The notes under the pieces: generated by a model
The model's database searches: none
Seen by the model: the letters and a program-made list of their open reading frames with translations, nothing else
Told to the model about the DNA's origin: nothing
In this document: positions 1 to 64,000 of the stretch, in pieces
How positions within the stretch are numbered: the first letter of the stretch is position 1
Layout: the number at the start of each line of letters is the position of its first letter
Program-made: the position numbers and the translations under genes
From: an uncultured Holophagales bacterium
GTDB taxonomy: Bacteria; Acidobacteriota; Thermoanaerobaculia; Multivoradales; UBA5704
Direction: 5' to 3'
Assembly (NCBI GenBank): GCA_963842525.1
Contig: CAWJGT010000011.1
Location: 160,001-224,000, forward strand
DNA: 64,000 bases

Positions 1-286
1 GTGCTGCCAGCGCGCCTCCTTGGGCACCCAGAAGATGCTGGCGGCGCGGTACTCGTCCGGGTCTTCCGGGTCGGCGCCTTCGGCGCTTCTGCGCCTCGAG
101 CTCCGCGTGCTTCGCCTCGAAGGCGTCGGAGATGTACTTGAGGAAGATCAGGCCGAGGACGACGTGCTTGTACTCGGCCGCGTCCATGTTGTTGCGCAGC
201 GCGTCGGCGGCGGCCCAGAGCTTGGCCTCGAAGCCGAGAGGTGGCGTGGTGCCGTTGCTCTTGGCCTTGGCGCCGGTACTGCTCAC
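1..286 (-). CDS. hsdM: Type I restriction-modification methyltransferase subunit M, 5' part (runs off window; apparent +1 frameshift near 86)
   Basis: Manual translation from GTG at 286 gives [40 protein letters not shown], then in a shifted frame [19 protein letters not shown]. This is the typical HsdM N-terminus. Confidence 0.9.
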
Positions 287-636
287 GCGTGTCTCGTTGC
301 CTGGTTCGAGCCGTCTTGGGTTTTGCCGGTCTCGCCTCGGCTACTCGCGGGAGATGGGCCGGGGGGGAGGGCGCGACCCGGCCCGGTCAGCCGCTCGATG
401 AGGAGCGCCTTCTCGCGGCCCGAGTCGTCGAGACCGAGGGCGCGGCAGATCTCCTTGAGCCGTGTACGGGGAAGCGTGCCGAGAACCTCGGCCAGCGGAG
501 CCTTGCGGGAGCCGGCGAGGGCTTCGACGAGCTCTCCGCGCACCCGGCGGTCGCGGACCTCCAGGCCGACCTGATCGACGGCGGCCAGGAGCTCATCCCG
601 CTTCAACTGATCCAGAATCTCGCGCTTCGAAGGCAT
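283..636 (-). CDS. Small helical protein immediately upstream of hsdM (GTGA overlap; may be the HsdM N-terminal extension)
   Basis: [19 protein letters not shown]...[25 protein letters not shown], preceded by RBS GGAGG. Its stop overlaps the hsdM GTG. Confidence 0.65.
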
Positions 637-776
637 AAACCTCCCAGGAGGTCCGGCTGCGGCCGGCCCCGACATCGCCCATCATAGGCTTCAGGACAGG
701 TGACACAGGGACAATTGTGGCAGGGACAGATGTGGCGGGGATAACCATGGCAGGGACAGGCGTGGTCGGGGATGTT

Positions 777-1790
777 GTAGGGGAACCTTGTGGTTGCCCA
801 CGATCTCGCCCACGGCAGCCGATTCGCATCTTTCCACGGTCGCGGCAGGCGGGGCAAGGGCAACCACAAGGGTTGCCCCTACAGGCGCCCTGTTTGGACA
901 GCGCCGGCGGTTCCATGCCCGCGGTTGCCTGTTCGGATCGCCCCGTCGGCCTCATATCCGCAACCGCCCGTTCCGGCGATCCCATATCCACGGATGTTGT
1001 AGGGGCAACCCTTGTGGTTGCCACGGTCTCGCCACGGCGGCCGATTCCACTATCTCTCCTCCATCACCCACAGCTCCGCCCCGGTCTGCGGCTGAAAACC
1101 GCCGAAGTAAGAGGCGGTCTCCCACGGCAAAGAAGAAGTCGCAGGTGAGGTTTTCGAGCTGCTGCACATCCCCGGCGAAGAAGACGGCACGGGGTCGACT
1201 GCATGGCCACTCCCGGCGGCGTGAGGCGCAAGATCTCCGCTGCTGTGCCATCGCCCGCCCTGTCCATCGTTCCAATTCTGAGACCCACCCTCTGGATTCA
1301 GGGTCTCAAAAATGAGACGCACGGCGAAAGTGTTCAATTGTAAACCTTTGAATATCATTGCCTTAGGAATTTTCGGACGCCTGGAATGGTTCCTCTCCAC
1401 GTTGCCTGTTCGGACACCCCCCGGCAGTTCGATGTCCGCAGCCACCTGTCCGGATCGCCCCGTCGCCCCTGTCCTCGGCGGTGTAGGGCCAACCCTAGTG
1501 GTGCACCCGGTATGCGCCACGGCGACCGATTGCTCTGCCGACGGTCGCGGCAGGCGGGCAAGGGTAACTGCGAGGGTGCCCCTGGAGGCGACTGTTCGAT
1601 GCGCCGACGGTCCACGCCGCGGTTGCCCGTCTGTACACCAGCGGCTGGCCCGCGTCCGCGGTTGCTTGATGGGGATCGTCACCGATGACCGTCCATTACT
1701 CCGGCGGCCGCCCTGTCGGCGGCCCCGTGACAGGCGGCCATGGAACCGATATTTTGTGTCCATCGGGCAACCTCTAGTGCTTGCCCCGCG
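777..1790. repeat. Cluster of GTAG-type REP palindromes (GTAGGGGCAACCCTTGTGGTTGCCC) within longer composite repeats
   Basis: Copies at 777-799, 858-882 (inverted) and 999-1023, with degenerate copies near 1482 and 1765. Flanking blocks at 836/1541 and 928/1445 are also repeated. Confidence 0.75.
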
Positions 1791-1829
1791 ATCTTCCTGG
1801 AAGGCCGGCGGCCTCAATAACAACGATCA

Positions 1830-2351
1830 ATGGACGTGGGCGGCAACGACACCTCATACGGCCAATCGACGGCAGGAAACCTGTCCGGCGGCAACGCAAC
1901 GCCACTCTCGCCGGGACATCCGTCAGCGCATCTTCGACGGCGGTCGCCGACGCACCACCCGGACAGGCGGTGGCACGATCCTCTCCGGACGGTGAGGAGC
2001 AATGACACCCCGGCTCGGCGAATAATGGACGGCGGCTCCAGACGAAGGCGGCGATGGCCATTTCTGTGAACCTGACGGTGGTACGGCGTCGGACGGCGAT
2101 TCGTACACCGTGCGGCTTGACCGGCGCCGCATTCGCCGATGTCCTCACGGGCAACACGGGCGGCAACACATGCTCGGAGGCAATGGTAACGATTTCCTGA
2201 CGGCGCCGGGGGAACCGACACCTGCGACGGCGGCAGCGGCTGCGACTGGTGCGAGAACTGCTCGACGATGATCTCGTGCGAGAACTCCAGCGCTGGTTGC
2301 TACCCGGGTGGCAAGCCGCCCGTCGATCCCATCCCGCCTCCGCCGATTTGA
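1830..2351 (+). pseudogene. Degraded RTX/haemolysin-type Ca-binding repeat protein
   Basis: Fragments in shifting frames: GGNDT, ADVLTGNTGGNT, LGGNGNDFL, DGAGGTDTCDGGSGCDWCENC...PPPI*. Confidence 0.5.
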
Positions 2352-2433
2352 CCTGGCATGTAGCGGGCGTCCCACCAGGGGCGCCCGTTGTCTTTCCCTT
2401 ATTTCTCCTCCATCACCCCTCTTCCAGGACGCG

Positions 2434-4707
<2,274 letters not shown>

Positions 4708-4751
4708 AGGACTGCCCTCCGGAAAGCACGCAAGTCTAGCAGAGACAGAAG

Positions 4752-4778
4752 CTCCCCCGCGATCTGATCGCGGGGGAG
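4752..4778 (-). terminator. GC hairpin, probable intrinsic terminator/attenuator between the two minus-strand genes
   Basis: CTCCCCCGCGATC-T-GATCGCGGGGGAG perfect stem, with a short pyrimidine tail. Confidence 0.55.
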
Positions 4779-4805
4779 GTTTCCACGCCTCGATTGCGAG
4801 AAGGC

Positions 4806-7669
4806 TCAGCCCGCCGACGCTGCAAGGACCGTCGCCGCGTCGCTCTTGCCGTCCTTTTCGTCGCCGTCGAGGATGCCATCCTCGTCGCGGTCGATGCCGA
4901 TGCGCACCCCCGAGCCCGGCGGGGTGCAGGTATAGGTCAGCTCACCGCCTTTCTGCGCGGCGCGTTGCCGCAGGCTGGCATCGGTGACCGGCGCGTCGCA
5001 GCTCCGGTTGCCGAGGAAACGGCCCGAGCCCACGTCGTAGAGATAGCCTCTTTCGCCGTGGTTGCTCCCGCCTTTGACCACCAGATCGCATTCTCCCGCC
5101 TGGGCGCGGTCGATCAGGAGGTCGATCCGCGGCCCGGCCACGGCTGCGTTGCCTTGCGCGAGCGTCGTCTGCTGCCCGACGATGGGTGCCAGGTTGCTGT
5201 CGAAGGCGAGCTGGAAGTCCTCGACCTGCCGTTTCTGGAGCTCGCCGGCCGGCCCGGGCAGGAACCCGCCGGGAGTCGTCGGCGACTGGTTGAAGCCCGC
5301 TCCGTCGGTGGTGATGCTGATGAAATCGAACATCGTCGGGATGGCCCCGTCGTGATTGAAGCCGAAGCCGCGGACCTGGTCGCCCAGGAAGGCGTCGCTG
5401 GTGGGGATGGTCGGGCTGCTCGGCATTCCGAACATGCCGACCTTCTGGTAGGCGTTGCGGAGGTGCGGTGTTTTGAATCCTTCCGTCCCGCCATCGAAGG
5501 TGTAGCGGCCGTCGGTACCGAAGAAGCCTGGAGCGGCCACTCCTTGCGCCGCGTTCGCGTTGCGATCGGTCACATGGCAGGAAGCGCAGGTGCCCAGGTT
5601 GGTGAAGTCGGAAATGTTGTTCATGAAGAAGTCGCGCCCGACCTGCTGGTCCGGGGTGAGCTGGTTGTTGAGCTTCCGGACCGGGTTGGGTGGATACGTG
5701 ACCTGAAGGATGAAGGCGGCGAACGCATCCATGTCCTCGTCGTCGATCGGCCTGTCGCGCCCCAGGAGGCTGGGGAAGGCTCCCTTGAACTTCTTGAATC
5801 CCGCGACCTCATCGAACGTGCCGCTGTCCGGCTGTGCGCTCGGGTTGTCGTTGCCGCCGGTGCGGTCGCCGCGCCAGTGCATCGGCCCGTGGTTCGCCAT
5901 GCCGCGCAGGCTCTGCGTGGTCATCGGTCCCTTCATGGGGTGAAAAGCTGTCCGGCAGCCCGAACGCCGAAGGGGGCACCTCGAACGGCCCCGGCGTGGG
6001 GTCCACCGAGCCGTCCGGGTTGCCGAGGTCCCAGGCCAGGCTGTCGAAGTCACCGTAGACATGGCAACTGGCGCAGGACGAATCCCCGTGGCTCGAAGAG
6101 AGCGACGTGTCGTAGAGGAACCGGACGCCCGGCGACCACGCTCGGCGGCTCGGGATTGTGCATGGGGACGTGCCCGATCTCCGCGCCCGAGACCGTATCG
6201 ATGACCGCGATCGAGTTGTCGAAGCGGGTCAGCGTGTAGAGCCGGTTCTTTTCTTCGTGGAGCACCAGGCCGATCAGGCCGCCGCCGGACACCTTGATTT
6301 GATCGGCGGTGCTCGGCGTGAACGTATTGTTTTCCAGGGCGTTGGTATCGAAGACACCGATCTTGGACGTGCCGAGCGTCGCGACGTACAGGGTGCTGCC
6401 GTCGCTCGTGACCGCCATCTGCTGCGGGAGAGCGAGGGTCTTGTCGTTCTCGGCGTTCGGGATCGCGTCGCAGCAGGCGGCGTAGTTGATGTGTTTGTTG
6501 AGATGCCGCGGAGCGACGCTTCCCGCCGCGCCGAGGACGGTGATCCTGCTTTCGTGGAGGCGGCCTCGAATGCTGTGACCGGCGAAGGTGCCGGGCCCTT
6601 CGAAGCGTTTTTCGTTCCCCGCCTCGGTGTTCGAGACGTAAACCTTCCCATTCACCGGATTCACCACCATGTTGTAGAGGATGGTGCCGACGCCCCGGTA
6701 GTAGCCGGCGTTTCCGTCGAGCTGCGCCGGCGGATTGGCGTTCGCGTTGATGACGAAGACGTCCTTGTCGGGCAGGGAGAACCGGACTTTGTCATCCCAG
6801 ACCCGGTTGAGCTCATCGACCCAGTGGGTGCCGTTGAACCTGACGACCAGCCCCACCTCCGGCTGCGGAACGCCGTCGGCATCGGTGTTGGGCTCGGGCA
6901 GGCCCCCGGCGGCTTGCCCGCCGTTCGGGACGAAAAACTCGTGGACGGTCGTGGTGCGGTTTCCGGAGTGGAACGCCGCCGCATAGACCTTGCTGCCGTC
7001 CGGGCTCACCGCCAGGGCGCGCGGCGTGTCGCTGAACAGAGTGATGATGGTGAGCGGCGTTCCCGTGAGCGTGCCGCCGAGATTCTCTGCATTGAAGACC
7101 CAGACGTCCGCCCGGCCCACGCCGGGAGTGGTGAGCTGGGGATCGTACGGGACGTTCTGGCCGCGGTGGGCGGTGGTGATGAAGGCGCGCTTCTTCCCCG
7201 GCCCGCCGAAGACGATGTCGCGCGGCTCATCCCCCACGAGCAGGGTGCGCACGACGCGGCCGCTGTTCCCGCCCTGGGTCAGCTCGACCACGCTGACGCT
7301 GTCGGAGAGGTGGTTGACGACCCAGATCTCGTTGTCGCTGCGCGCCGCGACGGCCACCGGTTCGAGGCCGACAGGAATGGAGGCGCGATGCTCCAGGCCG
7401 TGGTTCTTGATGCGAAAGACTTCGAGACGGTTGTCCGGTGTATTGGCCGCGAAAAGGAGCTTCCCGCTCGGTGACAGCGCCAGAGGGCGGACCTGGCCGC
7501 TCTCGAAGAGCGTGAAGCGCCCCGATCCGGCCTTGGCCGGCTTGAAGTCGGCCAGGCGGGCTCCAGCCCCCGCGGCCCCCGCAGTCGCCGCGGCGACAAG
7601 ACAGGCGAGGACGGATAACGGGACCATCAGAGACAAGACAGAACGGCGTGCGAGGTACGGCATGGCCAT
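4806..7669 (-). CDS. Secreted YVTN/YncE-type beta-propeller fused to a di-haem c cytochrome domain (frameshifts near 6125 and 5945)
   Basis: ORFs 6050..7702, 5809..6006 and 4806..6062 join into one protein. It has a signal peptide, propeller repeats ([21 protein letters not shown]) and two CASCH haem motifs. RBS GGAGG precedes ATG 7669. Confidence 0.8.
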
Positions 7670-7801
7670 AGAACCTCCTAACAGGCATTGCATCCGCTGC
7701 ACCCCTCAGACCCTGAGGGAGAAGGGCAACGCATTGTCCAAATCTCTGAACGCCTGGAATTCCGATTCCCCTCACTCTGTCTGAAAGGTATGATCCGCCC
7801 C

Positions 7802-8422
7802 ATGCGACGCTCCGCCGACACCAATTTCGAGGAGGTGTTCGCCGCGCTTCCTCTGCTGCACCAGACACCCCGCTCGTGGGCGGAGCTCGCCGCTGCGCGC
7901 TTGCCCGAGTTCCTGGCCGATCACGCGGTCTGCGAACAGCAGGTCGCCATGTATGCCCTGTCGCTCGCCGGCTACTATCCCGACGACGCCGAGCTCGTCG
8001 AGCAAGCCGCGGGGCTCGCGGCGGAGGAGGTGCAGCATTTCCGGCGGGTGGTGGCGATCCTGAGAAAGCGGGGCTGGCCGCTCGGGGGACGGCGAAAGAA
8101 CCCCTGGGCTCAGAGCCTGAAGGCGCAGATCGTTCTCGGCCGCGAGCCCTGGACGAAGGTCGACCGTCTGCTGTTCGGCGCCATGGTCGAGGCGCGGAGC
8201 TGCGAGCGCTTCACCCGGCTCCTGGAGGTCGTCGAAGACCAGGAGGTCGCCCATCTCCTCGCCGATCTCGGCCCCGCGGAGCGCCGCCACTGGCAGCTCT
8301 TCTATCAGCTCGCCGGCCGCGAGACCGCCGCGGAGGCACTGACGGCCCGCTTCCAGCACTGGCGAGAGCTCGAGGCCGATCTCGCGCGCGGCCTCGGAAT
8401 TTCTCCGGCGGTTCACGGCTGA
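7802..8422 (+). CDS. miaE: tRNA-(ms2io6A)-hydroxylase MiaE-like ferritin-fold protein
   Basis: DHAxCE, EExxHF, EARSCERF and ExRH di-iron motifs. Confidence 0.85.
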   Translation: MRRSADTNFEEVFAALPLLHQTPRSWAELAAARLPEFLADHAVCEQQVAMYALSLAGYYPDDAELVEQAAGLAAEEVQHFRRVVAILRKRGWPLGGRRKNPWAQSLKAQIVLGREPWTKVDRLLFGAMVEARSCERFTRLLEVVEDQEVAHLLADLGPAERRHWQLFYQLAGRETAAEALTARFQHWRELEADLARGLGISPAVHG

Positions 8423-8625
8423 GGGACGGCTGCTGGCTGCAAAGGGAGAATCGTCGGCATTACGCCTCCTTCACTATGCGGTAGCCGGGCACACTCGAAT
8501 GGCGCGAGATAAAAGTACCCGACGCAGAGAACGTCATCCGGGCTGTCCCAAGCCATCCGGCTTCCTGGAAGATCATCCCTGACGGTGTAATTTACCTGGA
8601 ACTGATACCGTAATTCTACAGCGGA

Positions 8626-8958
8626 TCAATCCTTTGCAGGCAACGTCGAGACGTATGCAACCGCGCGTTGCACCCAGCCCCGAAGATCCTCTTCAGAGGT
8701 GAGCCCGGCCGGCTCGACGTACACCATGCTCTTCATCGGCTTGCCCGTGAAATCCATGAATCGCGTGTGCGGTTTGGTGAGAGCCTCGGCGGCTCCTTCT
8801 TCCCCGAGGCGCAGCATCAGCAAATCCTTCACCACACCACAGCACATATTGCCATTGAGCAAGAAGGCGAGACCGCCGAACATTTTCCGTTCGGTAATCC
8901 CCCTCCGCCGCCCGATCACTGAGCGGACGCGAGCAGCAGTGTCTTCATCAAAGGCCAT
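8626..8958 (-). CDS. TfoX/Sxy N-terminal domain protein (last gene of cassette array A)
   Basis: ERKMFGGLAFLLNGNMCCGV...MDFTGKPMK motif. Confidence 0.85.
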   Translation of the reverse strand: MAFDEDTAARVRSVIGRRRGITERKMFGGLAFLLNGNMCCGVVKDLLMLRLGEEGAAEALTKPHTRFMDFTGKPMKSMVYVEPAGLTSEEDLRGWVQRAVAYVSTLPAKD

Positions 8959-8985
8959 TCGTTACTCTCAGAACCTAGTTCGCGC

Positions 8986-9056
8986 GGTCAACGCTTCGGG
9001 GCCTCAACGCGCATCTGGGCGCGAGCCCAAGTGTCCGCTGCAGGCCGGCGTTGGCC
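8986..9056 (-). other. Integron attC site
   Basis: Minus strand reads GGCCAAC-gccGGCCTGCAGCgg...gcGTTGAGGCC-ccgaagc-GTTGACC, i.e. R''/L''/L'/R' imperfect palindrome, 71 bp, just after a stop codon. Confidence 0.75.
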
Positions 9057-9089
9057 GTCGACACAGCACATTTGCAATATCGACGTTTG

Positions 9090-10151
9090 TCATTCCGCGG
9101 ATGCAACCCACCCCCCACCTGCTTTTGTGAACCTACGCGTTGCTGTTTCAGTGCTGGTATCCCCCCCCATAAAGAACTTCATCAGCATGGAAACCCCCTC
9201 AGCATGTGCATCCCCGGCTTCGGTTCCCTCGGTTGAATAGAACGTTGGCTTCGAGACAATTTGGTAAGTGCAGAAATAGCCCGCTCCGTACGACGCTACA
9301 TTGCATCCCAGTTTTTCGAACTCTACAATCTCGATTGCTATACCGGCCAGCATATTCTCAGTTGTCACGGTATTGGAGTCCTTTACCACACCGCCTCTTC
9401 TCTTAATCTGGCCGAGTAGCGCTTCTTTCATTTCCTTCTCGCTTGGTTCGTCATAATGGGGTGGCTTGACCGAGGATCCCTCGTTAATTCTGACATCAAT
9501 GCTACCGCTGCCTCCTTGAAAGATGTTAGGGCTAGTAGAGCCATGGCTTTCTTGTTTCGCAGGCACAGACTCGACAGCTTCCTCCCGCACCGAATGGGCC
9601 GGCCCATTGGCCTTTCTGATCTCCCGAAGTTCCTGATCGACTTTAGTAAAAGTCTCGAGTGGTACATACTTTTGACGGACATCTTCCTGCAAAATATAAG
9701 TGCCTTGCCTCACCACATCAAGTTTAGCTACCCGGAGAATGAAATCGTAGGCGCTGATGCCAGCTATGAAACTGCCCAAAATAGCTCCAAGGAAGTACAT
9801 CCAAGGCGATTCTTCGATTCGCGCCTTGAGAGACATACCACGCTCCCGCTCGAACTTTCCTGGTGGGGCAAGATGTCTCCCGCCAGGAGATGGCGCAGGC
9901 GTCCTGGCCCAGATCAGCCAGCGGTGTAACAAGAAGGCGCCAGTGCCGCCCCCGATGAGGCCGAACACGAAAGTCGTGCCGGTTGCCCCAGTGGCCCAAG
10001 CGATAGCCCCTCTTGCCAAGAGAAGAAGAAGCGCTCCACCAAGGGACAGCAGCGAGTAAAAGCCTAGCAGTTTCAGAAGACGCAGGGCCGCTTCACGCTG
10101 CCATCTGGGCGACGGGAGAACTGAGGTGAAACGCAAATCGTCAAGAGTCAC
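9090..10151 (-). CDS. Hypothetical membrane protein (cassette gene)
   Basis: 353-aa ORF with N-terminal TM helices and lower GC than the flanks. It could be two genes (second start MSLKARIEE). Confidence 0.6.
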   Translation of the reverse strand: MTLDDLRFTSVLPSPRWQREAALRLLKLLGFYSLLSLGGALLLLLARGAIAWATGATGTTFVFGLIGGGTGAFLLHRWLIWARTPAPSPGGRHLAPPGKFERERGMSLKARIEESPWMYFLGAILGSFIAGISAYDFILRVAKLDVVRQGTYILQEDVRQKYVPLETFTKVDQELREIRKANGPAHSVREEAVESVPAKQESHGSTSPNIFQGGSGSIDVRINEGSSVKPPHYDEPSEKEMKEALLGQIKRRGGVVKDSNTVTTENMLAGIAIEIVEFEKLGCNVASYGAGYFCTYQIVSKPTFYSTEGTEAGDAHAEGVSMLMKFFMGGDTSTETATRRFTKAGGGWVASAE

Positions 10152-10477
10152 GGGACACCTCGGTAGGCTCTAACTACGCAAGCTATTCCGAATACGAGGA
10201 TACTGCAGAGGAGGAGGAAGTCTGCGGTCGAGAACAACTCGTGAAGAGTGATCAGCCCAAGGAAGGAGAGAGCCTCACCTGGCCAGAGCCAATGGACGAG
10301 ACCTTCTATTCCTCTCATCCCCAGAAGAATGACGACGACGACAGAACAATGAGATATCCACTCGATGGCTGCCCATGCGGCTCTCTTGAATGCATGCTCG
10401 GCAAGACCTGCCAGCGTCTGCCTTGAGAGTTCTTCTGTCGCCACATCTTGTGACTTGGCAACGGGCTCCGAGGACAT
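10148..10477 (-). CDS. Hypothetical 2-TM protein (cassette gene)
   Basis: RBS AGGAGG, two hydrophobic segments, 4-nt overlap with the next ORF. Confidence 0.65.
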   Translation of the reverse strand: MSSEPVAKSQDVATEELSRQTLAGLAEHAFKRAAWAAIEWISHCSVVVVILLGMRGIEGLVHWLWPGEALSFLGLITLHELFSTADFLLLCSILVFGIACVVRAYRGVP

Positions 10478-10519
10478 CAGCGCCTCCTATTGAATGTTGC
10501 ATTCACCATCTTCTCTGCC

Positions 10520-10612
10520 GGCTAACGCTCTGCGCTTGAGCGGCCGGCGGCAATAGACGCTCGGACATGACGAGTCGGTCGCCCGCCGGTCTGCTCCAAG
10601 CGCTGGTTAGCC
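10520..10612 (-). other. Integron attC site
   Basis: Minus strand reads GGCTAAC-ca-GCGCTTGGAGCAGACCGGC...GCCGGCCGCTCAAGCGC-agagc-GTTAGCC, 93 bp, canonical architecture with an extrahelical base. Confidence 0.9.
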
Positions 10613-10621
10613 AGCAATCGT

Positions 10622-11074
10622 TCACTTTCCATCTGTCGGCTCCTCTGAGAGCACCTGGACGACAGAGTCGCCAGTCTTAACGAAACTGCGCTCTTCGTCG
10701 AGGTCCTCCCAGGTGCGCTCCTCGGTCTTTAGAGTCTCATACGTTGTCACCCATCGTGGCGGCTCAAAAAGTTTTTTTACATCGAGAAGGCTGCTATCTG
10801 CCACTCCGCCCACATTCACCTTTTTTGAGCGAAAGGTAGAAGCTACAGATAGCCTTGGTTCTACCCTAGTAATTTTGACCCGGACTTTTGGCCGCTCAAC
10901 GGACCCTAGAACCTCCCCGGAATCGGGGTCACGGATATCCTCTCCCGTGGCGTCAAGGACATCGAATCGCATCCCTATCTCAACACCATCACGAGAGCCG
11001 ATGTTGAGCGCCAGCTCCCTCGAGTTCAGAATGCGAGCGACTTTTCCCCGGAGGGGTTCCCGATTAGCTGTCAC
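10622..11074 (-). CDS. Hypothetical protein with FlgT C-terminal-like beta-barrel motif (cassette gene)
   Basis: KVARILNSRELALNIGSRDGVEIGMRF...DPDSGEVLG pattern. Confidence 0.65.
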   Translation of the reverse strand: MTANREPLRGKVARILNSRELALNIGSRDGVEIGMRFDVLDATGEDIRDPDSGEVLGSVERPKVRVKITRVEPRLSVASTFRSKKVNVGGVADSSLLDVKKLFEPPRWVTTYETLKTEERTWEDLDEERSFVKTGDSVVQVLSEEPTDGK

Positions 11075-11565
11075 GGTTCAGTGCCTCCGGGCTCTGCCGC
11101 GCGGGTTTTCAGTCGGCGCTCCACATCCGCTACCTCTTCTGGTACAAGATCGCGCCAATCCTCCAAAGCATCTGTTACGCTAGCTCGCTGCTCGGTAACG
11201 AGAGCCTCAACTACGTCAAGCCGGGAATCTCCGGTTCCGGCAGCAGAGCGGAAGCGATTTACTGTCTCAGCAAGACGACCGAGACTCGCGTAGAGCCCTA
11301 GAACGCGCCGGAAGGCTGATCTCGCGGCGGGCTTTATCAGCTCCCGAGCTGCGGCTTCCGCAGACTGACGTCCGAAAATGTAAGATCCTGAAAGGCCTGC
11401 AGCGAGCGTCAAGAGTTGTAAAAGCGTGCTCTCTAGACTGCTCAGGGTCCGCTCCGCTGACACTACGATCAGAGTCACGGACCCTGCCACGGTGAATAAA
11501 AGCAACACTACCGCCATCCAGAAGGCGCTACGTTTCCACCTAGGTGCGCTCAGAGCCGGTTCCAA
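11071..11565 (-). CDS. Hypothetical 2-TM + helical protein (cassette gene)
   Basis: ORF with two N-terminal TM helices and a GTGA overlap with the downstream gene. Confidence 0.65.
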   Translation of the reverse strand: MEPALSAPRWKRSAFWMAVVLLLFTVAGSVTLIVVSAERTLSSLESTLLQLLTLAAGLSGSYIFGRQSAEAAARELIKPAARSAFRRVLGLYASLGRLAETVNRFRSAAGTGDSRLDVVEALVTEQRASVTDALEDWRDLVPEEVADVERRLKTRAAEPGGTEP

Positions 11566-11582
11566 AGAGTTCCCCTATTGAT

Positions 11583-11596
11583 GGCTAACCTCTACC
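11583..11596 (-). other. attI-like core site (GTTAGCC) heading array A, split from its upstream part by IS66
   Basis: GGTAGAG-GTTAGCCA is perfectly complementary to the R'' TGGCTAAC ending the first cassette. After removing the IS it is homologous to 19200-19235. Confidence 0.7.
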
Positions 11597-11693
11597 GTAT
11601 CTGTTTACCGCCCTAGTGCCGCCTTCCCCGAGCGGTGGCACGTCCGCAAGGGCTTGAAGTTCTCTTCTCGGCATGGTCTAATGTCTTTCAGGC

Positions 11694-13125
11694 ATGCCGA
11701 CTTACGAGGAACTCCTTCAAGAGAACTCTGAGCTTCGCCAAGACAACGGTGAGCTTCGCCAGCGGGTGGAGGAGCAGGAGCGCCAGATTGCGCACCTGAA
11801 GCGCCGAATCGTCGATCTGGAGAAACTTGTCGAGGAGCTACGGCGCCGGGGCAAACGCCAGGCTGCCCCCTTCTCGAAGGGAGATCCGAGCGAGGATCCC
11901 AAGTCTCCAGGGCGCAAAGCCGGGGATCAATATGGTCAGCAAGCGACTCGAGCTGTGCCCGATCACGTCGACGAAACCATCGTGGTGGAGTGCCCGCTGT
12001 ATTGTGAGCACTGTGGGGGTCAGGTCATTCCGCAGGGCGAAGCTCGCCAGTATCAGACCGATCTGCCGCCGATTCGGCCGGTGACGACGGAGTTCATCCT
12101 CCATTATGGGAAGTGCTCGGCATGTGGCCGGGAAGCTGTGGGGCGTCACCCGCGCCAGACTTCCCAGGCGTTCCGGGTCGGCAACGTGCAACTCGGTCCA
12201 AACGTGTTGGGGCTCGCCGCCTGGCTCAACAAGGTCGGAGGCTTGAGCTACGGCAAGATCGCCGCGTTGCTGAAGGAGCTGGCTGGACTGTCTGTGTCGC
12301 GCTCGGCCCTGTGCCGCGCGCTGCTTCGCATGAGTAAGAAGCTGGAGCCCTTGTACGAGGAGCTGAAGGCGAAGATCCGGAGCTCTCCTGTGGTGTACCC
12401 GGACGAGACGGGCTGGCGGGAGGGGGGCTATAGCGTGTGGTTGTGGGTGTTCACCAATCGCAGCGAGACGGTCTACAGCATCCAGCCGGGTCGTGGCTAT
12501 GCCGAGGCCTCTGAGGTCCTGGGGGAGGGCTTTGTCGGCGTGCTGGTGGCTGATGGTTGGGCTCCCTATCAGAAATTTGAAGAAGCGACTCATCAGACCT
12601 GTCTGGCGCATCTGTTGCGCCGTTGCGAGGAGCTGCTGGAGAAGGCGACAGGGGGTGCGGTGCGCTTTCCTCGGGCGGTGAAAGAGATCCTGCAGGCCGC
12701 CTTGGAGGCGCGAGATCAGCGGGACGCGGGCAAGCTCAGCGGCGAGGCGCTGGAGAAGGTCAAGCAGGACTTGGAGGCTCCAGATGGAAAGGCGTCTGTC
12801 GGGGCAGTTCACGAACCCCGACAACCAGCGTCTGGCTCAGCATTTGATACGTCACCAGGAGCAGCTGTTTGTCTTCCTGGAACGCACGGATGTGGAGGCG
12901 ACCAATTGGCCGGCCGAACAAGGGATTCGCCCGGCGGTCATCAACCGCAAGACATCTGGGGGAAATCGGACGGCCGAGGGGTCCCAGGCGCAAGCGGTCT
13001 TGATGAGTGCCCTGCGCACATTTCAGCAACACCAAGTCGGGACACTCGAGATCTTGCCCCAGCTTCTGCGCAGCCCCCAGCTACCGAAGCTTGAGGCAAT
13101 ACTTCCTGCGTCACAGCCACCGTAA
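11694..13125 (+). CDS. IS66 transposase (frameshift near 12778)
   Basis: Coiled-coil N-terminus, Cys zinc finger, DETGW, ADG..Y, QTCLAHLLR and TNWPAEQGIRPAV motifs. Confidence 0.9.
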
Positions 13126-13255
13126 CAGTTCTCGCCACGAGTTATCCGTGGCTCCAGGTCGGTAGCCGCTCGCCCTCGTCAGGTCGCCTGGCCAGCGCGG
13201 ACGTGTGTCCAGGGAAAACCTTCCCCAAAAGTGCCGCTGACGGTAAACAGATACC

Positions 13256-13935
13256 ATTTGAAGAAGCGACTCATCAGACCTGTCTGGCGCATCTGTTGCG
13301 CCGTTGCGAGGAGCTGCTGGAGAAGGCGACAGGGGGTGCGGTGCGCTTTCCTCGGGCGGTGAAAGAGATCCTGCAGGCCGCCTTGGAGGCGCGAGATCAG
13401 CGGGACGCGGGCAAGCTCAGCGGCGAGGCGCTGGAGAAGGTCAAGCAGGACTTGGAGCTTCCAGATGGAAAGGCGTCTGTCGGGGCAGTTCACGAACCCC
13501 GACAACCAGCGTCTGGCTCAGCATTTGATACGTCACCAGGAGCAGCTGTTTGTCTTCCTGGAACGCACGGATGTGGAGGCGACCAATTGGCCGGCCGAAC
13601 AAGGGATTCGCCCGGCGGTCATCAACCGCAAGACATCTGGGGGAAATCGGACGGCCGAGGGGTCCCAGGCGCAAGCGGTCTTGATGAGTGCCCTGCGCAC
13701 ATTTCAGCAACACCAAGTCGGGACACTCGAGATCTTGCCCCAGCTTCTGCGCAGCCCCCAGCTACCGAAGCTTGAGGCAATACTTCCTGCGTCACAGCCA
13801 CCGTAACAGTTCTCGCCACGAGTTATCCGTGGCTCCAGGTCGGTAGCCGCTCGCCCTCGTCAGGTCGCCTGGCCAGCGCGGACGTGTGTCCAGGGAAAAC
13901 CTTCCCCAAAAGTGCCGCTGACGGTAAACAGATAC
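13256..13935 (+). repeat. Direct duplicate of 12575-13254 (3' part of IS66)
   Basis: Identical apart from the indel at the GAGCTC site. Confidence 0.9.
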
Positions 13936-14048
13936 CCTCTACCTTAAAGATTCACCGGCACCCTGTTGCGCCGGCCTATCCTTCAAATCAGCCAGTCAGC
14001 TCTTCTGCTTCTCTCGGGCATGAGGGTGCCAAGTCTCAGGTGTACTAG

Positions 14049-14077
14049 ATCTTACGTCGTATACGTATCCACGTCAA
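14049..14077 (-). promoter_or_regulatory. Sigma70 promoter (Pc-like) facing array A
   Basis: TTGACG-17 nt-TAAGAT, homologous to 19077-19105. Confidence 0.7.
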
Positions 14078-14357
14078 GACCGCGAGGTCGCTGGATATGC
14101 ATTCTCACCAGGCAGGTACCTCGCAACTCGCAAAGGCGTCCTCCTGGATGAGCGAAGGAAGCTCCTCAGGTGGAGCTGACACTACGCAGTATTGATATTT
14201 GACTCACCAGTGGAAGACCTATACCCCGGCGAAGCATGCCCCACGCAGGTGCAACAAAGGATATGCGGGCCGGAATCGGGTATAAGGGCGTCCTAGGACT
14301 GGTGCGGGGCTGTCCCGCGGCAGGACCGACCGTTTGTGGCAAACGGACCCCGCGGCA

Positions 14358-14589
14358 GTAGAGACGCCCCAGTCCGCAACCACAAACCAATCGGCGTGCA
14401 CCGCCGTCGGGGCGTCTCCGCGGCACCAACCACCACCAGTGCCGACGATCGCCACCAGGGGCGGATGGATAGCCGGCGGGTTGTCAGGTGGCAAGACCAA
14501 CCGTTCGTGGTAAATGGGGCTGCTGTGGAGAGACGCCCCGACTGTTTGCGCCCGGTAAGGTCCGTGGTCACGGACTGGGGCGTCTCTAC
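14358..14589. repeat. GTAG-type REP doublet (GTAGAGACGCCCC...GGGGCGTCTCTAC), REPIN-like
   Basis: ~30-bp terminal inverted repeats plus an internal degenerate pair at about 14409 and 14526. Confidence 0.7.
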
Positions 14590-14631
14590 GGGACTCTACG
14601 GGACAACAACGACCACCACTGCCGGCGATTG

Positions 14632-14749
14632 GGCTTTCAGGCCGCGGGGGTTGATCGCCTCTCTGCCCTCCGTTGTCCCGGCCCGTTGGGCCGGGTGGAG
14701 AAGAAATTTGCGCGCGCCACACGAGGATTCTCGGATGTAGTAGATCAGG
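14632..14749 (+). repeat. Partial copy of the REP/BIME family targeted by the IS110 element
   Basis: CTTTCAGGCCGC...CCGGCCCGTTGGGCCGGGTGGAG...GTAGTAGATCAGG matches 25135-25205 and the reverse complement of 42843-42880. Confidence 0.7.
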
Positions 14750-15660
14750 CCGACCACTGGATGGCCGGCGGGCGCACCGAGGCGCAGACCGGCATTCCAT
14801 CGGGGGCGGTGAAGCTCGAGCTCTCCGACCAGCAAACCCGACTGGAGCGCCTTTGCGAGCACTTCGGACGGAACGGCATCGAGGCGAAGCTTCGCCCGGC
14901 GAAACATCGCCTGGGGACCTGCACCCTTACGTCCCGTCCACGTGAGATAGACGAAGCGTTCACCGGGAGGGCCGTTGACGGCCGGGCCGCGGAAGGCGGG
15001 CACGCCATTCTTTTCGCAGACCTCGATGTGCGTCTCCCATGTCGCCTCCCGCAGGTCCGCGGGGATGGTGTCCTGCGAATCGCACCCGACCTTTTGCGCC
15101 AGGGCCACACGAATGTCACGGTAGGGGCCGCAGGTGGTGCCCGGCAGGCGCCGGCCGAGGATCCGCAACACGACGCGCTGCCACGACGGCCCCAACCCGG
15201 CCACTCGCGGCGGACGCGGGCGCTCGGGAGGAAGCAAGGCATGGCGCGCGCGGCGTTCGCGCGCAGCGGGCGACTTCGCTGCGAGGATCTCTTCCCGCAG
15301 CATACGCTGCTGCGCGCGGGTGTGGGCCTCCCAGCGGGCGCGGGCCTCAGGCACGCTGTCGATCAGCGCCTGGAGCTGAGCGGGGAGCTCCGGGGATGCG
15401 ATCGAGATCGCGAGCGTAGCCCGCTCACCAGGCGCTTTGCCAACCGCCCCGAGCGTCTCTTTCCGGAGCTCGACGAACCAGCGATCGTCGTCCCACCGAT
15501 GAAGCGATCGGCGTCCGAGAGGGATGCCATCGAGGGTTCCCTCGACGGTCGTCGTTGCCGAGAGGCTCCAGGCAGCCACCGCCGACGCCGGCACGACGAC
15601 GAACGCCGCCATGTCGGGGTGTTTCCGCTCGATGAGGACTTCCAAGGTCACCGGGTCCAT
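14745..15660 (-). CDS. DUF1905/YdeI-like domain + DUF5990-like domain protein (frameshift near 14815)
   Basis: VEGTLDG...RWFVEL N-domain. FRGPAVNGPPGERFVYLTW...MFRRAKLRL...DGMPVCASVRPPAIQWS C-domain. Confidence 0.65.
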
Positions 15661-15816
15661 GAACACCTCGGGCTCATCCTATCGCCATGCAACACCTTCC
15701 GAACCCACATCGATTCGACGGAAGCGGGAGACAGGATCACCAGGAACCGGTGCCAGCTCACTGAGCCCTGGCTCCAGGGTTGACCGGATCCTGGAGAGAC
15801 TGTATATAAGATCTCT

Positions 15817-16092
15817 ATGAAGACTCTCACCATCACCGAGGCCAAGAAGAACCTGGGGCGCTGGCTGGCGGCTGCCGCCAGCGGTGATGACGTTGGCATC
15901 ATCTTGGGGGCTGACATCATCGCCCTCCGCAAAGTGGAAGTGGAATCTACAGACTTTGCGCAGCGTGAGTACGATGCGACTCCAGAGCAGGTCGCCGCCT
16001 TGCAGGAAGCCGTGGACAATCGCTATCGCCGGCTCAGGCGCTCAGGGAAGCTCTTGACGGTCACAGCGAACGAGCTGAGAGGACTTGTTTGA
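15817..16092 (+). CDS. Phd/YefM-like antitoxin
   Basis: MKTLTITEAKKNLGRWL N-terminus, overlapping the toxin start. Confidence 0.7.
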   Translation: MKTLTITEAKKNLGRWLAAAASGDDVGIILGADIIALRKVEVESTDFAQREYDATPEQVAALQEAVDNRYRRLRRSGKLLTVTANELRGLV

Positions 16093-16391
16093 AGAAGCTC
16101 CTCTCTCTCGATCCAAACGTACTGAAACGGCTAAAAAAGCTCGAAAAAAGGGACCGTGTCGAATGCTTGCTGGCCCTCGTTGAATTGGCGGACACTTTCG
16201 GTCAACCTCATAGCCACAGCGGGATTGGCATCCGCAAGCTCGGCGACCGTCTTTTCGAGTGTCGGGACAACTTGGCTTTGCGTTTCCTGTTTGAAAACCG
16301 ATCCGAAGACCTCTTCGTCTTTTTCTTGGGCAACCACACAGAAATCCAGAAACTTCTTCGCGCTGGCAGCTTGGGCTCAGGCCGCAAATGA
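16089..16391 (+). CDS. RelE/ParE-superfamily toxin
   Basis: GQPHSHSGIGIRKL..LFECR...LRFLF...LGNH pattern, ~100 aa, coupled to the antitoxin. Confidence 0.7.
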   Translation: MKKLLSLDPNVLKRLKKLEKRDRVECLLALVELADTFGQPHSHSGIGIRKLGDRLFECRDNLALRFLFENRSEDLFVFFLGNHTEIQKLLRAGSLGSGRK

Positions 16392-16486
16392 CTTCCGGCG
16401 ACGGTGCGGCAGAGTCCGGCAGGATTCTCCCCAAAGCGGATCTCCAGAAAATGCTGGCCGAATTGGCTCGCCCGTAGCCGCTGCCG

Positions 16487-17551
16487 TCAAAGATCCGTGG
16501 CGTCGGCGGCGGTCAGCTTTTCGTTGAGCAGATAATCATCGCTCAGGTATTTGAGGATCGCGCGGCCGATCTTGGGATCGAACCGTTCCTTGACCGGCCG
16601 GACCACCACCCCTTCGCGGATGTGCTGGTCGGGTAGGGTGGTCTGGCCGCGGCTCAGCTCGGCGATCCGTTCGAGCGAGAACGGTCCGCGCTCGAGAAGC
16701 GGAACGGTGGCGACGCCGTGGTGCTCGCAGAGCGCGGCGAAGTCGTCATAGTCGAGGAAGTGCTCGCCCACGAGGACGTCGAAGGCGGCGAAGCCGAGCC
16801 CGTCGCGCTTGCCGTAGTGCAGGCTTTGCACGCGGCTGCCGTAGATCTCGCCGTAGACGATCGCCACCGGATGCTGCTGCTTGAGCTCGTCGAGCAGGCT
16901 GCGTACCGGCTCCAGGGTGGAGGGGAACCAATAGGTATTTGTGCCGATCTCCTCGGGCGCCGGACGCTTGCGCTGCAGCCCGTGCGAGCCGGCGAGAAGC
17001 TCGCCCTCGACCCAGCCGATGCGGGCATTGGTGCCGTGGATCTTCTCGGTCACCGCGACCTCTTCACCGGGCGCGAGGACTTCGGGGAAGTTGCGCAGGT
17101 TCTCGATATCGGTGTACCGCTGGAAGAGCGGATGGTTGGGCTCGGAATCGCCGGCCGAGAACTTCACCGGCGGCCGGAACTTGCCGATCCCGTAGTGCTC
17201 GCGCACGTCGGTCCCCACCGGCCAGCTCGGATCGTCGGGCCGCACCACCAGCCCGAAGGAGGGCTCGCCGCGCAGGCGCACCTGGCGGACGACGAGGTCG
17301 CGCTGGCCCTCGACGTTGGTGCGCTCGGAGAGGTAGCTCACCACGCCGATGCGCTCGGCCATCTCCCGCGGCAGGGTGCTGTCCGGCGGGATGAAGACCA
17401 CCCGCTCGCCGGGCGCGAACTCGGGCGAGCCGTCCTCGCGCTTGCGGATCACCGCCTGCCAACCCTTGATGCGGGCGAGGAAGAGGCGGTCGGCATTGGG
17501 GTGGGGATGGACGGATTCGATTTCGACGACGTTGGCGATCACCGATGACAT
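16487..17551 (-). CDS. RNA ligase, DRB0094 family
   Basis: N-terminal HPNADRL OB-like domain, motif I TEKIHGTN, GEIYG, FDV, REGVV, ILK. Confidence 0.9.
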   Translation of the reverse strand: MSSVIANVVEIESVHPHPNADRLFLARIKGWQAVIRKREDGSPEFAPGERVVFIPPDSTLPREMAERIGVVSYLSERTNVEGQRDLVVRQVRLRGEPSFGLVVRPDDPSWPVGTDVREHYGIGKFRPPVKFSAGDSEPNHPLFQRYTDIENLRNFPEVLAPGEEVAVTEKIHGTNARIGWVEGELLAGSHGLQRKRPAPEEIGTNTYWFPSTLEPVRSLLDELKQQHPVAIVYGEIYGSRVQSLHYGKRDGLGFAAFDVLVGEHFLDYDDFAALCEHHGVATVPLLERGPFSLERIAELSRGQTTLPDQHIREGVVVRPVKERFDPKIGRAILKYLSDDYLLNEKLTAADATDL

Positions 17552-17699
17552 AGGATTACCTTTCGGGCTTACACTATCGCATCGACCGGCGATTGCACCA
17601 CTGGCGTCACCGGATCTCGATTCGGGGCGCTTACTCTGGTCGTAGAAGGTATCTCCTTACCCAGAAGGGGTGTACACTGATATTCGTAAGGAGGATCAC

Positions 17700-17969
17700 A
17701 TGTCGGCGAGCACTCTGACCTCGAAAGGACAAGTCACGATCCCAAAGGAAGTCCGCGAGCGCCTCGGCTTGAAGGAAGGCGACCGTCTGGTCTTCCGATT
17801 CGACGATCAGGGCAACCTTCTGGTTCGGCCGGAGGCCCGGAGTCCTCTCGGGAGACTGCCCGGCCTTCTTCACCATCTCGCTGGAGAACGGCCGGTCACA
17901 GTGGAAGAGATGAATGAGGCGGTCAAACGGCGAGCTGCTGAGCGGTTCAAGGAGGTCGCTCGGCGGTGA
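17700..17969 (+). CDS. AbrB/MazE/SpoVT-family antitoxin
   Basis: STLTSKGQVTIPKEVRERLGLKEGD. RBS GGAGG and a CCTTAC...GTAAGG operator-like IR lie upstream. Confidence 0.9.
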   Translation: MSASTLTSKGQVTIPKEVRERLGLKEGDRLVFRFDDQGNLLVRPEARSPLGRLPGLLHHLAGERPVTVEEMNEAVKRRAAERFKEVARR

Positions 17970-18035
17970 TCGCCCTCGATACGAACATTCTGATCCGCCT
18001 CCTTGTGAGGGACGACCCCAGTCAAACGGCTCACA
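17966..18035 (+). pseudogene. vapC: Truncated VapC PIN toxin
   Basis: MIALDTNILIRLLVRDDPSQ, then similarity is lost at a GTCATCCTGAGCGTAGCGAAGGATCT repeat (about 18075-18100). Confidence 0.75.
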
Positions 18036-18398
18036 GCGAACAAGATCGACCGGCAGGTACTCCGGGTCCGTCGTGTCATCCTGAGCGTAGCGAAGGATCT
18101 GGGCGGCGGGAAACGTCCCAGAATCCAAGCCGGAGCGGACTCGCGGCCTCCCTTTCAGACAGGGAGAGGCTCGCTCCTCGTGGAGCCCGCCGCGAAGTCG
18201 CCGTAGTCGGAATCGAGGCTGCGCGAGTGAACCTGTTGTCATCTACGGCCGAGCTGTGCCGCCAGGGACTGCACACGCCAAGTCGTTGACTGCCAAGCAG
18301 ATTCCACCGAGATCGAAGCTCTGCTCATGGACCCGGGACAACGTGCCACGGTCCATGGATCATGCGTCAGGGACCGCACTTCATGTGCCATGGACCGC

Positions 18399-18692
18399 AG
18401 TCAACGTGCCGTTTCCTTTAGTCAATGCTTGAGGCACCCGGGTCCGTGGCCCGTTTCCTACAGTCAATGCTTGAAGGCCCCGGGTCCGCGTGCCGTTTCC
18501 TTTAGTCCATGCTACAGGGCCCCGGGTCCGCGTGGCGTTTCCTGTAGTCAATGCTTCAAGGCCCCGGGTCCGCGCCCCGTTTCCTGTAGTCAATGCTTGA
18601 GGACCCCGGGTCCGCGTGCCGTTTCCTACAGTCAATGCTTGAAGGACCGCGGTCCGCGTGACCCTTTATCCAGTCCTCACCTGAGGGACCGC
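18399..18692. repeat. Tandem repeat, seven 42-bp units (2 x 21), with degenerate units back to about 18330
   Basis: Units start at 18399, 18441, 18483, 18525, 18567, 18609 and 18651. Consensus GGTCCGCGTGCCGTTTCCTNYAGTCAATGCTTGARGGCCCCG. Confidence 0.9.
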
Positions 18693-19076
18693 GGTCCATG
18701 AGGCCTGCCGCGCGGACGACGTCGCTCGAAGTGCACGCGACGTGACGACGGGCGGAGGCAGTGCCGCTCTTCGAGCGGCCGGCGTCTTATACAGCCCTGT
18801 CGCGAGGGACTTCAGACGAACCGCGCGAGCTCAAGGGCAAGACTTGAGCCGCGTCCTAAAATGCCTTCATACCCGATTCCGTGACGTAGATCGAGTCCCT
18901 GCACCGGCCACGGTCTGCCCTCTCTGACGCAGAAGAATTTTTGGTCTGCCTGAAACGCCAAGTGCCTATAGGGCCAAGTCCCACCTCGCGAGACGCCTTC
19001 GCTCGTCATCACGACGTAATTGCGACTCTCAAGGCACCAGCCCGGCCAGAATGCCTATTCACACAAGCCTATGGTC

Positions 19077-19105
19077 TTGACGCGGATACGGAAAAGATGT
19101 AAGGT
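19077..19105 (+). promoter_or_regulatory. Sigma70 promoter (Pc-like) facing array B
   Basis: TTGACG-17 nt-TAAGGT. Confidence 0.7.
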
Positions 19106-19199
19106 CAGCTAAATCAAGGAGGCTAAGAATCTTGCGCGCTCAAAACCCTTCGGCCGGCCATGGAGTCAACCGGCAGGTTGTGTCGCATACGCCAGCGCG

Positions 19200-19235
19200 C
19201 GGGGTGCCGTCGAATCTGTGAGGCAGAGGTTGGAC
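19200..19235 (+). other. attI-like site heading array B (core GTTGGAC at 19229-19235)
   Basis: GTTGGACGCC is complementary (1 mismatch) to GGCGGCCAAC at the end of the first cassette. The 29 nt upstream of the core match the array A site at 23 positions. Confidence 0.7.
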
Positions 19236-19250
19236 GCCGAAGGAACTAGG

Positions 19251-19907
19251 ATGCCGAGGCACTATATCTACAGAATTGACCACGACACGGGTTATGCTCC
19301 CCGCTTGGCAGGCAGGATCTGCTTCCTGTGTGGCTGCAAGAATACGACCGTGGAGCAATGGGCTGAGAAAGGGAGTTGGGTGATCGGTCTTGGTGGAAAC
19401 GGAACGGGAAAACCTGGCGCATTGATCTATGCAATGGAGGTCGACTCGACCCCTACGTTTGAGGAGTTTTCTCGGCAGTATCCAGCCGAAACAAGATACC
19501 TGCACAAATGGGGCACTACTCCAGAAGCTCCGGTGCTTCTATCACGCCATTTCTACTACTTTGGCCAGGATGCACCGAAGCTTCCGACAGCTCTCGGGCA
19601 TCTCGCCATCCGGAGCCAAGGTTGTAAGCGCGTGAAGGACGATGACATCTTGAAGCTTCAACGCTTCTTGGCTCGACACTACAGAGGACCTGGCCGGCCG
19701 AACAACCCTTTCAACTTTGATACGGGAGAAATTGACACCGACCCTTGCCTCATTGACTGTAGCCGTGATTCGGGTAGTTTAAAATCTGGTGGGGAAGGTC
19801 TGTTTACACTCCCCGGTGACAGAAAGAGCACTCGGCGGCCAACCCGGCGCGCGAGCTGGCAAGCCAAGGGGGAGGCGGCCAACCCGGCCGATCGAGCGGA
19901 CGGCTGA
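19251..19907 (+). CDS. Nucleotide-modification-associated domain 2 (Nmad2)-like protein (cassette gene)
   Basis: YIYRIDHDTGYAP...CFLCGCK...G.WVIGLGG...LIYAMEV...VLLSRHFYYFG motif order. Confidence 0.7.
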   Translation: MPRHYIYRIDHDTGYAPRLAGRICFLCGCKNTTVEQWAEKGSWVIGLGGNGTGKPGALIYAMEVDSTPTFEEFSRQYPAETRYLHKWGTTPEAPVLLSRHFYYFGQDAPKLPTALGHLAIRSQGCKRVKDDDILKLQRFLARHYRGPGRPNNPFNFDTGEIDTDPCLIDCSRDSGSLKSGGEGLFTLPGDRKSTRRPTRRASWQAKGEAANPADRADG

Positions 19908-19931
19908 GCCGCCGCTCATCGGCATCCTCGT
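19877..19931 (+). other. attC site interrupted in R' by the group II intron (completed by 21968-21972)
   Basis: GGCCAAC-ccgg-CCGAT(C)GAGCGG...CCGCTCATCGG-catcctc-GT|TGGGC. Rejoining gives a 60-bp attC with GTTGGGC. Confidence 0.85.
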
Positions 19932-21967
19932 GTGCGCCAAGACAAGCTTGGCGCTTCTTGCAGGGTGTAAGTCCCTGCCGGGTAAGGTCTAACCAACCAC
20001 CCGTACCGAGTGTTGCAGATCTGGCGGAGGAGAGTCGACGTCGACGAACCGAACAAGAGGTCTGGAGCGTACACAGGGAACCATGTAGGCCGTAAGGGAG
20101 ACCGCACCTCCCCCAGGTCTGGTACAGCCCCGAAAGCGCCGATTACAGATGCAGGCGGCGATCGTTTACGTTTGCGAGAAGCCCACGCGAAGGAATCGCT
20201 TTGGTGAGATTCTGGAAGCCTGCCGGGGTCATCAGGACATGGCATGCATGGAGAGGAGCGTCGAAGAACTTGGGAGACCCCATTGATTCCTGCACTCTTA
20301 GAGAGGCAATCTGCAAGGCGCGAGGCTGGCTAGGCACAGAAGGGGAAACCCGGACCCAGAGAGAATGCCTGGCGCCTAAACGGAGGATCGACGAGAGATG
20401 ACAGGTAGGCGACCTGAACCGAAAAGGCAAGGGAGACTGAAGATCATTGGGGAGTCGGATCAGCCCATAGTACTCCGAGAACGGGAGAGCCGTTCACATG
20501 GGGAAGGAGCTGACGGGAACCCGTAGCCCGCAAAGGAAACATGACCCAGATGCGACAGGCTGGACAACTCATGCCAACCTCCCTGCGGGGAATAGCGAAC
20601 AAGGCAAGCTCTGACAAGAACCACCGTTTCGGCAATCTCTTTGGTCTGCTGACCATGACGTTCCTTCTGTCCTGCTGGGAGCGAGTCAACAAGAAAGCTG
20701 CCAGCGGCGTGGATCGGGTTTCGGCCCGGGCTTACGCGAAGGATCTGGCGGGAAACGTAAGAGACCTTTGGGAGCGTGTGAAGCGGGGTAGTTACCGGGC
20801 GAAGCTGGTCCGGCGACGTCACATTCCGAAGGAAGGGAGTACAGCGACTCGGCCACTGGGGATCCCGGCGGTGGAGGACAAGCTGCTCCAGATCGCAGTC
20901 TCCCGCATTCTCAATGCCATCTACGAGCCGATCTTTCTGCCGTGCAGTTGGGCATACAGGCTCGGCCGTAATGCGCGGGAAGCAGTGCGGACGCTGAAAC
21001 AGGAGCTTCAGTTTGGTTGCTACGGTTACGTTGTGGAGATTGACATCAAGGGGTTCTTCGACCGGATCGACCATGAGAAGCTCATGGAGATGCTCGAGCT
21101 GAGAATCAACGATCGGCCGTTCCTGCGGCTGATCTGGAAATGGCTCAAGGCGGGAGTATTGGAAGAGGGTGGGAAGGTGATCCACCCGGACACGGGCTGT
21201 CCGCAAGGTAGTGGGATATCACCCGTGCTTGCCAATATCTACCTTCACTACGTTCTGGACCTTTGGTTCACGGAGGTGGTGAAGCCCCGGTGTAAAGCGC
21301 GGGCCTTCATGTGCCGGTTTGCGGACGATGTGGTGTTCGCCTTCCAGTGGCATGAGGAGGCCGAGCGGTTCTTCCGGGTCCTGCCGAAACGGCTGGCGAA
21401 GTACGGGTTGGAGCTTTCGGCGGAGAAGAGCCGGATGGTGCGGTTCAGCCGGTTCCAACTGGGCAAGAGCTCGGAGAGGTTCGACTTCCTCGGGTTCGAG
21501 TTCCGCTGGGTGAAGGACCACAAGGGAGTGGCCCGGGTGACGTGCCGGACATCGCGCAAGCGGCTTCGGGCGTCGTTGACCAGGGTGACCGAGTGGATCA
21601 AGGCCGAGCGGCACCTGCCGGTACGCCAGTTGGTGGGGGCGTTGAACGCGAGGCTTCGTGGGCACTATAATTACTACGGGGTGATCGGCAACTACGCAAG
21701 CCTATGCTCATACTTCAATCAAGCGAAACGGCTGCTGATGAAGTGGTTGGGGAGGCGGAGTCAAAAGAGCCGGATGAGCTGGGTGAAGTTCAGCGCCCTG
21801 CTGAAGCGATTTCCACTGGAGGAACCCTGGATCGCGGAGAGTCGGCATCGGCAGATGGTTCTTGTCTGAGTTGCTGAGTGCGGAAGCGAGGGTAACCGAA
21901 GAGCCCGGTGCGGAAAAACCGCACGCCGGGATCTGTGCGGGGGGCGCTTCGGCGTCCCTACCGCGAC
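19932..21967 (+). mobile_element. Group II intron (IIB/class E-like by IEP and D5 appearance)
   Basis: 5' GTGCG, D5 GAGCCCGGTGCGGAAAAACCGCACGCCGGGATC, D6 ending CCCTACCGCGAC. Removal restores GTTRRRY. Confidence 0.9.
20541..21869 (+). CDS. ltrA: Group II intron reverse transcriptase/maturase, no endonuclease domain
   Basis: RPLGIP, DIKGFFD, GCPQGSGISP, RFADD, FDFLGF and maturase X (LRGHYNYY). Alternative start at 20571. Confidence 0.95.
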   Translation: MTQMRQAGQLMPTSLRGIANKASSDKNHRFGNLFGLLTMTFLLSCWERVNKKAASGVDRVSARAYAKDLAGNVRDLWERVKRGSYRAKLVRRRHIPKEGSTATRPLGIPAVEDKLLQIAVSRILNAIYEPIFLPCSWAYRLGRNAREAVRTLKQELQFGCYGYVVEIDIKGFFDRIDHEKLMEMLELRINDRPFLRLIWKWLKAGVLEEGGKVIHPDTGCPQGSGISPVLANIYLHYVLDLWFTEVVKPRCKARAFMCRFADDVVFAFQWHEEAERFFRVLPKRLAKYGLELSAEKSRMVRFSRFQLGKSSERFDFLGFEFRWVKDHKGVARVTCRTSRKRLRASLTRVTEWIKAERHLPVRQLVGALNARLRGHYNYYGVIGNYASLCSYFNQAKRLLMKWLGRRSQKSRMSWVKFSALLKRFPLEEPWIAESRHRQMVLV

Positions 21968-22000
21968 TGGGCGACGAACAACTAAAGAGGGACAAGAAAC

Positions 22001-22633
22001 ATGGCTGCAGTGCCCATCTCTACTCGCTCATCGCCTGATGTCGTCGCCAGCCTCTCGGACGCGATCTTCGGCCCGATCCAGAAGGCCTACAGAGTGGGCG
22101 GGTTTGCATTGGCATTCCTTGGCGTCGGGGTCCTTATGATGCTGACCGTCTTCTTGTCCGACACGACTGACTGGCGTGGCAAGGTTCTTTTCGCAGTCGG
22201 GGTGCTTCTAGTTCTAGCAACCGGCGTGCTCTTTCTGCTCAGGGATGTGATGCCTCTTTTTCGAGTTCAGCAGCGCATCGCAGAAAACCGCGAATTCATT
22301 GACGCAGTGCAGAGAACCGCGATTGACTTAACGACCGTGCTCGACTCTGTACAGGAACTTGCTGTCGAGAACGCCGAGCGAGTCACGGAGGCATTCGATA
22401 AGCTGCGTCCTGTCGTGCGTGCTCTACCTGTTGTCGGTGCCGTGGCCGACAGCGGTCCAGTAGTTTCAACAGCTGCGACGGCGCGAAAGATCGTTGAGAT
22501 CGCGACCAAGAGCCGCAACGTTATTGCCAATGTCCGTGAAGCCCTTATTTCTAGCAACCCAGAGCCTCTTCGACAATATTCGGCGGAGCTTGAGCAGATC
22601 AGTGCTTGGTTCAGAGAAGCCGCGTCGCCCTGA
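22001..22633 (+). CDS. Hypothetical 2-TM + helical protein (cassette gene)
   Basis: Starts about 30 nt after the R' box and is followed by R'' TCGCCTAAC, complementary to GTTGGGCGA. Confidence 0.7.
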   Translation: MAAVPISTRSSPDVVASLSDAIFGPIQKAYRVGGFALAFLGVGVLMMLTVFLSDTTDWRGKVLFAVGVLLVLATGVLFLLRDVMPLFRVQQRIAENREFIDAVQRTAIDLTTVLDSVQELAVENAERVTEAFDKLRPVVRALPVVGAVADSGPVVSTAATARKIVEIATKSRNVIANVREALISSNPEPLRQYSAELEQISAWFREAASP

Positions 22634-22669
22634 CGTGACTGGGCGGCAAGGGTACATGAGTAGGCGATC

Positions 22670-22729
22670 GCCTAACAATGCGCTGCACAGGACGGCTGAC
22701 GTCGCGCGGTGAGCTCCCATACGTACTGC
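22670..22729 (+). other. Degenerate attC site
   Basis: GCCTAAC-aatgc-GCTGCAC...GTGAGC-tcccatac-GTACTGC. R' is non-canonical. Confidence 0.55.
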
Positions 22730-22787
22730 CGGCGCAACAGCCGCCACGCAATCGACATCAACAGCCCAACGCAAGTTTGAGGCGACT

Positions 22788-23281
22788 ATGGCGTTCAACA
22801 AGTGCACCCGTTGTGGTGCGATGATTCTGTTCGGCGGCAAGATCCTTGATCGGGTCTACTGCCCCTCGTGCATCTCCCAACTGGCCGACGAAGAAAAGGC
22901 CGCACAAGCGCGCGAAAGGCTCAACCGCGACCAAGCGGAGAAGCGGCACAACCTTGCGCTTGCGCGCGAGGCATACCGAGCGGCGCTGGAGCAACTCAAG
23001 CGATTGCCTGCTGACCCTGATCGGCGGCAGAGGGCCCCCTTGAGCTCGGGAGGCTGTATGCGTCTTGGACGCGTCACTTGGCCGGTAGCGACGGTGTAAC
23101 TCTCTTCGACGAGATGGCCCTAAGCAACGATATCCAAGCCGCCTGCGCCGCTGCGGCCGGCGCGAGCGCACCCTCCAGTGTCGAAGAGCGGCTTAGGCGT
23201 CTTGCAGCGCTACGTGAGCAAGGACTAGTGACAGAAGGGGAGTTCCGCGAGCGGCGCCAGCAGATCATCAGCGAAGTCTGA
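22788..23281 (+). CDS. Zn-ribbon + SHOCT domain protein (frameshift near 23037)
   Basis: CxxC...CxxC N-terminus. EERLRRLAALREQGLVTEGEFRERRQQII SHOCT C-terminus in the second frame. Confidence 0.7.
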
Positions 23282-23408
23282 AAGAGTTGTTGCAGCACCT
23301 TCCACTCGGCGCAGCCTAATCAGACGTCTCGGAAATTACACAGCTATCAGAAAGAGAAACTCAGTCAGGCTTGCCGGCATGCGTCTTTGCGACCCAAGGG
23401 GTCGCGAG

Positions 23409-23563
23409 AGCCGAGCCCGGGCTGAGGCCGCAGGCCGATGCCCTGGGTCAACAGGGCCCCACAGCCATGCGGCCTGAAAGGCCGCGAGAACCTATCTCTT
23501 GCGGCCTTTCAGGCCGCATCGGTGGGCTACCTTTCTACCCAGGGCATCGGCCTTCGGCCTCAG
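23409..23563. repeat. REP/BIME element (CCCAGGGCATCGGCC.CGGCCTCAGCCCTGGG and GGCCTGAAAGGCC hairpins) interrupted by IS110
   Basis: Homologous to 42821-43032. An empty target copy lies at 23413-23448 on the minus strand. Confidence 0.8.
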
Positions 23564-23647
23564 ATGCTATGCAGGGCGGGGGATGCAAAAGCGGGTCGCC
23601 GGTTGTATGTTTCGGGGGAACTTTAGCGGTTAGAAAGGAGAACCCCG

Positions 23648-24784
23648 ATGAACCAGACAACCCGCATTGCAGAGTCTACGCGAACGGAGGCGGTGTTACA
23701 TATGGCCCTGGAGCTCGGCGCCAGCGAGTGGAAGCTGGGGTTTGGTGTAGAGGCTGGACGGAGGGCAAGTCAGCGGACAGTTGCAGCCGGGGACCTTGCC
23801 GGGCTGATGCTGGAGATCGCGCGGGCCAAACATCGCCTTGGCGTGCCGGAGTCGGCTCGGGTGGTGAGTTGCTACGAGGCCGGACGGGATGGATTCTGGC
23901 TCCACCGGTTCCTGCTGTCGGAGGGAGTGGAAAACGTTGTCATGGACTCCTCGAGCATCGAGGTGAATCGGCGGCATCGCCGGGCCAAGACGGATGGGGT
24001 GGACGTGGAGAAGTTGCTGTCGTTGTTGATCCGTTACGAGCGCGGGGAGAAGAAGGTGTTCGGGGTAGCGCACGCGCCGACCCCCGAGCAGGAGGACGAG
24101 CGTCACCTGGCTCGGGAGCTTGAGTCTCTGAAGCAGGAGCGCACGGCCCACACCAATCGGATCAAGGGCCTGCTGGCCAGCGTGGGGGCTCGGGGGGTGA
24201 AAGTCGGCAAGGGCTTTCTGCAGCAGCTGGATCAGGCGAGGCAGTGGAACGGCGAGAGGCTGCTGGCGAGCTTGCGGGAGCGTTTGAGGCGAGAGGGCGA
24301 GCGTCTGGCTGTGCTGGAGAGTCAGATTGCCGAGCTCGAGCGGTTTCGCCGGACGGCCAGCGTGGAAGCGACGGAGAAGGTGCAGCGGCTGCAAGAGCTC
24401 AAGGGGATCGGAGGCAACAGTGGTTGGCTGTTCGTGGTGGAGTTCTTCGGCTGGCGGCAGTTCCGCAACCGCCGTGAGGTGGCCGGTTTGGCGGGTCTGA
24501 CGCCGATGCCTTATCAGAGCGGTGACACGGTCAACCACGAACAAGGGATCAGCAAGGCGGGGAATCGTCGGGTCCGGGCGATGGCGATCGAGATCGCTTG
24601 GGGCTGGTTGCGCTTCCAACCGCAGAGTCGCCTGAGCTTGTGGTTTCAGGAGCGTTATGGTCCTGGGAGCCGCCGATCTCGGCGGGTGGGGATCGTGGCC
24701 CTCGCCCGCAAGCTGCTGATCGCGCTGTGGCGCTATCTGGACTACGGTGTGATTCCTGAGGGTGCTGAGCTGAAGACGAAGTAA
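23648..24784 (+). CDS. IS110 DEDD recombinase/transposase
   Basis: CYEAG, AKTD..D, GLTPMPYQSG, GISKAGN and ALARKLL motifs. RBS AAGGAG. Confidence 0.95.
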   Translation: MNQTTRIAESTRTEAVLHMALELGASEWKLGFGVEAGRRASQRTVAAGDLAGLMLEIARAKHRLGVPESARVVSCYEAGRDGFWLHRFLLSEGVENVVMDSSSIEVNRRHRRAKTDGVDVEKLLSLLIRYERGEKKVFGVAHAPTPEQEDERHLARELESLKQERTAHTNRIKGLLASVGARGVKVGKGFLQQLDQARQWNGERLLASLRERLRREGERLAVLESQIAELERFRRTASVEATEKVQRLQELKGIGGNSGWLFVVEFFGWRQFRNRREVAGLAGLTPMPYQSGDTVNHEQGISKAGNRRVRAMAIEIAWGWLRFQPQSRLSLWFQERYGPGSRRSRRVGIVALARKLLIALWRYLDYGVIPEGAELKTK

Positions 24785-24797
24785 TCTGGGAGGAAAA

Positions 24798-24982
24798 AGC
24801 TCGGAGAGAAACGACTGGTGGAGCGTGCCCGGCCCAGGGCTTGGTTCGGCTTCCGAACCGTTCTCTCAGATGGGGCCGCTCCGAGAGCTTGCCTGAGTCG
24901 CTCGACAGCGCATGCTGCATTTGGTGTCCTGACCCAAAGAGGTCAGCACGGATAGAAGCTGGAAAGGACGACTCCCCAGGTC
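24798..24982 (+). ncRNA. Predicted bridge/seekRNA with target-binding and donor-binding loops
   Basis: Two stem-internal loop-hairpin modules. The loops carry GCCCAGGGCT and CTCAG (target) and GCATTT and ATAGAAG (circle junction). Confidence 0.75.
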
Positions 24983-25242
24983 CCTGCACACTCCGGGCAA
25001 GCGCCAGACGGACTGAGAACCAAGAAGCGAGAAAACCGGTGACAGGAGGGGGGGCCAGGAAAGGGAAAACGACGAACCACCACCCCGAGACGCTTGACAC
25101 CGGTGGCCCACATAGAAGCCCTGGGCTCCGTTCTGCCGGCCCGTTGGGCCGGGTGGAGACGAAATCTGCGCGCCGCACGAGGATTCTCAGGGGTAGTAGA
25201 TCAGGGCTGTACGGTGGCAGGCTCCGACTGAAGGCCGGCACT

Positions 25243-25920
25243 TTACTCTTGGGCTAGCGCCTGATTGATTCGGTCGGTCTGGGTGTAGTGTTTTTTCTGT
25301 CTGGCACGGTCGCCCACTTTGAAAAAAATAGAGATATTGAGAACTCTAAGCTCGGCGTTGATCTTGCCGACATCACCCTCTTCTGCCGCCTTGGCCCTGC
25401 CCAGCAACTCCTTCTCCTTTTTTATCAATGTGTTTTCGTCGACCTGGTCCCAGGATACTCCAAAAACTTTCATCGCATTTTGCTCGGCTACCTGCCTGTC
25501 TTCCTCGTCATAGTCCGCATCTACATAGTGCTGCTCGAAGTCTTCGAAGTCTTCAGGCTGGTAATTCAGAAATTTTTCGTTTGCCCGTTGGATGGTGCTA
25601 GCGATTGGCACATGGCGATGACACAAGACAGGGTTTCTCTGTGGTGCAAATTTGGCCTGCACCGCCGCCACTGCCTGCTGTACGTGCGGGGCTAGCGGTC
25701 GTGCGAGTAACGGCTTGGTCTGTGCTGCTGAGTGGATTGGCGGACTGGGCCGAACCCCGGGGATAGCGACGACGGGGGAGAGTCTTTTTGGCTGCGCTGT
25801 GGCAGACAGAGCCGCTTGGACATGCAGCGCCGCCTTTGGTCTCGCCTGAGGCACAAGAGGAATAGTTGGTTTCCGACTCATCCCGGTCATCTCCCTCAAA
25901 GTTTCTTGAATACTACCCAA
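25243..25920 (-). CDS. Hypothetical protein: Pro/Ala/Gln-rich N-terminus ending IQR, low-GC C-terminal domain (effector-like)
   Basis: HVQAA/QPK/QTK/QAK repeats, then IQR. There is an abrupt GC drop in the C-terminal coding part. RBS GGAGAG. Confidence 0.65.
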   Translation of the reverse strand: MGSIQETLREMTGMSRKPTIPLVPQARPKAALHVQAALSATAQPKRLSPVVAIPGVRPSPPIHSAAQTKPLLARPLAPHVQQAVAAVQAKFAPQRNPVLCHRHVPIASTIQRANEKFLNYQPEDFEDFEQHYVDADYDEEDRQVAEQNAMKVFGVSWDQVDENTLIKKEKELLGRAKAAEEGDVGKINAELRVLNISIFFKVGDRARQKKHYTQTDRINQALAQE

Positions 25921-26163
25921 AAATCTCTCCTCTCTTCAAGCCGTTCGCCGGGCGCCTTCGTCTGTCGGTTCTGTCATCAGCCCCTCCTGATGGGCCTTAC
26001 ATAAAGAAGAAGTGCACGTAATGGCCCGGGCGGGACATGGAAAGGCGAAATTCCGCTCGCGGGTTTTCAGTGTATCCGAAACTCAACCGGCGCGGCCAAG
26101 CTCCTTGAACGGCGACCTGGCGCATGGCGCGGACGGCCGCTCGGGCCTCTATCGTCCCGGGCG

Positions 26164-26370
26164 ATGCGAGCCGAAACCGTGAAGCGTGCCCACCTCGGCG
26201 AGCGGAAGCTGGACCGGCTGTGCCGCGGTGAGTTGGGCCGGGCGGAGCGGCGCCGGTTGCTCTTTCATCTCCTGAAAGGCTGCCCGGTGTGCATCGCGTT
26301 GGTGCGCCAGCTCTGGCAACCGGGCGAGCGCCCGTTCCATTCAGGAGGTGTACGCAATGGTGGAGGATGA
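26164..26370 (+). CDS. Small zf-HC2-like (anti-sigma zinc finger) protein
   Basis: H...L..L..GEL...ERR....HLLKGCPVC. Confidence 0.55.
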   Translation: MRAETVKRAHLGERKLDRLCRGELGRAERRRLLFHLLKGCPVCIALVRQLWQPGERPFHSGGVRNGGG

Positions 26371-26578
26371 GGACAGGCAGCGGAAGCTGACGCACCCCAG
26401 GCCGAGAGAGCTGCGTGGGATGCGGAGCGCCCTGTCGATTCCGGACGCGGGACTTGTCCTGCATCTGTTGGATTGCCCCCGTTGCGCGGCGCAGGCTCGC
26501 AAGGTGCTCGCGCCGAAGCCTGTCCGCAGCCGCCGTCCAGCGATCGAGCCGACAGAAACCGGGGACGAGCCCGCATGA
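26348..26578 (+). CDS. Small zf-HC2-like protein
   Basis: HP...L...LVLHLLDCPRC. RBS AGGAGG, and an ATGA overlap with the next ORF. Confidence 0.5.
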   Translation: MYAMVEDEDRQRKLTHPRPRELRGMRSALSIPDAGLVLHLLDCPRCAAQARKVLAPKPVRSRRPAIEPTETGDEPA

Positions 26579-27144
26579 CCATCGCCACCCCCGGCTGGAG
26601 AGCGGAGGCCGCAAGCTCGCAGGACGAACGCCGCAGGTACGGCATCTATGCCACCCCGCGGCCGGTCGTGGACTATCTCCTGCGGTCGGTGGATTTTCTG
26701 TTGCGGTCCAGGCTCGGCCGGGCAGCCGGGCTCGCCGACGGCGAGGTGCGGTTGGTCGATCCCGCGGCGGGGCCGGCGAATTTCGTCCTTGCGGCGTGGC
26801 GGGAAGCCATCACATTTCAGCGGCGGCGCGGCGGGAGCGAGCAGGAGATGATCCGAGACCACCTCCTGCCGCACTTCCTGGGCGTCGAGGTCCGCGAGGC
26901 GGCATGGTCCCGTGGGTGCGACGCGATGCGCCGGTTTCTGAAGGTTTTGGATTATCCGCTCGGGCCGGCGGAGCCCCTGCCCGCATTGCTGGCGAATTCC
27001 CTGACGCCGCCGCCGGAGCTGTTGCCGATCCAAGCGCCGGCAGAGCCTTCTCCCCCGCCCCCTCTCCCGTTCGGGGTGGGGGCCGGGGGAACGCACGGGA
27101 GAGGCGGGAGAGGGGGCCAGGGGGTGAGGGTCCGGCCCGTGTAG
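26575..27144 (+). CDS. N6-adenine methyltransferase N-terminal fragment (type ISP/IIG-like), lacking the NPPY half
   Basis: GIYATPRPVVDYLLRSV...DPAAGPANF...GVEV...LANSL, then it runs into a REP. Confidence 0.6.
   Translation: MTIATPGWRAEAASSQDERRRYGIYATPRPVVDYLLRSVDFLLRSRLGRAAGLADGEVRLVDPAAGPANFVLAAWREAITFQRRRGGSEQEMIRDHLLPHFLGVEVREAAWSRGCDAMRRFLKVLDYPLGPAEPLPALLANSLTPPPELLPIQAPAEPSPPPPLPFGVGAGGTHGRGGRGGQGVRVRPV
27049..27130. repeat. CCCTCACCCC/CCCCTCTCCC-family palindromic repeat (also 30171-30305, 38157-38190, 63295-63460)
   Basis: GGGAGAGGGGGCCAGGGGGTGAGGG is the reverse complement of CCCTCACCCCCCTGGCCCCCTCTCCC at 30171. The other three copies lie between convergent genes. Confidence 0.75.
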
Positions 27145-27173
27145 TATGCTGAGGCCCCTTTTGGCGTCAGCGC

Positions 27174-28079
27174 GTGATGAAGAGCAGTGAGGGATTCGCG
27201 TTCGTCCGGCCGGGCCTCCACCTCTACTACCGCATTCTCGGGGAGGGGGCGGAAACGGTCGTGGTGCCCAATGCCAACTGGCTGTGGGAAGCCTTGCAGC
27301 CTTTGGCCGAGACCCGCCGCCTGATCCTCTACGACCCGCGCAGCCGGGGCCGCTCGAGCGCCGTCACCGATCCCCGGCAGCTCAGCCTGGAGGACGACAT
27401 CGAGGACCTGGAGGCCATCCGCCGCTATTTCGGCCTCGACCGGATGACCCTGTTCGGCGCCTCCTACCATGCCGCCGTCACGGCGCTCTATGCCGCGGAC
27501 AACCCCGGCCGGGTCGAGCGGATGCTGCTCGTCTGCCCGATCACGCCGTGCCAGCCCGGCGAATGGGTGCAGGAGACACCCACGCCGGAGGAGCTGATCC
27601 ATCCGCCCGGCATCGCGCGCCTCGCCGAGCTCCACGACGAAGGGATCGACCAGGAGGATCCGGCAGCCTTCTGCCGCGCCTGGTTCACCCATTTCCTGCT
27701 GCCGGCGCAGATGGGCGAGCTGACCGCCGTGTCCCGCTTCCCGGTGCACGACGTCTGCGCCTTCCCCAACGAATGGCCGCAGCGGGCGATCCCGCTCTAC
27801 TTCGAGCACATCATCCCGAACATGGCCGACTGGGACTTCCGGCCGCGCCTGGGAGCCCTGGAGATGCCGGTGCTGGTGGTCCAGGGGACGGACGACCTGG
27901 TGCCGGTCGAGGCGTCGCGCGAGTGGGCCGCCGCGATCCCGGGCGCGCGCTTCCTGCCGATCGAGGGCGCCGGCCACCACCCCTATCTCGAACGCCCCAA
28001 GGAGCTCTTCGCCGCCGCCGAAGCCTTCCTCCAGGGCGGGTGGCCGGAAGGGGCGGAGACGATCGGGCAGGCTTCGTAA
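27174..28079 (+). CDS. Alpha/beta hydrolase (proline iminopeptidase-like)
   Basis: YDPRSRGRS, GASYH nucleophile elbow, GTDD, GAGHHP. Confidence 0.85.
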   Translation: MMKSSEGFAFVRPGLHLYYRILGEGAETVVVPNANWLWEALQPLAETRRLILYDPRSRGRSSAVTDPRQLSLEDDIEDLEAIRRYFGLDRMTLFGASYHAAVTALYAADNPGRVERMLLVCPITPCQPGEWVQETPTPEELIHPPGIARLAELHDEGIDQEDPAAFCRAWFTHFLLPAQMGELTAVSRFPVHDVCAFPNEWPQRAIPLYFEHIIPNMADWDFRPRLGALEMPVLVVQGTDDLVPVEASREWAAAIPGARFLPIEGAGHHPYLERPKELFAAAEAFLQGGWPEGAETIGQAS

Positions 28080-28091
28080 GAACCGGGCGGA

Positions 28092-28640
28092 TCAGGAAGG
28101 GGCTTCTTGACGCCCCTCGAGCTCGAGAAGCCAGCGCTTGCGCTCGTCCCCGCCGACATAGGAGCCGACGGAGGTATCGCCGATCACCCGGTGGCAGGGG
28201 ATCAGGATGGGGATGGGGTTCTCCAGGAGGACCGCGGCCACCTGCAGACCCGCCTCCGGGGTGCCGATGGCCTCGGCCATGGTCTGGTAGGTGCGCGTCC
28301 GGCCGTACGGGATCTTGGCCGTCTCCTTGAGGACCCGGCGCGTGAAGCCGTTGACCCCGCAGGGCCCGAGGTCGAAGCCCACCTCGAGCTTGCGGCGCGC
28401 GCCGGCGAAATATTCGGAAAGCCGGCCGAAGACCTCGTCGAGGAAGTCCGAGCCCTCGATCCGGCACAGCGGCACGAAGGTGGAGCGGTCCGGCTCCGCG
28501 GGCTCGATCCGCACGCGTGTCACCGCCGTCCCGGTCAGCTCGACCCCCAGGACACCGATCGGCGAGGGCATCAGCACCCGCCACGATTGCGCTGCGCTCT
28601 CCGCCGGCGGAGAGCAGCTCGTTTCCTGCTTGCCCAACAT
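28092..28640 (-). CDS. ogt: Methylated-DNA--protein-cysteine methyltransferase
   Basis: SPIG, IPYGRTRTY, NPIPILIPCHRV. Confidence 0.9.
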   Translation of the reverse strand: MLGKQETSCSPPAESAAQSWRVLMPSPIGVLGVELTGTAVTRVRIEPAEPDRSTFVPLCRIEGSDFLDEVFGRLSEYFAGARRKLEVGFDLGPCGVNGFTRRVLKETAKIPYGRTRTYQTMAEAIGTPEAGLQVAAVLLENPIPILIPCHRVIGDTSVGSYVGGDERKRWLLELEGRQEAPS

Positions 28641-28930
28641 CGGGGAAAGAGGTTAGCGCATGATGGCTGGAGTGACAACACGGCCCCTCCAAGCTCCCTC
28701 TACGGAGCCGGCATTCCGGCCGGATCACGCCGAAAGGGGAACCTCGATCGGCACGTGCTCGACCCACGGCAGGAGCAAATTTTCTCTCTGGCCGGCGCAT
28801 CTGTCCTTGATTTAGCTCCACAAAGAGAAAAGAACTCGCCGTCACCGGCAACGGACGTTGTTCTCGTAAACCACTCAGCGCCAAGGACTTATGCTTGATA
28901 ATCGCGCCGGCTTCCGGATAGATTGCGCCC

Positions 28931-29467
28931 ATGGGAGACATGTTCGCCTACGTCGGCGAGACGTTGCGCCGCCTCCGGAAAGAGCGCGGCAAGACTCTGG
29001 AAGAGCTCGGTGCGGAGGCCGGCCTCGGCCGCGGCCAGCTCTCCCGGATCGAGAACGCCCGGCAGGAGGCGACGCTCTCCACCCTCGCCAAGATCCTGGG
29101 CTCGCAGGGCGTCAGCCGCCGCGAGTTCTTCCGCCGCTACGACCTCGTGGAGACCGAGGGGAGGGCGGCCGCCCGGGCCGGAGCCCAGCCTGGCGAGACC
29201 GCTCCCGCACCGACCGGCCTGCCCTGGCCCGAAGAGATCCGCGAGGTCCTCGGTAAGGTCGAGTCCTTCGTGAGCATGACCTTCCGCCAGCCCCGCCCCG
29301 TGGCGCAGGGCGCGGTCGAGATCGGCGACTTCGTCGTCCTGTTCCGCGTGGTGCCGAAAGAGGCGCCGGAGGCCCGGGAGGAGAGCGAGGCCTTGGAGCC
29401 CGCTCCCCCGGCCGCCGAGGAGCCCGCGCCCGCCTCCGGCCGCAAGCGCCGCAGCCGCAAACGCTGA
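28931..29467 (+). CDS. XRE-family HTH regulator
   Basis: LRRLRKERGKTLEELG...QLSRIEN. Confidence 0.85.
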   Translation: MGDMFAYVGETLRRLRKERGKTLEELGAEAGLGRGQLSRIENARQEATLSTLAKILGSQGVSRREFFRRYDLVETEGRAAARAGAQPGETAPAPTGLPWPEEIREVLGKVESFVSMTFRQPRPVAQGAVEIGDFVVLFRVVPKEAPEAREESEALEPAPPAAEEPAPASGRKRRSRKR

Positions 29468-29693
29468 GATCAGCCTCAGTCCCCATGCTTCCGGCCCGCG
29501 AAGTTTTGCTTCCGGGGCCGCCGCAAAATTCGCGGAACGACACTTTCGTAGCGCATTCCGGATATAGACACCTCTATGTGTAGTCTAAATCGACTATCAG
29601 TGTTCTGCACTGGCCACGATTCCAGTCCCTAAGTACTTCTTTTCTAGATATTTACGCTTGCTCCGGACACCGGCGTCTGGATAGATTTCCCGT

Positions 29694-30134
29694 ATGGGCA
29701 TGTTCGCCAATCTGGGCAGGACGCTCGGCCTTCTGCGCGAGCTGCGGGGCAAGAGCCAGGCTCGGGTCGCCCGCGAGGCGGGGATCGGCAAGAGCCAGCT
29801 CTCGAAATACGAGAACGGCAAGGAGCTCCCCAAGCTCGACTCGCTGGAGAAGGTGTTGCGGGCTCTCGAGGTGGGCCACTTCGAGTTCTTCTACACCCTC
29901 TACCTGGTGGACCAGCGCGCGGCCGACCTGGCCGGGACGCTGCGGGAGAACGTGCCTTCGCGCGAGCGGCTCCATTTGCCGCCGCTCCTCACCCAGGGGA
30001 GCCCGCTGCTCGCCGAGTCCACGGACCAGGCCTTCAAGCAGGTGTTCGTCGACCTGCTGTCGCTCTACCGCCGCATGTTCGAGCAGATCGTCTTCGGCCC
30101 GCCGCGCGAGACGGGCGCGGACGGGGCGGACTGA
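29694..30134 (+). CDS. XRE-family HTH regulator
   Basis: [33 protein letters not shown]. Confidence 0.85.
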
Positions 30135-30310
30135 GCTCAGAGGGGTGTCTGGAAAGTCCCCGCGCGCGGGCCCTCACCCCCCTGGCCCCCCTCTCCCATC
30201 CGCACTCACACCCGCCCGGGAGAGGGGGGAATCGAAAGGGAAGGGCGGTGGCGCCCCTCTCCCGGGGGAAGGGAGTGAGGATGGGAGAGGGGATGGGGGT
30301 GAGGGCTCCG

Positions 30311-31015
30311 CTAACCCGGCGCCACCCGGACCCGCAGCTCCTCCCAGCGCGCGTCAGCGAGCTCGCCGCCGAGGTCGGCGTCGCCTTCGCAGGGCCGGTC
30401 GGGGATCCACCGGCAGGGGATGCGGAAGGTGGTCGCGCCGGCCAGCGGGAAGGGGTCGAGGAAGACCGTGCCGTCGCGCACCCGGCCGCGCACGCCGTGG
30501 CGCTCGAACCGCTCGCTCCAGGCGTTGCAGACCGCGAGCGAAATCAGGTCGGCCCGGTCGAGGAGCCGGTAGTCGGCCGCGGTCTCGTCCTCGGAGGCGT
30601 CCGCGGCCTGCCGCAGCTCCTGCTCGCGCTCCCGCATCCGGTCGAGGAATTCCGCCCACTCCTCCTCGCCGCCGCGGTCCCGGTGGAGGTGGATCGCATG
30701 GCGGACGATGAGCAGGGCGGCGTAGGGGTGCTGCCGGGCGAAGCGGGCCGTGCCGCGCTCCCAGATGGCGATCCGGTCCGGCCGCGGCAGGGTGAGGAAG
30801 TCGTGGGGCCGTCCCTTCGCGGGATTGCAGCGCGGCGCGGCGTCGGCCTCGCGCCAGCCGTTGTCGTGCTCGCGCACCGCGAAGAGCAGCTCCGCCCGCC
30901 GCGGATGGTCCGGCATCCCCTCGGCGCGCCAGAGCGACATCAGCTCGCCCGAGAACCAGGCGTGGTCGGGCTGGGTGACGAGCCGCAGCCGGCGCTCCTC
31001 GGGCACGACGATCAT
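30311..31015 (-). CDS. DUF3891-family protein
   Basis: [10 protein letters not shown]...EHDNGW...D.ISLAVC...DPFP. Confidence 0.75.
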
Positions 31016-31039
31016 GGCGCGAGCTTATACTGGCGCCCC

Positions 31040-33346
31040 ATGAAAAAAGTCAGCCCGGAGGACGCCCTCGAATACCACGCCCGCGGACGCAGGGGGAAGA
31101 TCCAGGTCGTGCCCACCAAGCCGACCTCCACTCAGTGGGACCTGTCCCTCGCCTACAGCCCCGGCGTCGCCTACCCCTGCAAGGAGATCGAGAGAGACCC
31201 GCTGCTCGCCTACCGCTATACCGCCAAGGGCAACCTGGTTGCCGTGATCAGCAACGGCACCGCCGTCCTCGGCCTGGGCAATATCGGTGCCCTGGCCGGC
31301 AAACCGGTCATGGAGGGCAAGGCGGTCCTCTTCAAGCGCTTCGCCGACATCGACGTCTTCGACATCGAGGTGGCCACCGAGGACACCGAGGAATTCATCC
31401 GCACCGTCAGGCTCCTCGAGCCGACCTTCGGCGGCATCAACCTGGAGGACATCCGCGCCCCCCAGTGCTTCGAGATCGAGCGCCGTCTCAAGGCGGAGAT
31501 GAGCATCCCGGTCTTCCACGACGACCAGCACGGCACGGCGATCATCTCGGGCGCGGCCCTGCTCAACGCCCTGGAGCTGGCCGGCAAGAAGATCGACGAG
31601 GTGCGGATCGTCTTCTCCGGCGCCGGCGCGGCGGCCCTCTCCTGCGCCAAGCTCTACATGATGCTCGGAGCGCGGCCGGAGAACCTCCTCGTCTGCGACA
31701 GCAAGGGCGTCATCTACCGCGGGCGGACCGAGGCCATGGACCCCTACAAGGAGGAGTTCGCCGTCGAGACCGACCTGCGCACCCTGGCCGAGGCCCTGGT
31801 GGACGCAGACGTCTTCATCGGCCTCTCCGTCGGCGGCGTCGTCACCCCGGAGATGATCCGTCCCATGGCGCGCGACCCGATCCTCTTCGCCATGGCCAAC
31901 CCCGATCCCGAGATCGGCTACGACGACGCCAAGGCCGCCCGGCCGGACGCCATCGTCGCCACCGGCCGCAGCGACTACCCGAACCAGGTCAACAACGTGC
32001 TCGGCTTCCCCTTCATCTTCCGCGGCGCCCTCGACGTGCGCGCCACCGACATCAACGACGCCATGAAGCTGGCGGCCGTGCGCGCCCTGGCCGAGCTGGC
32101 CCGCGAGGACGTGCCCGACGGCGTGCTCAAGGCCTACGGCGTGACCTCCCTGCGCTTCGACCGCGAGTACCTGATCCCCAAGCCGTTCGACTACCGCGTC
32201 CTGCTGCGCGTGCCGCCGGCGGTGGCGAAAGCGGCCATGGAGAGCGGCGTGGCGCGCGAGCCGATCCAGGACTTCGACGCCTACCGCCGGCGGCTCGAGA
32301 CCCTGATCTCCCGCCGCCTGGAGGTCATGCGGGGCGTCCTCGACCGCGCCCGGAGCGATCCCAAGCGGGTGGTTTTCCCTGAGGGAGAGCACGACAAGAT
32401 CCTGCGCGCGGCCAAGCTCCTGGTCGAGGAGGGGATCGCCCACCCGATCCTCCTCGCCCGGCGCGAGGTGATCGCGCCGCGGCTGCGCGAGCTCGACCTC
32501 CCCGAGTCGCGGGTCACCATCCTCCACAATGAGAGCTCGGACAAGTTCGAGGAGTACGCCCGGCGCTTCCATGAAAAACGGCACCGCGACGGGGTCACCC
32601 TGGAGGAGGCCCGCAAGCGGATGCGCACCCGCAACTACTTCGGCAGCATGATGGTCGAGGCCGGGGACGCCGACGGCCTGATCTCGGGGCTCACCCAGTC
32701 CTACCCCGACACCATCCGGCCGGCCCTGCAGATCATCGACACCCGGCCCGGGGTGCGGCGGGTCTCCGGCGCCTACATCCTGGTCCTTGCGGACCGCGTC
32801 TTCTTCCTCGCCGACACCACGGTCAACATCGATCCGACGCCGGAGGAGCTGGCCGAGATCGCCCTCCTCACCGTCGCCCTGGCGCGCCGCTTCGGCGTGG
32901 TGCCGCGGGTGGCGATGCTCTCCTTCTCCAACTTCGGGTCCAACAAGCACCCGGCGGCGCGCAAGGTGCGGAAGGCCGTGGAGATCGTCAGCCGGCTCGA
33001 TCCGGACCTCGAGGTGGACGGCGAGATGCAGGCGGACACGGCGGTCTTCGAGGACATCCTCAAGGAGAGCTACCCCTGGAGCCGCCTGCGGGAGCCGGCC
33101 AACATCCTCATTTTCCCCGAGCTGCAGTCGGCCAACATCGCCTACAAGCTGATCTGGCGGCTGGCCAACGCCGAGGCCATCGGGCCGATCCTGCTCGGCA
33201 TGGCCAAGCCGGTGCACGTCCTCCAGAACGGGCTCGAGGTGAGCGACGTCGTCAACATGGCGGCCCTCTGCGTGGTGGACGCCCAGGAGCGGGAACAGGG
33301 CGGCAACGAGAAGAAACCGTGGAAAGATGGGGGCGGATCGGAGTAG
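31040..33346 (+). CDS. maeB: NADP-dependent malic enzyme with PTA-like C-terminal domain
   Basis: ALEYH...[46 protein letters not shown]. The true start is MKKVS, not 30248. Confidence 0.95.
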
Positions 33347-33406
33347 AATCGAGGGGAATCGAACGAGTCCTACGTTCAGGAGAGGACAACTCAGGAGGTT
33401 TTCACC

Positions 33407-34033
33407 ATGAAGCGCGTCATCACTCTGTCTCTGTGTGCAGCTCTGCTGCTGACCGTCACCTTCCCCCTGGTAGCCGGCGCCGCCGCATCCGACAAGCCGC
33501 GCGTCGCGGTGCTCGAGTTCAAGAACAAGGCGGACAACCAGTACTGGTGGCACGGCGGCGCCGAGGCGATGCAGGACGTGTTCGTCACCGAGCTGTTCAA
33601 GAGCGGCAAGTTCCGGGTCGTCGAGCGCGAGCAGCTCGCCGCCCTGATGCAGGAGAAGAACCTGACCCTGTCCGGCGACCTCGATCCCGCCACGGCCGTG
33701 CGGATCGGCAAGATCCTGGGCGTCAACTACCTCCTGACCGGCTCGGTCACCGAGTACGGCGTCACCGACAAGGGCGGACACGGCCGGGGCATCGGAAAGC
33801 TGCCCGGCTTCTCGGCCGGCAAGCGCAGCTTCGTGGCGGCGGTCAACTCCCGCCTCATCGACACCAGCACGGGCGAGATCGTCTGGGCCGACGAAGCGCG
33901 CGCCGAAGAGAGCAGCGTCAAGGTCAGCGTCGGCGGCTTCGGCGGCGGCGTCGAGGACCAGCGGATGTTCGACAAGGTCATGAAGCCCTGCATCCAGCAG
34001 CTCGTCGCCAGCATCAAGGCGGCCGACCTGTAA
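33407..34033 (+). CDS. CsgG/HfaB-family exported protein
   Basis: Signal peptide, RVAVLEF, FRVVER, GKILGVNYLLTGSVTE. Confidence 0.85.
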   Translation: MKRVITLSLCAALLLTVTFPLVAGAAASDKPRVAVLEFKNKADNQYWWHGGAEAMQDVFVTELFKSGKFRVVEREQLAALMQEKNLTLSGDLDPATAVRIGKILGVNYLLTGSVTEYGVTDKGGHGRGIGKLPGFSAGKRSFVAAVNSRLIDTSTGEIVWADEARAEESSVKVSVGGFGGGVEDQRMFDKVMKPCIQQLVASIKAADL

Positions 34034-34059
34034 TCTCCGCTCCGGTTCGGCTTGAACGC

Positions 34060-34087
34060 AAAGGACCCGGCGTACGCCGGGTCCTTT
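34060..34087. terminator. Bidirectional intrinsic terminator
   Basis: AAAGGACCCGGCG-TA-CGCCGGGTCCTTT between convergent genes. Confidence 0.8.
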
Positions 34088-34118
34088 CGTCTTGGGTGTG
34101 CTGCGGGCGAGGCTCTCG

Positions 34119-34271
34119 TCAGCGGGCGGCCTGCGAGTCGTCGTGGAGCCTCTCCCGGATGACCTTCTCCTTGACTGTGGCGAGCTTCCGCCTCCGGGGT
34201 AGTGGATTCTCCTCCTCGACCGCTTCGATCAGCTCCTCCAACAGCTCGAAGACTCTTCGCATCGTAGGCAT
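34119..34271 (-). CDS. Small hypothetical protein (50 aa)
   Basis: RBS GGAGGG, amphipathic helix, converging on the terminator. Confidence 0.45.
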   Translation of the reverse strand: MPTMRRVFELLEELIEAVEEENPLPRRRKLATVKEKVIRERLHDDSQAAR

Positions 34272-34452
34272 ACATCCCTCCTGCAGGCTCGATCCGTGGG
34301 ACCGAAATCCGTAGAAGACTGCTTGGGGGGAATTCTTTTCTACCAAGGGAGGGTCGGCTCCGTTCGCCGCCCTCCGGCGCCTTTAAGAGCAAGACGCCTG
34401 CCAGCCGCCGGATGAAGGTTTGCCATCCGGCAACGGTACAATGCGCCGGGGT

Positions 34453-34881
34453 ATGGACGCCTTGCGCTCTCTGGGGATCGACTTCGGCGAGAAACGGATC
34501 GGGCTGGCGATCTCCGACCCGGACGGCAGGATCGCCGTGCCGCTGCGCACGCTCGCGCGCCGCGACGACCTCTCGGCGGTGCGCGAGATCGCCGGCATCA
34601 CGGAGCGCGAGGGAGTCGGGCGCCTGGTCCTCGGCGAGCCGGTCGGCCTCGACGGGACGCGAGGTCCCGCCGCCGAGCGCGCCCGCCGCTTCGGCGAGAA
34701 GCTCGCCCGCCAGACCGGGCTCCCCCTGGAGCTGGTCAACGAATCGCTGACCAGCGTCGAGGCGGCCGAGCGCCTGCGCGCGGCCGGCATCGACCCGCGG
34801 CGGAGCCCAGGACGGCTCGACGCGGTGGCGGCCCAGATCCTGCTCCAGGAGGCGCTCGACCGCAGGAGTGCGGCGGAGTAG
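34453..34881 (+). CDS. ruvX: YqgF/RuvX pre-16S rRNA nuclease
   Basis: LGIDFGEKRIGLAISD, NESLTS, DAVAAQILLQ. Confidence 0.92.
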   Translation: MDALRSLGIDFGEKRIGLAISDPDGRIAVPLRTLARRDDLSAVREIAGITEREGVGRLVLGEPVGLDGTRGPAAERARRFGEKLARQTGLPLELVNESLTSVEAAERLRAAGIDPRRSPGRLDAVAAQILLQEALDRRSAAE

Positions 34882-34895
34882 CGGCGGAGATTTCA

Positions 34896-36017
34896 GTGGC
34901 ACGAGGCAAGACGCAACCACGGCGGAAGGGCAAGGAGAGGGGGACCTTACGGCGGGTCCTCCTGGGGCTCCTCGTGCTCGCCATCCTGCTCATGATCCCG
35001 GCCAGCATGGCAGCCTGGCAGTGGTGGAAGATGCAGCGCCCCTTCCAGGGCTACGAGGGGACCGAGAAGATCGTCGCCATCGAGCCCGGCATGGCCGCAA
35101 CCCAGATCCTCGCCCTGCTCGAGCGGGAGGGGATCGTCGCCGATGCCAAATTGGCACGCTTCTATCTCGTCTACTTCCTGGGCGATCCGCCCATGAAGGC
35201 CGGCGAGTACCGCTTCCGCGGGCCCACCCGCCTGCCCGACGTGCTGGGCAAGCTGGTCCGCGGCGAGGTCGTCACCGATTCAGTCACCCTGGTCGAGGGG
35301 CTGACGCTCGAAGAGACGGCCGACCGCCTGGTCGCCGCGAAGCTCGGTCGCCGCGAGGTCTTCCTCGACCTCATGCGCTCCCCCGAGCTGATCGCCGACT
35401 TCGATCCGGAGGCCCCCGACCTGGAGGGCTATCTCTTCCCCGAGACCTACAGCTTCGCCCGCCACACCGGCGAGCGGACGGTCGTGGCGAAGCTGGTCTC
35501 GACCTTCCGCGAGCGCTTCGACCGCCAGGTCCGGCCGCTGATGACGGACCAGACCGTCCGCCGGGTGGTTACCCTGGCAAGCATCGTGGAGAAAGAGGCC
35601 CGGATCGCCCAGGAGCGCCCGCTGATCGCCGGGGTCTACGCGAACCGGCTGCAGCGCGGGATCGGCCTCGGCGCAGATCCGACCGTCATCTATGCGATGA
35701 AACGCCTCGGCCTGTGGAACGGCAACATCCGGCGCTCCGACCTGCGGCTCGACTCGCCGTACAACACCTACCGCTATGCGGGGCTGCCGCCGGGGCCGAT
35801 CTGCTCCCCCGGCCTGGCGAGCCTGGAGGCCGCCGCGGCCCCTTCCGACATCCCCTACCTCTATTTCGTCAGCCGCAACGACGGAACCCACGTCTTCGCG
35901 TCCACGCTGGCGGAGCACAACCGCAACGTCCAGCTCTGGCAGCGCACCTACTGGCGCGAGCGGCGGGCCCGCGAGCGCCAGGAGCGCGCAGGGTCTGCGG
36001 CCCCGCGCCGGCAGTAG
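34896..36017 (+). CDS. mltG: Endolytic transglycosylase MltG
   Basis: LEGYLFPETY, LASIVEKE, SPYNTY..GLPPGPI, YLYFV. Confidence 0.95.
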   Translation: MARGKTQPRRKGKERGTLRRVLLGLLVLAILLMIPASMAAWQWWKMQRPFQGYEGTEKIVAIEPGMAATQILALLEREGIVADAKLARFYLVYFLGDPPMKAGEYRFRGPTRLPDVLGKLVRGEVVTDSVTLVEGLTLEETADRLVAAKLGRREVFLDLMRSPELIADFDPEAPDLEGYLFPETYSFARHTGERTVVAKLVSTFRERFDRQVRPLMTDQTVRRVVTLASIVEKEARIAQERPLIAGVYANRLQRGIGLGADPTVIYAMKRLGLWNGNIRRSDLRLDSPYNTYRYAGLPPGPICSPGLASLEAAAAPSDIPYLYFVSRNDGTHVFASTLAEHNRNVQLWQRTYWRERRARERQERAGSAAPRRQ

Positions 36018-36194
36018 GACCTTCACCCTCTGTCACCGCGGGATCGCGGCAAATCGTGTCCTCTTCATTGACAGTTGTCGATTCGTAGTGTATCAAGGTC
36101 CCCAAGCACGTAGTACGCAGCAACCAGTAACGCGCCGCCCCACCCTCGTCAGGAGTCGCTGTAGGCGGCGCGCCGGCCCAGGAGGAGCCCGTCT

Positions 36195-38150
36195 ATGAAC
36201 ATCCCGGAAGAGTTTGGGAAGTATCTTCTTCTCAAGAAGCTGACCGAAGACCCGCTCGGCGAGATCTTCCGCGCCGGAAGAGTCGGTACCGACGGCATCG
36301 AGCAAGTGGTCCTGTTGCGCGTCTTCAACGGCAAGGGGATGGACGGGGAAAAACTCTGGCAGCAGGTGTCCGGCCGCGCCGCAATCCAGCAGGCCCTGCG
36401 CAGCCCCAACATCGGTACCGGCGTCGACCTGGGACGGGTCCGCAGCTACCCCTACGCCGCGTACGACTACATCTCGGGCAAGAACCTCGCGACCCTGTTC
36501 GCGCAGGCCGCCCGGCAGCTCTCGCCGATCCCGACCGACCACGCGCTGCTCATCTCCGAGCGCATCTCCCTCGCCCTGGCCGCAGCCTACGAATCGCGCG
36601 TCCAGGACCAGCGGATCCAGCACGGGTTCGTGACGCCGCACCTGATCATGATCTCGAACGAGGGCGAGACCCGGCTGCTCGGCTTCGAGGTCGCCCCGGG
36701 CTTGCGCGCCCTCGGCGCGGCGGGCTGGAGCGACCCGGACATCCAGCCCTACCTGGCGCCCGAGGCCTTCGAGAACGCGGCGCCCGGCAAGTCGGACGAC
36801 GTCTACTCCCTCGGCGCCATCCTCTTCGAGCTGCTCACCGGCGAGCGGCTTCCCGCCGCTCCGGCGGAGGGCTACGGCGCACTGATCGACCGCGCCGTCC
36901 TGGCCAACGAGGGGACGCCCCTGCCGCCCGCCATCGTGGCCCTGCTCAAGAAGAGCCTGGTGGCGCGCGATCAGCGCATCGCGGACGTGGTCACCTGGCA
37001 CAAGACGCTGTCGAAGCTCATGATCGACGGCCACTACAGCCCGACGACCTTCAACCTCGCCTTCTTCATGCACAACCTCTTCCGCGACGAGATCGAGCGG
37101 GAGAGCCAGGAGCTCCAGGCCGAGAAGAAGCTGGAGCTGCCGCACCGGCCGGCGGTTGCCGTCGCCGCTCCGGCCGCGGCACCCGTGGCCGCCGACATGC
37201 GGGAGAAGACGGGCATCCGCGAGGCCACCCTGCCCGGCACCCGGGTCGCCGCCGCCCAGGCGGCGCCGTCCTCGAAGATGCCGCTCTTCATCGGCCTGGC
37301 CGCGGCGCTCCTGATCGGGGCGGGCGTGGGAGCCTGGCTCCTCTACGGTCGTACCGGCGCCGACCCGGCCGCGCAGCAGGCCGCCGGCCCGGCAGCCGTG
37401 CCGATGACGCAGCCCGCGGCCCTGCCGCTCAACCCGCAGCAGCAGGCGCCTGCCGTCCCGGCCGGGCCCACCCAGGAGGAGATCAAGGCGCAGATCCAGA
37501 GCATGATCGCCGAACAGGGCAAGGCCCTCGAGGACAAGTACAAGGCGCAGTACGACGATCGCCTCAAGCAGCTCCAGAAGCAGCTCGAGGAGAAGCAGCG
37601 CCTGGACGAGCAGTCGAGGTCACGGCCAACTGTCCCGACGCCCGAGGTCGACGAGCCCACCCCGGCTCCTATCGAGACCCGAACCGCCGCCAAGCCGGTC
37701 GATCCTCCGGCCCCCACACCGGCGCCGGTCCAGGCCCCGGCGCCCACCGTCGAGAAGGAGCAGAAGCCGGTCGTTCCGGCCGCCTCCAACCCGGCGGCCT
37801 CGGCCCCGCCCTCGGCGGCGCCCACCCGCAAACAGGTCGAGTACGGCGATCTCGTCCCAGCCGGCGAGCCGGGGATCACCTCGCCGAAGCTCAAGGGCCG
37901 GCTCGAGCCGCGCTACCCCCCGGCCGCCCAGCAGATGAACAAGTCGGCCAGCGTCGACGTCAAGGTGCTGGTCGACGAGAAGGGGCGCGTCCTCGAAGCT
38001 GAACGGATCGGTGCCAAGGCCGGCTTCGGCTTCGACGAGTCGGCCCTGGAGGCCGCGCGCCGCGCCACCTTTCAGCCCGCCACGACGAGGGACGGCGTGC
38101 GGGTCAAGATGTGGTACACCGTGCGGGTCGCCTTCCAGCCCGGCAGGTAG
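36195..38150 (+). CDS. Ser/Thr kinase-fold (pseudokinase) - TM - TonB C-terminal domain fusion
   Basis: FGKYLLLKKL...DVYSLGAILFELLTG kinase fold, one TM, Pro-rich linker, PRYP...VLVDEKGRV...GFGFDESA TonB_C. Confidence 0.85.
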   Translation: MNIPEEFGKYLLLKKLTEDPLGEIFRAGRVGTDGIEQVVLLRVFNGKGMDGEKLWQQVSGRAAIQQALRSPNIGTGVDLGRVRSYPYAAYDYISGKNLATLFAQAARQLSPIPTDHALLISERISLALAAAYESRVQDQRIQHGFVTPHLIMISNEGETRLLGFEVAPGLRALGAAGWSDPDIQPYLAPEAFENAAPGKSDDVYSLGAILFELLTGERLPAAPAEGYGALIDRAVLANEGTPLPPAIVALLKKSLVARDQRIADVVTWHKTLSKLMIDGHYSPTTFNLAFFMHNLFRDEIERESQELQAEKKLELPHRPAVAVAAPAAAPVAADMREKTGIREATLPGTRVAAAQAAPSSKMPLFIGLAAALLIGAGVGAWLLYGRTGADPAAQQAAGPAAVPMTQPAALPLNPQQQAPAVPAGPTQEEIKAQIQSMIAEQGKALEDKYKAQYDDRLKQLQKQLEEKQRLDEQSRSRPTVPTPEVDEPTPAPIETRTAAKPVDPPAPTPAPVQAPAPTVEKEQKPVVPAASNPAASAPPSAAPTRKQVEYGDLVPAGEPGITSPKLKGRLEPRYPPAAQQMNKSASVDVKVLVDEKGRVLEAERIGAKAGFGFDESALEAARRATFQPATTRDGVRVKMWYTVRVAFQPGR

Positions 38151-38191
38151 TCGATCGAGGGGGGCGGACTCCCGTCCCCCTCTCCCCCGCC

Positions 38192-38620
38192 TCAAGAAAC
38201 CACGAAGCTGGCGGTGCCGCGGTACGTCTTCACCGCATAGGTCTGCACCGGCCCCGGATCGGTGGGATGGCCGACCAGGCTCCCTGCCACCGTGTGGAAC
38301 ACGACCGGCGTGCGGAACCGCGCCGCCCTGTGGTCCTTGAGCAGGACCTCCGGCAGGATGACCGTCAGCAGGTCCGTGGGGCCGTCCGCCACGAAGCGCA
38401 GGGTGACGGTGACGAGGCTGCCCAGAGCGGTCGCTTCGATCCGCACCTCGTCACCGCGGAACGTCCGCTGCTCTTCGCCGTCGTCGTAGCCGAGCTGCGG
38501 CTGGCCGCCTTTGTCGGACACGGTGTAGGTGATGCGGGTGCGGCCGCGGCGGAGCTCGAAATGGTTCGCGGGCTCCAGGGCCGTGGCGACGGCTCGTGCG
38601 GCTTTGGCTGGCCTGGCCAT
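38192..38620 (-). CDS. Hypothetical protein
   Basis: RBS GGAGG before MARPAK, with a compact beta-rich domain. Confidence 0.6.
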   Translation of the reverse strand: MARPAKAARAVATALEPANHFELRRGRTRITYTVSDKGGQPQLGYDDGEEQRTFRGDEVRIEATALGSLVTVTLRFVADGPTDLLTVILPEVLLKDHRAARFRTPVVFHTVAGSLVGHPTDPGPVQTYAVKTYRGTASFVVS

Positions 38621-38756
38621 GTCTTCCTCCTTTGGCGCTCCTTTGTCGAGCGTTTTCGATTTATCTTTCATTGTACGCCGCTCCGGCCGCTTCCGGATGA
38701 AGATCAGGCTGCCGGCCTGATTCTTGCGACAACCACCGGGCGAAGGAGGAGCCGCC

Positions 38757-38960
38757 ATGCACGAGATCCGACGCGCCGAGGGCCGCATGCCCGACCCCCG
38801 GGAAGAGCGCGACCCCCGCGAGCCTGTGCAGGAACCGCCGGTCGACGAGCCCGAAGGGCCGGTCCCCGACGAGCCGATCGACGAGCCCGAGGACAATCCG
38901 GCCGAGGGCGAGCCGGACCGCCGCGATCCGCAGCCGCCCGAGCCGGCCTGGCAGGTATAA
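38757..38960 (+). CDS. Small acidic Pro-rich protein
   Basis: RBS AAGGAGGA, EPP/DEP repeats. Confidence 0.55.
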   Translation: MHEIRRAEGRMPDPREERDPREPVQEPPVDEPEGPVPDEPIDEPEDNPAEGEPDRRDPQPPEPAWQV

Positions 38961-38970
38961 AGTACCCCCC

Positions 38971-39819
38971 ATGCTCCGCCGCCAGCGCACCGGCTCCGTC
39001 CTCTGCCCCTCGTGCGGCAAGCTCGTCGGGGTGGCGGACGAGCAGTGCCTCTACTGCGGCCGGCGCAACCCCGGGATGTGGGGGCTGTCGTCCGTCCTCG
39101 CCCGCCTCGGCAAGGACATGGGGTTCGTCGAGACGGTGATGGGCGGCTGCGGCATCCTCTACATCGCGATGCTCGCGGTCGGAGGGATGCAGACCGGCGG
39201 CGGACTCTTCTCGCTCGGGTCCCCCAACGGCGAGGCGCTGATCCGGTTCGGCGCCAGCGGCGCCATCCCGGTCTTCGACCTTGGCCGGTGGTGGACGGTG
39301 CTCTCCGCCGGCTGGCTCCATGGCAGCCTGCTGCACATCGGCTTCAACCTCTATTGGATCCGCTTCCTCGCTCCGGAGGTCGCCGAGCTCTACGGTCCCA
39401 GCCGGATGGTCATCGTCTACACGATCTCGTCGGCCATCGGCTTCCTCCTGAGCAGCGCCGCCGGTGCCTACATCGGCGGCTTTCTCGGAGGAGCTCAGAT
39501 CACCGTGGGAGCCTCGGCGCCCATCCTCGGCCTGTTGGGGGCGCTCGTTTATTACGGCCGGCGCACGGGCAGCCGCCACGTCGGGGCACAGGCGTGGAGC
39601 TACGCCCTGTTCATGATCGTCTTCGGCTTCCTCATGCCGCGGGTGGACAACTGGGCCCACATCGGCGGCTTCGCAGGCGGCTACCTGGCCGGCCTGCTCC
39701 TCGACCCCGCCAGACCGGAGCGCGGCAACGACATCGCCGGAGCAATCCTCTGCCTGGCGCTGACCGCGGCGGCGATCGTGGCGTCGCTGGTGGACACCCG
39801 TTTTTATTCGTTCCTCTGA
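38971..39819 (+). CDS. Rhomboid intramembrane serine protease with N-terminal Zn ribbon
   Basis: H....H...N, GASA, AHIGG motifs. Confidence 0.92.
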   Translation: MLRRQRTGSVLCPSCGKLVGVADEQCLYCGRRNPGMWGLSSVLARLGKDMGFVETVMGGCGILYIAMLAVGGMQTGGGLFSLGSPNGEALIRFGASGAIPVFDLGRWWTVLSAGWLHGSLLHIGFNLYWIRFLAPEVAELYGPSRMVIVYTISSAIGFLLSSAAGAYIGGFLGGAQITVGASAPILGLLGALVYYGRRTGSRHVGAQAWSYALFMIVFGFLMPRVDNWAHIGGFAGGYLAGLLLDPARPERGNDIAGAILCLALTAAAIVASLVDTRFYSFL

Positions 39820-40460
39820 CCTGGAATCAGGCCCAGGTCCTTGGCGCGGCGGCGGACCTGCCAGGCCTCGCGGGTCTCCTGGTGGCTGAACCGCTCCTCC
39901 TCCCAGGGGTCGCCGTAGGTGTGATAGCCGTTCTCCTCCCAGAAGCCCCGCTGGTCCTCGGACAACAGCTCGATCCCGTTCACCCATTTGGCGCTCTTCC
40001 AGGCATAGAGGTGCGGCACCACCAGGCGCACCGGGCCGCCGTGGTCGACCGGCAGCGGCATGCCCTTGTGCCGGTCCGCCAGCAGGGCGTGCTCGGAGAG
40101 GAAGTCCTCCAGAGGCAGGTTCGTGGTGTAACCGCCATAGCAGTGCACCATCACATGCGATGCTTCGGGGTCCACCCGGACATGGCGCAGCACCTCGCGG
40201 GTCGCCACCCCCTCCCAGGGATTGTCCAGGGTCGAGAACCGGGTCACGCAGTGGAAGTCGGCCGTGATCCCCACCCGCGGCAGCGCCTGGAACCGCTCCC
40301 AAGGAAAGACGGCCTCCTCCTCGACCAGCCCGAACACCCGGAGCTCCCAGTCCTCGGGCCGGATGCTCGGCGTCGAGCCATAGGTGAGGACCGGCCACTT
40401 GTCCGTCACATACTGACCGGCAGGGACGCGAGCATCGCCGGTGCGAATCGAGTCGTCCAT
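39804..40460 (-). CDS. Sulfite oxidase-like molybdopterin oxidoreductase
   Basis: PAGQ...WPVL, DFHCVT, HGGPVRLVVPHLYAWKSAKW, GFWE..GYH. Confidence 0.9.
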   Translation of the reverse strand: MDDSIRTGDARVPAGQYVTDKWPVLTYGSTPSIRPEDWELRVFGLVEEEAVFPWERFQALPRVGITADFHCVTRFSTLDNPWEGVATREVLRHVRVDPEASHVMVHCYGGYTTNLPLEDFLSEHALLADRHKGMPLPVDHGGPVRLVVPHLYAWKSAKWVNGIELLSEDQRGFWEENGYHTYGDPWEEERFSHQETREAWQVRRRAKDLGLIPGQRNE

Positions 40461-40655
40461 GAGAGAAATCCTAGCTGATTTTCGCGGAAACCGGGCGCTA
40501 GATTTGGAAGGCCAACGACTGCCCTGGACTACGCCCGGCAGACCCTCGGGATCGATCGCATTCTCCTCAGCAAGCAGCTCCGTGCGACGAAGGGCAACAT
40601 CTTCCTGCAGCACCTGAGCTCACTGATCAATGTAGGAAAGGGCGGGCAGGGCGCC

Positions 40656-40949
40656 ATGCCCGAGATCCTGGGAGCCTACCTGCAACGGATCGATTGGAAC
40701 AGGGCAGGTCTACCGTCGCGGATGTTCCCCCTGACCCGCGATGACCTCCATGCGCCCAGGCTACTCACGATCGATCCGAAGATCGCGTTTGGGCGCCGCA
40801 TCGTCGAACGGAAGGCCATCAAGACCTCAGTGATCGCCGAGCGCTTCAAGGCCGGAGAATCGATCTCTGAGATTGCCGAGGACTACGATCTCGAGGCGTT
40901 CGAGGTTGAAGAGGCCATCCGGTACGAAGCCCTCCCCACCGCTGCCTGA
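40656..40949 (+). pseudogene. DUF433 antitoxin, C-terminal part only
   Basis: IDPKIAFGR...IAERFKAGESISEIAEDY. The N-terminus is eroded. Confidence 0.65.
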
Positions 40950-41225
40950 GCCGACCTTTTTCACAGACAGGGACCTCGGGAAAACAGTCCCCCGAATCCT
41001 GCGCGAGAACGGGTTGCTGAGGCGTGGAGCTCTCCAGAGCGGGGTGCTCCACCCGAGGCACACATCCACCTGACCTTTGCGCGATGGCGCATCGGAAAGG
41101 GGTAGGCGTCGCGAGACGACGAACCCACTTGACGAGCGGCTTACCTGAGGATCTGCGGACGAGGAGAGTTGAGTGCGGTCGGGCCCCCAAAGAATCCCCA
41201 TCCATCGCTGGCGTGGAACTGGCTG
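40943..41225 (+). pseudogene. VapC45/PIN-like toxin remnant, frameshifted and truncated by the REP/IS
   Basis: PEPTFFTDRDLGKTVPRILRENG, then broken frames. Confidence 0.6.
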
Positions 41226-41264
41226 ACCACCCGGCCCAACGGGCCGGCAGAACGGAGCCCAGGG

Positions 41265-42820
41265 CTTCTATGTGGGCCACCGGTGTCAAGCGTCTCGGGG
41301 TGGTGGTTCGTCGTTTTCCCTTTCCTGGCCCCCCCTCCTGTCACCGGTTTTCTCGCTTCTTGGTTCTCAGTCCGTCTGGCGCTTGCCCGGAGTGTGCAGG
41401 GACCTGGGGAGTCGTCCTTTCCAGCTTCTATCCGTGCTGACCTCTTTGGGTCAGGACACCAAATGCAGCATGCGCTGTCGAGCGACTCAGGCAAGCTCTC
41501 GGAGCGGCCCCATCTGAGAGAACGGTTCGGAAGCCGAACCAAGCCCTGGGCCGGGCACGCTCCACCAGTCGTTTCTCTCCGAGCTTTTTCCTCCCAGATT
41601 ACTTCGTCTTCAGCTCAGCACCCTCAGGAATCACACCGTAGTCCAGATAGCGCCACAGCGCGATCAGCAGCTTGCGGGCGAGGGCCACGATCCCCACCCG
41701 CCGAGATCGGCGGCTCCCAGGACCATAACGCTCCTGAAACCACAAGCTCAGGCGACTCTGCGGTTGGAAGCGCAACCAGCCCCAAGCGATCTCGATCGCC
41801 ATCGCCCGGACCCGACGATTCCCCGCCTTGCTGATCCCTTGTTCGTGGTTGACCGTGTCACCGCTCTGATAAGGCATCGGCGTCAGACCCGCCAAACCGG
41901 CCACCTCACGGCGGTTGCGGAACTGCCGCCAGCCGAAGAACTCCACCACGAACAGCCAACCACTGTTGCCTCCGATCCCCTTGAGCTCTTGCAGCCGCTG
42001 CACCTTCTCCGTCGCTTCCACGCTGGCCGTCCGGCGAAACCGCTCGAGCTCGGCAATCTGACTCTCCAGCACAGCCAGACGCTCGCCCTCTCGCCTCAAA
42101 CGCTCCCGCAAGCTCGCCAGCAGCCTCTCGCCGTTCCACTGCCTCGCCTGATCCAGCTGCTGCAGAAAGCCCTTGCCGACTTTCACCCCCCGAGCCCCCA
42201 CGCTGGCCAGCAGGCCCTTGATCCGATTGGTGTGGGCCGTGCGCTCCTGCTTCAGAGACTCAAGCTCCCGAGCCAGGTGACGCTCGTCCTCCTGCTCGGG
42301 GGTCGGCGCGTGCGCTACCCCGAACACCTTCTTCTCCCCGCGCTCGTAACGGATCAACAACGACAGCAACTTCTCCACGTCCACCCCATCCGTCTTGGCC
42401 CGGCGATGCCGCCGATTCACCTCGATGCTCGAGGAGTCCATGACAACGTTTTCCACTCCCTCCGACAGCAGGAACCGGTGGAGCCAGAATCCATCCCGTC
42501 CGGCCTCGTAGCAACTCACCACCCGAGCCGACTCCGGCACGCCAAGGCGATGTTTGGCCCGCGCGATCTCCAGCATCAGCCCGGCAAGGTCACCCGGCTG
42601 CAACTGTCCGCTGACTTGCCCTCCGTCCAGCCTCTACACCAAACCCCAGCTTCCACTCGCTGGCGCCGAGCTCCAGGGCCATATGTAACACCGCCTCCGT
42701 TCGCGTAGACTCTGCAATGCGGGTTGTCTGGTTCATCGGGGTTCTCCTTTCTAACCGCTAAAGTTCCCCCGAAACATACAACCGGCGACCCGCTTTTGCA
42801 TCCCCCGCCCTGCATAGCAT
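41265..42820 (-). mobile_element. IS110/IS1111 element, copy 2 (inverted; appears identical to copy 1 apart from one extra base)
   Basis: CT cores at 41265-66 and 42821-22, same REP target position as copy 1. Confidence 0.92.
41599..42736 (-). CDS. IS110 transposase (apparent +1 frameshift near 42592)
   Basis: Same protein as 23648..24784. Confidence 0.9.
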
Positions 42821-43032
42821 CTGAGGCCGAAGGCCGATGCCCTGGGCAGAGAGGTGATCAAACCCCGCGGCCTGAAAGGCCCGCGAGAGAGATTTCTGCC
42901 GGAGTCGGCTCAGCGCTCGGTTTAGCCAGAGGTCTCGCGGCCTTTCAGGCCGCCTGAACGTGGGGCCTGTTGACCCAGGGCATCGGCCTTCGGCTAGCCC
43001 TGGGCTGGAGTCTCCCGGCCCGTTGGGCCGGC
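42821..43032. repeat. REP/BIME element of the IS110 target family
   Basis: GGCCTGAAAGGCC / GGCCTTTCAGGCC hairpins. An unoccupied variant target CCCAGGGCATCGGCCTTCGGCTAGCCCTGGGCT lies at 42975-43006. Confidence 0.8.
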
Positions 43033-43169
43033 CTGGAAGGCTTGGGTTGCGGGCAAGCGCGAGCTCGCGCTGAGAGGGAAACCGGAAAGTCCCTCGCCAG
43101 CGCACAAGGTGGACCGGTTGGTGCTTCGGTCCCCTGAAACCTTCCCCCACCCCGCTCCGTACTTCCCTC

Positions 43170-43209
43170 TTGACGACCGACTACCGGAGTAGTACTATCC
43201 CGGTAGTCG
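43170..43209 (+). promoter_or_regulatory. Promoter overlapped by a 32-bp palindromic BlaI-type operator
   Basis: TTGACG at 43170, then CGACTACCGGAGTAGTACTATCCCGGTAGTCG. Confidence 0.75.
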
Positions 43210-43229
43210 AACGGAAGGAGACGAAGCTT

Positions 43230-43631
43230 ATGGAACCCTCAGTCAACCTCGGCGACCTCCAGCTCGCGATCATGCGGGTGCTCTGGGCCCGGGGCGAGGC
43301 GACGGTGGCGGACGTGCATGAGGCGCTGGAGCCCGAACGGGGTCTGGCCCTCACCACGATCGCCACCATGCTCGTCAAGATGGAAAAGAAGGGGGTGGTC
43401 GACCACCGGGCGGACGGCCGGAAGTTCATCTACCGGCCCCTGGTGAGCGAGGACCAGGTGACGCGGTCGATGGTGGCCGGCCTGACCTCGCAGCTCTTCC
43501 GGGGCGACGCCATGGCCCTGGTCAACCACCTGCTGTCCGAGCACGAAATCGATCGGCGGGAGCTGAACCAGCTCCGCGAGCTGATCTCGGCCCATGGTGC
43601 CGAGAAGACTGCCAAGAAGGAGGAGCGCTGA
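43230..43631 (+). CDS. BlaI/MecI/CopY repressor
   Basis: LGDLQLAIMRVLW..GEATVADV...TTIATML...KKG. Confidence 0.92.
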   Translation: MEPSVNLGDLQLAIMRVLWARGEATVADVHEALEPERGLALTTIATMLVKMEKKGVVDHRADGRKFIYRPLVSEDQVTRSMVAGLTSQLFRGDAMALVNHLLSEHEIDRRELNQLRELISAHGAEKTAKKEER

Positions 43632-43632
43632 A

Positions 43633-45936
43633 ATGTCCGGCATGACATCCCTGTCCCAATTGTCGGCGGCCTGGCTGCTGACCTACGCCCTGCACAGCAC
43701 GCTGTTCCTGGGGCTCGCCTGGCTCGTCTCGCGGCGGCTGGCGAAGCGGCAGCCCAGGGTCGAGGAGGCGGTCTGGCGATTCGCCCTGGTGGCCGCGCTG
43801 GCGACGGCCTCGCTGCAGCTCGCCGCGGGCTTCAAGCCCCTGGCCGGGAGCTGGAGCCTCACGACGCCGGCGGTATCGGAGATGTCCGCCGCCTCCGCTC
43901 CTCTTGAATTCAAGTCCACGGTTTCTCAGGCCTCCTCACCGCGGGTGGCGGCGCCGGTCAGGGCTCTCCGCGCTCCCTCCCCTCTGCGCATTCCTGCCGG
44001 TGCCGCCCCCGCGGGGCCTGTGACGTCGACCCGTCCCTTGTCGATCCCCTTGCTCTTCGTCGGCCTGTGGTTCCTGGGCGCGCTGTTGCTCTCGGCCCGC
44101 TGGCTGGCAGGACATTTCCTCCTGCGCCGGCGGCTGCGGCCGCGGCCCGAGGTGGTGGGCGGGAACATGTTCTCGCAGTTCGCCTCGCTGGTCGGGGAAG
44201 CCGGCCTCGACGCGCCGGTGCGCCTGACCTGCTCGTCGCGGCTGTCGGTCCCCATTGCGCTGGGGCTCACCCGCCGCGAGGTCTGCGTGCCGCCGAAGGC
44301 CCTGGCCTCGCTGGCGCCGGAGGAGCAGGAAGGGATGCTCGCGCACGAGCTGGCGCACCTGGTGCGGCGCGATCCGTTCTGGCTCGCGTTCAGCCGGATC
44401 CTGGCGAGCGTCTTCTTCTTCCAGCCGCTCAACTGGGTGGCCTACCGCCGGATGCGTGAGATCTCCGAGCTGCTCTGCGACGAGTGGGCGATCGGCCGGA
44501 CCGGCCGTCCGCTGTCGCTCGCCCGCTGCCTGGCCGAAGTCGCCGGCTGGTCGTTCCATCCGGTCGAGGCCCTGGCGGCCCCGGGCATGGCGGACCGGCC
44601 GTCGCACCTGGCGCACCGCATCCGCCGCCTGCTCGACGACGGCCGCACGCCCGAGCGCCGGGTCCATCCCGGCTGGCTGGTCGCCGGCATGATCGTCCTG
44701 CTGGTCGCCGTGGCCGCCGCCGCGCCGGGGGTCTACGCCGCCGGCGCAGCCCTGGAGAAGGTGGCCCAGGACCCCAAGGCAGAGCTGGCAGTCGATGAGG
44801 ACGAAGAGGGTCCGATCGACGAGGAGGAGTCGCTGGCCGAGCAGATGGAGGATCTGGCCGAGGATGCCGCCGATATGGCCGAAGATGCGGCCGAGCTGGC
44901 CGAGCTCGATGCCCTGGAGGATCTGGAGGACCTGGGCGGCGAGCTTGACGATCTCGAAGACCTCGACGAGCTCGAAGGCCTCGATGAGCTGGCTGCCCTG
45001 TCCGATCAGAGGGCGCAGGAGATCGGCGAGCGCTCGGGCCGGGAGGCGGAGGAGATCGCCCGGCGCTATGAGCAGATGGCGCGGGAGATGTCAGAGCGGG
45101 TCGAAACCCAGATCGGCCCCCAGATGCGCGAGCTGCAACAGAAGATGGCCGAGCAGATGAAGCTCCTCGAGCAGAGCCCGGAGATGAAGCGGCTCCACGA
45201 GCGGGCGCGGGAGATCGCCGAGCGGGCCCGTCCGTCCGAGGAGGAGATGGCGCGGCTCCATGCCCAGATCGAGAAGCTGCGCAAGGAGGGCGGTCTGTCC
45301 TCCGAGGAGAAGGGGCGACTCCGCGAAGACGCCCGGCGGATGGCCGAGAGGCATCGCATGAGCGACGAGGAGCGCGCCGAGCTGCACAAGCTCGCCCAGG
45401 AGGCGCGCGAGATGTCGCGGAAATTCAACGAAGAGCACCGGGCCGAGATCGAGAAGATGCGCCACGAGGTGCAGCAGCAGAGCCAGGCCATGCGCGAGCA
45501 GATCCGCCGCCAGCTCGAAGCCGATCCGCAGTACCGTGAGCTGCGGGAGAAGGCCCGCCGCGACCACGAGCAGCACCGCCAGAAGATGCGCCAGGAGATC
45601 GAGAAGCATCGCGAGCAGCGCCAGCAGGACCACGAAAAGCGGCGGGAGGAGATCCGGAAGCACCGCGAGGAGCGGAAGCACGAGCACGAGCGGGAGCACC
45701 GGAAGGAACGGTCTTCCCAGGGCGCTCTGGAGTCACCCGACGTCGACGCCATGCTTGCCGGCCTCGACCACTTCGATTTCGCTCAGGACTTCGACTTCGA
45801 TTTTGACTTCGACTTCGATCCGGGCTTCGATCCGCAGATCGACTTCGATTTCGACCACGACTTTGACTTCGAAGGGTTCGACTTCGACTTCGAATACAAG
45901 GAGCCGGCCGCGGCCGAGCCCGACGGGCGCCGCTGA
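43633..45936 (+). CDS. M56 (BlaR1-type) metallopeptidase with long coiled-coil extracellular region
   Basis: HELAH..R.D, FFQPL, ELLCD, then acidic linker, charged coiled coil and a (DF)n tail. Confidence 0.9.
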   Translation: MSGMTSLSQLSAAWLLTYALHSTLFLGLAWLVSRRLAKRQPRVEEAVWRFALVAALATASLQLAAGFKPLAGSWSLTTPAVSEMSAASAPLEFKSTVSQASSPRVAAPVRALRAPSPLRIPAGAAPAGPVTSTRPLSIPLLFVGLWFLGALLLSARWLAGHFLLRRRLRPRPEVVGGNMFSQFASLVGEAGLDAPVRLTCSSRLSVPIALGLTRREVCVPPKALASLAPEEQEGMLAHELAHLVRRDPFWLAFSRILASVFFFQPLNWVAYRRMREISELLCDEWAIGRTGRPLSLARCLAEVAGWSFHPVEALAAPGMADRPSHLAHRIRRLLDDGRTPERRVHPGWLVAGMIVLLVAVAAAAPGVYAAGAALEKVAQDPKAELAVDEDEEGPIDEEESLAEQMEDLAEDAADMAEDAAELAELDALEDLEDLGGELDDLEDLDELEGLDELAALSDQRAQEIGERSGREAEEIARRYEQMAREMSERVETQIGPQMRELQQKMAEQMKLLEQSPEMKRLHERAREIAERARPSEEEMARLHAQIEKLRKEGGLSSEEKGRLREDARRMAERHRMSDEERAELHKLAQEAREMSRKFNEEHRAEIEKMRHEVQQQSQAMREQIRRQLEADPQYRELREKARRDHEQHRQKMRQEIEKHREQRQQDHEKRREEIRKHREERKHEHEREHRKERSSQGALESPDVDAMLAGLDHFDFAQDFDFDFDFDFDPGFDPQIDFDFDHDFDFEGFDFDFEYKEPAAAEPDGRR

Positions 45937-45963
45937 GGAGGGAAGGAGGGCGTGCGCGGGAGC

Positions 45964-46603
45964 TTACGCTCCGCGCACGCTCTTCAGCAGGTTGACGAAG
46001 GCGTCACGCTCGGCCGCGAGGGTGGAGTCCGGGCCGGTCGCCTTGAAGAACCAGGGGCCGCCCGATCCCTCGACGATGCCGCCCAGCAACCGCGAGTTCG
46101 GCTGTTCCGTGGTCGGTCCCGATCCCATCATGCTCGGCTTGAGCGTCCCCGCCACGTCGATCCAGGTGATCTTGTAGCCGGTATCCGTCTCGAACGTCTG
46201 GGGCTGGGGGATGGCGCCCGGCGCCATCTCCATCTGGCCGATCCACCGTCCGATGTTGGCCTCGGCCGATCCGCCTTGGCCGGGTCCGAAGTAGAAGACC
46301 ACAAGCTCGCCGGGGCCGCCGGGTCCCGGGATCATGGCCTGGGCCATGCGCATGCTGGACGTCGGCGGCTGGGACGTCCAACCGGCTGGAAGGTCATAGG
46401 TGATGTTCCCCGCCTGTGCGCCGCTAGCGAGCTTCCATGGGAGCGCTCGCCTCCCGCGAGGAGATAGGGCCGATCGGAGACGCAGGGTCCGTAGAGGGGG
46501 CCTGCGCCTGCGAAGCGGTGTCAGGGACGATCTCTTCTCCGCCGCCACAGGCGGCCAGGGCCAGCAGGATCGCGAGGGAGGGCAGGTAGGGGTTGCTGTT
46601 CAT
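45964..46603 (-). CDS. Lipoprotein (frameshift near 46440-46480)
   Basis: Lipobox LAAC. YDLPAGW...MR.AQ...GGS.EANI.RW.GQ...WFFKATGP domain. Confidence 0.7.
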
Positions 46604-46648
46604 GGCGCGGAAGCCTATCACCGCCCGTTTCCAGGTAGAATCCATCCC

Positions 46649-46748
46649 GGAAGCGCTCGGGGGCTGGTGCCTTCTGCGGTCTTCAAAACCGTTGTCCCGT
46701 GCCGGTTGCGGCATGGGGGGTGGGTTCGATTCCCATGCGCTTCCGCCA
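46649..46748 (+). tRNA. selC: tRNA-Sec (UCA)
   Basis: 8-bp acceptor stem GGAAGCGC/GCGCTTCC, anticodon loop CTTCAAA, long variable arm, GTTCGATTC, GCCA end. Confidence 0.95.
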
Positions 46749-46919
46749 TTCTGACTTCCTTGCCCCTGGAACCTACGCCCCTGCATGACACGGCAGTGAC
46801 ACGCAGGGAAGACCGCAGAAGGCACCCAGAGCGCTTCCGGGGATGCCATCTTGCTATAATTGAGCTGTGTTGAAGGCGAGTAGGGCACTTCCTACGCTCA
46901 CCATCGAGGAGGTATCCAA

Positions 46920-47108
46920 ATGGCGAAAAACACCGGTGCCGGGCATCGGAAAGGTGCGGTTACGGCACGGACCCAATTCCAGCGGGCTGACGGCAATTGG
47001 CAGAAGCGCGACGAGCGCACGGGTCAGCTGATGCCGGTGAAAGACGACGGAACGCCGTTCAAGGGCGTGGCCAAGGAACCGGACGGACGCGACACAGACA
47101 AGGCCTGA
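46920..47108 (+). CDS. Small basic hypothetical protein (62 aa)
   Basis: Strong RBS GAGGAGG, TATAAT upstream at 46855, sequence MAKNTG.G.RKGAV...W.KRD..TG.......PFKGV. Confidence 0.75.
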   Translation: MAKNTGAGHRKGAVTARTQFQRADGNWQKRDERTGQLMPVKDDGTPFKGVAKEPDGRDTDKA

Positions 47109-47110
47109 GC

Positions 47111-47287
47111 CGCAGCCGGGCAGATGGGCGCCCGGTCTGGACGGCGGTTTCGTGCTGCTTGGCCCAGCGGATGGCATCCGCCCTTCCGGTCGAAGGTCTG
47201 GGATTGCTTTGGGTGTCCTTTGAGGCGTATATAAGCCGTGTAGCGGACTCTGCCGTCCTTGGTGAGACGCTTGTAGATGGTGGCCAC
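47111..47287 (-). pseudogene. Tyrosine integrase N-terminal (arm-binding) remnant
   Basis: VATIYKRLTKDGRVRYTAYIRLKGHPKQSQTFDRK/ADAIRWA, then truncated. Confidence 0.7.
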
Positions 47288-47832
47288 GTGCCCTGCTCCG
47301 GGGGTCTTCGGGAGGCTGTAGGCGGGGAGTGACACGGGATTGCCACAAGAGCATGGAACCTTCCCGGGTCAAACCTCTAAGCCAGCCAAGCAGATATAGG
47401 ACGGAAGGCATGGGAACCATCCGGTCTTCAAAACCATTGCCCGGTGCCGGTTGCGGCGTCGGGGGGTGGGTTCGATTCCATGCGCTTCCGCCATTCGGTG
47501 CAAGCCCACTTCAGCGTCAGGCCACCGTTATCCCTCGAATCTGCACTCCGCGTGACACGGCAGTGACACAGGGAAGACCGCAGGAGGCATCAGCCCGGGG
47601 AAACTTCTGCTTCTCTCGTCTTCAGGCGTACGGCGGGAGGTTTGGGGATGGGCGTAGAATGCGACGCGAGCTCGGTCATGAGTCGTCCGGGTAGGCCTCG
47701 GCGGGGCCGCAATCCTTCGTCGGGGCTGCGTTAGGGAACGCCATGATGCCATACTTTCATCTGTAAAGCCGAGTACTTGCTTGACACTCTTTCGCTCTGA
47801 CCGAGCGAGACCTCCTGACGGCCCGGGACTTT

Positions 47833-49203
47833 TCATTGCGCTGCAGCCGCTTGCGGCTGCCGTTGGCTCTTGATCCAACCGTCCACGCGTTCCTCCAGCA
47901 GGTCGAGCGGCAGCGGTCCGCCGTTCAGAATTTCGTCGTGGAACGCCTTGATGTCGAAGCGCGGTCCGAGCTGCATTCTGGCGCGCTCCCGCAGCTCGCG
48001 GATCTTCAGTTGCCCCATCTTGTAGGCCAGCGCCTGCGCCGGCCGCGCGATGTAGCGGTCGGTCTCCGTCTGCGCGACGACTTCGTTGACGTCGTTCTCG
48101 TGCATGTAGGCGATGACCTGGTCGCGCGTCCAACCCTTGTTGTGGATGCCGGTATCGACCACCAGGCGCACGGCACGGAACAGCTCCGAGCTCAGTCGGC
48201 CATAGTCGGACACCGGGTCCTTGTAGAGGCCGACCTCCTTGCCTAGCTCTTCCGAATACAGCGCCCATCCCTCGGTATAGGCGGACAGGCCGCCGCCGCT
48301 GAGCACCCGGAATTTCGGCAGGCCCTGGAGTTGCTGCGCGATGCTGATCTGCATGTGGTGCCCGGGCACGCCCTCGTGATAGGCGACGGCCTCATCGTTC
48401 ACCAGTGAGCGATGGGTCGGGTCGGCGACGGCGACCACCACACGCCCGGCCCGTTTGCCGTCCGGAGTGCCGCGGACGTAGTGCGTCGCCGCGGCCTTGT
48501 CGAAGTCGGGAATGGCCTCGACCGTCACCGGCGACTTCGGCAGCAGCCCGAAGAGCTCCGGCAGCCGCGGTTGCATCTCGTCGATATACTTCTTGAAGTC
48601 GGCGACGATCTGGTCCTCGTTCTTCGGCTGCCACTTTGGATCGCTGTGGATCGCAGCGCGGAAGGCGGCGAGGTCCTTGTAGCCCTGCGCCAGCGCCAGC
48701 TTCGTCATCTCCGCCGTGATCCGTGCCACCTCTTTGAGGCCCAACTGATGGACGGCCTCCGGCGTGATGTCGACGGTGGTCATCACCCTCACGGCTTCGG
48801 CGTAGCGCCGCTTGCCGTCCGGCAGGCTCTCGACCGAGATCGCGGTCCGCCCTTCCGGAGCGTACTCGTCGCGCAGGAAAACCGCGAGCTTCTTGTATGC
48901 CGGAAGGACTTCCTCATTGGCCGCCTTGGTCATCGCGGCCGTCAGCCGCTGCTTCTCCTCCTCGGAGAAGCTCGCCGGAAACTTCTTCAGCGGCAGCAGG
49001 AACGGGTTTGCCGAGACGATCCCCTCGCACTGCCCCGGTAACTGGTCCACGACGAGCTTCGGCGGCATCAGGCCGTCCCTCATGCCGGCGCGCAACACCT
49101 CGATGGTCTGCTGGAATACCTGCGGAATCTGGTGGAGGCGCGCGATGTAATCCTCGTAGTGCTGCACCGAATCCAAGGGCACGCTCAACGGCAGATCGGC
49201 CTT
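47833..49203 (-). pseudogene. DUF885-family protein, 5'-truncated
   Basis: HEGVPGHH.Q, YTEGWALY, RLVVDTGIH, QALAYKMG. The signal peptide and N-terminus are missing. Confidence 0.8.
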
Positions 49204-49339
49204 TCGCATGAGCCCAAGGCTACTACACCGGGCATGCGTAGTGACACGGGAGCTGCCGATTCTGGGGCGAGCTGCGCCGAATCCTCGGCACGCTATATCC
49301 TCCTTTCGACCAGCCCTAGCGCGTCTTGTCGACGTCGAG

Positions 49340-50677
49340 CTAGGGCTTGGTCTTCTTCTTGGCCTCCTTCTCGGCCGCCTCCTTCGCGGCCTTCTCCTTC
49401 GCGTCCGCCTCCTTCTTGGCAGCGAAATACTTCTCTGCCAGATCGTTCGGCATGATGTTGAAGTGGATATGCAGGAGGTAGGGAGCAGGCCCGTGATGGA
49501 TGCTCCCCTTCCCACCCGGCCCGTCACCTGTGCCGGAGAACTTGATTCGCAGCTTGCCGAGCTTTTCGTTCACCTCCTTGGCGACCGCGAAGTCGTTGTA
49601 GAATGCCATCCAGGCGACGTTGGTGGCGCTCGCGGCCTGGTCCGCCGCCAGAAAGAATTTGACCACCTGTTCGTGCTCGTAGAACCCCTCGGCGTTGGCC
49701 TTGATCCACGGGTACACGTCGATCGAGTACTTGCCGACCTTTTCCGGCCCGGCCCGCGGGCTGAAGTTCTCGTGGTCTTTGTAGTTTGCCGCCTTTACCT
49801 TTGTTCCCGTCTGTTTCTGCACTTCCTTCATGAACACGACCACGGACGGTGCGACCGGTCTCGCGTCAGCGCCCTGCGCCAGCGTGTCCGCGTGATCCGT
49901 CAGCGTGACGGTGCCTTCGAGGTCTTCGGGAAGCCCGTAGACAGCGACCGGGCTTGCCTTCTGCCGGACCGTGGCGAACTGGGCTTCGTTGTTCGCCAGG
50001 ATGACGAACCGGTCGGCGGCGCGGTCGACTTCCTCCTGCCACTGCTGCTGGTGCGTGCGACGCAGGGCCTCGACCTGCTCGATGAGATTGGCGGGAGCGG
50101 ATTTCACGAGCGCCGCTTCCTGGACATGAAGCTCCTTGAGCCGCTTGTCCTGCCTGTCGCCTTCTCGGATGTACAGGACGTAGTTCACCGAGTCACGGAA
50201 CTTCGGTTCCCAATGCTCCATCCGCGACTCCACGGTGTGGTTGATCTTGCCTTTGGGCCCCATGTCAACCCTCTCCCGGGCCTCCATCTCTGCGAGGGCC
50301 CTCATCCGCTCCTGGATGCGCGGCAGAAACCAGAGATGGCTCGGATTAACCCAGGGAATCATAAGCTCCTGCTGGCTCCAACTGCCCGGGCGAGTGGGCG
50401 GGTTTGCGGCGGCCTCGCGCAACGCTCTCCGGACGGCATCGCGACTGCTCACCGGATCGTCCGGAGTGCGGCCGGTCTGGAGCGCCGCAGACCGTTCCGC
50501 CTGCATCTCGCCGCCTTGGGCGTCCAGATGCGCCACACTTGGCTCCGGCCTGTCGGCGAAGGGAGACGGTTGCAGGGCGGAGCTCACCTCCGGACTTTGC
50601 CGAGTCCGAGCAGGGATTTCGGCCCTGGCGGGCGCGGCATTGTGAGGCCCCTTCGTTTTCTCGGCAAAAACGGTCAT
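49340..50677 (-). CDS. Hypothetical protein, 445 aa
   Basis: RBS GGAGAG, low-complexity N-terminus MTVFAEKTK, C-terminal HH...HIH. Confidence 0.7.
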   Translation of the reverse strand: MTVFAEKTKGPHNAAPARAEIPARTRQSPEVSSALQPSPFADRPEPSVAHLDAQGGEMQAERSAALQTGRTPDDPVSSRDAVRRALREAAANPPTRPGSWSQQELMIPWVNPSHLWFLPRIQERMRALAEMEARERVDMGPKGKINHTVESRMEHWEPKFRDSVNYVLYIREGDRQDKRLKELHVQEAALVKSAPANLIEQVEALRRTHQQQWQEEVDRAADRFVILANNEAQFATVRQKASPVAVYGLPEDLEGTVTLTDHADTLAQGADARPVAPSVVVFMKEVQKQTGTKVKAANYKDHENFSPRAGPEKVGKYSIDVYPWIKANAEGFYEHEQVVKFFLAADQAASATNVAWMAFYNDFAVAKEVNEKLGKLRIKFSGTGDGPGGKGSIHHGPAPYLLHIHFNIMPNDLAEKYFAAKKEADAKEKAAKEAAEKEAKKKTKP

Positions 50678-50768
50678 AGCCCTCTCCTTCAGGGCTTCAA
50701 CGAAGGGGCAGAGGCATTCCTCTCACGCCCCGCCCTTGAGGTCGGTGGGCCAGTCCCCTTCGTCGCAC

Positions 50769-50894
50769 AACATCGCACTCTCCCTTGGCAATGGCGCAAT
50801 GACCGCACTTATTGCGACATTGACTCTGGTGAACGGCGCATTGACTGCAGGAAATGGCGCATTGACCGGAGGAAATGCAATATTTCCCGGACCT
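50769..50894. repeat. Six degenerate 21-bp tandem units
   Basis: For example AATGGCGCAATGACCGCACTT, AACGGCGCATTGACTGCAGGA and AATGGCGCATTGACCGGAGGA. Confidence 0.7.
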
Positions 50895-51424
50895 AAAGAA
50901 GCGATGCCTGTCCATGCGCCGGACGAGAGGCGGGCAATGTCGAAGAGAGAGCCTGCGGCGTCTCGGTGTTTCGCGCTCGTGCGACGTTTTCTCGGCTTAT
51001 TGTAGCAGTCGGTCGATTATTTGCAGTATTGCCTGCGTGAAGCACGACGTTCCTCTTCTGGCTTGCTACGTTTGGCGGCTTCCCTGGGCTTGGAGAAGGG
51101 CGAGCAGATTCGCGAAGCACCGGAAATGTCGCAATGCATCGAGATCACGGAGGAAAATGGACAGGCCTCCTCTCTTGCGGTACAATCCCAGAGGAGGATA
51201 GTCGAAGTGAGACAATTTTGGCGTTCTTCTCGACATTCTTGAGGGTCTATGCTCCATGGAGTGCTCCGGTTTTCGCATCGAGTCGAGGCGCGACATTGGA
51301 GGGAGCCGGAATGGGTTTCGGGCCAGTCCTGGCTGGGCCGCCCCCTCTGGCGTTACTGGACCAGCCGCATGGGCTAGAATCCTCTCTCACGCAGTGGCTT
51401 TTCCAGCTCGAAGAGGAGAGAACG

Positions 51425-51988
51425 ATGTACCGATCTTCCGCCGTCCTCGCGCTCTGCCTGTTGTCCGCACCACTTGCCGCGCAGGAGATCGGAACAGCGG
51501 GCGGCCAGGGCATCATCTCCCGCCAGACCGGCTGGAACGACAAGACCAAGGAACCCGTGGTCGAGGAGGTCAGCTTCTCGCCCCGGTTTTCCTACACCTA
51601 CACCGAGGGAACGGGGGCTGACCGTTTCCAATGGATCGTTCTCACCGACAGGGAGCCGCCCCTCAAGAGCTGGGCGGGGATGAAGGATCAAGCCGAGGCG
51701 CGCCGTCTCTGGTGCGAGAAGGAAAAGACTTCGTTCGTCGCGGTGAAGCTGGATGCAAAGGGCGCGGTCGACCTCTATTTCCTCTGCCCGGCCAACGGTC
51801 AGGTCAACACCGAGATGCTGAGCACCTGGAACGGGCTCGACAGTGTGGTCGTCACGCTCGAAGGCAAAGATCCGAAGCGGATCAAGGGCACTCTGCGTGG
51901 CGGTGAGGGAGCCTGCTCCGATGACAATGGCGGACAGGTTTATTGCACGCCGCAGGAGGACTACACCTTCGACGCTCCCCGCCGCTAA
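51425..51988 (+). CDS. Secreted hypothetical protein
   Basis: RBS GAGGAG, signal peptide (APLAA-Q), four Cys in the mature part. Confidence 0.7.
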   Translation: MYRSSAVLALCLLSAPLAAQEIGTAGGQGIISRQTGWNDKTKEPVVEEVSFSPRFSYTYTEGTGADRFQWIVLTDREPPLKSWAGMKDQAEARRLWCEKEKTSFVAVKLDAKGAVDLYFLCPANGQVNTEMLSTWNGLDSVVVTLEGKDPKRIKGTLRGGEGACSDDNGGQVYCTPQEDYTFDAPRR

Positions 51989-52010
51989 AGCTGGCTGCAG
52001 GTCTTTTGTA

Positions 52011-52841
52011 ATGTTCAGATTTCACCGGGTCGGATTGGTTCTTCTCTCGGGTCACCTCCTGGTCATGCTCAGCATGCCGGCGAGCGCCGCGGAAAAGGCG
52101 GCGCCGCTGGCAATTGGGGAGACCTTCACCATTGCGTCCAAGGTCCTGGGCGAGACCCGGCGCATCAATGTCTACCTGCCGCCTGGCTATGCGGCGTCTC
52201 CCGATGCGCGGGTCCCTGTACTCTACATGCCGGACGGCGGCATGGCCGAGGATTTCCTGCACGTGGCCGGCCTGGTGCAGGTCTCGGTGGGCAATGGGAC
52301 GATGCGCCCTTTCCTGCTGGTGGGGATCGAGAATACCGAGCGTCGCCGCGATATGACAGGCCCTACGGAGAACGACGAAGACAAAAAGATCGCGCCGCGG
52401 GTGGGAGGCTCCGCGGCGTTCCGAAGGTTCCTCCGCGAGGAGCTCATGCCGCAGGTGAAGAGCCGCTATCGCACGACCCAGGAAACAGCGATCGTTGGGG
52501 AGTCCCTCGCCGGGCTGTTCGTGGTGGAGACGTTTCTCCTGGAGCCGGATCTGTTTGACACCTATCTGGCCTTTGACCCCAGTCTCTGGTGGAACAACGA
52601 GAAGCTGGTCCAGGGAGCCGGGGAGAGGCTGCGTGCGCGGCCCAAGCTGGAGAAGACGCTGTATCTTGCGAGCAGCGACGAAAAGGGAATTGCGGAGCCT
52701 ACGCAGCGATTCGCGGAGATCCTCGGCAAGAACGCGCCCGCCGGCGTCCGTTGGCACTACGAGAAGATGCCGGAGGAGAAGCACTCGACGATCTATCATC
52801 CCGCCGCGCTGAAGGCCTTTCGCGCGGTGTTCAAGCCGTAG
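52011..52841 (+). CDS. Alpha/beta hydrolase, IroE/Fes-like esterase
   Basis: RRINVYLPPGY, VLYMPDG, GESLAG, PSLWW. Confidence 0.85.
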   Translation: MFRFHRVGLVLLSGHLLVMLSMPASAAEKAAPLAIGETFTIASKVLGETRRINVYLPPGYAASPDARVPVLYMPDGGMAEDFLHVAGLVQVSVGNGTMRPFLLVGIENTERRRDMTGPTENDEDKKIAPRVGGSAAFRRFLREELMPQVKSRYRTTQETAIVGESLAGLFVVETFLLEPDLFDTYLAFDPSLWWNNEKLVQGAGERLRARPKLEKTLYLASSDEKGIAEPTQRFAEILGKNAPAGVRWHYEKMPEEKHSTIYHPAALKAFRAVFKP

Positions 52842-52928
52842 GCGCGGTCAGGAAGCCTTGGCGCACCTTCTCAAGAGAGAGCTGTGTGTGCGAGGAGGGA
52901 GCACTCACCGCGGAAAGGAGGTGATCCC

Positions 52929-52985
52929 ATGAAGATCAGGACCAACGTCAAGGCCGGTACCGAGAACATCGTCTGGGGGACGTAG
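52929..52985 (+). CDS. 18-aa micropeptide MKIRTNVKAGTENIVWGT (putative RiPP/signal precursor)
   Basis: Perfect SD AAAGGAGGTGAT; tandem paralogue at 53036. Confidence 0.75.
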   Translation: MKIRTNVKAGTENIVWGT

Positions 52986-53035
52986 TCGTCCTGAGGCTCG
53001 GCGTCCGTCGCTGAACCCGGAAAGGAGGTGATCCC

Positions 53036-53092
53036 ATGAAAGTCAGGACCAACGTCAAGGCTGGTGACGAGAACATCGTCTGGAGCGTGTAG
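53036..53092 (+). CDS. 18-aa micropeptide MKVRTNVKAGDENIVWSV
   Basis: Same SD and spacing, same length, synonymous changes versus copy 1. Confidence 0.75.
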   Translation: MKVRTNVKAGDENIVWSV

Positions 53093-53216
53093 TCGGCTCG
53101 ATACTGGAGTCAACCCTGAAGCTCTCCTTGACCCGCTCCGGCGGAGCTGTTCGGCGGAGCGGGGCGCCATGCCAGGTGTGGGCCGGCAGGCCGGTTTGTG
53201 GTACCTTCTTCCTGCG

Positions 53217-54174
53217 GTGTTCCTCCCCCTGAAAAGAGTCCCCGGACGGCGTTCCCAGCCGGAGAGCGTCCCGGCCCAGGGCCTGCTCGACTTCGGTGCA
53301 TCCACGGTGGCCGCGGAGCCAGAATCCATGGTGGAGCCCTTGCCGGCCAAGCCTCCGCCGCCTCCCAGGCCCCGCTCGGAGGGGCCTCCTCTGCGCGTGG
53401 GCGTGCTCGGCTCGGGGAGCGGCGGCAATGCGGTGATCGTCGAGTCCGGCAAGCACCGGATCCTCCTCGACGCCGGGTTCTCGTGCCGCGAGCTGGTCCG
53501 CCGGATGAAGACGCTCAGCTTCGATCCGATGACGATCGAGGCGCTTGTCCTCACCCATGAGCACCAGGACCACTGCAAGGGAGCCGACGGCTTCGCCAAG
53601 CGGTTCAAGGTGCCGGTCTGGGCCACAGCCGGGACTTTGCTCGGCGCGGGGCTGCGGGAAGAGCGAGCCCGGTCGGCCGTGTTGGTCCGTTCGGGCGAGC
53701 GACGGGAAGTGGCGGGGTTCCAGATCGAGCCGTTCACGCTGCCGCACGATGCGCGTGAGCCGATCGGCATGGTTGTCGAGGACGGCCTCGGCCGCCGGGT
53801 GGGGCTCGTGGCCGACCTGGGCTGCCGGTCGAGCCTGGCGTGGGCGCGGCTCCAGGATCTCGACGTCCTGATCCTGGAGACCAACCACGACCTGGACATG
53901 CTGCGCAACGGCCCTTATCCCTGGAGCCTGAAACAGCGGGTGGCCGGCCGCCACGGTCACCTGTTCGAACCGGGAGGCCGCGGAAGGCCTCCCCGAGCTC
54001 ATGAACGACCGCCTGCGCTGGGTGGTCCTGTACCACCTGTCCCGGACGAACAATCTGCCCGCACTCGCCGCGGAGGCGATCGGCGCGGCGCTCGACCGGG
54101 AAGGGTGCTCCGCCCAGATGGCCGTGAGCGAGCAGTTCCACCCGACCCCGTGGCTCGAGGTCGACTGGAGGTGA
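53217..54174 (+). CDS. MBL-fold metallo-hydrolase, YycJ/WalJ-like (start uncertain; frameshift near 53965)
   Basis: LGSGSGGN, THEHQDH, PHDA, LETNHD, GHL|SN, YHLSRTNN. Confidence 0.85.
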
Positions 54175-54178
54175 ATTC

Positions 54179-54439
54179 GTGAGGGCACGAGTGACCGTCT
54201 ATCCGCGCCGCGAGATCCTGGACCCGCAGGGCAAGGCGATCCGCGACGCTCTGGCCCGCGTCGGCTTCGCCGGCGTGGAGGATGTGCGCGCCGGCAAGAG
54301 CTTCGATATCCGCCTGGGCACCGACGATCCGGAGCGGGCCGGCCGCGAGCTGAAGGACATGTGCGACAAGCTCCTCGCCAATACCGTGGTCGAGGACTAT
54401 GCGATCGAGCTTCTCGAAACGGAGGGAAGCCATCCATGA
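54179..54439 (+). CDS. purS: FGAM synthase subunit PurS
   Basis: LDPQGKAI, VRAGK.F, LLANTVVEDY. Confidence 0.95.
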   Translation: MRARVTVYPRREILDPQGKAIRDALARVGFAGVEDVRAGKSFDIRLGTDDPERAGRELKDMCDKLLANTVVEDYAIELLETEGSHP

Positions 54440-55146
54440 GGTGTGGCGTCGTCGTCTTCCCCGGGTCCAATTGCGACCACGACGTCTATCATGTTTTGAA
54501 GCACGTCCTGGAGCAGGACGTGACGTTTCTCTGGCATCAGGACGAAACGCTCCAAGGCAGCGACCTGGTGGTCCTGCCGGGCGGATTCTCCTATGGCGAC
54601 TATCTGCGGGCCGGAGCGCTGGCCTCCCTGTCGCCGGTCATGGCCGCGGTCCGGCGCCACGCCGAGGCGGGCGGGCTCGTGCTCGGCATCTGCAACGGCT
54701 TCCAGGTGCTCCTGGAGACCGGCCTGCTGCCCGGCGCCATGCGGCGCAACGCCAACCTCCGTTTCCAGTGCAAGGACGTCCACCTGAAAGTCGAGAGGGA
54801 CGACCTCCCCTTCACCCGCAAGCTGAAGGCGGGGCAGATCCTGCGGATGCCCATTGCGCATGCCGAAGGGAATTACGAGGACGCACCCGAGAAGCTCGAC
54901 GCCCTGGAGACGGCCGGCCAGGTGGTCTTCCGCTACTGCTCGGCCGAAGGCGTCATTACATCCGAGGCCAATCCCAACGGCGCGGCGCGCAACATCGCCG
55001 GTATTTGCAACGCGGACGGCAACGTCCTCGGCCTGATGCCCCATCCGGAGCGGTGCTCCGAGGCGGTGCTGAGTAATACAGACGGCCTCGCTCTGTTTGC
55101 GAGCGCGATCGAAGTGGGAAGCAGGGTGCTGGGGGCGGTGCGATGA
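54436..55146 (+). CDS. purQ: FGAM synthase glutaminase subunit PurQ
   Basis: [31 protein letters not shown]. Confidence 0.96.
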
Positions 55147-57350
55147 CGACGATGGCTGCCGAGCCGCAGATCACCCCCGAGGTCGTCCGCCGGCACATGA
55201 CGGACGAGGAGTACGAGCGGCTGCGGGGCATCCTCGGCCGCGATCCGAGCTGGACCGAGCTGGGGATCACCTCGGCGCTGTGGTCCGAGCACTGCTCCTA
55301 CAAGTCCTCCAAGGTCTATCTGCGCGAGTTTCCGACCGAGGGGCCGCACGTCGTTCAGGGGCCTGGCGAGAACGCCGGGATCGTGGACATCGGCCACGGC
55401 TGGGTGGCGGCGTTCAAGATGGAGTCGCACAACCACCCGAGCTACATCGAGCCCTACCAGGGAGCGGCGACCGGAGTGGGTGGCATCCTGCGCGACATCT
55501 TCACCATGGGAGCGCGGCCGATCGCCTGCATGGATTCGCTGCGTTTCGGCGAGATCGACGCGCCGCGCATGCGCTTCCTGATCGACGGCGTGGTACGCGG
55601 CATCGGCGACTACGGCAACTGCGTGGGCATCCCGACCGTGGGCGGTGAAACGGGTTTCCACCGCTGCTACAACGGCAACATCCTGGTCAATGCCTTCGCC
55701 CTGGGGATCGCCCGCCGCGACCGCATCTTCCATGCACGGGCAAGCGGCCCGGGTAATCCTGTTCTTTATGTGGGCAGCCGCACGGGGCGGGACGGCATCC
55801 ATGGCGCCACCATGGCCTCGGAGTCGTTCGACGCTGAAAGCGAGCAGAAGCGGCCGACCGTGCAGGTGGGCGACCCCTTCACCGAAAAGGTGCTGCTCGA
55901 AGCCTGCCTGGAGGCGATGCGCACCGGCGCCATCGTGGCCATTCAGGACATGGGCGCCGCGGGCCTGACCAGCTCGTCCTTCGAAATGGCCGGCCGCGGC
56001 GGCACCGGCCTGCGGCTCGACCTCGATCACGTGCCGCTGCGCGAGCCGGGGCTCACCCCCTACGAGATGATGCTCTCCGAGTCCCAGGAGCGCATGGTCC
56101 TGGTGGCGAAGCGTGGCCGCGAGGAGGAGCTGGCCAGGGTCTTCCGGCGCTGGGGCCTGGAGGTGGCGCCGATCGGCGAGGTGACCGACACCGGCCGCGC
56201 CGTCCTGGTCTGGAAGGGCGACGTGGTGGCCGACATCCCGATCCGGCCGCTGACCGAGGAGGCTCCGGTCTATCGCCGCCCGGTCGCCGAGCCCGCGGAC
56301 CTCGCCGAACGCTGGCGCGCTCCGGAGGTGCCCCAGCCGAGCGACCTGCGGGGGACGCTCGAGCGGCTCCTCGCGACCCCGGAATTCGCCAGCAAGGCCT
56401 GGATCTGGACCCAGTACGACCACACCGTGCGCACCAACACGGTCCAGGGGCCGGGTGCCGATGCCGCGGTGCTGCTGCTCAAGGGCACGCCGTCGGGACT
56501 CGCCATGACCTCGGACGTCAATCCGGTCTATTGCCAGCTCGACCCGCGGCGGGGCGGCGCCCAGGCGGTGGCCGAGGCGGTGCGCAACCTCGCCTGCGCC
56601 GGGGCCGATCCCGTGGGGCTGACCGACTGCCTGAACTTCGGCAACCCGGAAAACCCGGAGATCTCGTGGCAGTTCCGCGAGGCGATCCGCGGCATGTCCG
56701 ACGCCTGCCGGGCTCTGGGCGTGCCGGTCATCTCGGGCAATGTCTCGTTTTACAACGAGACCGAGGGGCAGTCGATCAATCCGACGCCGACCGTCGCCGT
56801 GGTGGGCGTCGTTCCGAACGTGGCGAACGTCCCCAATCCGGGGTTCCTGCACGCTGGGGACCGCGTCGTCCTGCTCGGCCGCGACAGGTCCGAATTCGGC
56901 GGCTCGGCGTGGCTGCGGCTGCTCCATGGCATCGAGCAGGGCCGGCCGCCGGAGGTAGACCTCGACGCCGAGCTGCGCCTCGCGCGGCTGCTGCGCGGCC
57001 TGATCGCCAAAGGGCTGGTCCGCACGGCGCACGACCTCTCGGATGGTGGCTTCCTGATCGCTCTGGCGGAGGCCTGTCTGACCCGCGGCCTGGGAGCCAC
57101 CGTCGAGGTGCCGCTCGAAGGGGCGGACCTGTTTTCGGAGACGCAGGCCCGGGCGATCGTCGCCTGCCCGCCGGCCTCGGCCGAGCGGGTGCTGCGCGCC
57201 GCCGAAGAGGCGGGAGTGCCATTCGCGGACATCGGCGAGGTAGGGGGCTCGGATCTGGTCGTCCGCTCGGGCGGCGAGCTCCTGCGGGCCCCGGTGGCCG
57301 GTCTGCACCAGATCTGGTCAACCGCGCTGCCGCAGGCGTTGGGGTTGTAG
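55143..57350 (+). CDS. purL: FGAM synthase subunit PurL
   Basis: [39 protein letters not shown]. Confidence 0.97.
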
Positions 57351-57392
57351 CCGGAGAATTTTGCTAATCGTTCTCTCGTTGACATTCAAGCC

Positions 57393-58784
57393 ATGTGCGG
57401 CATCTTCGGCATCGACGGCGCGGACGACGCAGCAAACCTGACCTATCTGGGGCTCTATGCGCTCCAGCACCGGGGTCAGGAGAGCGCCGGCATCGTCTCG
57501 TGGGACGGCAGGCAGATCCACTGCGAGCGGGGCATGGGGCTCGTGTCGGACATCTTCAAGGAGAACGTGATCGCGCGTCTGCCGGGCCGGCGAGCGCTCG
57601 GGCACACCCGCTATTCGACCGCGGGCTCCAGCGTGGTGGCCAACGCCCAGCCGATCGTGGTCAAGACCTCGATGGGTCCGTTGGGCATCGTCCACAATGG
57701 CAACCTGGTCAATCCCAACGAGATCCGGCAGCGGCTGGAGAGCGAGGGCTCGATCTTCCAGACGACGAGCGACACCGAGGTGATTCTCCACCTCATGGCG
57801 CGCAACCTGCGCCGGGACGTCGCCGAGTCCTTCATGCTGGCCCTGGAGCACGTGCGGGGCGCCTACTCGCTCCTCCTGATCACCCAGGACTCCCTGATCG
57901 CGGCGCGCGATCCGAACGGCTTCCGGCCGCTGGTGCTGGGGGATCTGGACGGCAAGCCCTGCTTCGCGTCGGAGAGCTGCGCCTTCGACCTTCTGGGAGC
58001 GCGGGCAGTGCGCGAGCTGGAGCCTGGAGAGGTGGTCGTGGCCCGCGACGGCCGGGTCGAGAGCTACCACCTGGAGCAGAGGCCGGAGCCGAGCCGCTGC
58101 ATCTTCGAGCACGTCTACTTCGCCCGTCCGGACAGCCGGCTCTTCGGCGATTCGGTCGCCCAGACGCGGCTCAAGATGGGAGCTCGGCTGGCGCGCGAGG
58201 CCGCAGTGCCTGCGGACATCGTGGTGCCGGTGCCGGACAGCGGTCTCTACGCGGCCATGGGCTACAGCCGGGAGTCGGGCCTGCCGCTCGAATTCGGGCT
58301 GACCCGCAACCACTACGTGGGACGGACCTTTATCGAGCCCAAGCAGTCGATCCGGAACTTCGGGGTGAAGATCAAGCTCAACCCGGTGCGCGAGCTGCTC
58401 GAAGACCGCAAGGTGGTGCTGGTGGACGACTCGATCGTCCGCGGCACGACCTCGCGCAAGATCGTCCGCATGGTGCGGGAAGGAGGCGCCGCCGAGGTCC
58501 ACGTCCGCATCTCGGCACCGCCGACCGAATGGCCCTGCCACTACGGGATCGACACCCCGAGCCGCGACGAGCTGATCGCCGCGCGCAAATCGGTCGAGGA
58601 GATCCGCCAGTTCATCGGAGCGGACAGTCTCGCCTACCTCTCCCTCGAAGGCATGCTCGGCGCCGTCAGCGGTCCGCCGGACACCTACTGCACAGCCTGC
58701 TGGACCGGCAACTACCGCGTCCCCCTCTCCGCCTACGACCAACGCCAGGTCGAGCTGTTTCCGATTCGGGTGGAGGAGGGGTAA
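57393..58784 (+). CDS. purF: Amidophosphoribosyltransferase
   Basis: MCGIFG, LQHRGQE, VDDSIVRGTT. Confidence 0.97.
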   Translation: MCGIFGIDGADDAANLTYLGLYALQHRGQESAGIVSWDGRQIHCERGMGLVSDIFKENVIARLPGRRALGHTRYSTAGSSVVANAQPIVVKTSMGPLGIVHNGNLVNPNEIRQRLESEGSIFQTTSDTEVILHLMARNLRRDVAESFMLALEHVRGAYSLLLITQDSLIAARDPNGFRPLVLGDLDGKPCFASESCAFDLLGARAVRELEPGEVVVARDGRVESYHLEQRPEPSRCIFEHVYFARPDSRLFGDSVAQTRLKMGARLAREAAVPADIVVPVPDSGLYAAMGYSRESGLPLEFGLTRNHYVGRTFIEPKQSIRNFGVKIKLNPVRELLEDRKVVLVDDSIVRGTTSRKIVRMVREGGAAEVHVRISAPPTEWPCHYGIDTPSRDELIAARKSVEEIRQFIGADSLAYLSLEGMLGAVSGPPDTYCTACWTGNYRVPLSAYDQRQVELFPIRVEEG

Positions 58785-58833
58785 GATCTCCCGGGGACGA
58801 CAAAGAGTCGTCCGAAAAGATCGGGAGGCTGCG

Positions 58834-59196
58834 ATGAGCATTCCTGAAAAGAAACGCAAGCCGCTAAGCGCCGAGGACGAGATCCGGGCTCTCCTTGAGG
58901 AGGGGAGGATCTACGAGGCGATGAAGCTTCTGGAGAGCGCCGGCGACCGGGTTCCTGCGGACTCCAATCTCCGTGTGATCCTTGCGCCCCCGCAGTTCAG
59001 GCAAGTCGATGAGTTGGACGTCGATCGTACGCCAGAATTCAACTGGCTCCGAGCGAATTGGGACACTTACCTGGGAAAGTGGGTGGCCTTGGTCGGAGAG
59101 GAGCTCGTCGCCTGCGAGGACTCGCTCAAGGAGCTTCTCGCCCGGCTGCATCAGCGCAAGTTCGAGCGCAAACCCCTTATCCATCACCTTCTCTAG
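58834..59196 (+). CDS. DUF5678-like protein
   Basis: FNWLRAN...YLGKWVAL.GEELVA....L.EL. Confidence 0.65.
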   Translation: MSIPEKKRKPLSAEDEIRALLEEGRIYEAMKLLESAGDRVPADSNLRVILAPPQFRQVDELDVDRTPEFNWLRANWDTYLGKWVALVGEELVACEDSLKELLARLHQRKFERKPLIHHLL

Positions 59197-59199
59197 ACC

Positions 59200-61523
<2,324 letters not shown>

Positions 61524-61665
61524 GAGGCCTCCTCGGCAGGCATGCTATCCCGGGCCGGCTTCCGGTCGACCTCCGGTCGACTTCATCCGGGCCGCTCCAG
61601 GGTAGAATGCGCGCCGCCTGCCTCGACAGCCGGCGTGCTGGATTCCCCGGAAGGAGAATGGACGT

Positions 61666-63294
61666 TTGAACCTCGAGAATCGGAAGATCCTTGTGCTCGG
61701 AGGCTACGGCCTCGTGGGCATGGCGGTGTGCCGCGAGCTGCTCCAGCGCAGGCCCCGCGAGATCCAGATCCATAGCCTGAAGGTCGAAGAGTCGGAGAGG
61801 GCCCGCGAGGAGCTGGCCGCCGAGGCCGGGGAGACCCGCCTTTCCGTGTCGGCCGGCAACATCTTCGGGCTCGCCGAGACCGACGACAAGCGGGAGAAGA
61901 TCCGGGCGGAGCTCCACCCCCTGAGCGACGAGCACCTGTCTGTCTTCCTGCTCTACAGGCTGCTCGTCGCCTCGAAGCCCGACGTGGTCATCGATTGCGT
62001 CAACACGGCGACCGGCATCGCATACGGCAACATCTTCCGCTCGGCCGAGGAGCTGCTGCGGCAGCTCGACGGCGGCGCCATCGAGCCGGCCGGGGCCGAG
62101 GCCCTCCTCGACGCCCTCTACATGCCCCGCCTGATCCGGCACATCCAGGTGGTCTATCGAGGCCTGAGCGATGCCGGCACGCGCGTGTACGTGAAGATCG
62201 GTACGACCGGCACGGGGGGCATGGGTCTCAACATCCCGTATACGCACTCCGAGGAGCGCCCGAGCCGCGTCCTGCTGTCGAAGAGCGCCATCGCCGGAGC
62301 GCAGTCCATGCTCCTCTTCCTGATGGCGCGTACTCCCGGTGCCCCCGTCACCAAGGAGATCAAGCCGGCCGCGGTCATTGCCTGGAAGCGCATCGGCTAT
62401 GGCCCGATCCCGCGCGGCGGGCGGCCCCTGCGGCAAGTGGAGACCCGGCCGCAGCCTCTCGGGGAGACTTTTTCGAGCGACGATCCCTCGGCCGGCCGCG
62501 AGCTCGATGCTCTCTATGAGAACGTTTTCATCGACACCGGCGAGAACGGGATGTTCAGCCTGGAGGAGTTCGTCGCGGTGTCGAGCGGCGACCAGATGGA
62601 ATTCGTCACGCCCGAGGAGATCGCGCAGTACACGGTGTTCGAGATCGAGGGGCGCCAGACCGGGCACGACATCGTCAACGCCTTGGACGGCGCGGTGCTG
62701 GGGCCCACCTACCGCGCGGGCATCCTGCGGCACCGGGCGATCGAGCTGATGAACGAGCTCGAGGCGCGGCACGGCGCCCACAGCGTCGCCTTCGAGATGC
62801 TGGGGCCGCCGCGCAACTCGAAGCTCCTCTTCGAGGCCCACCTCCTGCGCCTGGCCTTCGGCAGCATCAAGGACGTGCGCGCCGCCACGCCCGAGCAGGT
62901 GCGCGACGGGCTCGACCGCCTGGTGCGGACGCAGCCGGACGTGGCGAACCAGGTCGCCGCCGTGGGCATCCCGATCCTCCTCGATTCGGGCGAGGTCCTC
63001 CGCGGTCCGCGGGTCCTCGTCCCGGCGGGAGCCGAGAGCGAGCCGGTCACCCCGGAAAAGCTCGAGGCCTGGGTGCGGGACGGCTGGGCCGACCTCCGCC
63101 TCGCCAACTGCGCCCGCTGGATCGAGCGCTTCCGCCGCATCCACGAGGAGATCGAGTCGATCCCCGAGCACGACACGTCGAGCCGGTATCTGCGCAACCG
63201 CCGCTTCTGGCAAGGGGAAGCGACGATCCGGCCCGGCAAGATCGTCGGCTGGCTCCTCTCCGAGGAGGAGAAGGGGGCGCGGATCAAAAGGTGA
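61666..63294 (+). CDS. Rossmann-fold NAD(P)-binding protein of unknown function
   Basis: ILVLGGYGLVG, then conserved-looking GTTGTGGMGLNIPYTHSE. RBS AAGGAG before the TTG. Confidence 0.75.
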   Translation: MNLENRKILVLGGYGLVGMAVCRELLQRRPREIQIHSLKVEESERAREELAAEAGETRLSVSAGNIFGLAETDDKREKIRAELHPLSDEHLSVFLLYRLLVASKPDVVIDCVNTATGIAYGNIFRSAEELLRQLDGGAIEPAGAEALLDALYMPRLIRHIQVVYRGLSDAGTRVYVKIGTTGTGGMGLNIPYTHSEERPSRVLLSKSAIAGAQSMLLFLMARTPGAPVTKEIKPAAVIAWKRIGYGPIPRGGRPLRQVETRPQPLGETFSSDDPSAGRELDALYENVFIDTGENGMFSLEEFVAVSSGDQMEFVTPEEIAQYTVFEIEGRQTGHDIVNALDGAVLGPTYRAGILRHRAIELMNELEARHGAHSVAFEMLGPPRNSKLLFEAHLLRLAFGSIKDVRAATPEQVRDGLDRLVRTQPDVANQVAAVGIPILLDSGEVLRGPRVLVPAGAESEPVTPEKLEAWVRDGWADLRLANCARWIERFRRIHEEIESIPEHDTSSRYLRNRRFWQGEATIRPGKIVGWLLSEEEKGARIKR

Positions 63295-63460
63295 CCTCAC
63301 CCTGTCCCCCTCTCCCATCGCCCCCCCTGCCACCGGGAGAGGGGGGACGCTGATCAGGCGGCCTTGGCGAGCCCGAGCACAGCCGCTCCGGATGTGTTCC
63401 CCCTCTCCCGTTCGGGGTGGAGGGAGGGGGCCGCACGGGAGAGGGGGCAGGGGGAGAGGG

Positions 63461-64000
63461 CTACGGCACCTTCTTGGGCGGCACCGGCGGCGGCACCTTC
63501 TTCGGCGGGTTCTTCTTCAGCTCCTCCATCAGGTAGTCGATCGCCTTTTCGAGGCTGGGGTCGTGCCCCTTGGCGACCTCGTCCGGCCGGTCGATGACCT
63601 CGATGTCGGGCGCCACGCCCTCGTTCTCGATCGCCCACTGCCCTTCGGTCGTGTAGAACCGGAAGGAGGGAGCGCCGATCGAGCCGCCATCCACGAGGTC
63701 CGGTGTGAAGGAGAGGCCGATCAGGCCGCCCCAGGTGCGGGTGCCGATCAGCGGGCCGAGGCCGAGCTTCTTGAAGTAGAAGGGGAAGGCGTCGCCTCCC
63801 GAGCCCGCCTGACCGTTCATCAGCGTGACCTTCGGGCCGATATGGGAGAAGGCCGGCGTCGGTCCCGGCTCCAGGCCGCGCGTTGCCCAATAGCTGAGCC
63901 GCGGGCGGCTGATCAGGGCGACCATCCGGTCCGGGATGAAGCCTCCCTGGTTGTAGCGGTCGTCGAAGATCAGGGCGTCCTTGTTGGCCTGCGGATAGAA
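63461..64000 (-). CDS. Tricorn-like S41 protease, C-terminal part (runs off window)
   Basis: D.RYNQGG, GSGGD, GTRTWGG, ENEGV.PD, DP.LEKAI. Confidence 0.9.
   Translation of the reverse strand, partial: FYPQANKDALIFDDRYNQGGFIPDRMVALISRPRLSYWATRGLEPGPTPAFSHIGPKVTLMNGQAGSGGDAFPFYFKKLGLGPLIGTRTWGGLIGLSFTPDLVDGGSIGAPSFRFYTTEGQWAIENEGVAPDIEVIDRPDEVAKGHDPSLEKAIDYLMEELKKNPPKKVPPPVPPKKVP

Follow-up and report, generated by a model that had tools for sequence, protein, structure and literature searches.

Probable relic integron heads with attI-like ends precede short cassette arrays in an uncultured Holophagales bacterium

Organization of the locus

The window, a 64,000-nt stretch of contig C11 from the genome of an uncultured Holophagales bacterium, contains two related segments, heads A and B, which lie in inverted orientation 4.5 kb apart (repeat I11), each in front of a short array of gene cassettes. 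The features, in order of position, are:

8958->8626, minus strand: TfoX_N ORF after attC A2 (Pfam TfoX_N, E=4e-17)
8986..9056, minus strand: attC A2, 71 nt, closing cassette A2 (attC scan, fold)
10477->10148 and 10151->9090, minus strand: ORFs of cassette A2, family unknown
10520..10612, minus strand: attC A1, 93 nt, closing cassette A1 (R''/R' cores with 0 mismatches)
11565->11071 and 11074->10622, minus strand: two overlapping ORFs of cassette A1, family unknown
11583..11596, minus strand: second target-duplication copy plus TTAGCC, forming the crossover GTTAGCC, where cassette A1 starts
11597..13935, plus strand: IS66-family insertion element with terminal inverted repeats and an 8-bp target duplication
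13936..14300, minus strand: head A (nhmmer profile match C11:174300->173928)
14077-14072 (-35) and 14054-14049 (-10), minus strand: Pc-like promoter of head A (promoter tool, 9/12)
to 13936, minus strand: head A leader of ~110 nt, then the left part of attI up to the G of GTT (13936, duplicated at 11589)
14301..18228, no strand assigned: DNA between heads A and B (Pfam, NCBIfam, repeats)
14631-14720: relic of joined IS110-type ends (repeats I3, I5, D13)
15666->14596, minus strand: DUF1905/OmdA/DUF5990 gene (Pfam)
15817-16391: Phd-like pair (Pfam)
17551->16487, minus strand: RNA ligase (NCBIfam RNA_lig_DRB0094)
17670-17969: MazE/AbrB antitoxin with a truncated partner (Pfam)
18229..18292, plus strand: partial second copy of the left end of the head (left-end profile, E=7e-5)
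18769..19231, plus strand: head B, full length (nhmmer, pattern match C11:179077, alignments)
19229..19931, plus strand: cassette B1, from the crossover GTTGGAC to the 5' part of attC B1
19251-19907, plus strand: Nmad2-domain ORF in cassette B1 (Pfam Nmad2, E=5e-24)
19932..21967, plus strand: group II intron (Rfam RF02005, 96 bits; RF00029 ending at 21967)
20541-21869, plus strand: reverse transcriptase/maturase ORF of the group II intron (Pfam RVT_1, GIIM; NCBIfam group_II_RT_mat, 332 bits)
21973..22783, plus strand: cassette B2, with an ORF (22001-22633, family unknown) and a putative degenerate attC
22670-22783, plus strand: putative degenerate attC of cassette B2, GCCTAAC ... GTTTGAGGC, read by eye

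The IS66-family element, identified by Pfam DDE_Tnp_IS66 and NCBIfam transpos_IS66 (189.9 bits, cut-off 180), sits inside the attI of head A, cutting cassette array A off from the promoter and leader. It is flanked by the target duplication CCTCTACC (11589-11596 and 13936-13943) and contains a 684-bp internal tail duplication (direct repeat family D2). The crossover 7-mer GTTAGCC is complementary at 7/7 positions to GGCTAAC, the inverse core of attC A1, the bottom strand of which folds as DNA at -29.9 kcal/mol with bases bulged. Searches of Pfam, PADLOC and NCBIfam assigned no family to the ORFs of cassette A1, and no further attC site was found past the TfoX_N ORF.

In array B, attC B1 begins with GGCCAAC (19877) and its 5' part closes with the GT of the R' core (19930-19931), where the group II intron splits this core, leaving the remainder TGGGC at 21968-21972; comparison of the flanks of three copies of the intron rebuilt the cores GT^TGGGC, GT^TGGCC and GT^TGAGA. 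No site of array B passed the strict attC scan, the array containing one good, intron-split attC and one degenerate attC, and the call of the latter is tentative, since both attC scans failed it. The cassette DNA has a G+C content of 54-59%, lower than the 63-74% of the DNA that flanks the island. Downstream of the partial left-end copy at 18229..18292 comes a run of 42-bp tandem repeats (18347-18704; repeat family D1).

Homology of heads A and B

An earlier note on this DNA had described the segments heading the two arrays as homologous over ~240 bp. Homology was confirmed by nhmmer, with B as the query retrieving A at E=1.5e-20, and by blastn (70.5% identity over 112 bp), but its length proved to be greater, with A extending out to ~14300 and B back to 18769. 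The shared upstream blocks named in that note, CCTTCGCTC, TTGCGA, AGGYACCWGCCYGG and GAATGC, are present in the MAFFT alignment; the promoters read as it had quoted them (TTGACG-17 nt-TAAGAT at 14077->14049 in A and TTGACG-17 nt-TAAGGT at 19077-19105 in B), and its figure of 23 identical bases among the 29 before GTT was reproduced by counting on the sequence. A promoter consensus tool accepted A (9/12) and rejected B, in which the -10 hexamer TAAGGT scores 3/6. Both segments are non-coding, with a conserved reading frame on neither strand.

Head B consists, in order, of a CTTATAC motif, a hairpin (18829-18849), a spacer, the -35 (19077-19082) and -10 (19100-19105) hexamers, a leader and attI, whose G|TT occupies 19229-19231; in relatives the CTTATAC motif occurs 8-40 nt past the intI match. 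Head A is truncated on its upstream side, where it lacks the initial ~95 nt of a complete head, and shares 83% identity over 368 bp with another copy in the genome, C19_416944.

A family of heads in the genome

Heads A and B had been presented as twin platforms, but a profile search of the 9.95-Mb genome yielded 19 strong copies (E<1e-15), which occupy separate chromosomal sites with ordinary genes adjoining. The attI end is retained in 14 of the 19 and absent in five, and GGTT is present at the crossover in 11/14; GTT is mutated in C19_416944, C25_140896 and C14_183685. All 14 aligned heads have TTGAC and the TA....T of the -10; across heads of only 70-90% identity, promoter hexamers and attI core are conserved, in keeping with the earlier proposal of a diverged family with a conserved sigma-70-like promoter and a core ending in G|TT. 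In pairwise BLAST comparisons between heads, similarity stops at GTT or <=17 nt past it (measured as -9 to +8 from an anchor set 9 nt after the G of GTT), and the DNA downstream of the head ends is unrelated between copies.

Joining of cassettes at the head end

Nine heads have both a GTT end and an attC candidate <=5 kb downstream, and in these we compared the four free bases of the inverse core of the first attC with the head 7-mer. All four bases were complementary in A, C14_49254 and C19_516815, three in B and C1_702037, two in two heads and one in a further two; over the whole 7-mer, complementarity was 7/7 in A and two other heads and 6/7 in B and one other. Core complementarity is absent in the four of nine heads with 2/4 or 1/4; either attCs were overlooked there or the junctions do not represent primary insertions. 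In addition, a DUF4258 cassette of ~640 bp, 92% identical between its copies, is present both directly downstream of head C25_140896 and after an attC of the C9 array, and its homology begins at the crossover. Judged from the sequence, the head end behaves as an attI site at which cassettes join at G|TT; the view that the core is an attI-like joining point is borne out by the core complementarity and by the start of the shared cassette.

The DNA folds of 15 attC candidates gave bottom-strand values of -13 to -39 kcal/mol, bulged bases were found in 12 of the 14 distinct candidates, and the L'' signature recurs. The attC detector was home-made and its sequence signature was derived from sites adjoining heads, so there is some circularity in the finding that attCs cluster behind heads. 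Array A, with two attCs by this detector and no integron integrase nearby, falls within the definition of a CALIN.

Integrase genes in the genome and its relatives

No intI-like ORF had been seen behind A or B, and we likewise found none: nothing in the whole genome scored above the 265-bit cut-off of the TIGR02249 profile, nine intact IntI proteins of relatives used in tblastn left contig C11 unmatched in the two queries listed (E<=0.01), and no intI was found by tblastn between the heads (14301..18228). The sole recognisable intI of the assembly lies on contig C9 and includes the IntI-specific extra domain. Disrupted by an insertion element and a deletion, this decayed gene stops 5 nt before head C9_1074012, into which it reads. 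Immediately upstream of head C19_416944 are the last 22 codons of an intI (86% identical), so that intI remnants adjoin 2 of the 19 heads; at heads without remnants, loss of intI may be presumed. The IntI-specific domain is missing from three identical 325-aa recombinases.

Of 41 genomes searched (G000 and its 40 nearest relatives), 13 have an intI above the TIGR02249 cut-off. Intact intI genes of same-family relatives are directed towards a head-like layout (intI stop codon, ~300 nt, TTGAC, 17 nt, TAnnnT, about 115-150 nt, AG|GTT), and this order was present downstream of intI in 7 of the 10 relatives' loci that were read. The head profile matches the promoter part in three of those loci, ~310-325 nt after intI and on the same strand, and one relative's head (L031/L042) can be aligned with the heads through the core. 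A same-family relative also has a second head without intI, 88% identical to its own intI-linked head. BLAST for the head in the 40 relatives gave 0 matches, the link to their heads being made only by profile or pattern searches. The earlier note took attI and Pc normally to abut intI. An arrangement with a divergent intI is not supported, the intI of this lineage lying upstream and reading towards attI.

Origin of the heads

The data are probably best explained if A and B are relic heads (attI plus Pc) of co-directional chromosomal integrons that now head short CALIN-like arrays. Each segment would be the head of a type of chromosomal integron with intI transcribed towards attI; the full head, ~465 bp long, would comprise a CTTATAC-type motif just after the intI stop, a hairpin, a spacer, a sigma-70-type promoter directed towards the cassettes and a leader of ~115 nt, with its last ~30 nt and G|TT forming the attI crossover. 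An integron integrase would once have put circular cassettes in at G|TT, and the promoter, by analogy with integron biology, would transcribe them. The intI gene would since have been deleted in A, B and most of the 19 heads, and what remains would be short CALIN-like arrays, each headed by attI and a promoter. Head A would have been further disabled by the IS66-family insertion in attI, and the first attC of head B is split by the group II intron. That the heads are relics of complete integrons is argued by the intI-linked geometry in relatives, the two intI remnants and the broken state of the only recognisable intI, while we only infer that the promoters are active, that an integrase bound the heads and that recombination once took place there.

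The earlier note had instead envisaged a stand-alone, undescribed system loaded in trans by a distant IntI. In this reading, which we consider unlikely, the heads would be functional landing and expression pads under selection, with the IntI encoded within the ~4% of the genome missing from the assembly, by a plasmid or by DNA acquired through transient horizontal transfer. The conservation of the promoter hexamers and attI core despite head divergence would fit such pads, as would the cassette common to a head and another array and the relative's second head without intI. Head starts are also in their favour: five heads begin only ~5-25 nt upstream of the -35 hexamer, and four without intI (C11_138988, C25_511614, B and C19_516815) begin at the motif beside the former intI stop, within a few tens of bases of that codon, as though deletions halt where function begins. 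However, the layout said to stand alone occurs beside intact intI in relatives, with remnants at two heads here; the assembly holds no intact integron integrase, and hence no candidate enzyme for loading in trans, its one recognisable intI being broken and the three 325-aa recombinases lacking the specific domain; several heads are plainly dead (A split by the insertion element, three with mutated GTT and five without an attI end); and every cassette-boundary footprint could predate the loss of intI.

The four starts near the former stop codon are unexpected under random deletion, a hint that whole heads remain under selection or have been duplicated without intI. A speculative extension, which we hold to be doubtful, is that the heads are distributed docking and expression sites that outlive any one integrase, multiply without intI and are selected for promoter and full attI, so that deletions stop at the old-stop-codon motif or just upstream of the -35. 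If this were true, any incoming integron integrase could load or shuffle cassettes simultaneously at about a dozen chromosomal places, a "multi-attI" architecture.

It is very improbable that the module represents one end of a non-autonomous, MITE- or transposon-like mobile element that has an outward promoter, spreads by itself and terminates at the GTT break. The multiple copies, the sharp 3' boundary, the inverted A/B pair and the tandem segmental head copies on C19 are compatible with such an element, but no target duplications or terminal inverted repeats were found at the heads (only the IS66-family element in head A duplicated its target), the upstream ends are scattered between -463 and about -57, and 17 of the 19 copies stand unpaired. 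The GTT boundary follows attC core complementarity, and both in relatives and at two heads here the module is arranged collinearly with intI. Equally hard to credit is a structured regulatory leader RNA or leader peptide in the ~115-nt post-promoter stretch, independent of integron recombination, since this conserved stretch, although 8 of 14 heads keep open a 31-codon frame preceded at a distance of 8 nt by a Shine-Dalgarno-like GAGGA, gave 0 Rfam matches and an RNAalifold consensus of only -3.3 kcal/mol (11 weak pairs, 14 sequences), shows 28, 17 and 22 substitutions at the three codon positions, unlike a coding sequence, has frameshifts or early stops in 6/14 heads, and precedes genes that are mutually unrelated.

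Comparison with known systems

In the class 1 integron platform, attI1 and Pc accompany a divergent intI1, with Pc located inside intI1. The heads would resemble this platform in having a double-stranded integration site at G|TT and a constitutive promoter reading into promoter-less cassettes, but here the promoter is part of a non-coding spacer that follows a co-directional intI, and sequence similarity is absent.

Other parallels, to the extent described in the cited accounts, are the Treponema denticola-type chromosomal integron, with intI transcribed towards attI (PMC3607928), and the archaeal integrons, with attI directly downstream of intI (PMC9668308). As far as those accounts go, they share with the present loci the order intI-attI-cassettes on one strand, a crossover at GTT and a first attC core that matches the attI-side 7-mer. 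Unlike them, the present genome has ~19 heads, nearly all without intI, with a definable conserved promoter and ~465-bp spacer, and the host's same-family relative is a Thermoanaerobaculia bacterium, not a spirochaete or archaeon. Delta-attI-type gene cassettes, in the part of the literature represented by PMC12901181, are attI fragments inside arrays of clinical mobile integrons and are likewise partial attI copies away from the integrase-proximal position, whereas here whole heads with promoters occupy separate chromosomal sites beside ordinary genes.

CALINs are clusters of attC (>=2 sites) and SALINs single attCs, both without an integron integrase, as outlined in PMC4889954 and 10.1101/2022.09.11.507474, and the attI search of IntegronFinder, according to the account of Cury et al. 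2016 (PMC4889954), is an exact match to classes 1-3 only. Within those outlines the present arrays are similar, being short attC arrays with no intI nearby and mostly no recognisable intI pseudogene alongside. However, CALINs are there defined by attC sites alone, whereas the arrays here mostly start with a recognisable attI and promoter, which suggests that they descend from complete integrons and did not arise by insertion at genomic attG sites; the many heads without an integrase bear on the origin of orphan gene-cassette arrays.

Heads A and B in the window

Head A and head B, each consisting of the putative promoter (Pc) and attI of an integron, are probably relic heads of co-directional chromosomal integrons that now stand before short CALIN-like arrays, a CALIN being an attC cluster without an integron integrase. 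Homology between the two had been claimed in an earlier note, and we found that the head B query matches head A at E=1.5e-20 (nhmmer) and with 70.5% identity over 112 bp (blastn); the shared blocks listed there are present in the A/B alignment, and the quoted promoter strings and the 23/29 match before GTT are as stated. The heads, their attC sites and the elements inserted among them lie as follows:

8986-9056, minus strand: good attC site behind head A, from the relaxed scan
10520-10612, minus strand: good attC site behind head A, from the relaxed scan
11589-11596 and 13936-13943: 8-bp target duplication CCTCTACC, bounding the IS66-family element
11597-13935: IS66-family element with inverted ends and the 8-bp duplication; transposase assigned to IS66 by Pfam and NCBIfam
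14300 to 13936, then across the insertion into TTAGCC at 11588-11583, minus strand: head A
18769-19231, plus strand: head B, homologous to head A
19932-21967, in the orientation of the cassette genes: group II intron with a reverse transcriptase ORF, inside the R' core of the first attC of head B
22670-22783: second attC of array B (the cassettes behind head B), degenerate, read by eye

As an attI, head A is inactivated; 2.3 kb of insertion element lies between its promoter and the cassettes. The last 684 bp of this element are tandemly duplicated (12566-13249 and 13247-13930; repeat family D2), and it apparently carries one transposase frame, interrupted near 12784. Head B reads as intact in sequence, with its first attC split by the intron. 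At 54-59% G+C, the cassette DNA is poorer in G+C than the flanks of the island (63-74%).

Several further elements were observed in the window. At least six 42-bp tandem repeats occupy 18347-18704, with a partial copy of the head B left end on one side and a full copy on the other, and tandem repeats likewise occur upstream of heads on contigs C3 and C9. Two inverted, identical IS110-family copies are located at 23503-25156 and 41227-42881, and a relic of about 90 bp at 14631-14720 resembles both IS110-family ends joined, with no transposase between them. The 3' part of the tRNA-Sec gene (46649-46744) recurs at 83% identity 745 bp further on (47422-47496), the pattern that elements usually leave when they integrate at a tRNA gene. 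Two tandem 85-nt units (52904-52988 and 53011-53095; 86% identical), each with a strong ribosome-binding site and an ORF of about 19 codons, may be small-peptide precursor genes.

A family of heads in the genome

The two heads had been taken for twins, a number that proved far too small, since three nhmmer rounds gave 19 matches at E<1e-15 on ten contigs of the 9.95-Mb genome. Fourteen of these reach the 3' end of the profile and five are cut before it; weaker fragments were also present, for instance on C12 (a 52-nt core) and on C22 (a piece of the left end). When the 10-kb contexts were compared by all-against-all BLAST, similarity between heads began anywhere from -463 to about -165 and stopped at GTT or at most 17 nt past it, the DNA beyond the GTT being different from head to head. 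Upstream of the heads are ordinary chromosomal genes (SelA, FtsX/EamA, HupE, SIS-domain protein, histidine kinase and protein kinase). On the minus strand of C25, a fragment of the upstream spacer of a head (139949-140011) lies about 680 nt downstream of the head C25_140896, just past its first cassette, suggesting nested or rearranged heads.

All 14 aligned heads conserve TTGAC and, in the -10, TA....T; a consensus tool accepted the putative promoter of A (9/12) and did not accept that of B, with its -10 TAAGGT. The leader is conserved in sequence, yet no conserved RNA fold was found, on which ground an RNA structure was rejected, and a leader ORF was rejected for lack of a coding signature. 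No frame is conserved on either strand across the heads; a reverse-strand ORF through the promoter is protein-like in single copies, but its frame changes between copies, and it was rejected for that reason. Conservation of the leader was therefore taken to act at the DNA level, where integrase-binding sites are the simplest candidates.

Cassettes and attC sites

Strict scans for RYYYAAC...GTTRRRY revealed no convincing attC, and the scan was relaxed because the cores here are off consensus (for example, GGCTAAC/GTTAGCC). The relaxed, fold-based scan gives many false positives in G+C-rich DNA, such as matches inside an RNA ligase gene and in tandem repeats, and its raw counts are left out. Sites resembling attC were also found behind other heads, sharing an R''...L'' signature and folding with bulged bases; a MAFFT alignment of eight attCs was structurally inconsistent and gave no basis for a covariance model. 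None of the 14 ORFs submitted to PADLOC gave a match, and NCBIfam likewise gave none for the eight cassette ORFs.

Integron cassettes start with a 7-mer to which the inverse core of their own attC is complementary. Nine heads end in GTT and have an attC candidate downstream; in these, complementarity over the four free bases was complete in A, C14_49254 and C19_516815, three of four in B and C1_702037, two of four in two heads and one of four in the remaining two. In addition, one cassette, about 640 bp long and coding for a DUF4258 protein plus a partner, is found directly behind C25_140896 and, at 92% identity, behind an attC in the C9 array; the homology starts at the crossover, and the inverse core of the C9 copy's attC complements its start at 7/7 positions. 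Judged from these sequences, the GTT end of the heads behaves as an attI.

A whole-genome scan with the signature gave 29 attC candidates, 20 of them no longer than 110 nt. Of these 20, nine have a same-strand head in the 5 kb upstream of them. As the signature was derived from sites next to heads, what the scan shows independently is no more than the small number, 11, of further candidates elsewhere. The 20 short candidates form 13 clusters, seven within 5 kb behind a strong head, two behind head fragments and four with no head within 7 kb.

In array B, the first cassette carries an Nmad2-domain ORF, and its attC was missed by the scans because of the group II intron within the R' core. Three copies of this intron are present in the genome (99.6-99.8% identical; the others at C25:~512329-514364 and C3:~360450-362486), all at the same point, GT^T of an attC R' core, and in the orientation of the cassette genes. 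In each, the upstream flank is an attC 5' half ending in GT, and the downstream flank begins with T plus the rest of a core.

Integrase genes in relatives and their fate in this genome

Among the genome studied and its 40 nearest relatives, 13 of the 41 have an intI over the cut-off. Downstream of intI, seven of ten loci show, on the same strand, the stop codon, a spacer of about 300 nt, TTGAC-17 nt-TAnnnT, a leader of about 115-150 nt and AG|GTT; in an eighth (L036) the spacer is shorter, yet the junction agrees with the first attC core. Three of the ten loci are matched by the head profile in their promoter part, and the head of one same-family relative is alignable through the core. A BLAST search with the full head against the 40 relatives, too insensitive for this task, gave no match at E<=1e-5; profile and pattern searches do link the relatives' heads to those of this genome. 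The pattern scan of genome contigs gave five loci, two of them from a same-family relative; the other three (Emergencia, Kiritimatiellae and Clostridium), with no profile match and no intI, were taken as chance matches. The same-family relative with the alignable head (G012) has a second head on another contig (L039, 3843 nt), 88% identical to its intI-linked one over 246 bp and ending at GTT. This second head breaks off 81 nt before the -35 hexamer; upstream there is a transposase-like ORF and no intI.

The 8-mer GCTTAT(A/C)C or its complement occurs two to five times per intI-attI spacer in six same-family relatives, where about 0.2-0.3 would be expected, an enrichment of roughly tenfold (loci L029-L034), often as inverted pairs. 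None was found in intI nor, save a looser CTTACGC (L034), in the 1.5 kb upstream of it. In the relatives, 8-40 nt separate the intI match from the first copy, and the full-length heads of the present genome begin at a motif of this type, a candidate accessory binding site.

Remains of the integrase itself are adjacent to two heads. On C9, a decayed intI on the same strand as the head C9_1074012 has its stop codon 5 nt before the head; an rve-type insertion element parts its N-terminal half from the remainder, and the IntI-specific region is recognisable, followed by an internal deletion or frameshift and then a typical C-terminal tail. Directly upstream of C19_416944, tblastn with the relatives' IntI proteins found the last 22 intI codons (86% identical). 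The same search gave no match on contig C11, of which the window is 160001-224000, for the two queries listed, and a possible intI-tail relic upstream of head B (frame reading AAGVLYSPVARDF) was too weak to count.

Loading of the heads in trans by a distant IntI, as the earlier note proposed, has no enzyme at hand, as no integron integrase in the assembled genome reaches the TIGR02249 cut-off. Three tyrosine recombinases of 325 aa, identical to one another, score below it; they share about 37-40% identity with IntI, lack the roughly 40-residue IntI-specific domain and each lie in a 2.9-kb repeat:

C3:356673-357650: 325-aa recombinase
C9:~1900019-1900996: 325-aa recombinase
C25:~538764-539741: 325-aa recombinase

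Homologues of this recombinase adjoin intI in two relatives (G003:C5 and G010:C3).

Relics or retained platforms

A family of non-coding landing pads holds as a description, and not as an undescribed stand-alone system. A bolder reading is kept alive by the left ends of the heads: four intI-less heads, of at least three subfamilies, begin no more than a few tens of bases from the former intI stop, at a CTTATAC motif, and five others begin a short way upstream of the -35 hexamer. It looks as if deletions halt at the point where function would start, which suggests selection on the heads after the loss of intI, or copying of heads without it. The left boundary is not perfectly sharp, because head B and its sister head share about 8-12 nt more further upstream, resembling the last intI codons.

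The reading of the heads as integron relics bears on the source of CALINs and of single orphan cassettes. CALINs are defined in PMC4889954 by attC sites only, about 95% of them lying near no recognisable intI pseudogene, and the IntegronFinder attI search described there is an exact match to classes 1-3. A preprint (10.1101/2022.09.11.507474) presents the nature of small CALINs as debated: they may be what is left of integrons, or they may arise by insertion at genomic sites, with attG sites proposed for this alternative origin. Most short arrays found here begin with an attI-plus-promoter head, which is direct evidence for the "decayed integron" route to short arrays in this genome. Our search of open-access and bioRxiv full texts turned up no account of headed CALINs or of a genome carrying many intI-less attI/Pc heads. 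The profile, promoter and core provide a sequence handle on the attI of environmental integrons, for which current tools have no such search. A putative expression platform can outlast its recombinase by long, raising the question of whether such heads can still serve an incoming integrase. In the direction of intI towards attI, the arrangement in the relatives is the same as that described for Treponema (PMC3607928) and for archaeal integrons (PMC9668308).

What the first reader, a model, noticed from the sequence alone, without database searches (positions are those of the whole stretch)
19877..21972. Non-class-C group II intron inserted in the attC top strand at R' (GT/T), co-oriented with the cassettes
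Seen: the intron boundaries (GTGCG at 19932, ...GAC at 21967) split GTTGGGC one base after the IntI crossover G. The extra C in the left arm and the gene orientation show + is the top strand. The 5' exon is the attC hairpin. Established: characterised IIC-attC introns insert in the bottom strand at R'', antisense to the cassettes, and have a short D5 with a CGC triad. Inference: this intron (AGC-type D5, RFADD, no En domain, class E-like) uses the opposite-strand solution, so it can splice out of the Pc transcript while blocking excision at DNA level. I cannot exclude that such introns have been reported.
Basis: partly seen in the sequence, partly recalled or inferred. Interest (0 to 1): 0.78.

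Follow-up and report, generated by a model that had tools for sequence, protein, structure and literature searches.

The report
attC-homing non-IIC group II intron
A complete mobile group II intron of an unusual type sits on the coding strand inside an integron cassette recombination site, and its relatives find the same kind of site by RNA-DNA base pairing.

Summary
Window 19932-21967 (+) is a full-length group II intron: Rfam D1-D4 and D5-D6 matches, and an intact 442-aa RT/maturase with no endonuclease domain. It splits the R' box of an attC site as GT|T.

The genome holds three copies that differ by at most 1 of 2036 nt. Each sits at the same position of a different attC.

In the close lineage from Thermoanaerobaculia/Acidobacteriota MAGs and soil metagenomes, 17 of 20 further distinct insertion sites are also attC sites. 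All are on the intron's strand and co-oriented with the cassette ORFs.

The intron is not IIC. Its ribozyme is about 707 nt, D5 carries an AGC triad and a 5-nt loop (a published IIE/IIF trait), and it has an EBS2. E versus F is unresolved.

New here: recognition looks like IIB-type base pairing. EBS2 covaries with the attC L' arm (0 of 5000 permutations reach the observed score), EBS1 pairs with ..CGT, and EBS3 pairs with +1 T.

This genome has only an IS21-broken intI. Sonbol & Siam 2021 partly anticipated the finding. I rate it a new variant of a known kind.

The parts
19877..19931 (+). attC site, 5' part = 5' exon. R'' GGCCAAC 19877-19883; L'' arm 19888-19899 with extrahelical C at 19893; bulged A 19900; loop TGA 19905-19907; L' arm 19912-19922; GT of R' 19930-19931.
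   Evidence: CM R1 from unoccupied attC sites: 72.7 bits. HMM from the same sites: 47.4 bits. DNA fold -22.9 kcal/mol, z -4.2. Coordinates checked.
21968..21972 (+). Rest of the R' box (TGGGC) = start of the 3' exon. T 21968 is IBS3.
   Evidence: +1 is T at all three own copies and at every relative of the ACG-EBS1 lineage whose 3' flank was read.
19932..21967 (+). Full-length group II intron, 2036 nt (GTGCG...GCGAC).
   Evidence: Three copies in the genome differing by 0 and 1 nt.
19968..20239 (+). Core of ribozyme domain I, matching Rfam RF02005 group-II-D1D4-6.
   Evidence: 96.2 bits, gathering score 49.
20138..20143 (+). EBS2 (GCCGAU). Pairs with IBS2 ATCGGC at 19918-19923, in the L' arm of the attC.
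   Evidence: Alignment of 18 introns. Covariation test: 15 of 25 cognate pairs score 5.5 of 6 or more, against 58 of 566 non-cognate pairs; 0 of 5000 permutations reach the observed mean.
20168..20173 (+). EBS1 (ACGUUU) in a hairpin loop. In this copy only ACG pairs, with CGT at 19929-19931; IBS1 region is 19926-19931.
   Evidence: Rfam structure line and alignment. Sublineage L022/L023 has AACCUU there and the exon reads AAGGTT.
20231..20231 (+). EBS3 (A). Pairs with +1 T at 21968.
   Evidence: L022/L023 have U at this position and A at +1 of their 3' exons. This is one covariation event only.
20541..21869 (+). Intron-encoded protein, 442 aa: RT plus maturase (X), no D/En domain, RT motif RFADD.
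   Evidence: Pfam RVT_1 1.9e-34 and GIIM 1.1e-06. TIGR04416 332 bits.
21901..21933 (+). Domain V, 33 nt. AGC triad 21902-21904; 5-nt terminal loop AAAAA 21914-21918.
   Evidence: RF00029 alignment. The 5-nt loop is named as a IIE/IIF trait by Nagy et al. 2013 (PMC3753933, passages seen).
21935..21967 (+). Domain VI with bulged branch-point A at 21960, 7 nt before the 3' splice site.
   Evidence: RF00029 alignment.
19218..19907 (+). Upstream cassette ORF (Nmad2 domain). Its stop codon is the attC loop TGA.
   Evidence: Pfam PF18753 5.4e-24; ORF list.
22001..22633 (+). Downstream cassette ORF, 210 aa, no family match.
22665..22732 (+). Second, degenerate attC closing the downstream cassette. R'' GCCTAAC 22670-22676; R' reads GTACTGC.
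   Evidence: CM R1 25.5 bits, E 4.6e-05.

Best explanation
This is an active or recently active En-minus, IIB-like (IIE/IIF-type) group II intron whose homing site is the 3' arm of integron attC sites on the top (coding) strand.

The intron RNA selects the site by base pairing:
- EBS1 pairs with the last 3-6 nt of the 5' exon (..CGT, where GT is the start of R').
- EBS3 (A) pairs with the first T after the splice site.

Reverse splicing therefore puts the intron between GT and T of the R' box GTTRRRY, one base 3' of the integrase crossover point.

Sublineages carry different EBS2 sequences that match different attC subfamilies. The lineage has spread through cassette arrays and CALINs of Thermoanaerobaculia by retuning EBS2.

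The intron is co-oriented with the cassettes, so it can be transcribed with them and splice out.

Shown: the anatomy, the multi-copy state, the attC association, the strand and the covariation.

Inferred from what is established for other En-minus introns: reverse splicing, priming of cDNA synthesis at replication forks, splicing in vivo, and any effect on integrase recombination.
For: Intron anatomy.

Recent mobility: three copies differ by 0 and 1 of 2036 nt and sit in three different attC sites with unrelated flanks.

attC identity:
- The HMM and CM were built only from 20 unoccupied attC sites.
- About 45 such sites occur in the genome in co-oriented clusters.
- The longest open frame upstream is on the attC strand at 33 of 40 sites.
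- One cluster follows an intI remnant.
- Full-length IntI (481 and 463 bits, cut-off 265) is present in 2 of 5 related host genomes.

Association:
- In the ACG-EBS1 lineage, 20 of 23 distinct sites with 60 nt or more of 5' flank are attC sites (3 own, 17 relatives).
- The CM hits end 7-8 nt inside the intron in 18 loci.
- Control windows gave 0 of 68 HMM hits at E<0.01, against 14 of 38 exon windows.

Strand:
- 14 HMM hits on the sense strand, 0 on the antisense.
- 51 of 51 CM hits at E<0.01 lie on the intron's strand.
- The upstream ORF is in sense in 14 of 14 loci.

Base pairing:
- EBS2/IBS2 scores 5.5 of 6 or more in 15 of 25 cognate pairs against 58 of 566 non-cognate pairs.
- With one representative for each of the 15 EBS2 types, 0 of 5000 permutations reach the observed mean.
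- EBS1 and EBS3 change together with the exons in L022/L023.
Against: 10 of 25 cognate EBS2/IBS2 pairs score below 5.5. L017 (4.0) and L061 (4.5; its exon ends CTT, not CGT) sit in attC sites they do not match. L013 and L135 share a 5-of-6 match. L063 scores 4.5. Something besides EBS2 may therefore guide insertion, or these are ectopic events or later mutations.

In the window's own copy EBS1 pairs with only 3 nt.

IBS2 lies in the stem of the attC hairpin, which would compete with pairing if the site is folded.

Three close relatives (L019, L027, L065) have no recognisable attC at the 5' junction.

Two well-matched attC sites in this genome (C22:19358, C22:21665) are unoccupied.

There is no splicing or mobility data. 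No contig in 4 laid runs joins the exons. Related sequences are not independent, so the counts overstate the number of events.
Confidence: 0.8

Rival explanations
1. Structure-guided insertion as in IIC introns. The RNP recognises the attC stem-loop itself (folded single-stranded DNA) plus a very short IBS1 and IBS3. The EBS2 matches are secondary or a by-product.
For: All attC insertions lie at one fixed position after an imperfect hairpin. Only CGT|T is shared by all sites. L017 and L061 sit in attC sites with poor EBS2 matches, and L013 and L135 share a mismatch. IIC introns are known to use stem-loops (PMC4424553, passages). Sonbol & Siam raise this idea for IIB introns.
Against: EBS2 varies between sublineages and tracks the L' arm at a constant distance. 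Sublineage L022/L023 changed EBS1, EBS2 and EBS3 together and inserts at non-attC sites that match them. That is the behaviour of base-pairing specificity.
Confidence: 0.15
2. One reading: the insertion works as a reversible lock. It disables the attC for IntI at DNA level, because R' is split, while splicing restores the cassette transcript. Neighbouring cassettes are thereby fixed in place.
For: R' is split one base after the crossover point, and the junctions do not recreate GTTRRRY. The intron is co-oriented with the cassettes.
Against: Nothing was tested. This genome has no intact IntI. The window's cluster has only two co-oriented attC sites, one of them degenerate. No read evidence for splicing was found. 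The effect could simply be a side effect of a convenient homing site.
Confidence: 0.2
3. The copies spread by duplication or recombination of intron-plus-attC segments, not by retrohoming.
For: The three own target attC sites are close relatives of each other. L021 and L064 are the same site seen twice.
Against: Identity stops at the attC on the 5' side and 2 nt after the intron on the 3' side. The spacers next to the splice site differ (CCTCGT, AAGCGT, CAGCGT). Relatives sit in attC sites of quite different sequence.
Confidence: 0.03
4. The hairpin repeats are a REP-like family, not attC sites, so this is just a hairpin-targeting intron.
For: No intact IntI in this genome. Another intron family here inserts after plain G+C hairpins.
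Against: The repeats have RYYYAAC / GTTRRRY boxes, an extra base in the 5' arm and loops of variable length. They sit directly after co-oriented ORFs and form arrays with spacing of roughly 0.7-3 kb. They also follow intI in this genome (remnant) and in a relative with an intact gene.
Confidence: 0.03

Closest known systems
Group IIC-attC introns (S.ma.I2 and relatives)
   Same: Mobile group II introns with En-minus IEPs that insert at integron attC sites next to the core GTT motif.
   Different: IIC-attC introns insert into the bottom strand, antisense to the cassettes (PMC3001079, abstract and passages). They belong to class C, which lacks EBS2 (Nagy et al., passages). The intron here is on the top strand, in sense, at R'. 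It has an EBS2 that covaries with the target, a ribozyme of about 707 nt and an AGC-type D5 with a 5-nt loop.
UHB.I2 (IIB1, CL1) and H.ha.F1/F2 (class E fragments) of Sonbol & Siam 2021
   Same: Non-IIC introns next to attC sites in arrays or CALINs. UHB.I2 lies just downstream of an attC and is co-oriented with the cassettes. The IEPs are En-minus (PMC7923331, sections 7 and 10).
   Different: Those were single cases. One intron has atypical boundaries (UUGCG..GU) and no conserved exons. The class E elements are 5'-truncated, so their insertion point is unknown. Here there are full-length multi-copy introns, 20 distinct attC insertions at one fixed nucleotide, and covariation that points to the recognition mechanism. 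Their supplementary figures were not available to me.
Unusual IIC intron in an attC top strand of Enterobacter cloacae (Rodriguez-Martinez et al. 2012)
   Same: Top-strand insertion, same orientation as the cassettes.
   Different: It is a class C intron. I know it only through the sentence citing it in PMC7923331; I did not read the paper.
En-minus IIB-type homing introns such as RmInt1 (class D), and the IIE/IIF introns of Nagy et al. 2013
   Same: EBS1, EBS2 and EBS3 pairing with the target; no endonuclease. IIE/IIF share the 5-nt D5 loop and alpha' in a terminal loop of domain I (PMC3753933).
   Different: Those introns home to ordinary unique or IS sequences. The 2015 review states that attC and terminator targeting occur only in class C (PMC4424553, passages).
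IS1111-attC insertion sequences (IS110 family)
   Same: Another kind of mobile element that targets attC sites.
   Different: They are DNA transposons, not retroelements. This item is recalled, not checked in any call.

Membership tests
Bacterial group II intron retroelement | 5' GUGYG and 3' AY boundaries | tested here: met
   GTGCG at 19932 and ..GAC at 21967. The same ends occur in three copies.
Bacterial group II intron retroelement | Domain V with catalytic triad and domain VI with bulged A | tested here: met
   RF00029 at 40.4 bits, only just above its gathering score of 40. AGC at 21902-21904; branch A at 21960.
Bacterial group II intron retroelement | Domain I-IV ribozyme fold | tested here: met
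   RF02005 at 96.2 bits, gathering score 49.
Bacterial group II intron retroelement | RT/maturase ORF in domain IV | tested here: met
   RVT_1 plus GIIM; TIGR04416 at 332 bits, cut-off 300.
Class C / IIC-attC introns | Inserted in the bottom strand of attC, antisense to the cassettes | tested here: not met
   attC model hits lie on the intron's sense strand only. Cassette ORFs are in sense.
Class C / IIC-attC introns | No EBS2; small ribozyme (about 400 nt) | tested here: not met
   An EBS2 is present and covaries with the target. There are 609 nt before the ORF and 98 nt after it.
   AGC at 21902-21904.
Class C / IIC-attC introns | IEP falls in the class C clade | not tested
   No class-labelled reference IEPs could be fetched. 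PDB hits show no preference: GsI-IIC RT 133 bits, LtrA 132 bits.
IIE/IIF (bacterial classes E and F) | 5-nt terminal loop in domain V | tested here: met
   AAAAA at 21914-21918. The trait is as described in PMC3753933.
IIE/IIF (bacterial classes E and F) | alpha' at the tip of a stem-loop in DId3 | tested here: inconclusive
   UUGGU in the terminal loop at about 20200-20205 can pair with ACCAA at about 19993-19997. This is by inspection only.
IIE/IIF (bacterial classes E and F) | IEP without En domain; ORF-less ribozyme of 450-700 nt | tested here: met
   The IEP ends 26 aa after the GIIM match. The ribozyme is about 707 nt.
IIE/IIF (bacterial classes E and F) | IEP placed in class E or class F by phylogeny | not tested
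   No labelled references were available. E versus F is left open.
Integron attC site | R'' RYYYAAC and R' GTTRRRY, inversely complementary | tested here: met
   GGCCAAC (one departure from RYYYAAC) and GT|TGGGC. The C3 and C25 target sites have GCCCAAC.
Integron attC site | Imperfect hairpin with L boxes and extrahelical base(s), variable loop | tested here: met
   Fold; alignment A1; the CM with this structure scores 72.7 bits.
Integron attC site | Follows a co-oriented ORF; occurs in arrays | tested here: met
   33 of 40 sites in this genome. Arrays occur in related loci, for example nine sites in L024.
Integron attC site | Linked to an integron integrase | tested here: inconclusive
   In this genome intI is split by IS21 and is followed by 5 attC sites. 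IntI is intact in 2 of 5 related genomes, one of them followed by an attC. There is no IntI near the window's copy.
Integron attC site | Recombined by IntI | not testable with these tools
   Needs an excision or integration assay.

The most novel reading that the evidence does not exclude
A whole lineage of IIE/IIF-type introns has specialised on integron recombination sites by RNA-guided pairing, and retunes EBS2 to follow attC subfamilies. Because it sits one base 3' of the crossover on the coding strand, it would work as an RNA-reversible lock on cassettes: the transcript is repaired by splicing while the DNA site is disabled for the integrase. This would help fix cassettes in integrase-less CALINs. 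A second, more distant clade that sits after hairpins at ..GTTN| hints that the habit is older and wider.
Probability: 0.2. Interest if true: 0.8.

Novelty: new variant of a known kind. Interest (0 to 1): 0.62.

Why it matters
The 2015 review I consulted (PMC4424553) treats attC targeting as a property of class C introns alone: on the bottom strand, antisense, and guided by the stem-loop.

This case shows a second, independent route to the same niche. An IIB-like intron reads the attC by ordinary EBS/IBS pairing on the coding strand, and its EBS2 diversifies along with attC subfamilies.

That gives a natural series of retargeted introns for studying how homing specificity evolves. It also points to a possible player in the stability of cassette arrays and CALINs in soil Acidobacteriota. 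Finally, it offers a testable contrast, sense against antisense insertion, for how introns and integrons affect each other's expression and recombination.

Tried and rejected
Class assignment.
- I could not obtain class-labelled reference IEPs.
- The Rfam D1D4 family numbers could not be mapped to classes from the Rfam 15 paper.
- PDB comparison shows no class preference.
- The plasmid tblastn gave only unlabelled 'ltrA' hits of 42% identity or less.
- E versus F is therefore open. Supplementary tables of PMC3552965 and PMC7923331, which I could not see, may bear on it.

Rfam contrast. I ran Rfam on two other intron families of this genome, hoping for a IIC contrast. Family A hit no D1D4 model and family B hit RF02003. 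This was not informative.

Distribution. With the 609-nt 5' part as query, 5 of 401 genomes of the class (G000 included) gave a match at E<=0.001. Three of these are full-length: G000 and two same-family genomes (G269, G365). The other two are short matches of about 30 nt (G097, G067). Only 2 candidates per genome were scored, so this is a floor.

Reads.
- Four runs were laid as contigs. No contig joins 19931 to 21968, so nothing can be said about splicing or empty sites.
- RNA-library contigs cover parts of the ribozyme only, at 85-95% likeness. They come from relatives and could be DNA carry-over.
- The internal 'joints' are at low likeness and come from other organisms.

Distant relatives. 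The CM from this genome's attC sites finds nothing at the 5' junctions of the 45-58% identity relatives. Its one hit, in L089, lies inside the IEP ORF. The attC-like look of L088, L090, L083 and L110 rests on inspection only and is a lead.

Dropped rows.
- 73 of 117 related loci had no recognisable 5' end (short contigs, or more than 11 mismatches in the first 33 nt) and were left out of all site counts.
- L062 has only a 4-nt flank.
- L021 and L064 were counted once.
- I gave 78 of the 117 related loci to the CM search, leaving out short fragments and loci holding only the 3' part.
- In the tree the L047 row is a different protein at 30% identity and should be ignored.
- The careful tree search did not finish. 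The tree shown is the quick one, with SH-aLRT support only.

Unused tools. Structure prediction, fold search, complex prediction, the search for homologous proteins, the search of protein representatives and the protein-atlas search were not used, because they would not change the verdict.

Not-in-print claim. It rests on four searches of the held library and on the text of PMC7923331. Subscription journals are not covered.


Full report
What is there. Window 19932-21967 (+) is a complete group II intron. It begins GTGCG and ends GCGAC. Rfam's RF02005 (group-II-D1D4-6) matches 19968-20239 at 96.2 bits. RF00029 (domains V-VI) matches 21899-21967 at 40.4 bits, just over its gathering score of 40. 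Domain IV holds an intact 442-aa ORF (20541-21869) with RVT_1 and the maturase domain GIIM, and it scores 332 bits on TIGR04416. The ORF ends 26 residues after the maturase match, so there is no DNA-binding or endonuclease domain. Domain V (21901-21933) has an AGC triad and a 5-nt loop. Domain VI has a bulged A at 21960.

Copies. The window lies on contig C11 of a 9.95-Mb, 34-contig genome that is 96% complete. The intron occurs three times: C11, C3:360452-362487 and C25:512331-514366. The C3 copy is identical to the window's copy, and the C25 copy differs at one position. Flanking identity stops at the hairpin repeat on the 5' side and two bases after the intron on the 3' side. These are therefore three separate insertions, not a segmental duplication.

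The target is an attC. Each copy follows a repeat of the form R'' (GGCCAAC or GCCCAAC), a spacer, an imperfect stem with one extra C in the 5' arm and a bulged A, a short loop, the return arm, a 7-nt spacer and GT. The intron follows, and then TGGGC, TGAGA or TGGCC.
- Iterative nhmmer finds about 45 such sites in the genome, in small co-oriented clusters.
- At 33 of 40 sites with E<0.01, the longest open frame in the 600 nt upstream is on the same strand, and it often ends within a few tens of bases of the site.
- One cluster of five sites follows an integron-integrase gene. Its best NCBIfam families are TIGR02249 and PRK15417. It is split by an IS21 element and lacks its C-terminal part.
- The three identical 'IntI-like' hits lack the integron-specific insert and lie beside an ORF whose N-terminal sequence I read (from recall, not scanned against a family library) as an IS91-type transposase, so they are not integron integrases.
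- In 2 of 5 related host genomes a full-length IntI is present (481 and 463 bits against a cut-off of 265). In one of them an attC follows it on the same strand.
- A covariance model built only from 20 unoccupied sites of this genome scores the window's site at 72.7 bits. It also finds a second, degenerate site at 22665-22732 (+) and two more on the other strand, at 8983-9061 and 10516-10618.
- The window's intron thus sits between two co-oriented cassettes, the Nmad2 ORF 19218-19907 and ORF 22001-22633. They lie in a low-GC, IS-rich island.

Relatives do the same. The IEP found 37 loci in species-representative genomes and 80 in metagenomes. The close relatives named in the genome scan (82-90% identity) are Acidobacteriota, mostly Thermoanaerobaculia MAGs. 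I could place the 5' end in 44 of the 117 loci.

Among the lineage that shares the EBS1 core ACG there are 23 distinct sites with at least 60 nt of 5' flank: 3 own and 20 from relatives. Twenty of the 23 are attC sites.
- The HMM from unoccupied sites hits 14 of 38 exon windows at E<0.01 and 0 of 68 control windows.
- The covariance model hits 18 loci (17 distinct sites). Each hit ends 7-8 nt inside the intron, as expected if R' is split.
- L019, L027 and L065 have no recognisable attC at the junction. The 3' exons of L019 and L027 still begin like an R' remainder.
- A sublineage (L022, L023, L116) inserts elsewhere, at ..GGTT|.

Strand.
- All 14 HMM hits are on the intron's sense strand and none on the antisense.
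- All 51 covariance-model hits at E<0.01 in the 78 loci searched are on the intron's strand. They form arrays around the introns, for example nine sites in L024.
- The longest upstream frame is in sense in 14 of 14 loci.
- The extra base in the 5' arm fits the extrahelical G of the bottom strand of canonical attC sites. That last point rests on recalled knowledge.
- The insertion is therefore in the top strand and co-oriented with the cassettes. This is the reverse of IIC-attC introns, which insert into the bottom strand opposite to cassette transcription (PMC3001079, abstract and passages).

How the site is read. In the Rfam structure and an alignment of 18 introns, three elements stand out.
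- EBS1. A hairpin loop carries ACGUUU (20168-20173), complementary to the exon end ..CGT. In other copies up to six pairs form (AAGCGT at the C3 copy), but only three form in the window's copy.
- EBS2. The stretch between CCCCGAAAG and AGAUGCAGG is the only hypervariable part of domain I. In the window it reads GCCGAU (20138-20143), the complement of ATCGGC (19918-19923) in the L' arm. Other sublineages read GCUGCU where the attC has AGCAGC (L014, L024, L041), GCGCUU where it has AAGCGC (L021), and GGCGGU where it has ACCGCC or ACCGCT (L018, L015). The match always lies at about -14.
- EBS3. A at 20231 faces the +1 T. L022 and L023 have U there and A at +1, and their EBS1 (AACCUU) and EBS2 also match their own non-attC exons.

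The EBS2 test gave these figures. Fifteen of 25 cognate pairs score 5.5 of 6 or more, against 58 of 566 non-cognate pairs. With one representative for each of the 15 EBS2 types, none of 5000 permutations reaches the observed mean.

This is the pattern of IIB-type base-pairing specificity. Exceptions remain: L017, L061, L063, and the shared 5-of-6 match of L013 and L135. A contribution of the hairpin itself is therefore not excluded.

Class. The AGC triad, the 33-nt domain V, the presence of EBS2 and about 707 nt of ribozyme argue against class C. Nagy et al. 2013 (PMC3753933, passages) list the 5-nt domain V loop and an alpha' motif at the tip of a domain I stem-loop as the idiosyncrasies of IIE and IIF introns. 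All relatives tested hit the same Rfam model. In a motif scan of the 77 tree-input rows 24 read FADD, 46 YADD and 7 neither, and both forms occur within the close lineage, so RFADD says nothing about class. Without labelled references I cannot separate E from F.

In a quick ML tree of 77 IEP rows the close lineage is a 22-row clade (SH-aLRT 100), with the non-attC members nested inside it. A separate 12-row clade (45-47% identity) sits after hairpins at ..GTTN|. A few of its targets look attC-like by eye, but the model does not confirm this.

What is known.
- The 2015 review by Zimmerly and Semper states that attC and terminator targeting occur only in class C (PMC4424553, passages).
- Sonbol & Siam 2021 (PMC7923331, outline and sections 7 and 10) reported one IIB1/CL1 intron immediately after an attC and co-oriented with the cassettes. 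They also reported two 5'-truncated class E fragments after attC-like hairpins in an integrase-less CALIN. They speculated about a role for the top-strand hairpin and cited a IIC intron in an attC top strand of Enterobacter cloacae.
- Four searches of the held library found nothing further.
- The arrangement is thus foreshadowed. A full-length, multi-copy IIE/IIF-type lineage with a fixed insertion point in R' and EBS2-attC covariation did not turn up in any of these searches, which do not cover subscription journals.

What is not shown. Splicing, mobility, priming at replication forks and any effect on integrase recombination are all inferences. Laid contigs from one DNA and three RNA runs neither join the exons nor show an empty site. 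It has no support beyond that, and this genome lacks an intact integrase.

Verdict. It is a new variant of a known kind, of moderate to good interest to people who work on group II introns and integrons.

Noticed in passing
window 8983-9061 (-) and 10516-10618 (-): Two more attC-like sites on the other strand (CM R1: 26.4 and 30.9 bits, E 2.6e-05 and 1.1e-06). They flank minus-strand ORFs 9090-10151 and 10148-10477, so the low-GC island holds a second small cassette cluster.
   Followed up: partly
G000:C9:1070690-1078500 (locus L157): Integron remnant. The intI gene (TIGR02249: 108 bits for profile positions 93-174, 42 bits for 168-215) is split by an IS21 element (IstA/IstB). Five co-oriented attC sites follow it. 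intI and the cassettes point the same way, as in locus L161 of a relative with an intact IntI.
   Followed up: partly
G000:C3:356796-358856, C9:1900160, C25:539082: Three identical copies of a tyrosine recombinase gene followed by an ORF that I take, from its N-terminal sequence and recall (not scanned against a family library), for an IS91-type transposase. The C3 copy lies 3 kb upstream of the C3 intron and its attC cluster (sites at C3:359828, 360393 and 363278).
   Followed up: partly
G000:C6:149705, C9:858285, C12:17430, C19:363468 (relatives at C34:607939 and C9:1683632): Another group II intron family, with four copies 97.5-99.7% identical to one another. It is inserted right after G+C-rich REP-like hairpins (..CCAGGCTT|GTGCGCC). 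It has an AGC-type D5 but hits no Rfam D1D4 model at gathering score. A third family (C3:1641215, C23:404255, and a 5'-truncated copy at C9:828801) hits RF02003.
   Followed up: partly
locus L032, 372-658 (-) and 831-2859 (+): In a Kiritimatiellia MAG contig, two introns of different Rfam types (RF02001 plus RF01998 on one strand, RF02005 on the other) face away from each other across about 130 nt that contain a hairpin.
   Followed up: no
loci L082-L092, L032, L110: A 45-47% identity sister clade of the IEP sits after hairpins with exon ends ..CGTTN|. Some targets (L088, L090) look like attC sites split two bases further 3'. The attC model built here does not confirm this.
   Followed up: partly
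window 19832-19849: A partial second copy of the R'' end of the attC (GGCGGCCAACCCGGC) lies 40 nt upstream of the real one, inside the reading frame of the Nmad2 ORF.
   Followed up: no
window 23400-24784 and 25121-25205; 14663-14749: An IS110-family transposase gene (23648-24784, NF033542 at 183 bits) is preceded by nested inverted repeats (23422-23563). An 86-89% copy of the sequence at 25121-25205 lies at 14663-14749. IS110-family members that target attC sites are known (recalled), but no attC was seen at its ends.
   Followed up: no
window 14048-14299 and 18853-19106: Imperfect inverted repeats about 250 nt long (three collinear arm pairs, 74-82% complementary) bracket a 5-kb segment. The segment holds an RNA ligase gene (16487-17551, -) and an ORF with six 42-nt tandem repeats (18347-18704). 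It ends just upstream of the Nmad2 cassette.
   Followed up: no
window 12575-12874 and 13256-13555: A direct repeat, 99% identical over 300 nt at a 681-nt spacing, at the 3' part of the IS66-family transposase gene (11694-13094) and just downstream of it.
   Followed up: no
window 46649-46744 (+): tRNA-Sec gene (RF01852, 71 bits).
   Followed up: no
locus L158, 2761-2807 (-): An Acido-Lenti-1 RNA match (RF01687, 39.8 bits) just downstream of a family A intron. This fits an acidobacterial host.
   Followed up: no

Follow-up and report, generated by a model that had tools for sequence, protein, structure and literature searches.

The window analyzed here is a stretch of 64,000 nt, and all coordinates are positions in it on the forward strand. 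It holds two copies, A and B, of a putative insertion sequence, which lie on opposite strands and each interrupt a REP-like repeat (Table 1). Copy A consists of a short left end, a recombinase gene and a long 3′ non-coding region, with 86 nt upstream of the gene vs 334 nt downstream. Its boundaries are known because the genome contains five near-identical full copies with unrelated outer flanks and 13 empty sites with the exact sequence CTCAGCCCTGGGC. Both copies in the window are found between ...CGGCCTC-AG and AG-CCCTGGGC..., which is the insertion site that the earlier note had read for them. The additional T of copy B creates an in-frame TGA (42592-42590) and leaves a longest ORF of 334 aa that uses an internal start codon, the RNA domain of this copy (41376-41568) being intact. 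In the genome, the 378-aa ORF and the RNA are intact in four of the five full copies, besides which there are one truncated copy and a remnant of 58 nt from the right end.

All 11 full-length copies of three subfamilies have the dinucleotide AG at each junction, and the empty sites have a single AG. Insertion is then site-specific, with a shared core dinucleotide and without terminal inverted repeats, as in the IS110 family. A short subterminal repeat is present, which in copy A continues with GGGC past a 1-nt indel. If one mismatch is tolerated, a run of 6 matches is the most frequent in 54 distinct end pairs (31/54), and runs of 9-10 are seen in only 4.

Table 1. Positions of the element, its RNA and its targets in the 64,000-nt window
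Feature	Position	Strand	Remarks
Insertion sequence, copy A (1557 bp)	23562-25118	+	AG core counted at each end (23562-23563, 25117-25118)
Insertion sequence, copy B	41265-42822	-	Equal to copy A apart from a single-base insertion, T at 42592
Recombinase gene, IS110 family (378 aa)	23648-24784	+	NCBIfam NF033542, Pfam Transposase_20, AF2 model
Subterminal inverted repeat, left, CTATG	23567-23571	+	Partner CATAG at 25111-25115; perfect over 5 bp only
Bridge/seekRNA domain (~193 nt)	24815-25007	+	Closed by pairing of CUGG (24815-24818) with CCAG (25004-25007)
First target guide, GCCCAGGGCU	24832-24841	+	5′ side of target loop; complementary to AG+CCCTGGGC (core and right flank)
Second target guide, CUCAG, then AU	24865-24871	+	CUCAG (24865-24869) equals left flank CTC and core AG; AU at 24870-24871
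Left donor guide, GCAU, then UU	24917-24922	+	GCAU (24917-24920) complementary to left-end ATGC
Right donor guide, AUAGAAG, then C	24952-24959	+	AUAGAAG (24952-24958) equals right end and core; C at 24959
TTGACA, predicted -35 box, right end	25094-25099	+	Predicted -10 box GATGCT (23563-23568) across circle junction; spacer 18 nt
REP-like repeat, interrupted, left part	23503-23561	+	Ends ...CCCAGGGCATCGGCCTTCGGCCTC; common to copy B and 12 empty genomic copies
REP-like repeat, interrupted, right part	25119-25156	+	CCCTGGGCTCC...CCGGCCCGTTGGGCCGG
Empty REP adjoining copy A	23413-23449	-	CTCAG-CCCGGGCT, vs CCCTGGGC; T missing; right side off first target guide
Empty REP adjoining copy B	42971-43010	+	GGCT-AG-CCCTGGGC; left side GGCT-AG, not CCTC-AG, off second target guide

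The recombinase and the REP-like target

The recombinase scores 183 bits against the IS110-family model NCBIfam NF033542 (cutoff 140) and 63.1 bits against Pfam Transposase_20 (cutoff 21.3, E 3.1e-17). For a putative N-terminal RuvC-like DEDD domain, the score against Pfam DEDD_Tnp_IS110 is 22.3 bits, the cutoff being 29. The AF2 model of the protein (pLDDT 85.4) matches the IS621 recombinase (8wt9_A) over the full length, about 365 columns, with an E of 1.1e-12. Candidate catalytic residues are E22, E77, D116, D119, and S291. Among 78-79 recombinase homologues, E77, D116, and D119 are invariant, and position 22 is occupied by E in 75 and by D in 3 of 79. Judging by its position in the model, E22 would be the equivalent of D11 in IS621, with E where D is expected. 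In the C-terminal domain, S291 is conserved in 79/79 homologues and is the candidate catalytic serine inside a G--P----SG motif (GLTPMPYQSG, residues 283-292), which aligns with the motif of IS621 and ISCro4.

The exact empty site is found 13 times in the genome vs 1.65 expected, and 12 of these sites belong to one family of REP-like repeats with about 47 copies. A multicopy REP had been proposed as the target, and this family, with its 12 perfect empty targets, agrees with that proposal. ISPa11, of the IS1111 group, reportedly inserts in REP as well. Also as proposed, the empty REPs next to the two copies deviate from the guides described below, that beside copy A on its right side and that beside copy B on its left side. 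In the window, the 10-mer GCCCAGGGCT has five occurrences vs 0.36 expected from shuffles: the RNAs and the right junctions account for two each, and an empty REP for the fifth. For the guide reading, the decisive control is covariation and not these counts.

The RNA domain and its target guides

The RNA domain is composed of a target-binding stem-loop and a donor-binding region that was modeled and tested as a four-helix junction. Its structure was drawn by hand, converted into a covariance model (R1) and then used for a model-based alignment. R1 locates the domain at 81 places (83 sources). In the family alignment, compensatory changes are observed in 39/45 base pairs, and 94.7% of the cells are paired vs 76.0% in shuffled and 33-48% in slid controls, although this alignment was fitted to the R1 structure and so favors it. 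The stems named in the earlier note are present, and this covariation in homologues supports them. RNAalifold, applied previously to 45 RNAs as aligned by MAFFT alone, gave 19 pairs only, because the helices are out of register in that alignment, and it was replaced by the covariance-model alignment. Moreover, the structure is visible only in the family alignment and not in a single-sequence fold, as the whole 334-nt non-coding region folded alone is no better than shuffles (z -0.22). Rfam 15 gave no match in the window at gathering scores and, for 24760-25130, no match even with E raised to 1.

All four strings that had been read as guides, in DNA letters GCCCAGGGCT, CTCAG, GCATTT, and ATAGAAG, stand where the earlier note had placed them (Table 1). 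The first target guide is situated in an internal loop between covarying helices and is complementary to the recombinase-sense strand, and in copy A its match to the target through the core is 10/10, as claimed. The second target guide is followed by AU, identical to the two invariant bases with which the left end begins past the core; this is a handshake position.

The earlier note had made covariation of guides and targets in homologues the test of its reading, and two comparisons show that guides follow flanks. First, the genome contains three subfamilies of sister elements, whose proteins are 76-95% identical and whose ends are identical, inserted in three different repeats. In these, the first target guide switches exactly with the right flank: it is GGGCGGAGCU for flank CTCCGCCC in subfamily S2, and GCGCCAGGCU for flank CCTGGCGC in subfamily S3, whose target is counted 19 times in the genome. 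Second, the guides track the flanks well above permuted controls in a set of 53 distinct homologous RNAs (target loops), these controls, here and below, taking no account of kinship among the loci. For the first target guide, the best 9-mer has a mean of 6.87 matches vs 4.78 when permuted (max 5.34, 1000 permutations). For the second, counted outward from the core, identity with left-flank positions -1 to -5 is 0.98, 0.94, 0.91, 0.74, and 0.74, the permuted values being 0.44-0.25. AGATGGGG is located in most RNAs when two mismatches are allowed, and in most it is exact. Also, an unbiased scan of all alignment columns against all flank positions recovers the same guide positions and the handshake column, with a z of 10.3. 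Both target guides are found in one loop, correspond to opposite target strands, overlap with the core and covary with the target.

Donor guides and the predicted circle junction

The second pair of guides matches the ends of the element as they would be joined in an excised circle. On the left, the donor 4-mer is exactly complementary to the left end in 25/49 distinct pairs (permuted mean 6.9, max 14), which bears out the earlier claim that loop 2 matches the circle-junction ends. The proposal that the final TT of GCATTT matches the core with a wobble did not hold, since the two letters past the 4-mer are CT in only 4/49 and complementarity to the core is not conserved in the family. On the right, the guide matches 7/7, and homologues hardly vary either in GGATAGAAG of the RNA or in CATAGAAG of the right end, so that in this set their pairing is beyond the reach of covariation. 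The base that follows, C24959 in copy A, occupies a handshake position and is the same base with which the right target flank begins; in the family this identity is observed in 59/61 distinct cases. Together with the AU past the second target guide, handshake bases are then seen on both the donor and the target side.

Another reading of the locus is a seekRNA for the target only, in which the first stem-loop guides, the second region is a scaffold and the protein recognizes the ends via the subterminal repeats; the match of loop 2 to the circle junction would be incidental or conserved for another reason. The assay reported in PMC11187229 favors it, as a short 82-nt seekRNA of ISEc11 alone supported movement (42% in a reporter assay), and so do the near-invariance of the right donor guide and right end, which puts their pairing outside the covariation evidence, and the left donor guide, exact in only about half of the pairs and with core letters in only 4/49. 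Nonetheless, the left donor matches are far above the permuted maximum, and the handshake match in 59/61 makes sense only if the donor loop meets DNA during strand exchange. Moreover, in a single distant ISRel9-like element, whose right end is another one (CATGTGAG), a matching RNA string is present at the same place (by eye, one case), and the subterminal repeat has only 5 bp. We consider a target-only RNA improbable. Copy A is very probably an insertion sequence of the IS110 family that is laid out like IS1111 elements and encodes a bispecific bridge/seekRNA in its 3′ non-coding region, as judged from sequence comparison.

In the mechanism proposed for such a bispecific RNA, the 10-nt first target guide would pair with the core and the right flank on one DNA strand, and the 5-nt second target guide with the left flank and the core on the opposite strand. 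GCAU would pair with the left end and AUAGAAG with the right end and the core, and one or two bases past each 3′ guide would match the other DNA partner, as the handshake guides of IS621 do. The DEDD-type/serine recombinase would then swap strands at the AG (CT) core, and therefore the element would enter the REP-like repeat without duplication beyond the shared core. In the excised circle, the right-end TTGACA would be brought next to the left-end GATGCT, and the resulting promoter would read through the recombinase gene into the RNA.

This promoter would be formed solely across the circle junction. In 50/55 distinct junctions, an exact TTGACA precedes the core's end by 18-19 nt, with one more at 22 nt, and the junction hexamers are GATACT (16), GATAAT (14), GATGCT (11), and GATCCT (9). 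In the integrated element, the promoter scan gave 0 sigma-70-like sites, and the terminator scan gave one terminator-like site, within the ORF, which is no more than in shuffles. The sequence matches, the covariation of the guides with flanks and ends and of the paired RNA bases, the protein family and fold, and the multicopy target are observed here; that the RNA is expressed, processed and bound by the protein, that circles form, and that the element is active today are inferences.

The earlier note regarded the element as recently active, and the five near-identical copies, four with an intact ORF, fit recent activity. In the opposite view the element is dead: RNA and guides are real, the copies are immobile, and identical copies arose by segmental duplication or in assembly. 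This would be in line with the premature stop in copy B, the truncated copy and the 58-nt remnant, and the lack of a promoter in the integrated copy. In the same direction, no circle joint was found among the assembled contigs of four sequencing runs, and no polymorphic empty site in the run that covers the locus best; as these runs are assembled contigs, the ends, strand, and level of the RNA are not readable from them. Joints passing over the element were seen twice (23559 to 25115 in run X19; 23561 to 25130 in run X3), but were considered as excision and rejected, their sides being only 22-23 letters long. Given these short sides, the 90% likeness and their origin in other soil samples, the simplest view is that they are REP-like sites which are empty in other organisms. 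A dead element is nonetheless very improbable, because ORF and RNA are kept in 4/5 full copies, and the outer flanks differ beyond the REP, which indicates separate insertions and not duplicated segments. Also, 12 perfect empty targets are left, as expected for an element with unsaturated sites. Finally, the idea that the 10-mer inside the element is a chance match or a captured piece of REP, suggested by its being part of the REP palindrome and by its five occurrences in the window, has a negligible likelihood and fails in the covariation analysis, where S2, S3, and dozens of homologues have other strings at the same structural position between covarying helices, each matching its own flank.

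Relation to known systems

The use of bispecific RNAs by IS110/IS1111 recombinases, given as established in the earlier note, was published in 2024, and bridge RNAs were predicted in 93.0% of IS1111 elements (Durrant et al., PMC11208160). The mechanism published in that paper, by Hiraizumi et al. 2024 (PMC11208158), and by Siddiquee et al. 2024 (PMC11187229) agrees with the present reading of the element.

According to PMC11208160 and PMC11208158, IS621 resembles the present element in having an RNA with a target loop and a donor region, each with a longer 5′ and a shorter 3′ guide that pair with opposite strands and overlap the CT/AG core, handshake bases past the 3′ guides, and REP as the target. 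The predicted recombinase fold matches that of IS621 over its full length, and a promoter across the circle junction, predicted here, would also be shared. On the other hand, the RNA lies downstream of the recombinase gene, whereas that of IS621 is in the left end, and, if both are read in the sense of the recombinase, AG forms the core and the strand matches follow in reverse order. The donor guides are placed in a four-helix junction in the model tested, instead of in the internal loop of a stem-loop, and the present family lacks pairing with the whole core in 45/49 left donor and 37/53 first target guides. Also, the protein has 378 aa vs 326, and sequence similarity to IS621 is detectable in the C-terminal domain only. 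In the passages of the literature consulted, handshake guides concern IS621 and IS110 orthologues; here, the rule established for IS621 extends to an element of IS1111-like layout.

With the IS1111 group (ISEc11, ISPa11, ISKpn4), as characterized in PMC11187229, the element shares a longer non-coding region 3′ of the gene, a top-strand match located 5′ of the bottom-strand match in the RNA (a criterion of that work), the GL-P----SG motif, insertion without real duplication, natural reprogramming among close relatives, and repeats as the target. However, its subterminal repeat is perfect over 5 bp vs the 11-13 bp (PMC11187229) or 7-17 bp (PMC11208160) given for the group, and its protein has 378 aa vs 330-350 aa. 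The rule described for terminal extensions, with a left one of 7 (or 6) bp and a right one of 3 bp, does not apply either: here the left extension, AGATG, has 5 bp including the core, and the right one has 3 bp with or 1 bp without the core. In tblastn, the recombinase is 26.7% identical to an IS4321-family gene product across 66% of the protein. Membership of the element in the IS1111 group is, on its sequence, not established: the label "IS1111-type" given earlier is appropriate for the layout and the order of the guides, but not for the subterminal repeat and the protein length.

The nearest named relative (by its NCBI name) is the ISRel9 family of Rhizobium plasmids, with 41.7% identity over 96% of the protein. 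It also has a downstream non-coding region, in which, by eye, guide strings in the same arrangement match the left flank and both ends of that element, its right end differing from that of the present one. Covariance model R1 found no RNA at E up to 1 in the region beside the ISRel9-family gene. The literature searched makes no mention of ISRel9, although the supplements of PMC11208160 and PMC11187229 may list it or the clade. At least 551 relatives were confirmed in one pattern-limited scan, in Acidobacteriota, Chloroflexota, Planctomycetota, Gemmatimonadota, and other phyla.

One claim, rather unlikely in our view, is that this clade constitutes an architectural class apart from the studied IS110 (IS621) and canonical IS1111 types. 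In such a class, the RNA may be a 3′-UTR product that shares with the recombinase a transcript started at the junction promoter. A four-helix junction may contain the donor guides, with a left donor guide that skips the core, and a single handshake base may tie the donor loop to the target. Moreover, the four bases read by the left donor guide may be those that also make up the -10 box of this promoter. If this is true, the complex bound to the circle could shut off its own promoter.

The known mechanism is unchanged by these observations, which provide a clear further example of the system described in 2024 rather than a system of a new type. For bridge/seekRNA elements, the guide code can be taken directly from the genome sequence, and here three sister elements in one genome, re-aimed by changes confined to the guide, constitute an unusually clean test of it. 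Finally, the element represents a large, uncharacterized high-GC soil clade with a well-defined RNA model, which could widen the set of programmable recombinases.

Guides and insertion sites in three subfamilies

The two copies of the element in the window (A and B, see table) are joined to the genome as ...CGGCCTC-AG on the left and AG-CCCTGGGC... on the right, bearing out the insertion site CGGCCTC-AG that the earlier note had read for both. Each of them interrupts a copy of one repeat, so the likeness of their flanks extends ~26 nt to the left and ~38 nt to the right. All four guide strings named in that note are present in the RNA at the listed positions, and the two neighbouring empty repeats differ from the guides, as it had said.

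The genome (9.95 Mb) holds five full copies of this subfamily (S1) at ~100% identity, with the ORF intact in four, together with one truncated copy and one 58-nt right-end remnant. Two sister subfamilies are also present, S2 with two copies at 90% and S3 with four at 77% nucleotide identity, the protein identity being 95% between S1 and S2, 78% between S3 and S1, and 76% between S3 and S2. All three start with AGATGCTATGCAGGGCG and end with CCACATAGAAG, while the surrounding sequence differs for each. Flanks of CTC-AG-CCCTGGGC accompany a first target guide GCCCAGGGCT and a second guide CTCAG in S1; for S2, the flanks are CTC-AG-CTCCGCCC and the guides GGGCGGAGCT and CTCAG; for S3, TAA-AG-CCTGGCGC, with GCGCCAGGCT and TAAAG. 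These guides occupy identical positions in the RNA, within a scaffold that does not change, and all of the second loop is unchanged as well. A single S1 copy and a single S3 copy deviate, with one or two mismatches at the first guide's far end. The three subfamilies are a natural experiment within one genome.

Moreover, at least 551 relatives were confirmed in a scan of species-representative genomes, and the best 80 of them were fetched (51-83% identical; by record titles Chloroflexota, Acidobacteriota, Planctomycetota, Gemmatimonadota, and others). Both RNA anchors searched were found in 72 of the 80 loci, allowing two mismatches, and both ends were identifiable in 66 rows (55 fetched loci and 11 copies of this genome), giving 53 distinct target loops. 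In a fixed register, identity of the second guide to the left flank at the five core-adjacent positions is 0.98, 0.94, 0.91, 0.74, and 0.74, against 0.44 to 0.25 for permuted flanks, and beyond five positions the real identity is background. For the first guide, the best 9-mer against the right flank has a mean of 6.87, compared with 4.78 for permuted flanks (highest permuted mean 5.34, 1000 permutations), and identity at the six core-adjacent positions is 0.81-0.92. Of the 53 first target guides, just 16, this genome's clade included, have a T able to pair with the second core base. Also, an unbiased scan of each well-filled alignment column against each flank position recovers the same guide columns. 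The covariation check proposed in the earlier note, made on the in-genome subfamilies and the homologues, therefore finds guides that track their targets above permuted flanks, the opposite of the outcome named there as counting against its reading. The observation is confirmed, and the bridge/seekRNA interpretation is supported.

The S1 13-mer CTCAGCCCTGGGC has 13 uninterrupted occurrences in the genome against 1.65 expected, 12 of them within a three-hairpin repeat of ~120 nt whose left arm, with two mismatches allowed, is present in ~47 copies. For S3, 19 perfect empty occurrences of its 13-mer all lie in another REP-like repeat, and three of the 5 S2 occurrences, again perfect empty sites, lie in a third. 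As a description, "multicopy REP safe harbour" is fair. On one contig of this genome, a stretch of ~4 kb (C34:527617-531622) carries a cluster of five perfect empty REP targets around one occupied copy (C34:528531-530087).

Donor guides and the handshake base

In the fetched set there is almost no variation in either the right end CATAGAAG or the RNA string GGATAGAAG; pairing of the right donor guide with the right end is consistent with these sequences, this near-invariance hiding any covariation. One distant ISRel9-family element has the right end CATGTGAG and, by eye, AUGUGAG as the matching string in the equivalent part of its RNA. Two positions of the left end are variable (AG-AT-NN), and for 25 of the 49 distinct pairs the RNA 4-mer preceding a conserved GGUG is an exact match to it (permuted mean 6.9, maximum 14, 2000 permutations). 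The letters after this 4-mer, read by the earlier note as a wobble match to the core, are core-complementary in only 4 of 49.

One column that was not expected, and is absent from the earlier note, came out of the unbiased scan. Base 24959, which directly follows the right donor guide, is identical to the base that opens the right target flank (0.90 against 0.32 permuted, z 10.3); a direct count gives 59 of 61 distinct cases, among which all four bases occur. The base matched is the target's and not the element's, being kept in empty sites and also covered by the first target guide. Also, the AU after the second target guide repeats the left end's first two bases. In IS621 this arrangement goes by the name of handshake guides: there, once the top strands have been exchanged, bases beside the 3' guides pair with the other DNA partner (PMC11208158).

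RNA, recombinase, and predicted junction promoter

A structure drawn on the four closest sequences gave a covariance model and an alignment of 81 matches. On 72 distinct rows, standard pairs fill 94.7% of cells against 76.0% when shuffled, and 39 of 45 pairs show changes on both sides, counts biased in favour of the model because the alignment was fitted to it. Sliding the partners by 1-3 columns lowers pairing to 33-48%. The internal loop of the target stem-loop holds both target guides, and the donor guides lie on the strands flanking the middle hairpin, linking it to the other two. A search of Rfam returned no family matching this RNA. Two homologous loci each contain a further copy of the RNA according to the covariance model (R1), at L024:88-277 and L034:2693-2880 (-), which suggests neighbouring or nested elements.

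The 378-aa protein matches NCBIfam NF033542 ("IS110 family RNA-guided transposase"; 183 bits, cutoff 140) and clearly Pfam Transposase_20, the N-terminal Pfam DEDD model scoring under its cutoff. Its AlphaFold2 model (78 homologues, mean pLDDT 85.4) has a predicted full-length match to IS621 recombinase chains (E 1.1e-12, TM 0.56/0.65). All 79 sequences compared have E77, D116, D119, and S291, and the first acidic position, E22 here, is E in 75 and D in 3 of them. If the positional assignment is right, the presumed catalytic tetrad of the family would be E-E-D-D, not D-E-D-D.

In 50 of the 55 distinct junctions the right end has an exact TTGACA 18-19 nt ahead of where the core ends (51 if one at a distance of 22 nt is counted). 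Once the ends are joined, GATACT, GATAAT, GATGCT, or GATCCT would follow it after a spacer of 17-18 nt, making a putative junction promoter whose transcript would pass through the recombinase gene into the RNA; in the integrated copy, the scan returned no promoter-like site. IS621 and ISEc11 are published examples of elements with such a promoter (PMC11208160, PMC11187229).

Coordinates of the element, its RNA, and other features (window positions unless a contig is named)
Feature	Position	Strand	Remarks
Copy A, 1557 bp	23562-25118	+	86-nt left non-coding end, one ORF, 334-nt right non-coding end
Recombinase ORF, 378 aa	23648-24784	+	sole ORF of copy A
Residue 22 codon	23711-23713
Copy B	41265-42822	-	identical to copy A save one inserted T, giving an in-frame TGA
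S2/S3 sister copies (L006, L007, L009-L012)	C23:156822-158399, C23:167719-169296; C34, C19, C9		contigs of this genome (G000)
Whole predicted RNA	CUGG (24815) to CCAG (25007)
Target stem-loop, outer stem	24820-24830 with 24873-24882
First target guide	24832-24841
Target stem-loop, inner hairpin	24843-24859
Second target guide	24865-24869
Second closing helix	24887-24893 with 24996-25002		encloses three hairpins
First hairpin	24899-24910
Left donor guide	24917-24922
Middle hairpin	24924-24949
Right donor guide	24952-24958
Third hairpin	24966-24983
Predicted junction promoter boxes	25094-25099 and 23563-23568		inferred
Direct repeat D2, 300 nt	12575-12874 and 13256-13555		99% identical, copies 681 nt apart
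Tandem array D1, 42-nt period	18347-18704		at least 6 overlapping register copies
Group II intron	19968-21967	+	Rfam group-II-D1D4-6 at 19968-20239, 96.2 bits; domain V/VI (Intron_gpII) at 21899-21967, 40.4 bits
tRNA-Sec gene	46649-46744	+	Rfam, 71 bits
tRNA-Sec, partial second copy (repeat D4)	47422-47496		3' part, 83% identical, 745 nt downstream
Two tandem 18-aa ORFs	52929-52985 and 53036-53092	+	MKIRTNVKAGTENIVWGT, MKVRTNVKAGDENIVWSV; GGAAAGGAGGTGATCCC before each; within a direct repeat of 85 nt (86% identity); resemble a pair of small-peptide genes

Relation to known systems

With the core turned to CT, the guides follow the order published for IS621 (PMC11208160, PMC11208158): the left target is read by a long 5' guide and the right target by a short 3' guide, the donor guides are likewise long 5' and short 3', and handshake bases come after the 3' guides in both. 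The earlier note had called the element IS1111-type. Its layout and guide order agree, the top-strand match coming first in the sense of the recombinase and the RNA lying downstream of the gene, both features being reported for IS1111-type elements by Siddiquee et al. (PMC11187229). However, it departs from that group in two defining features, having just 5 bp of perfect subterminal inverted repeat and terminal extensions that are not 7 and 3, and its protein of 378 aa is longer than the 330-350 aa of the group. It is therefore placed in a broadly defined IS110 family and described as IS1111-like in layout. Among named relatives, the ISRel9 family is nearest (41.7% identity), a name absent from the literature searched; the supplementary files of two 2024 papers may already list this element's clade. 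The element adds a clean, well-controlled example to a mechanism known from publications of 2024, and some of its details are specific to the family.
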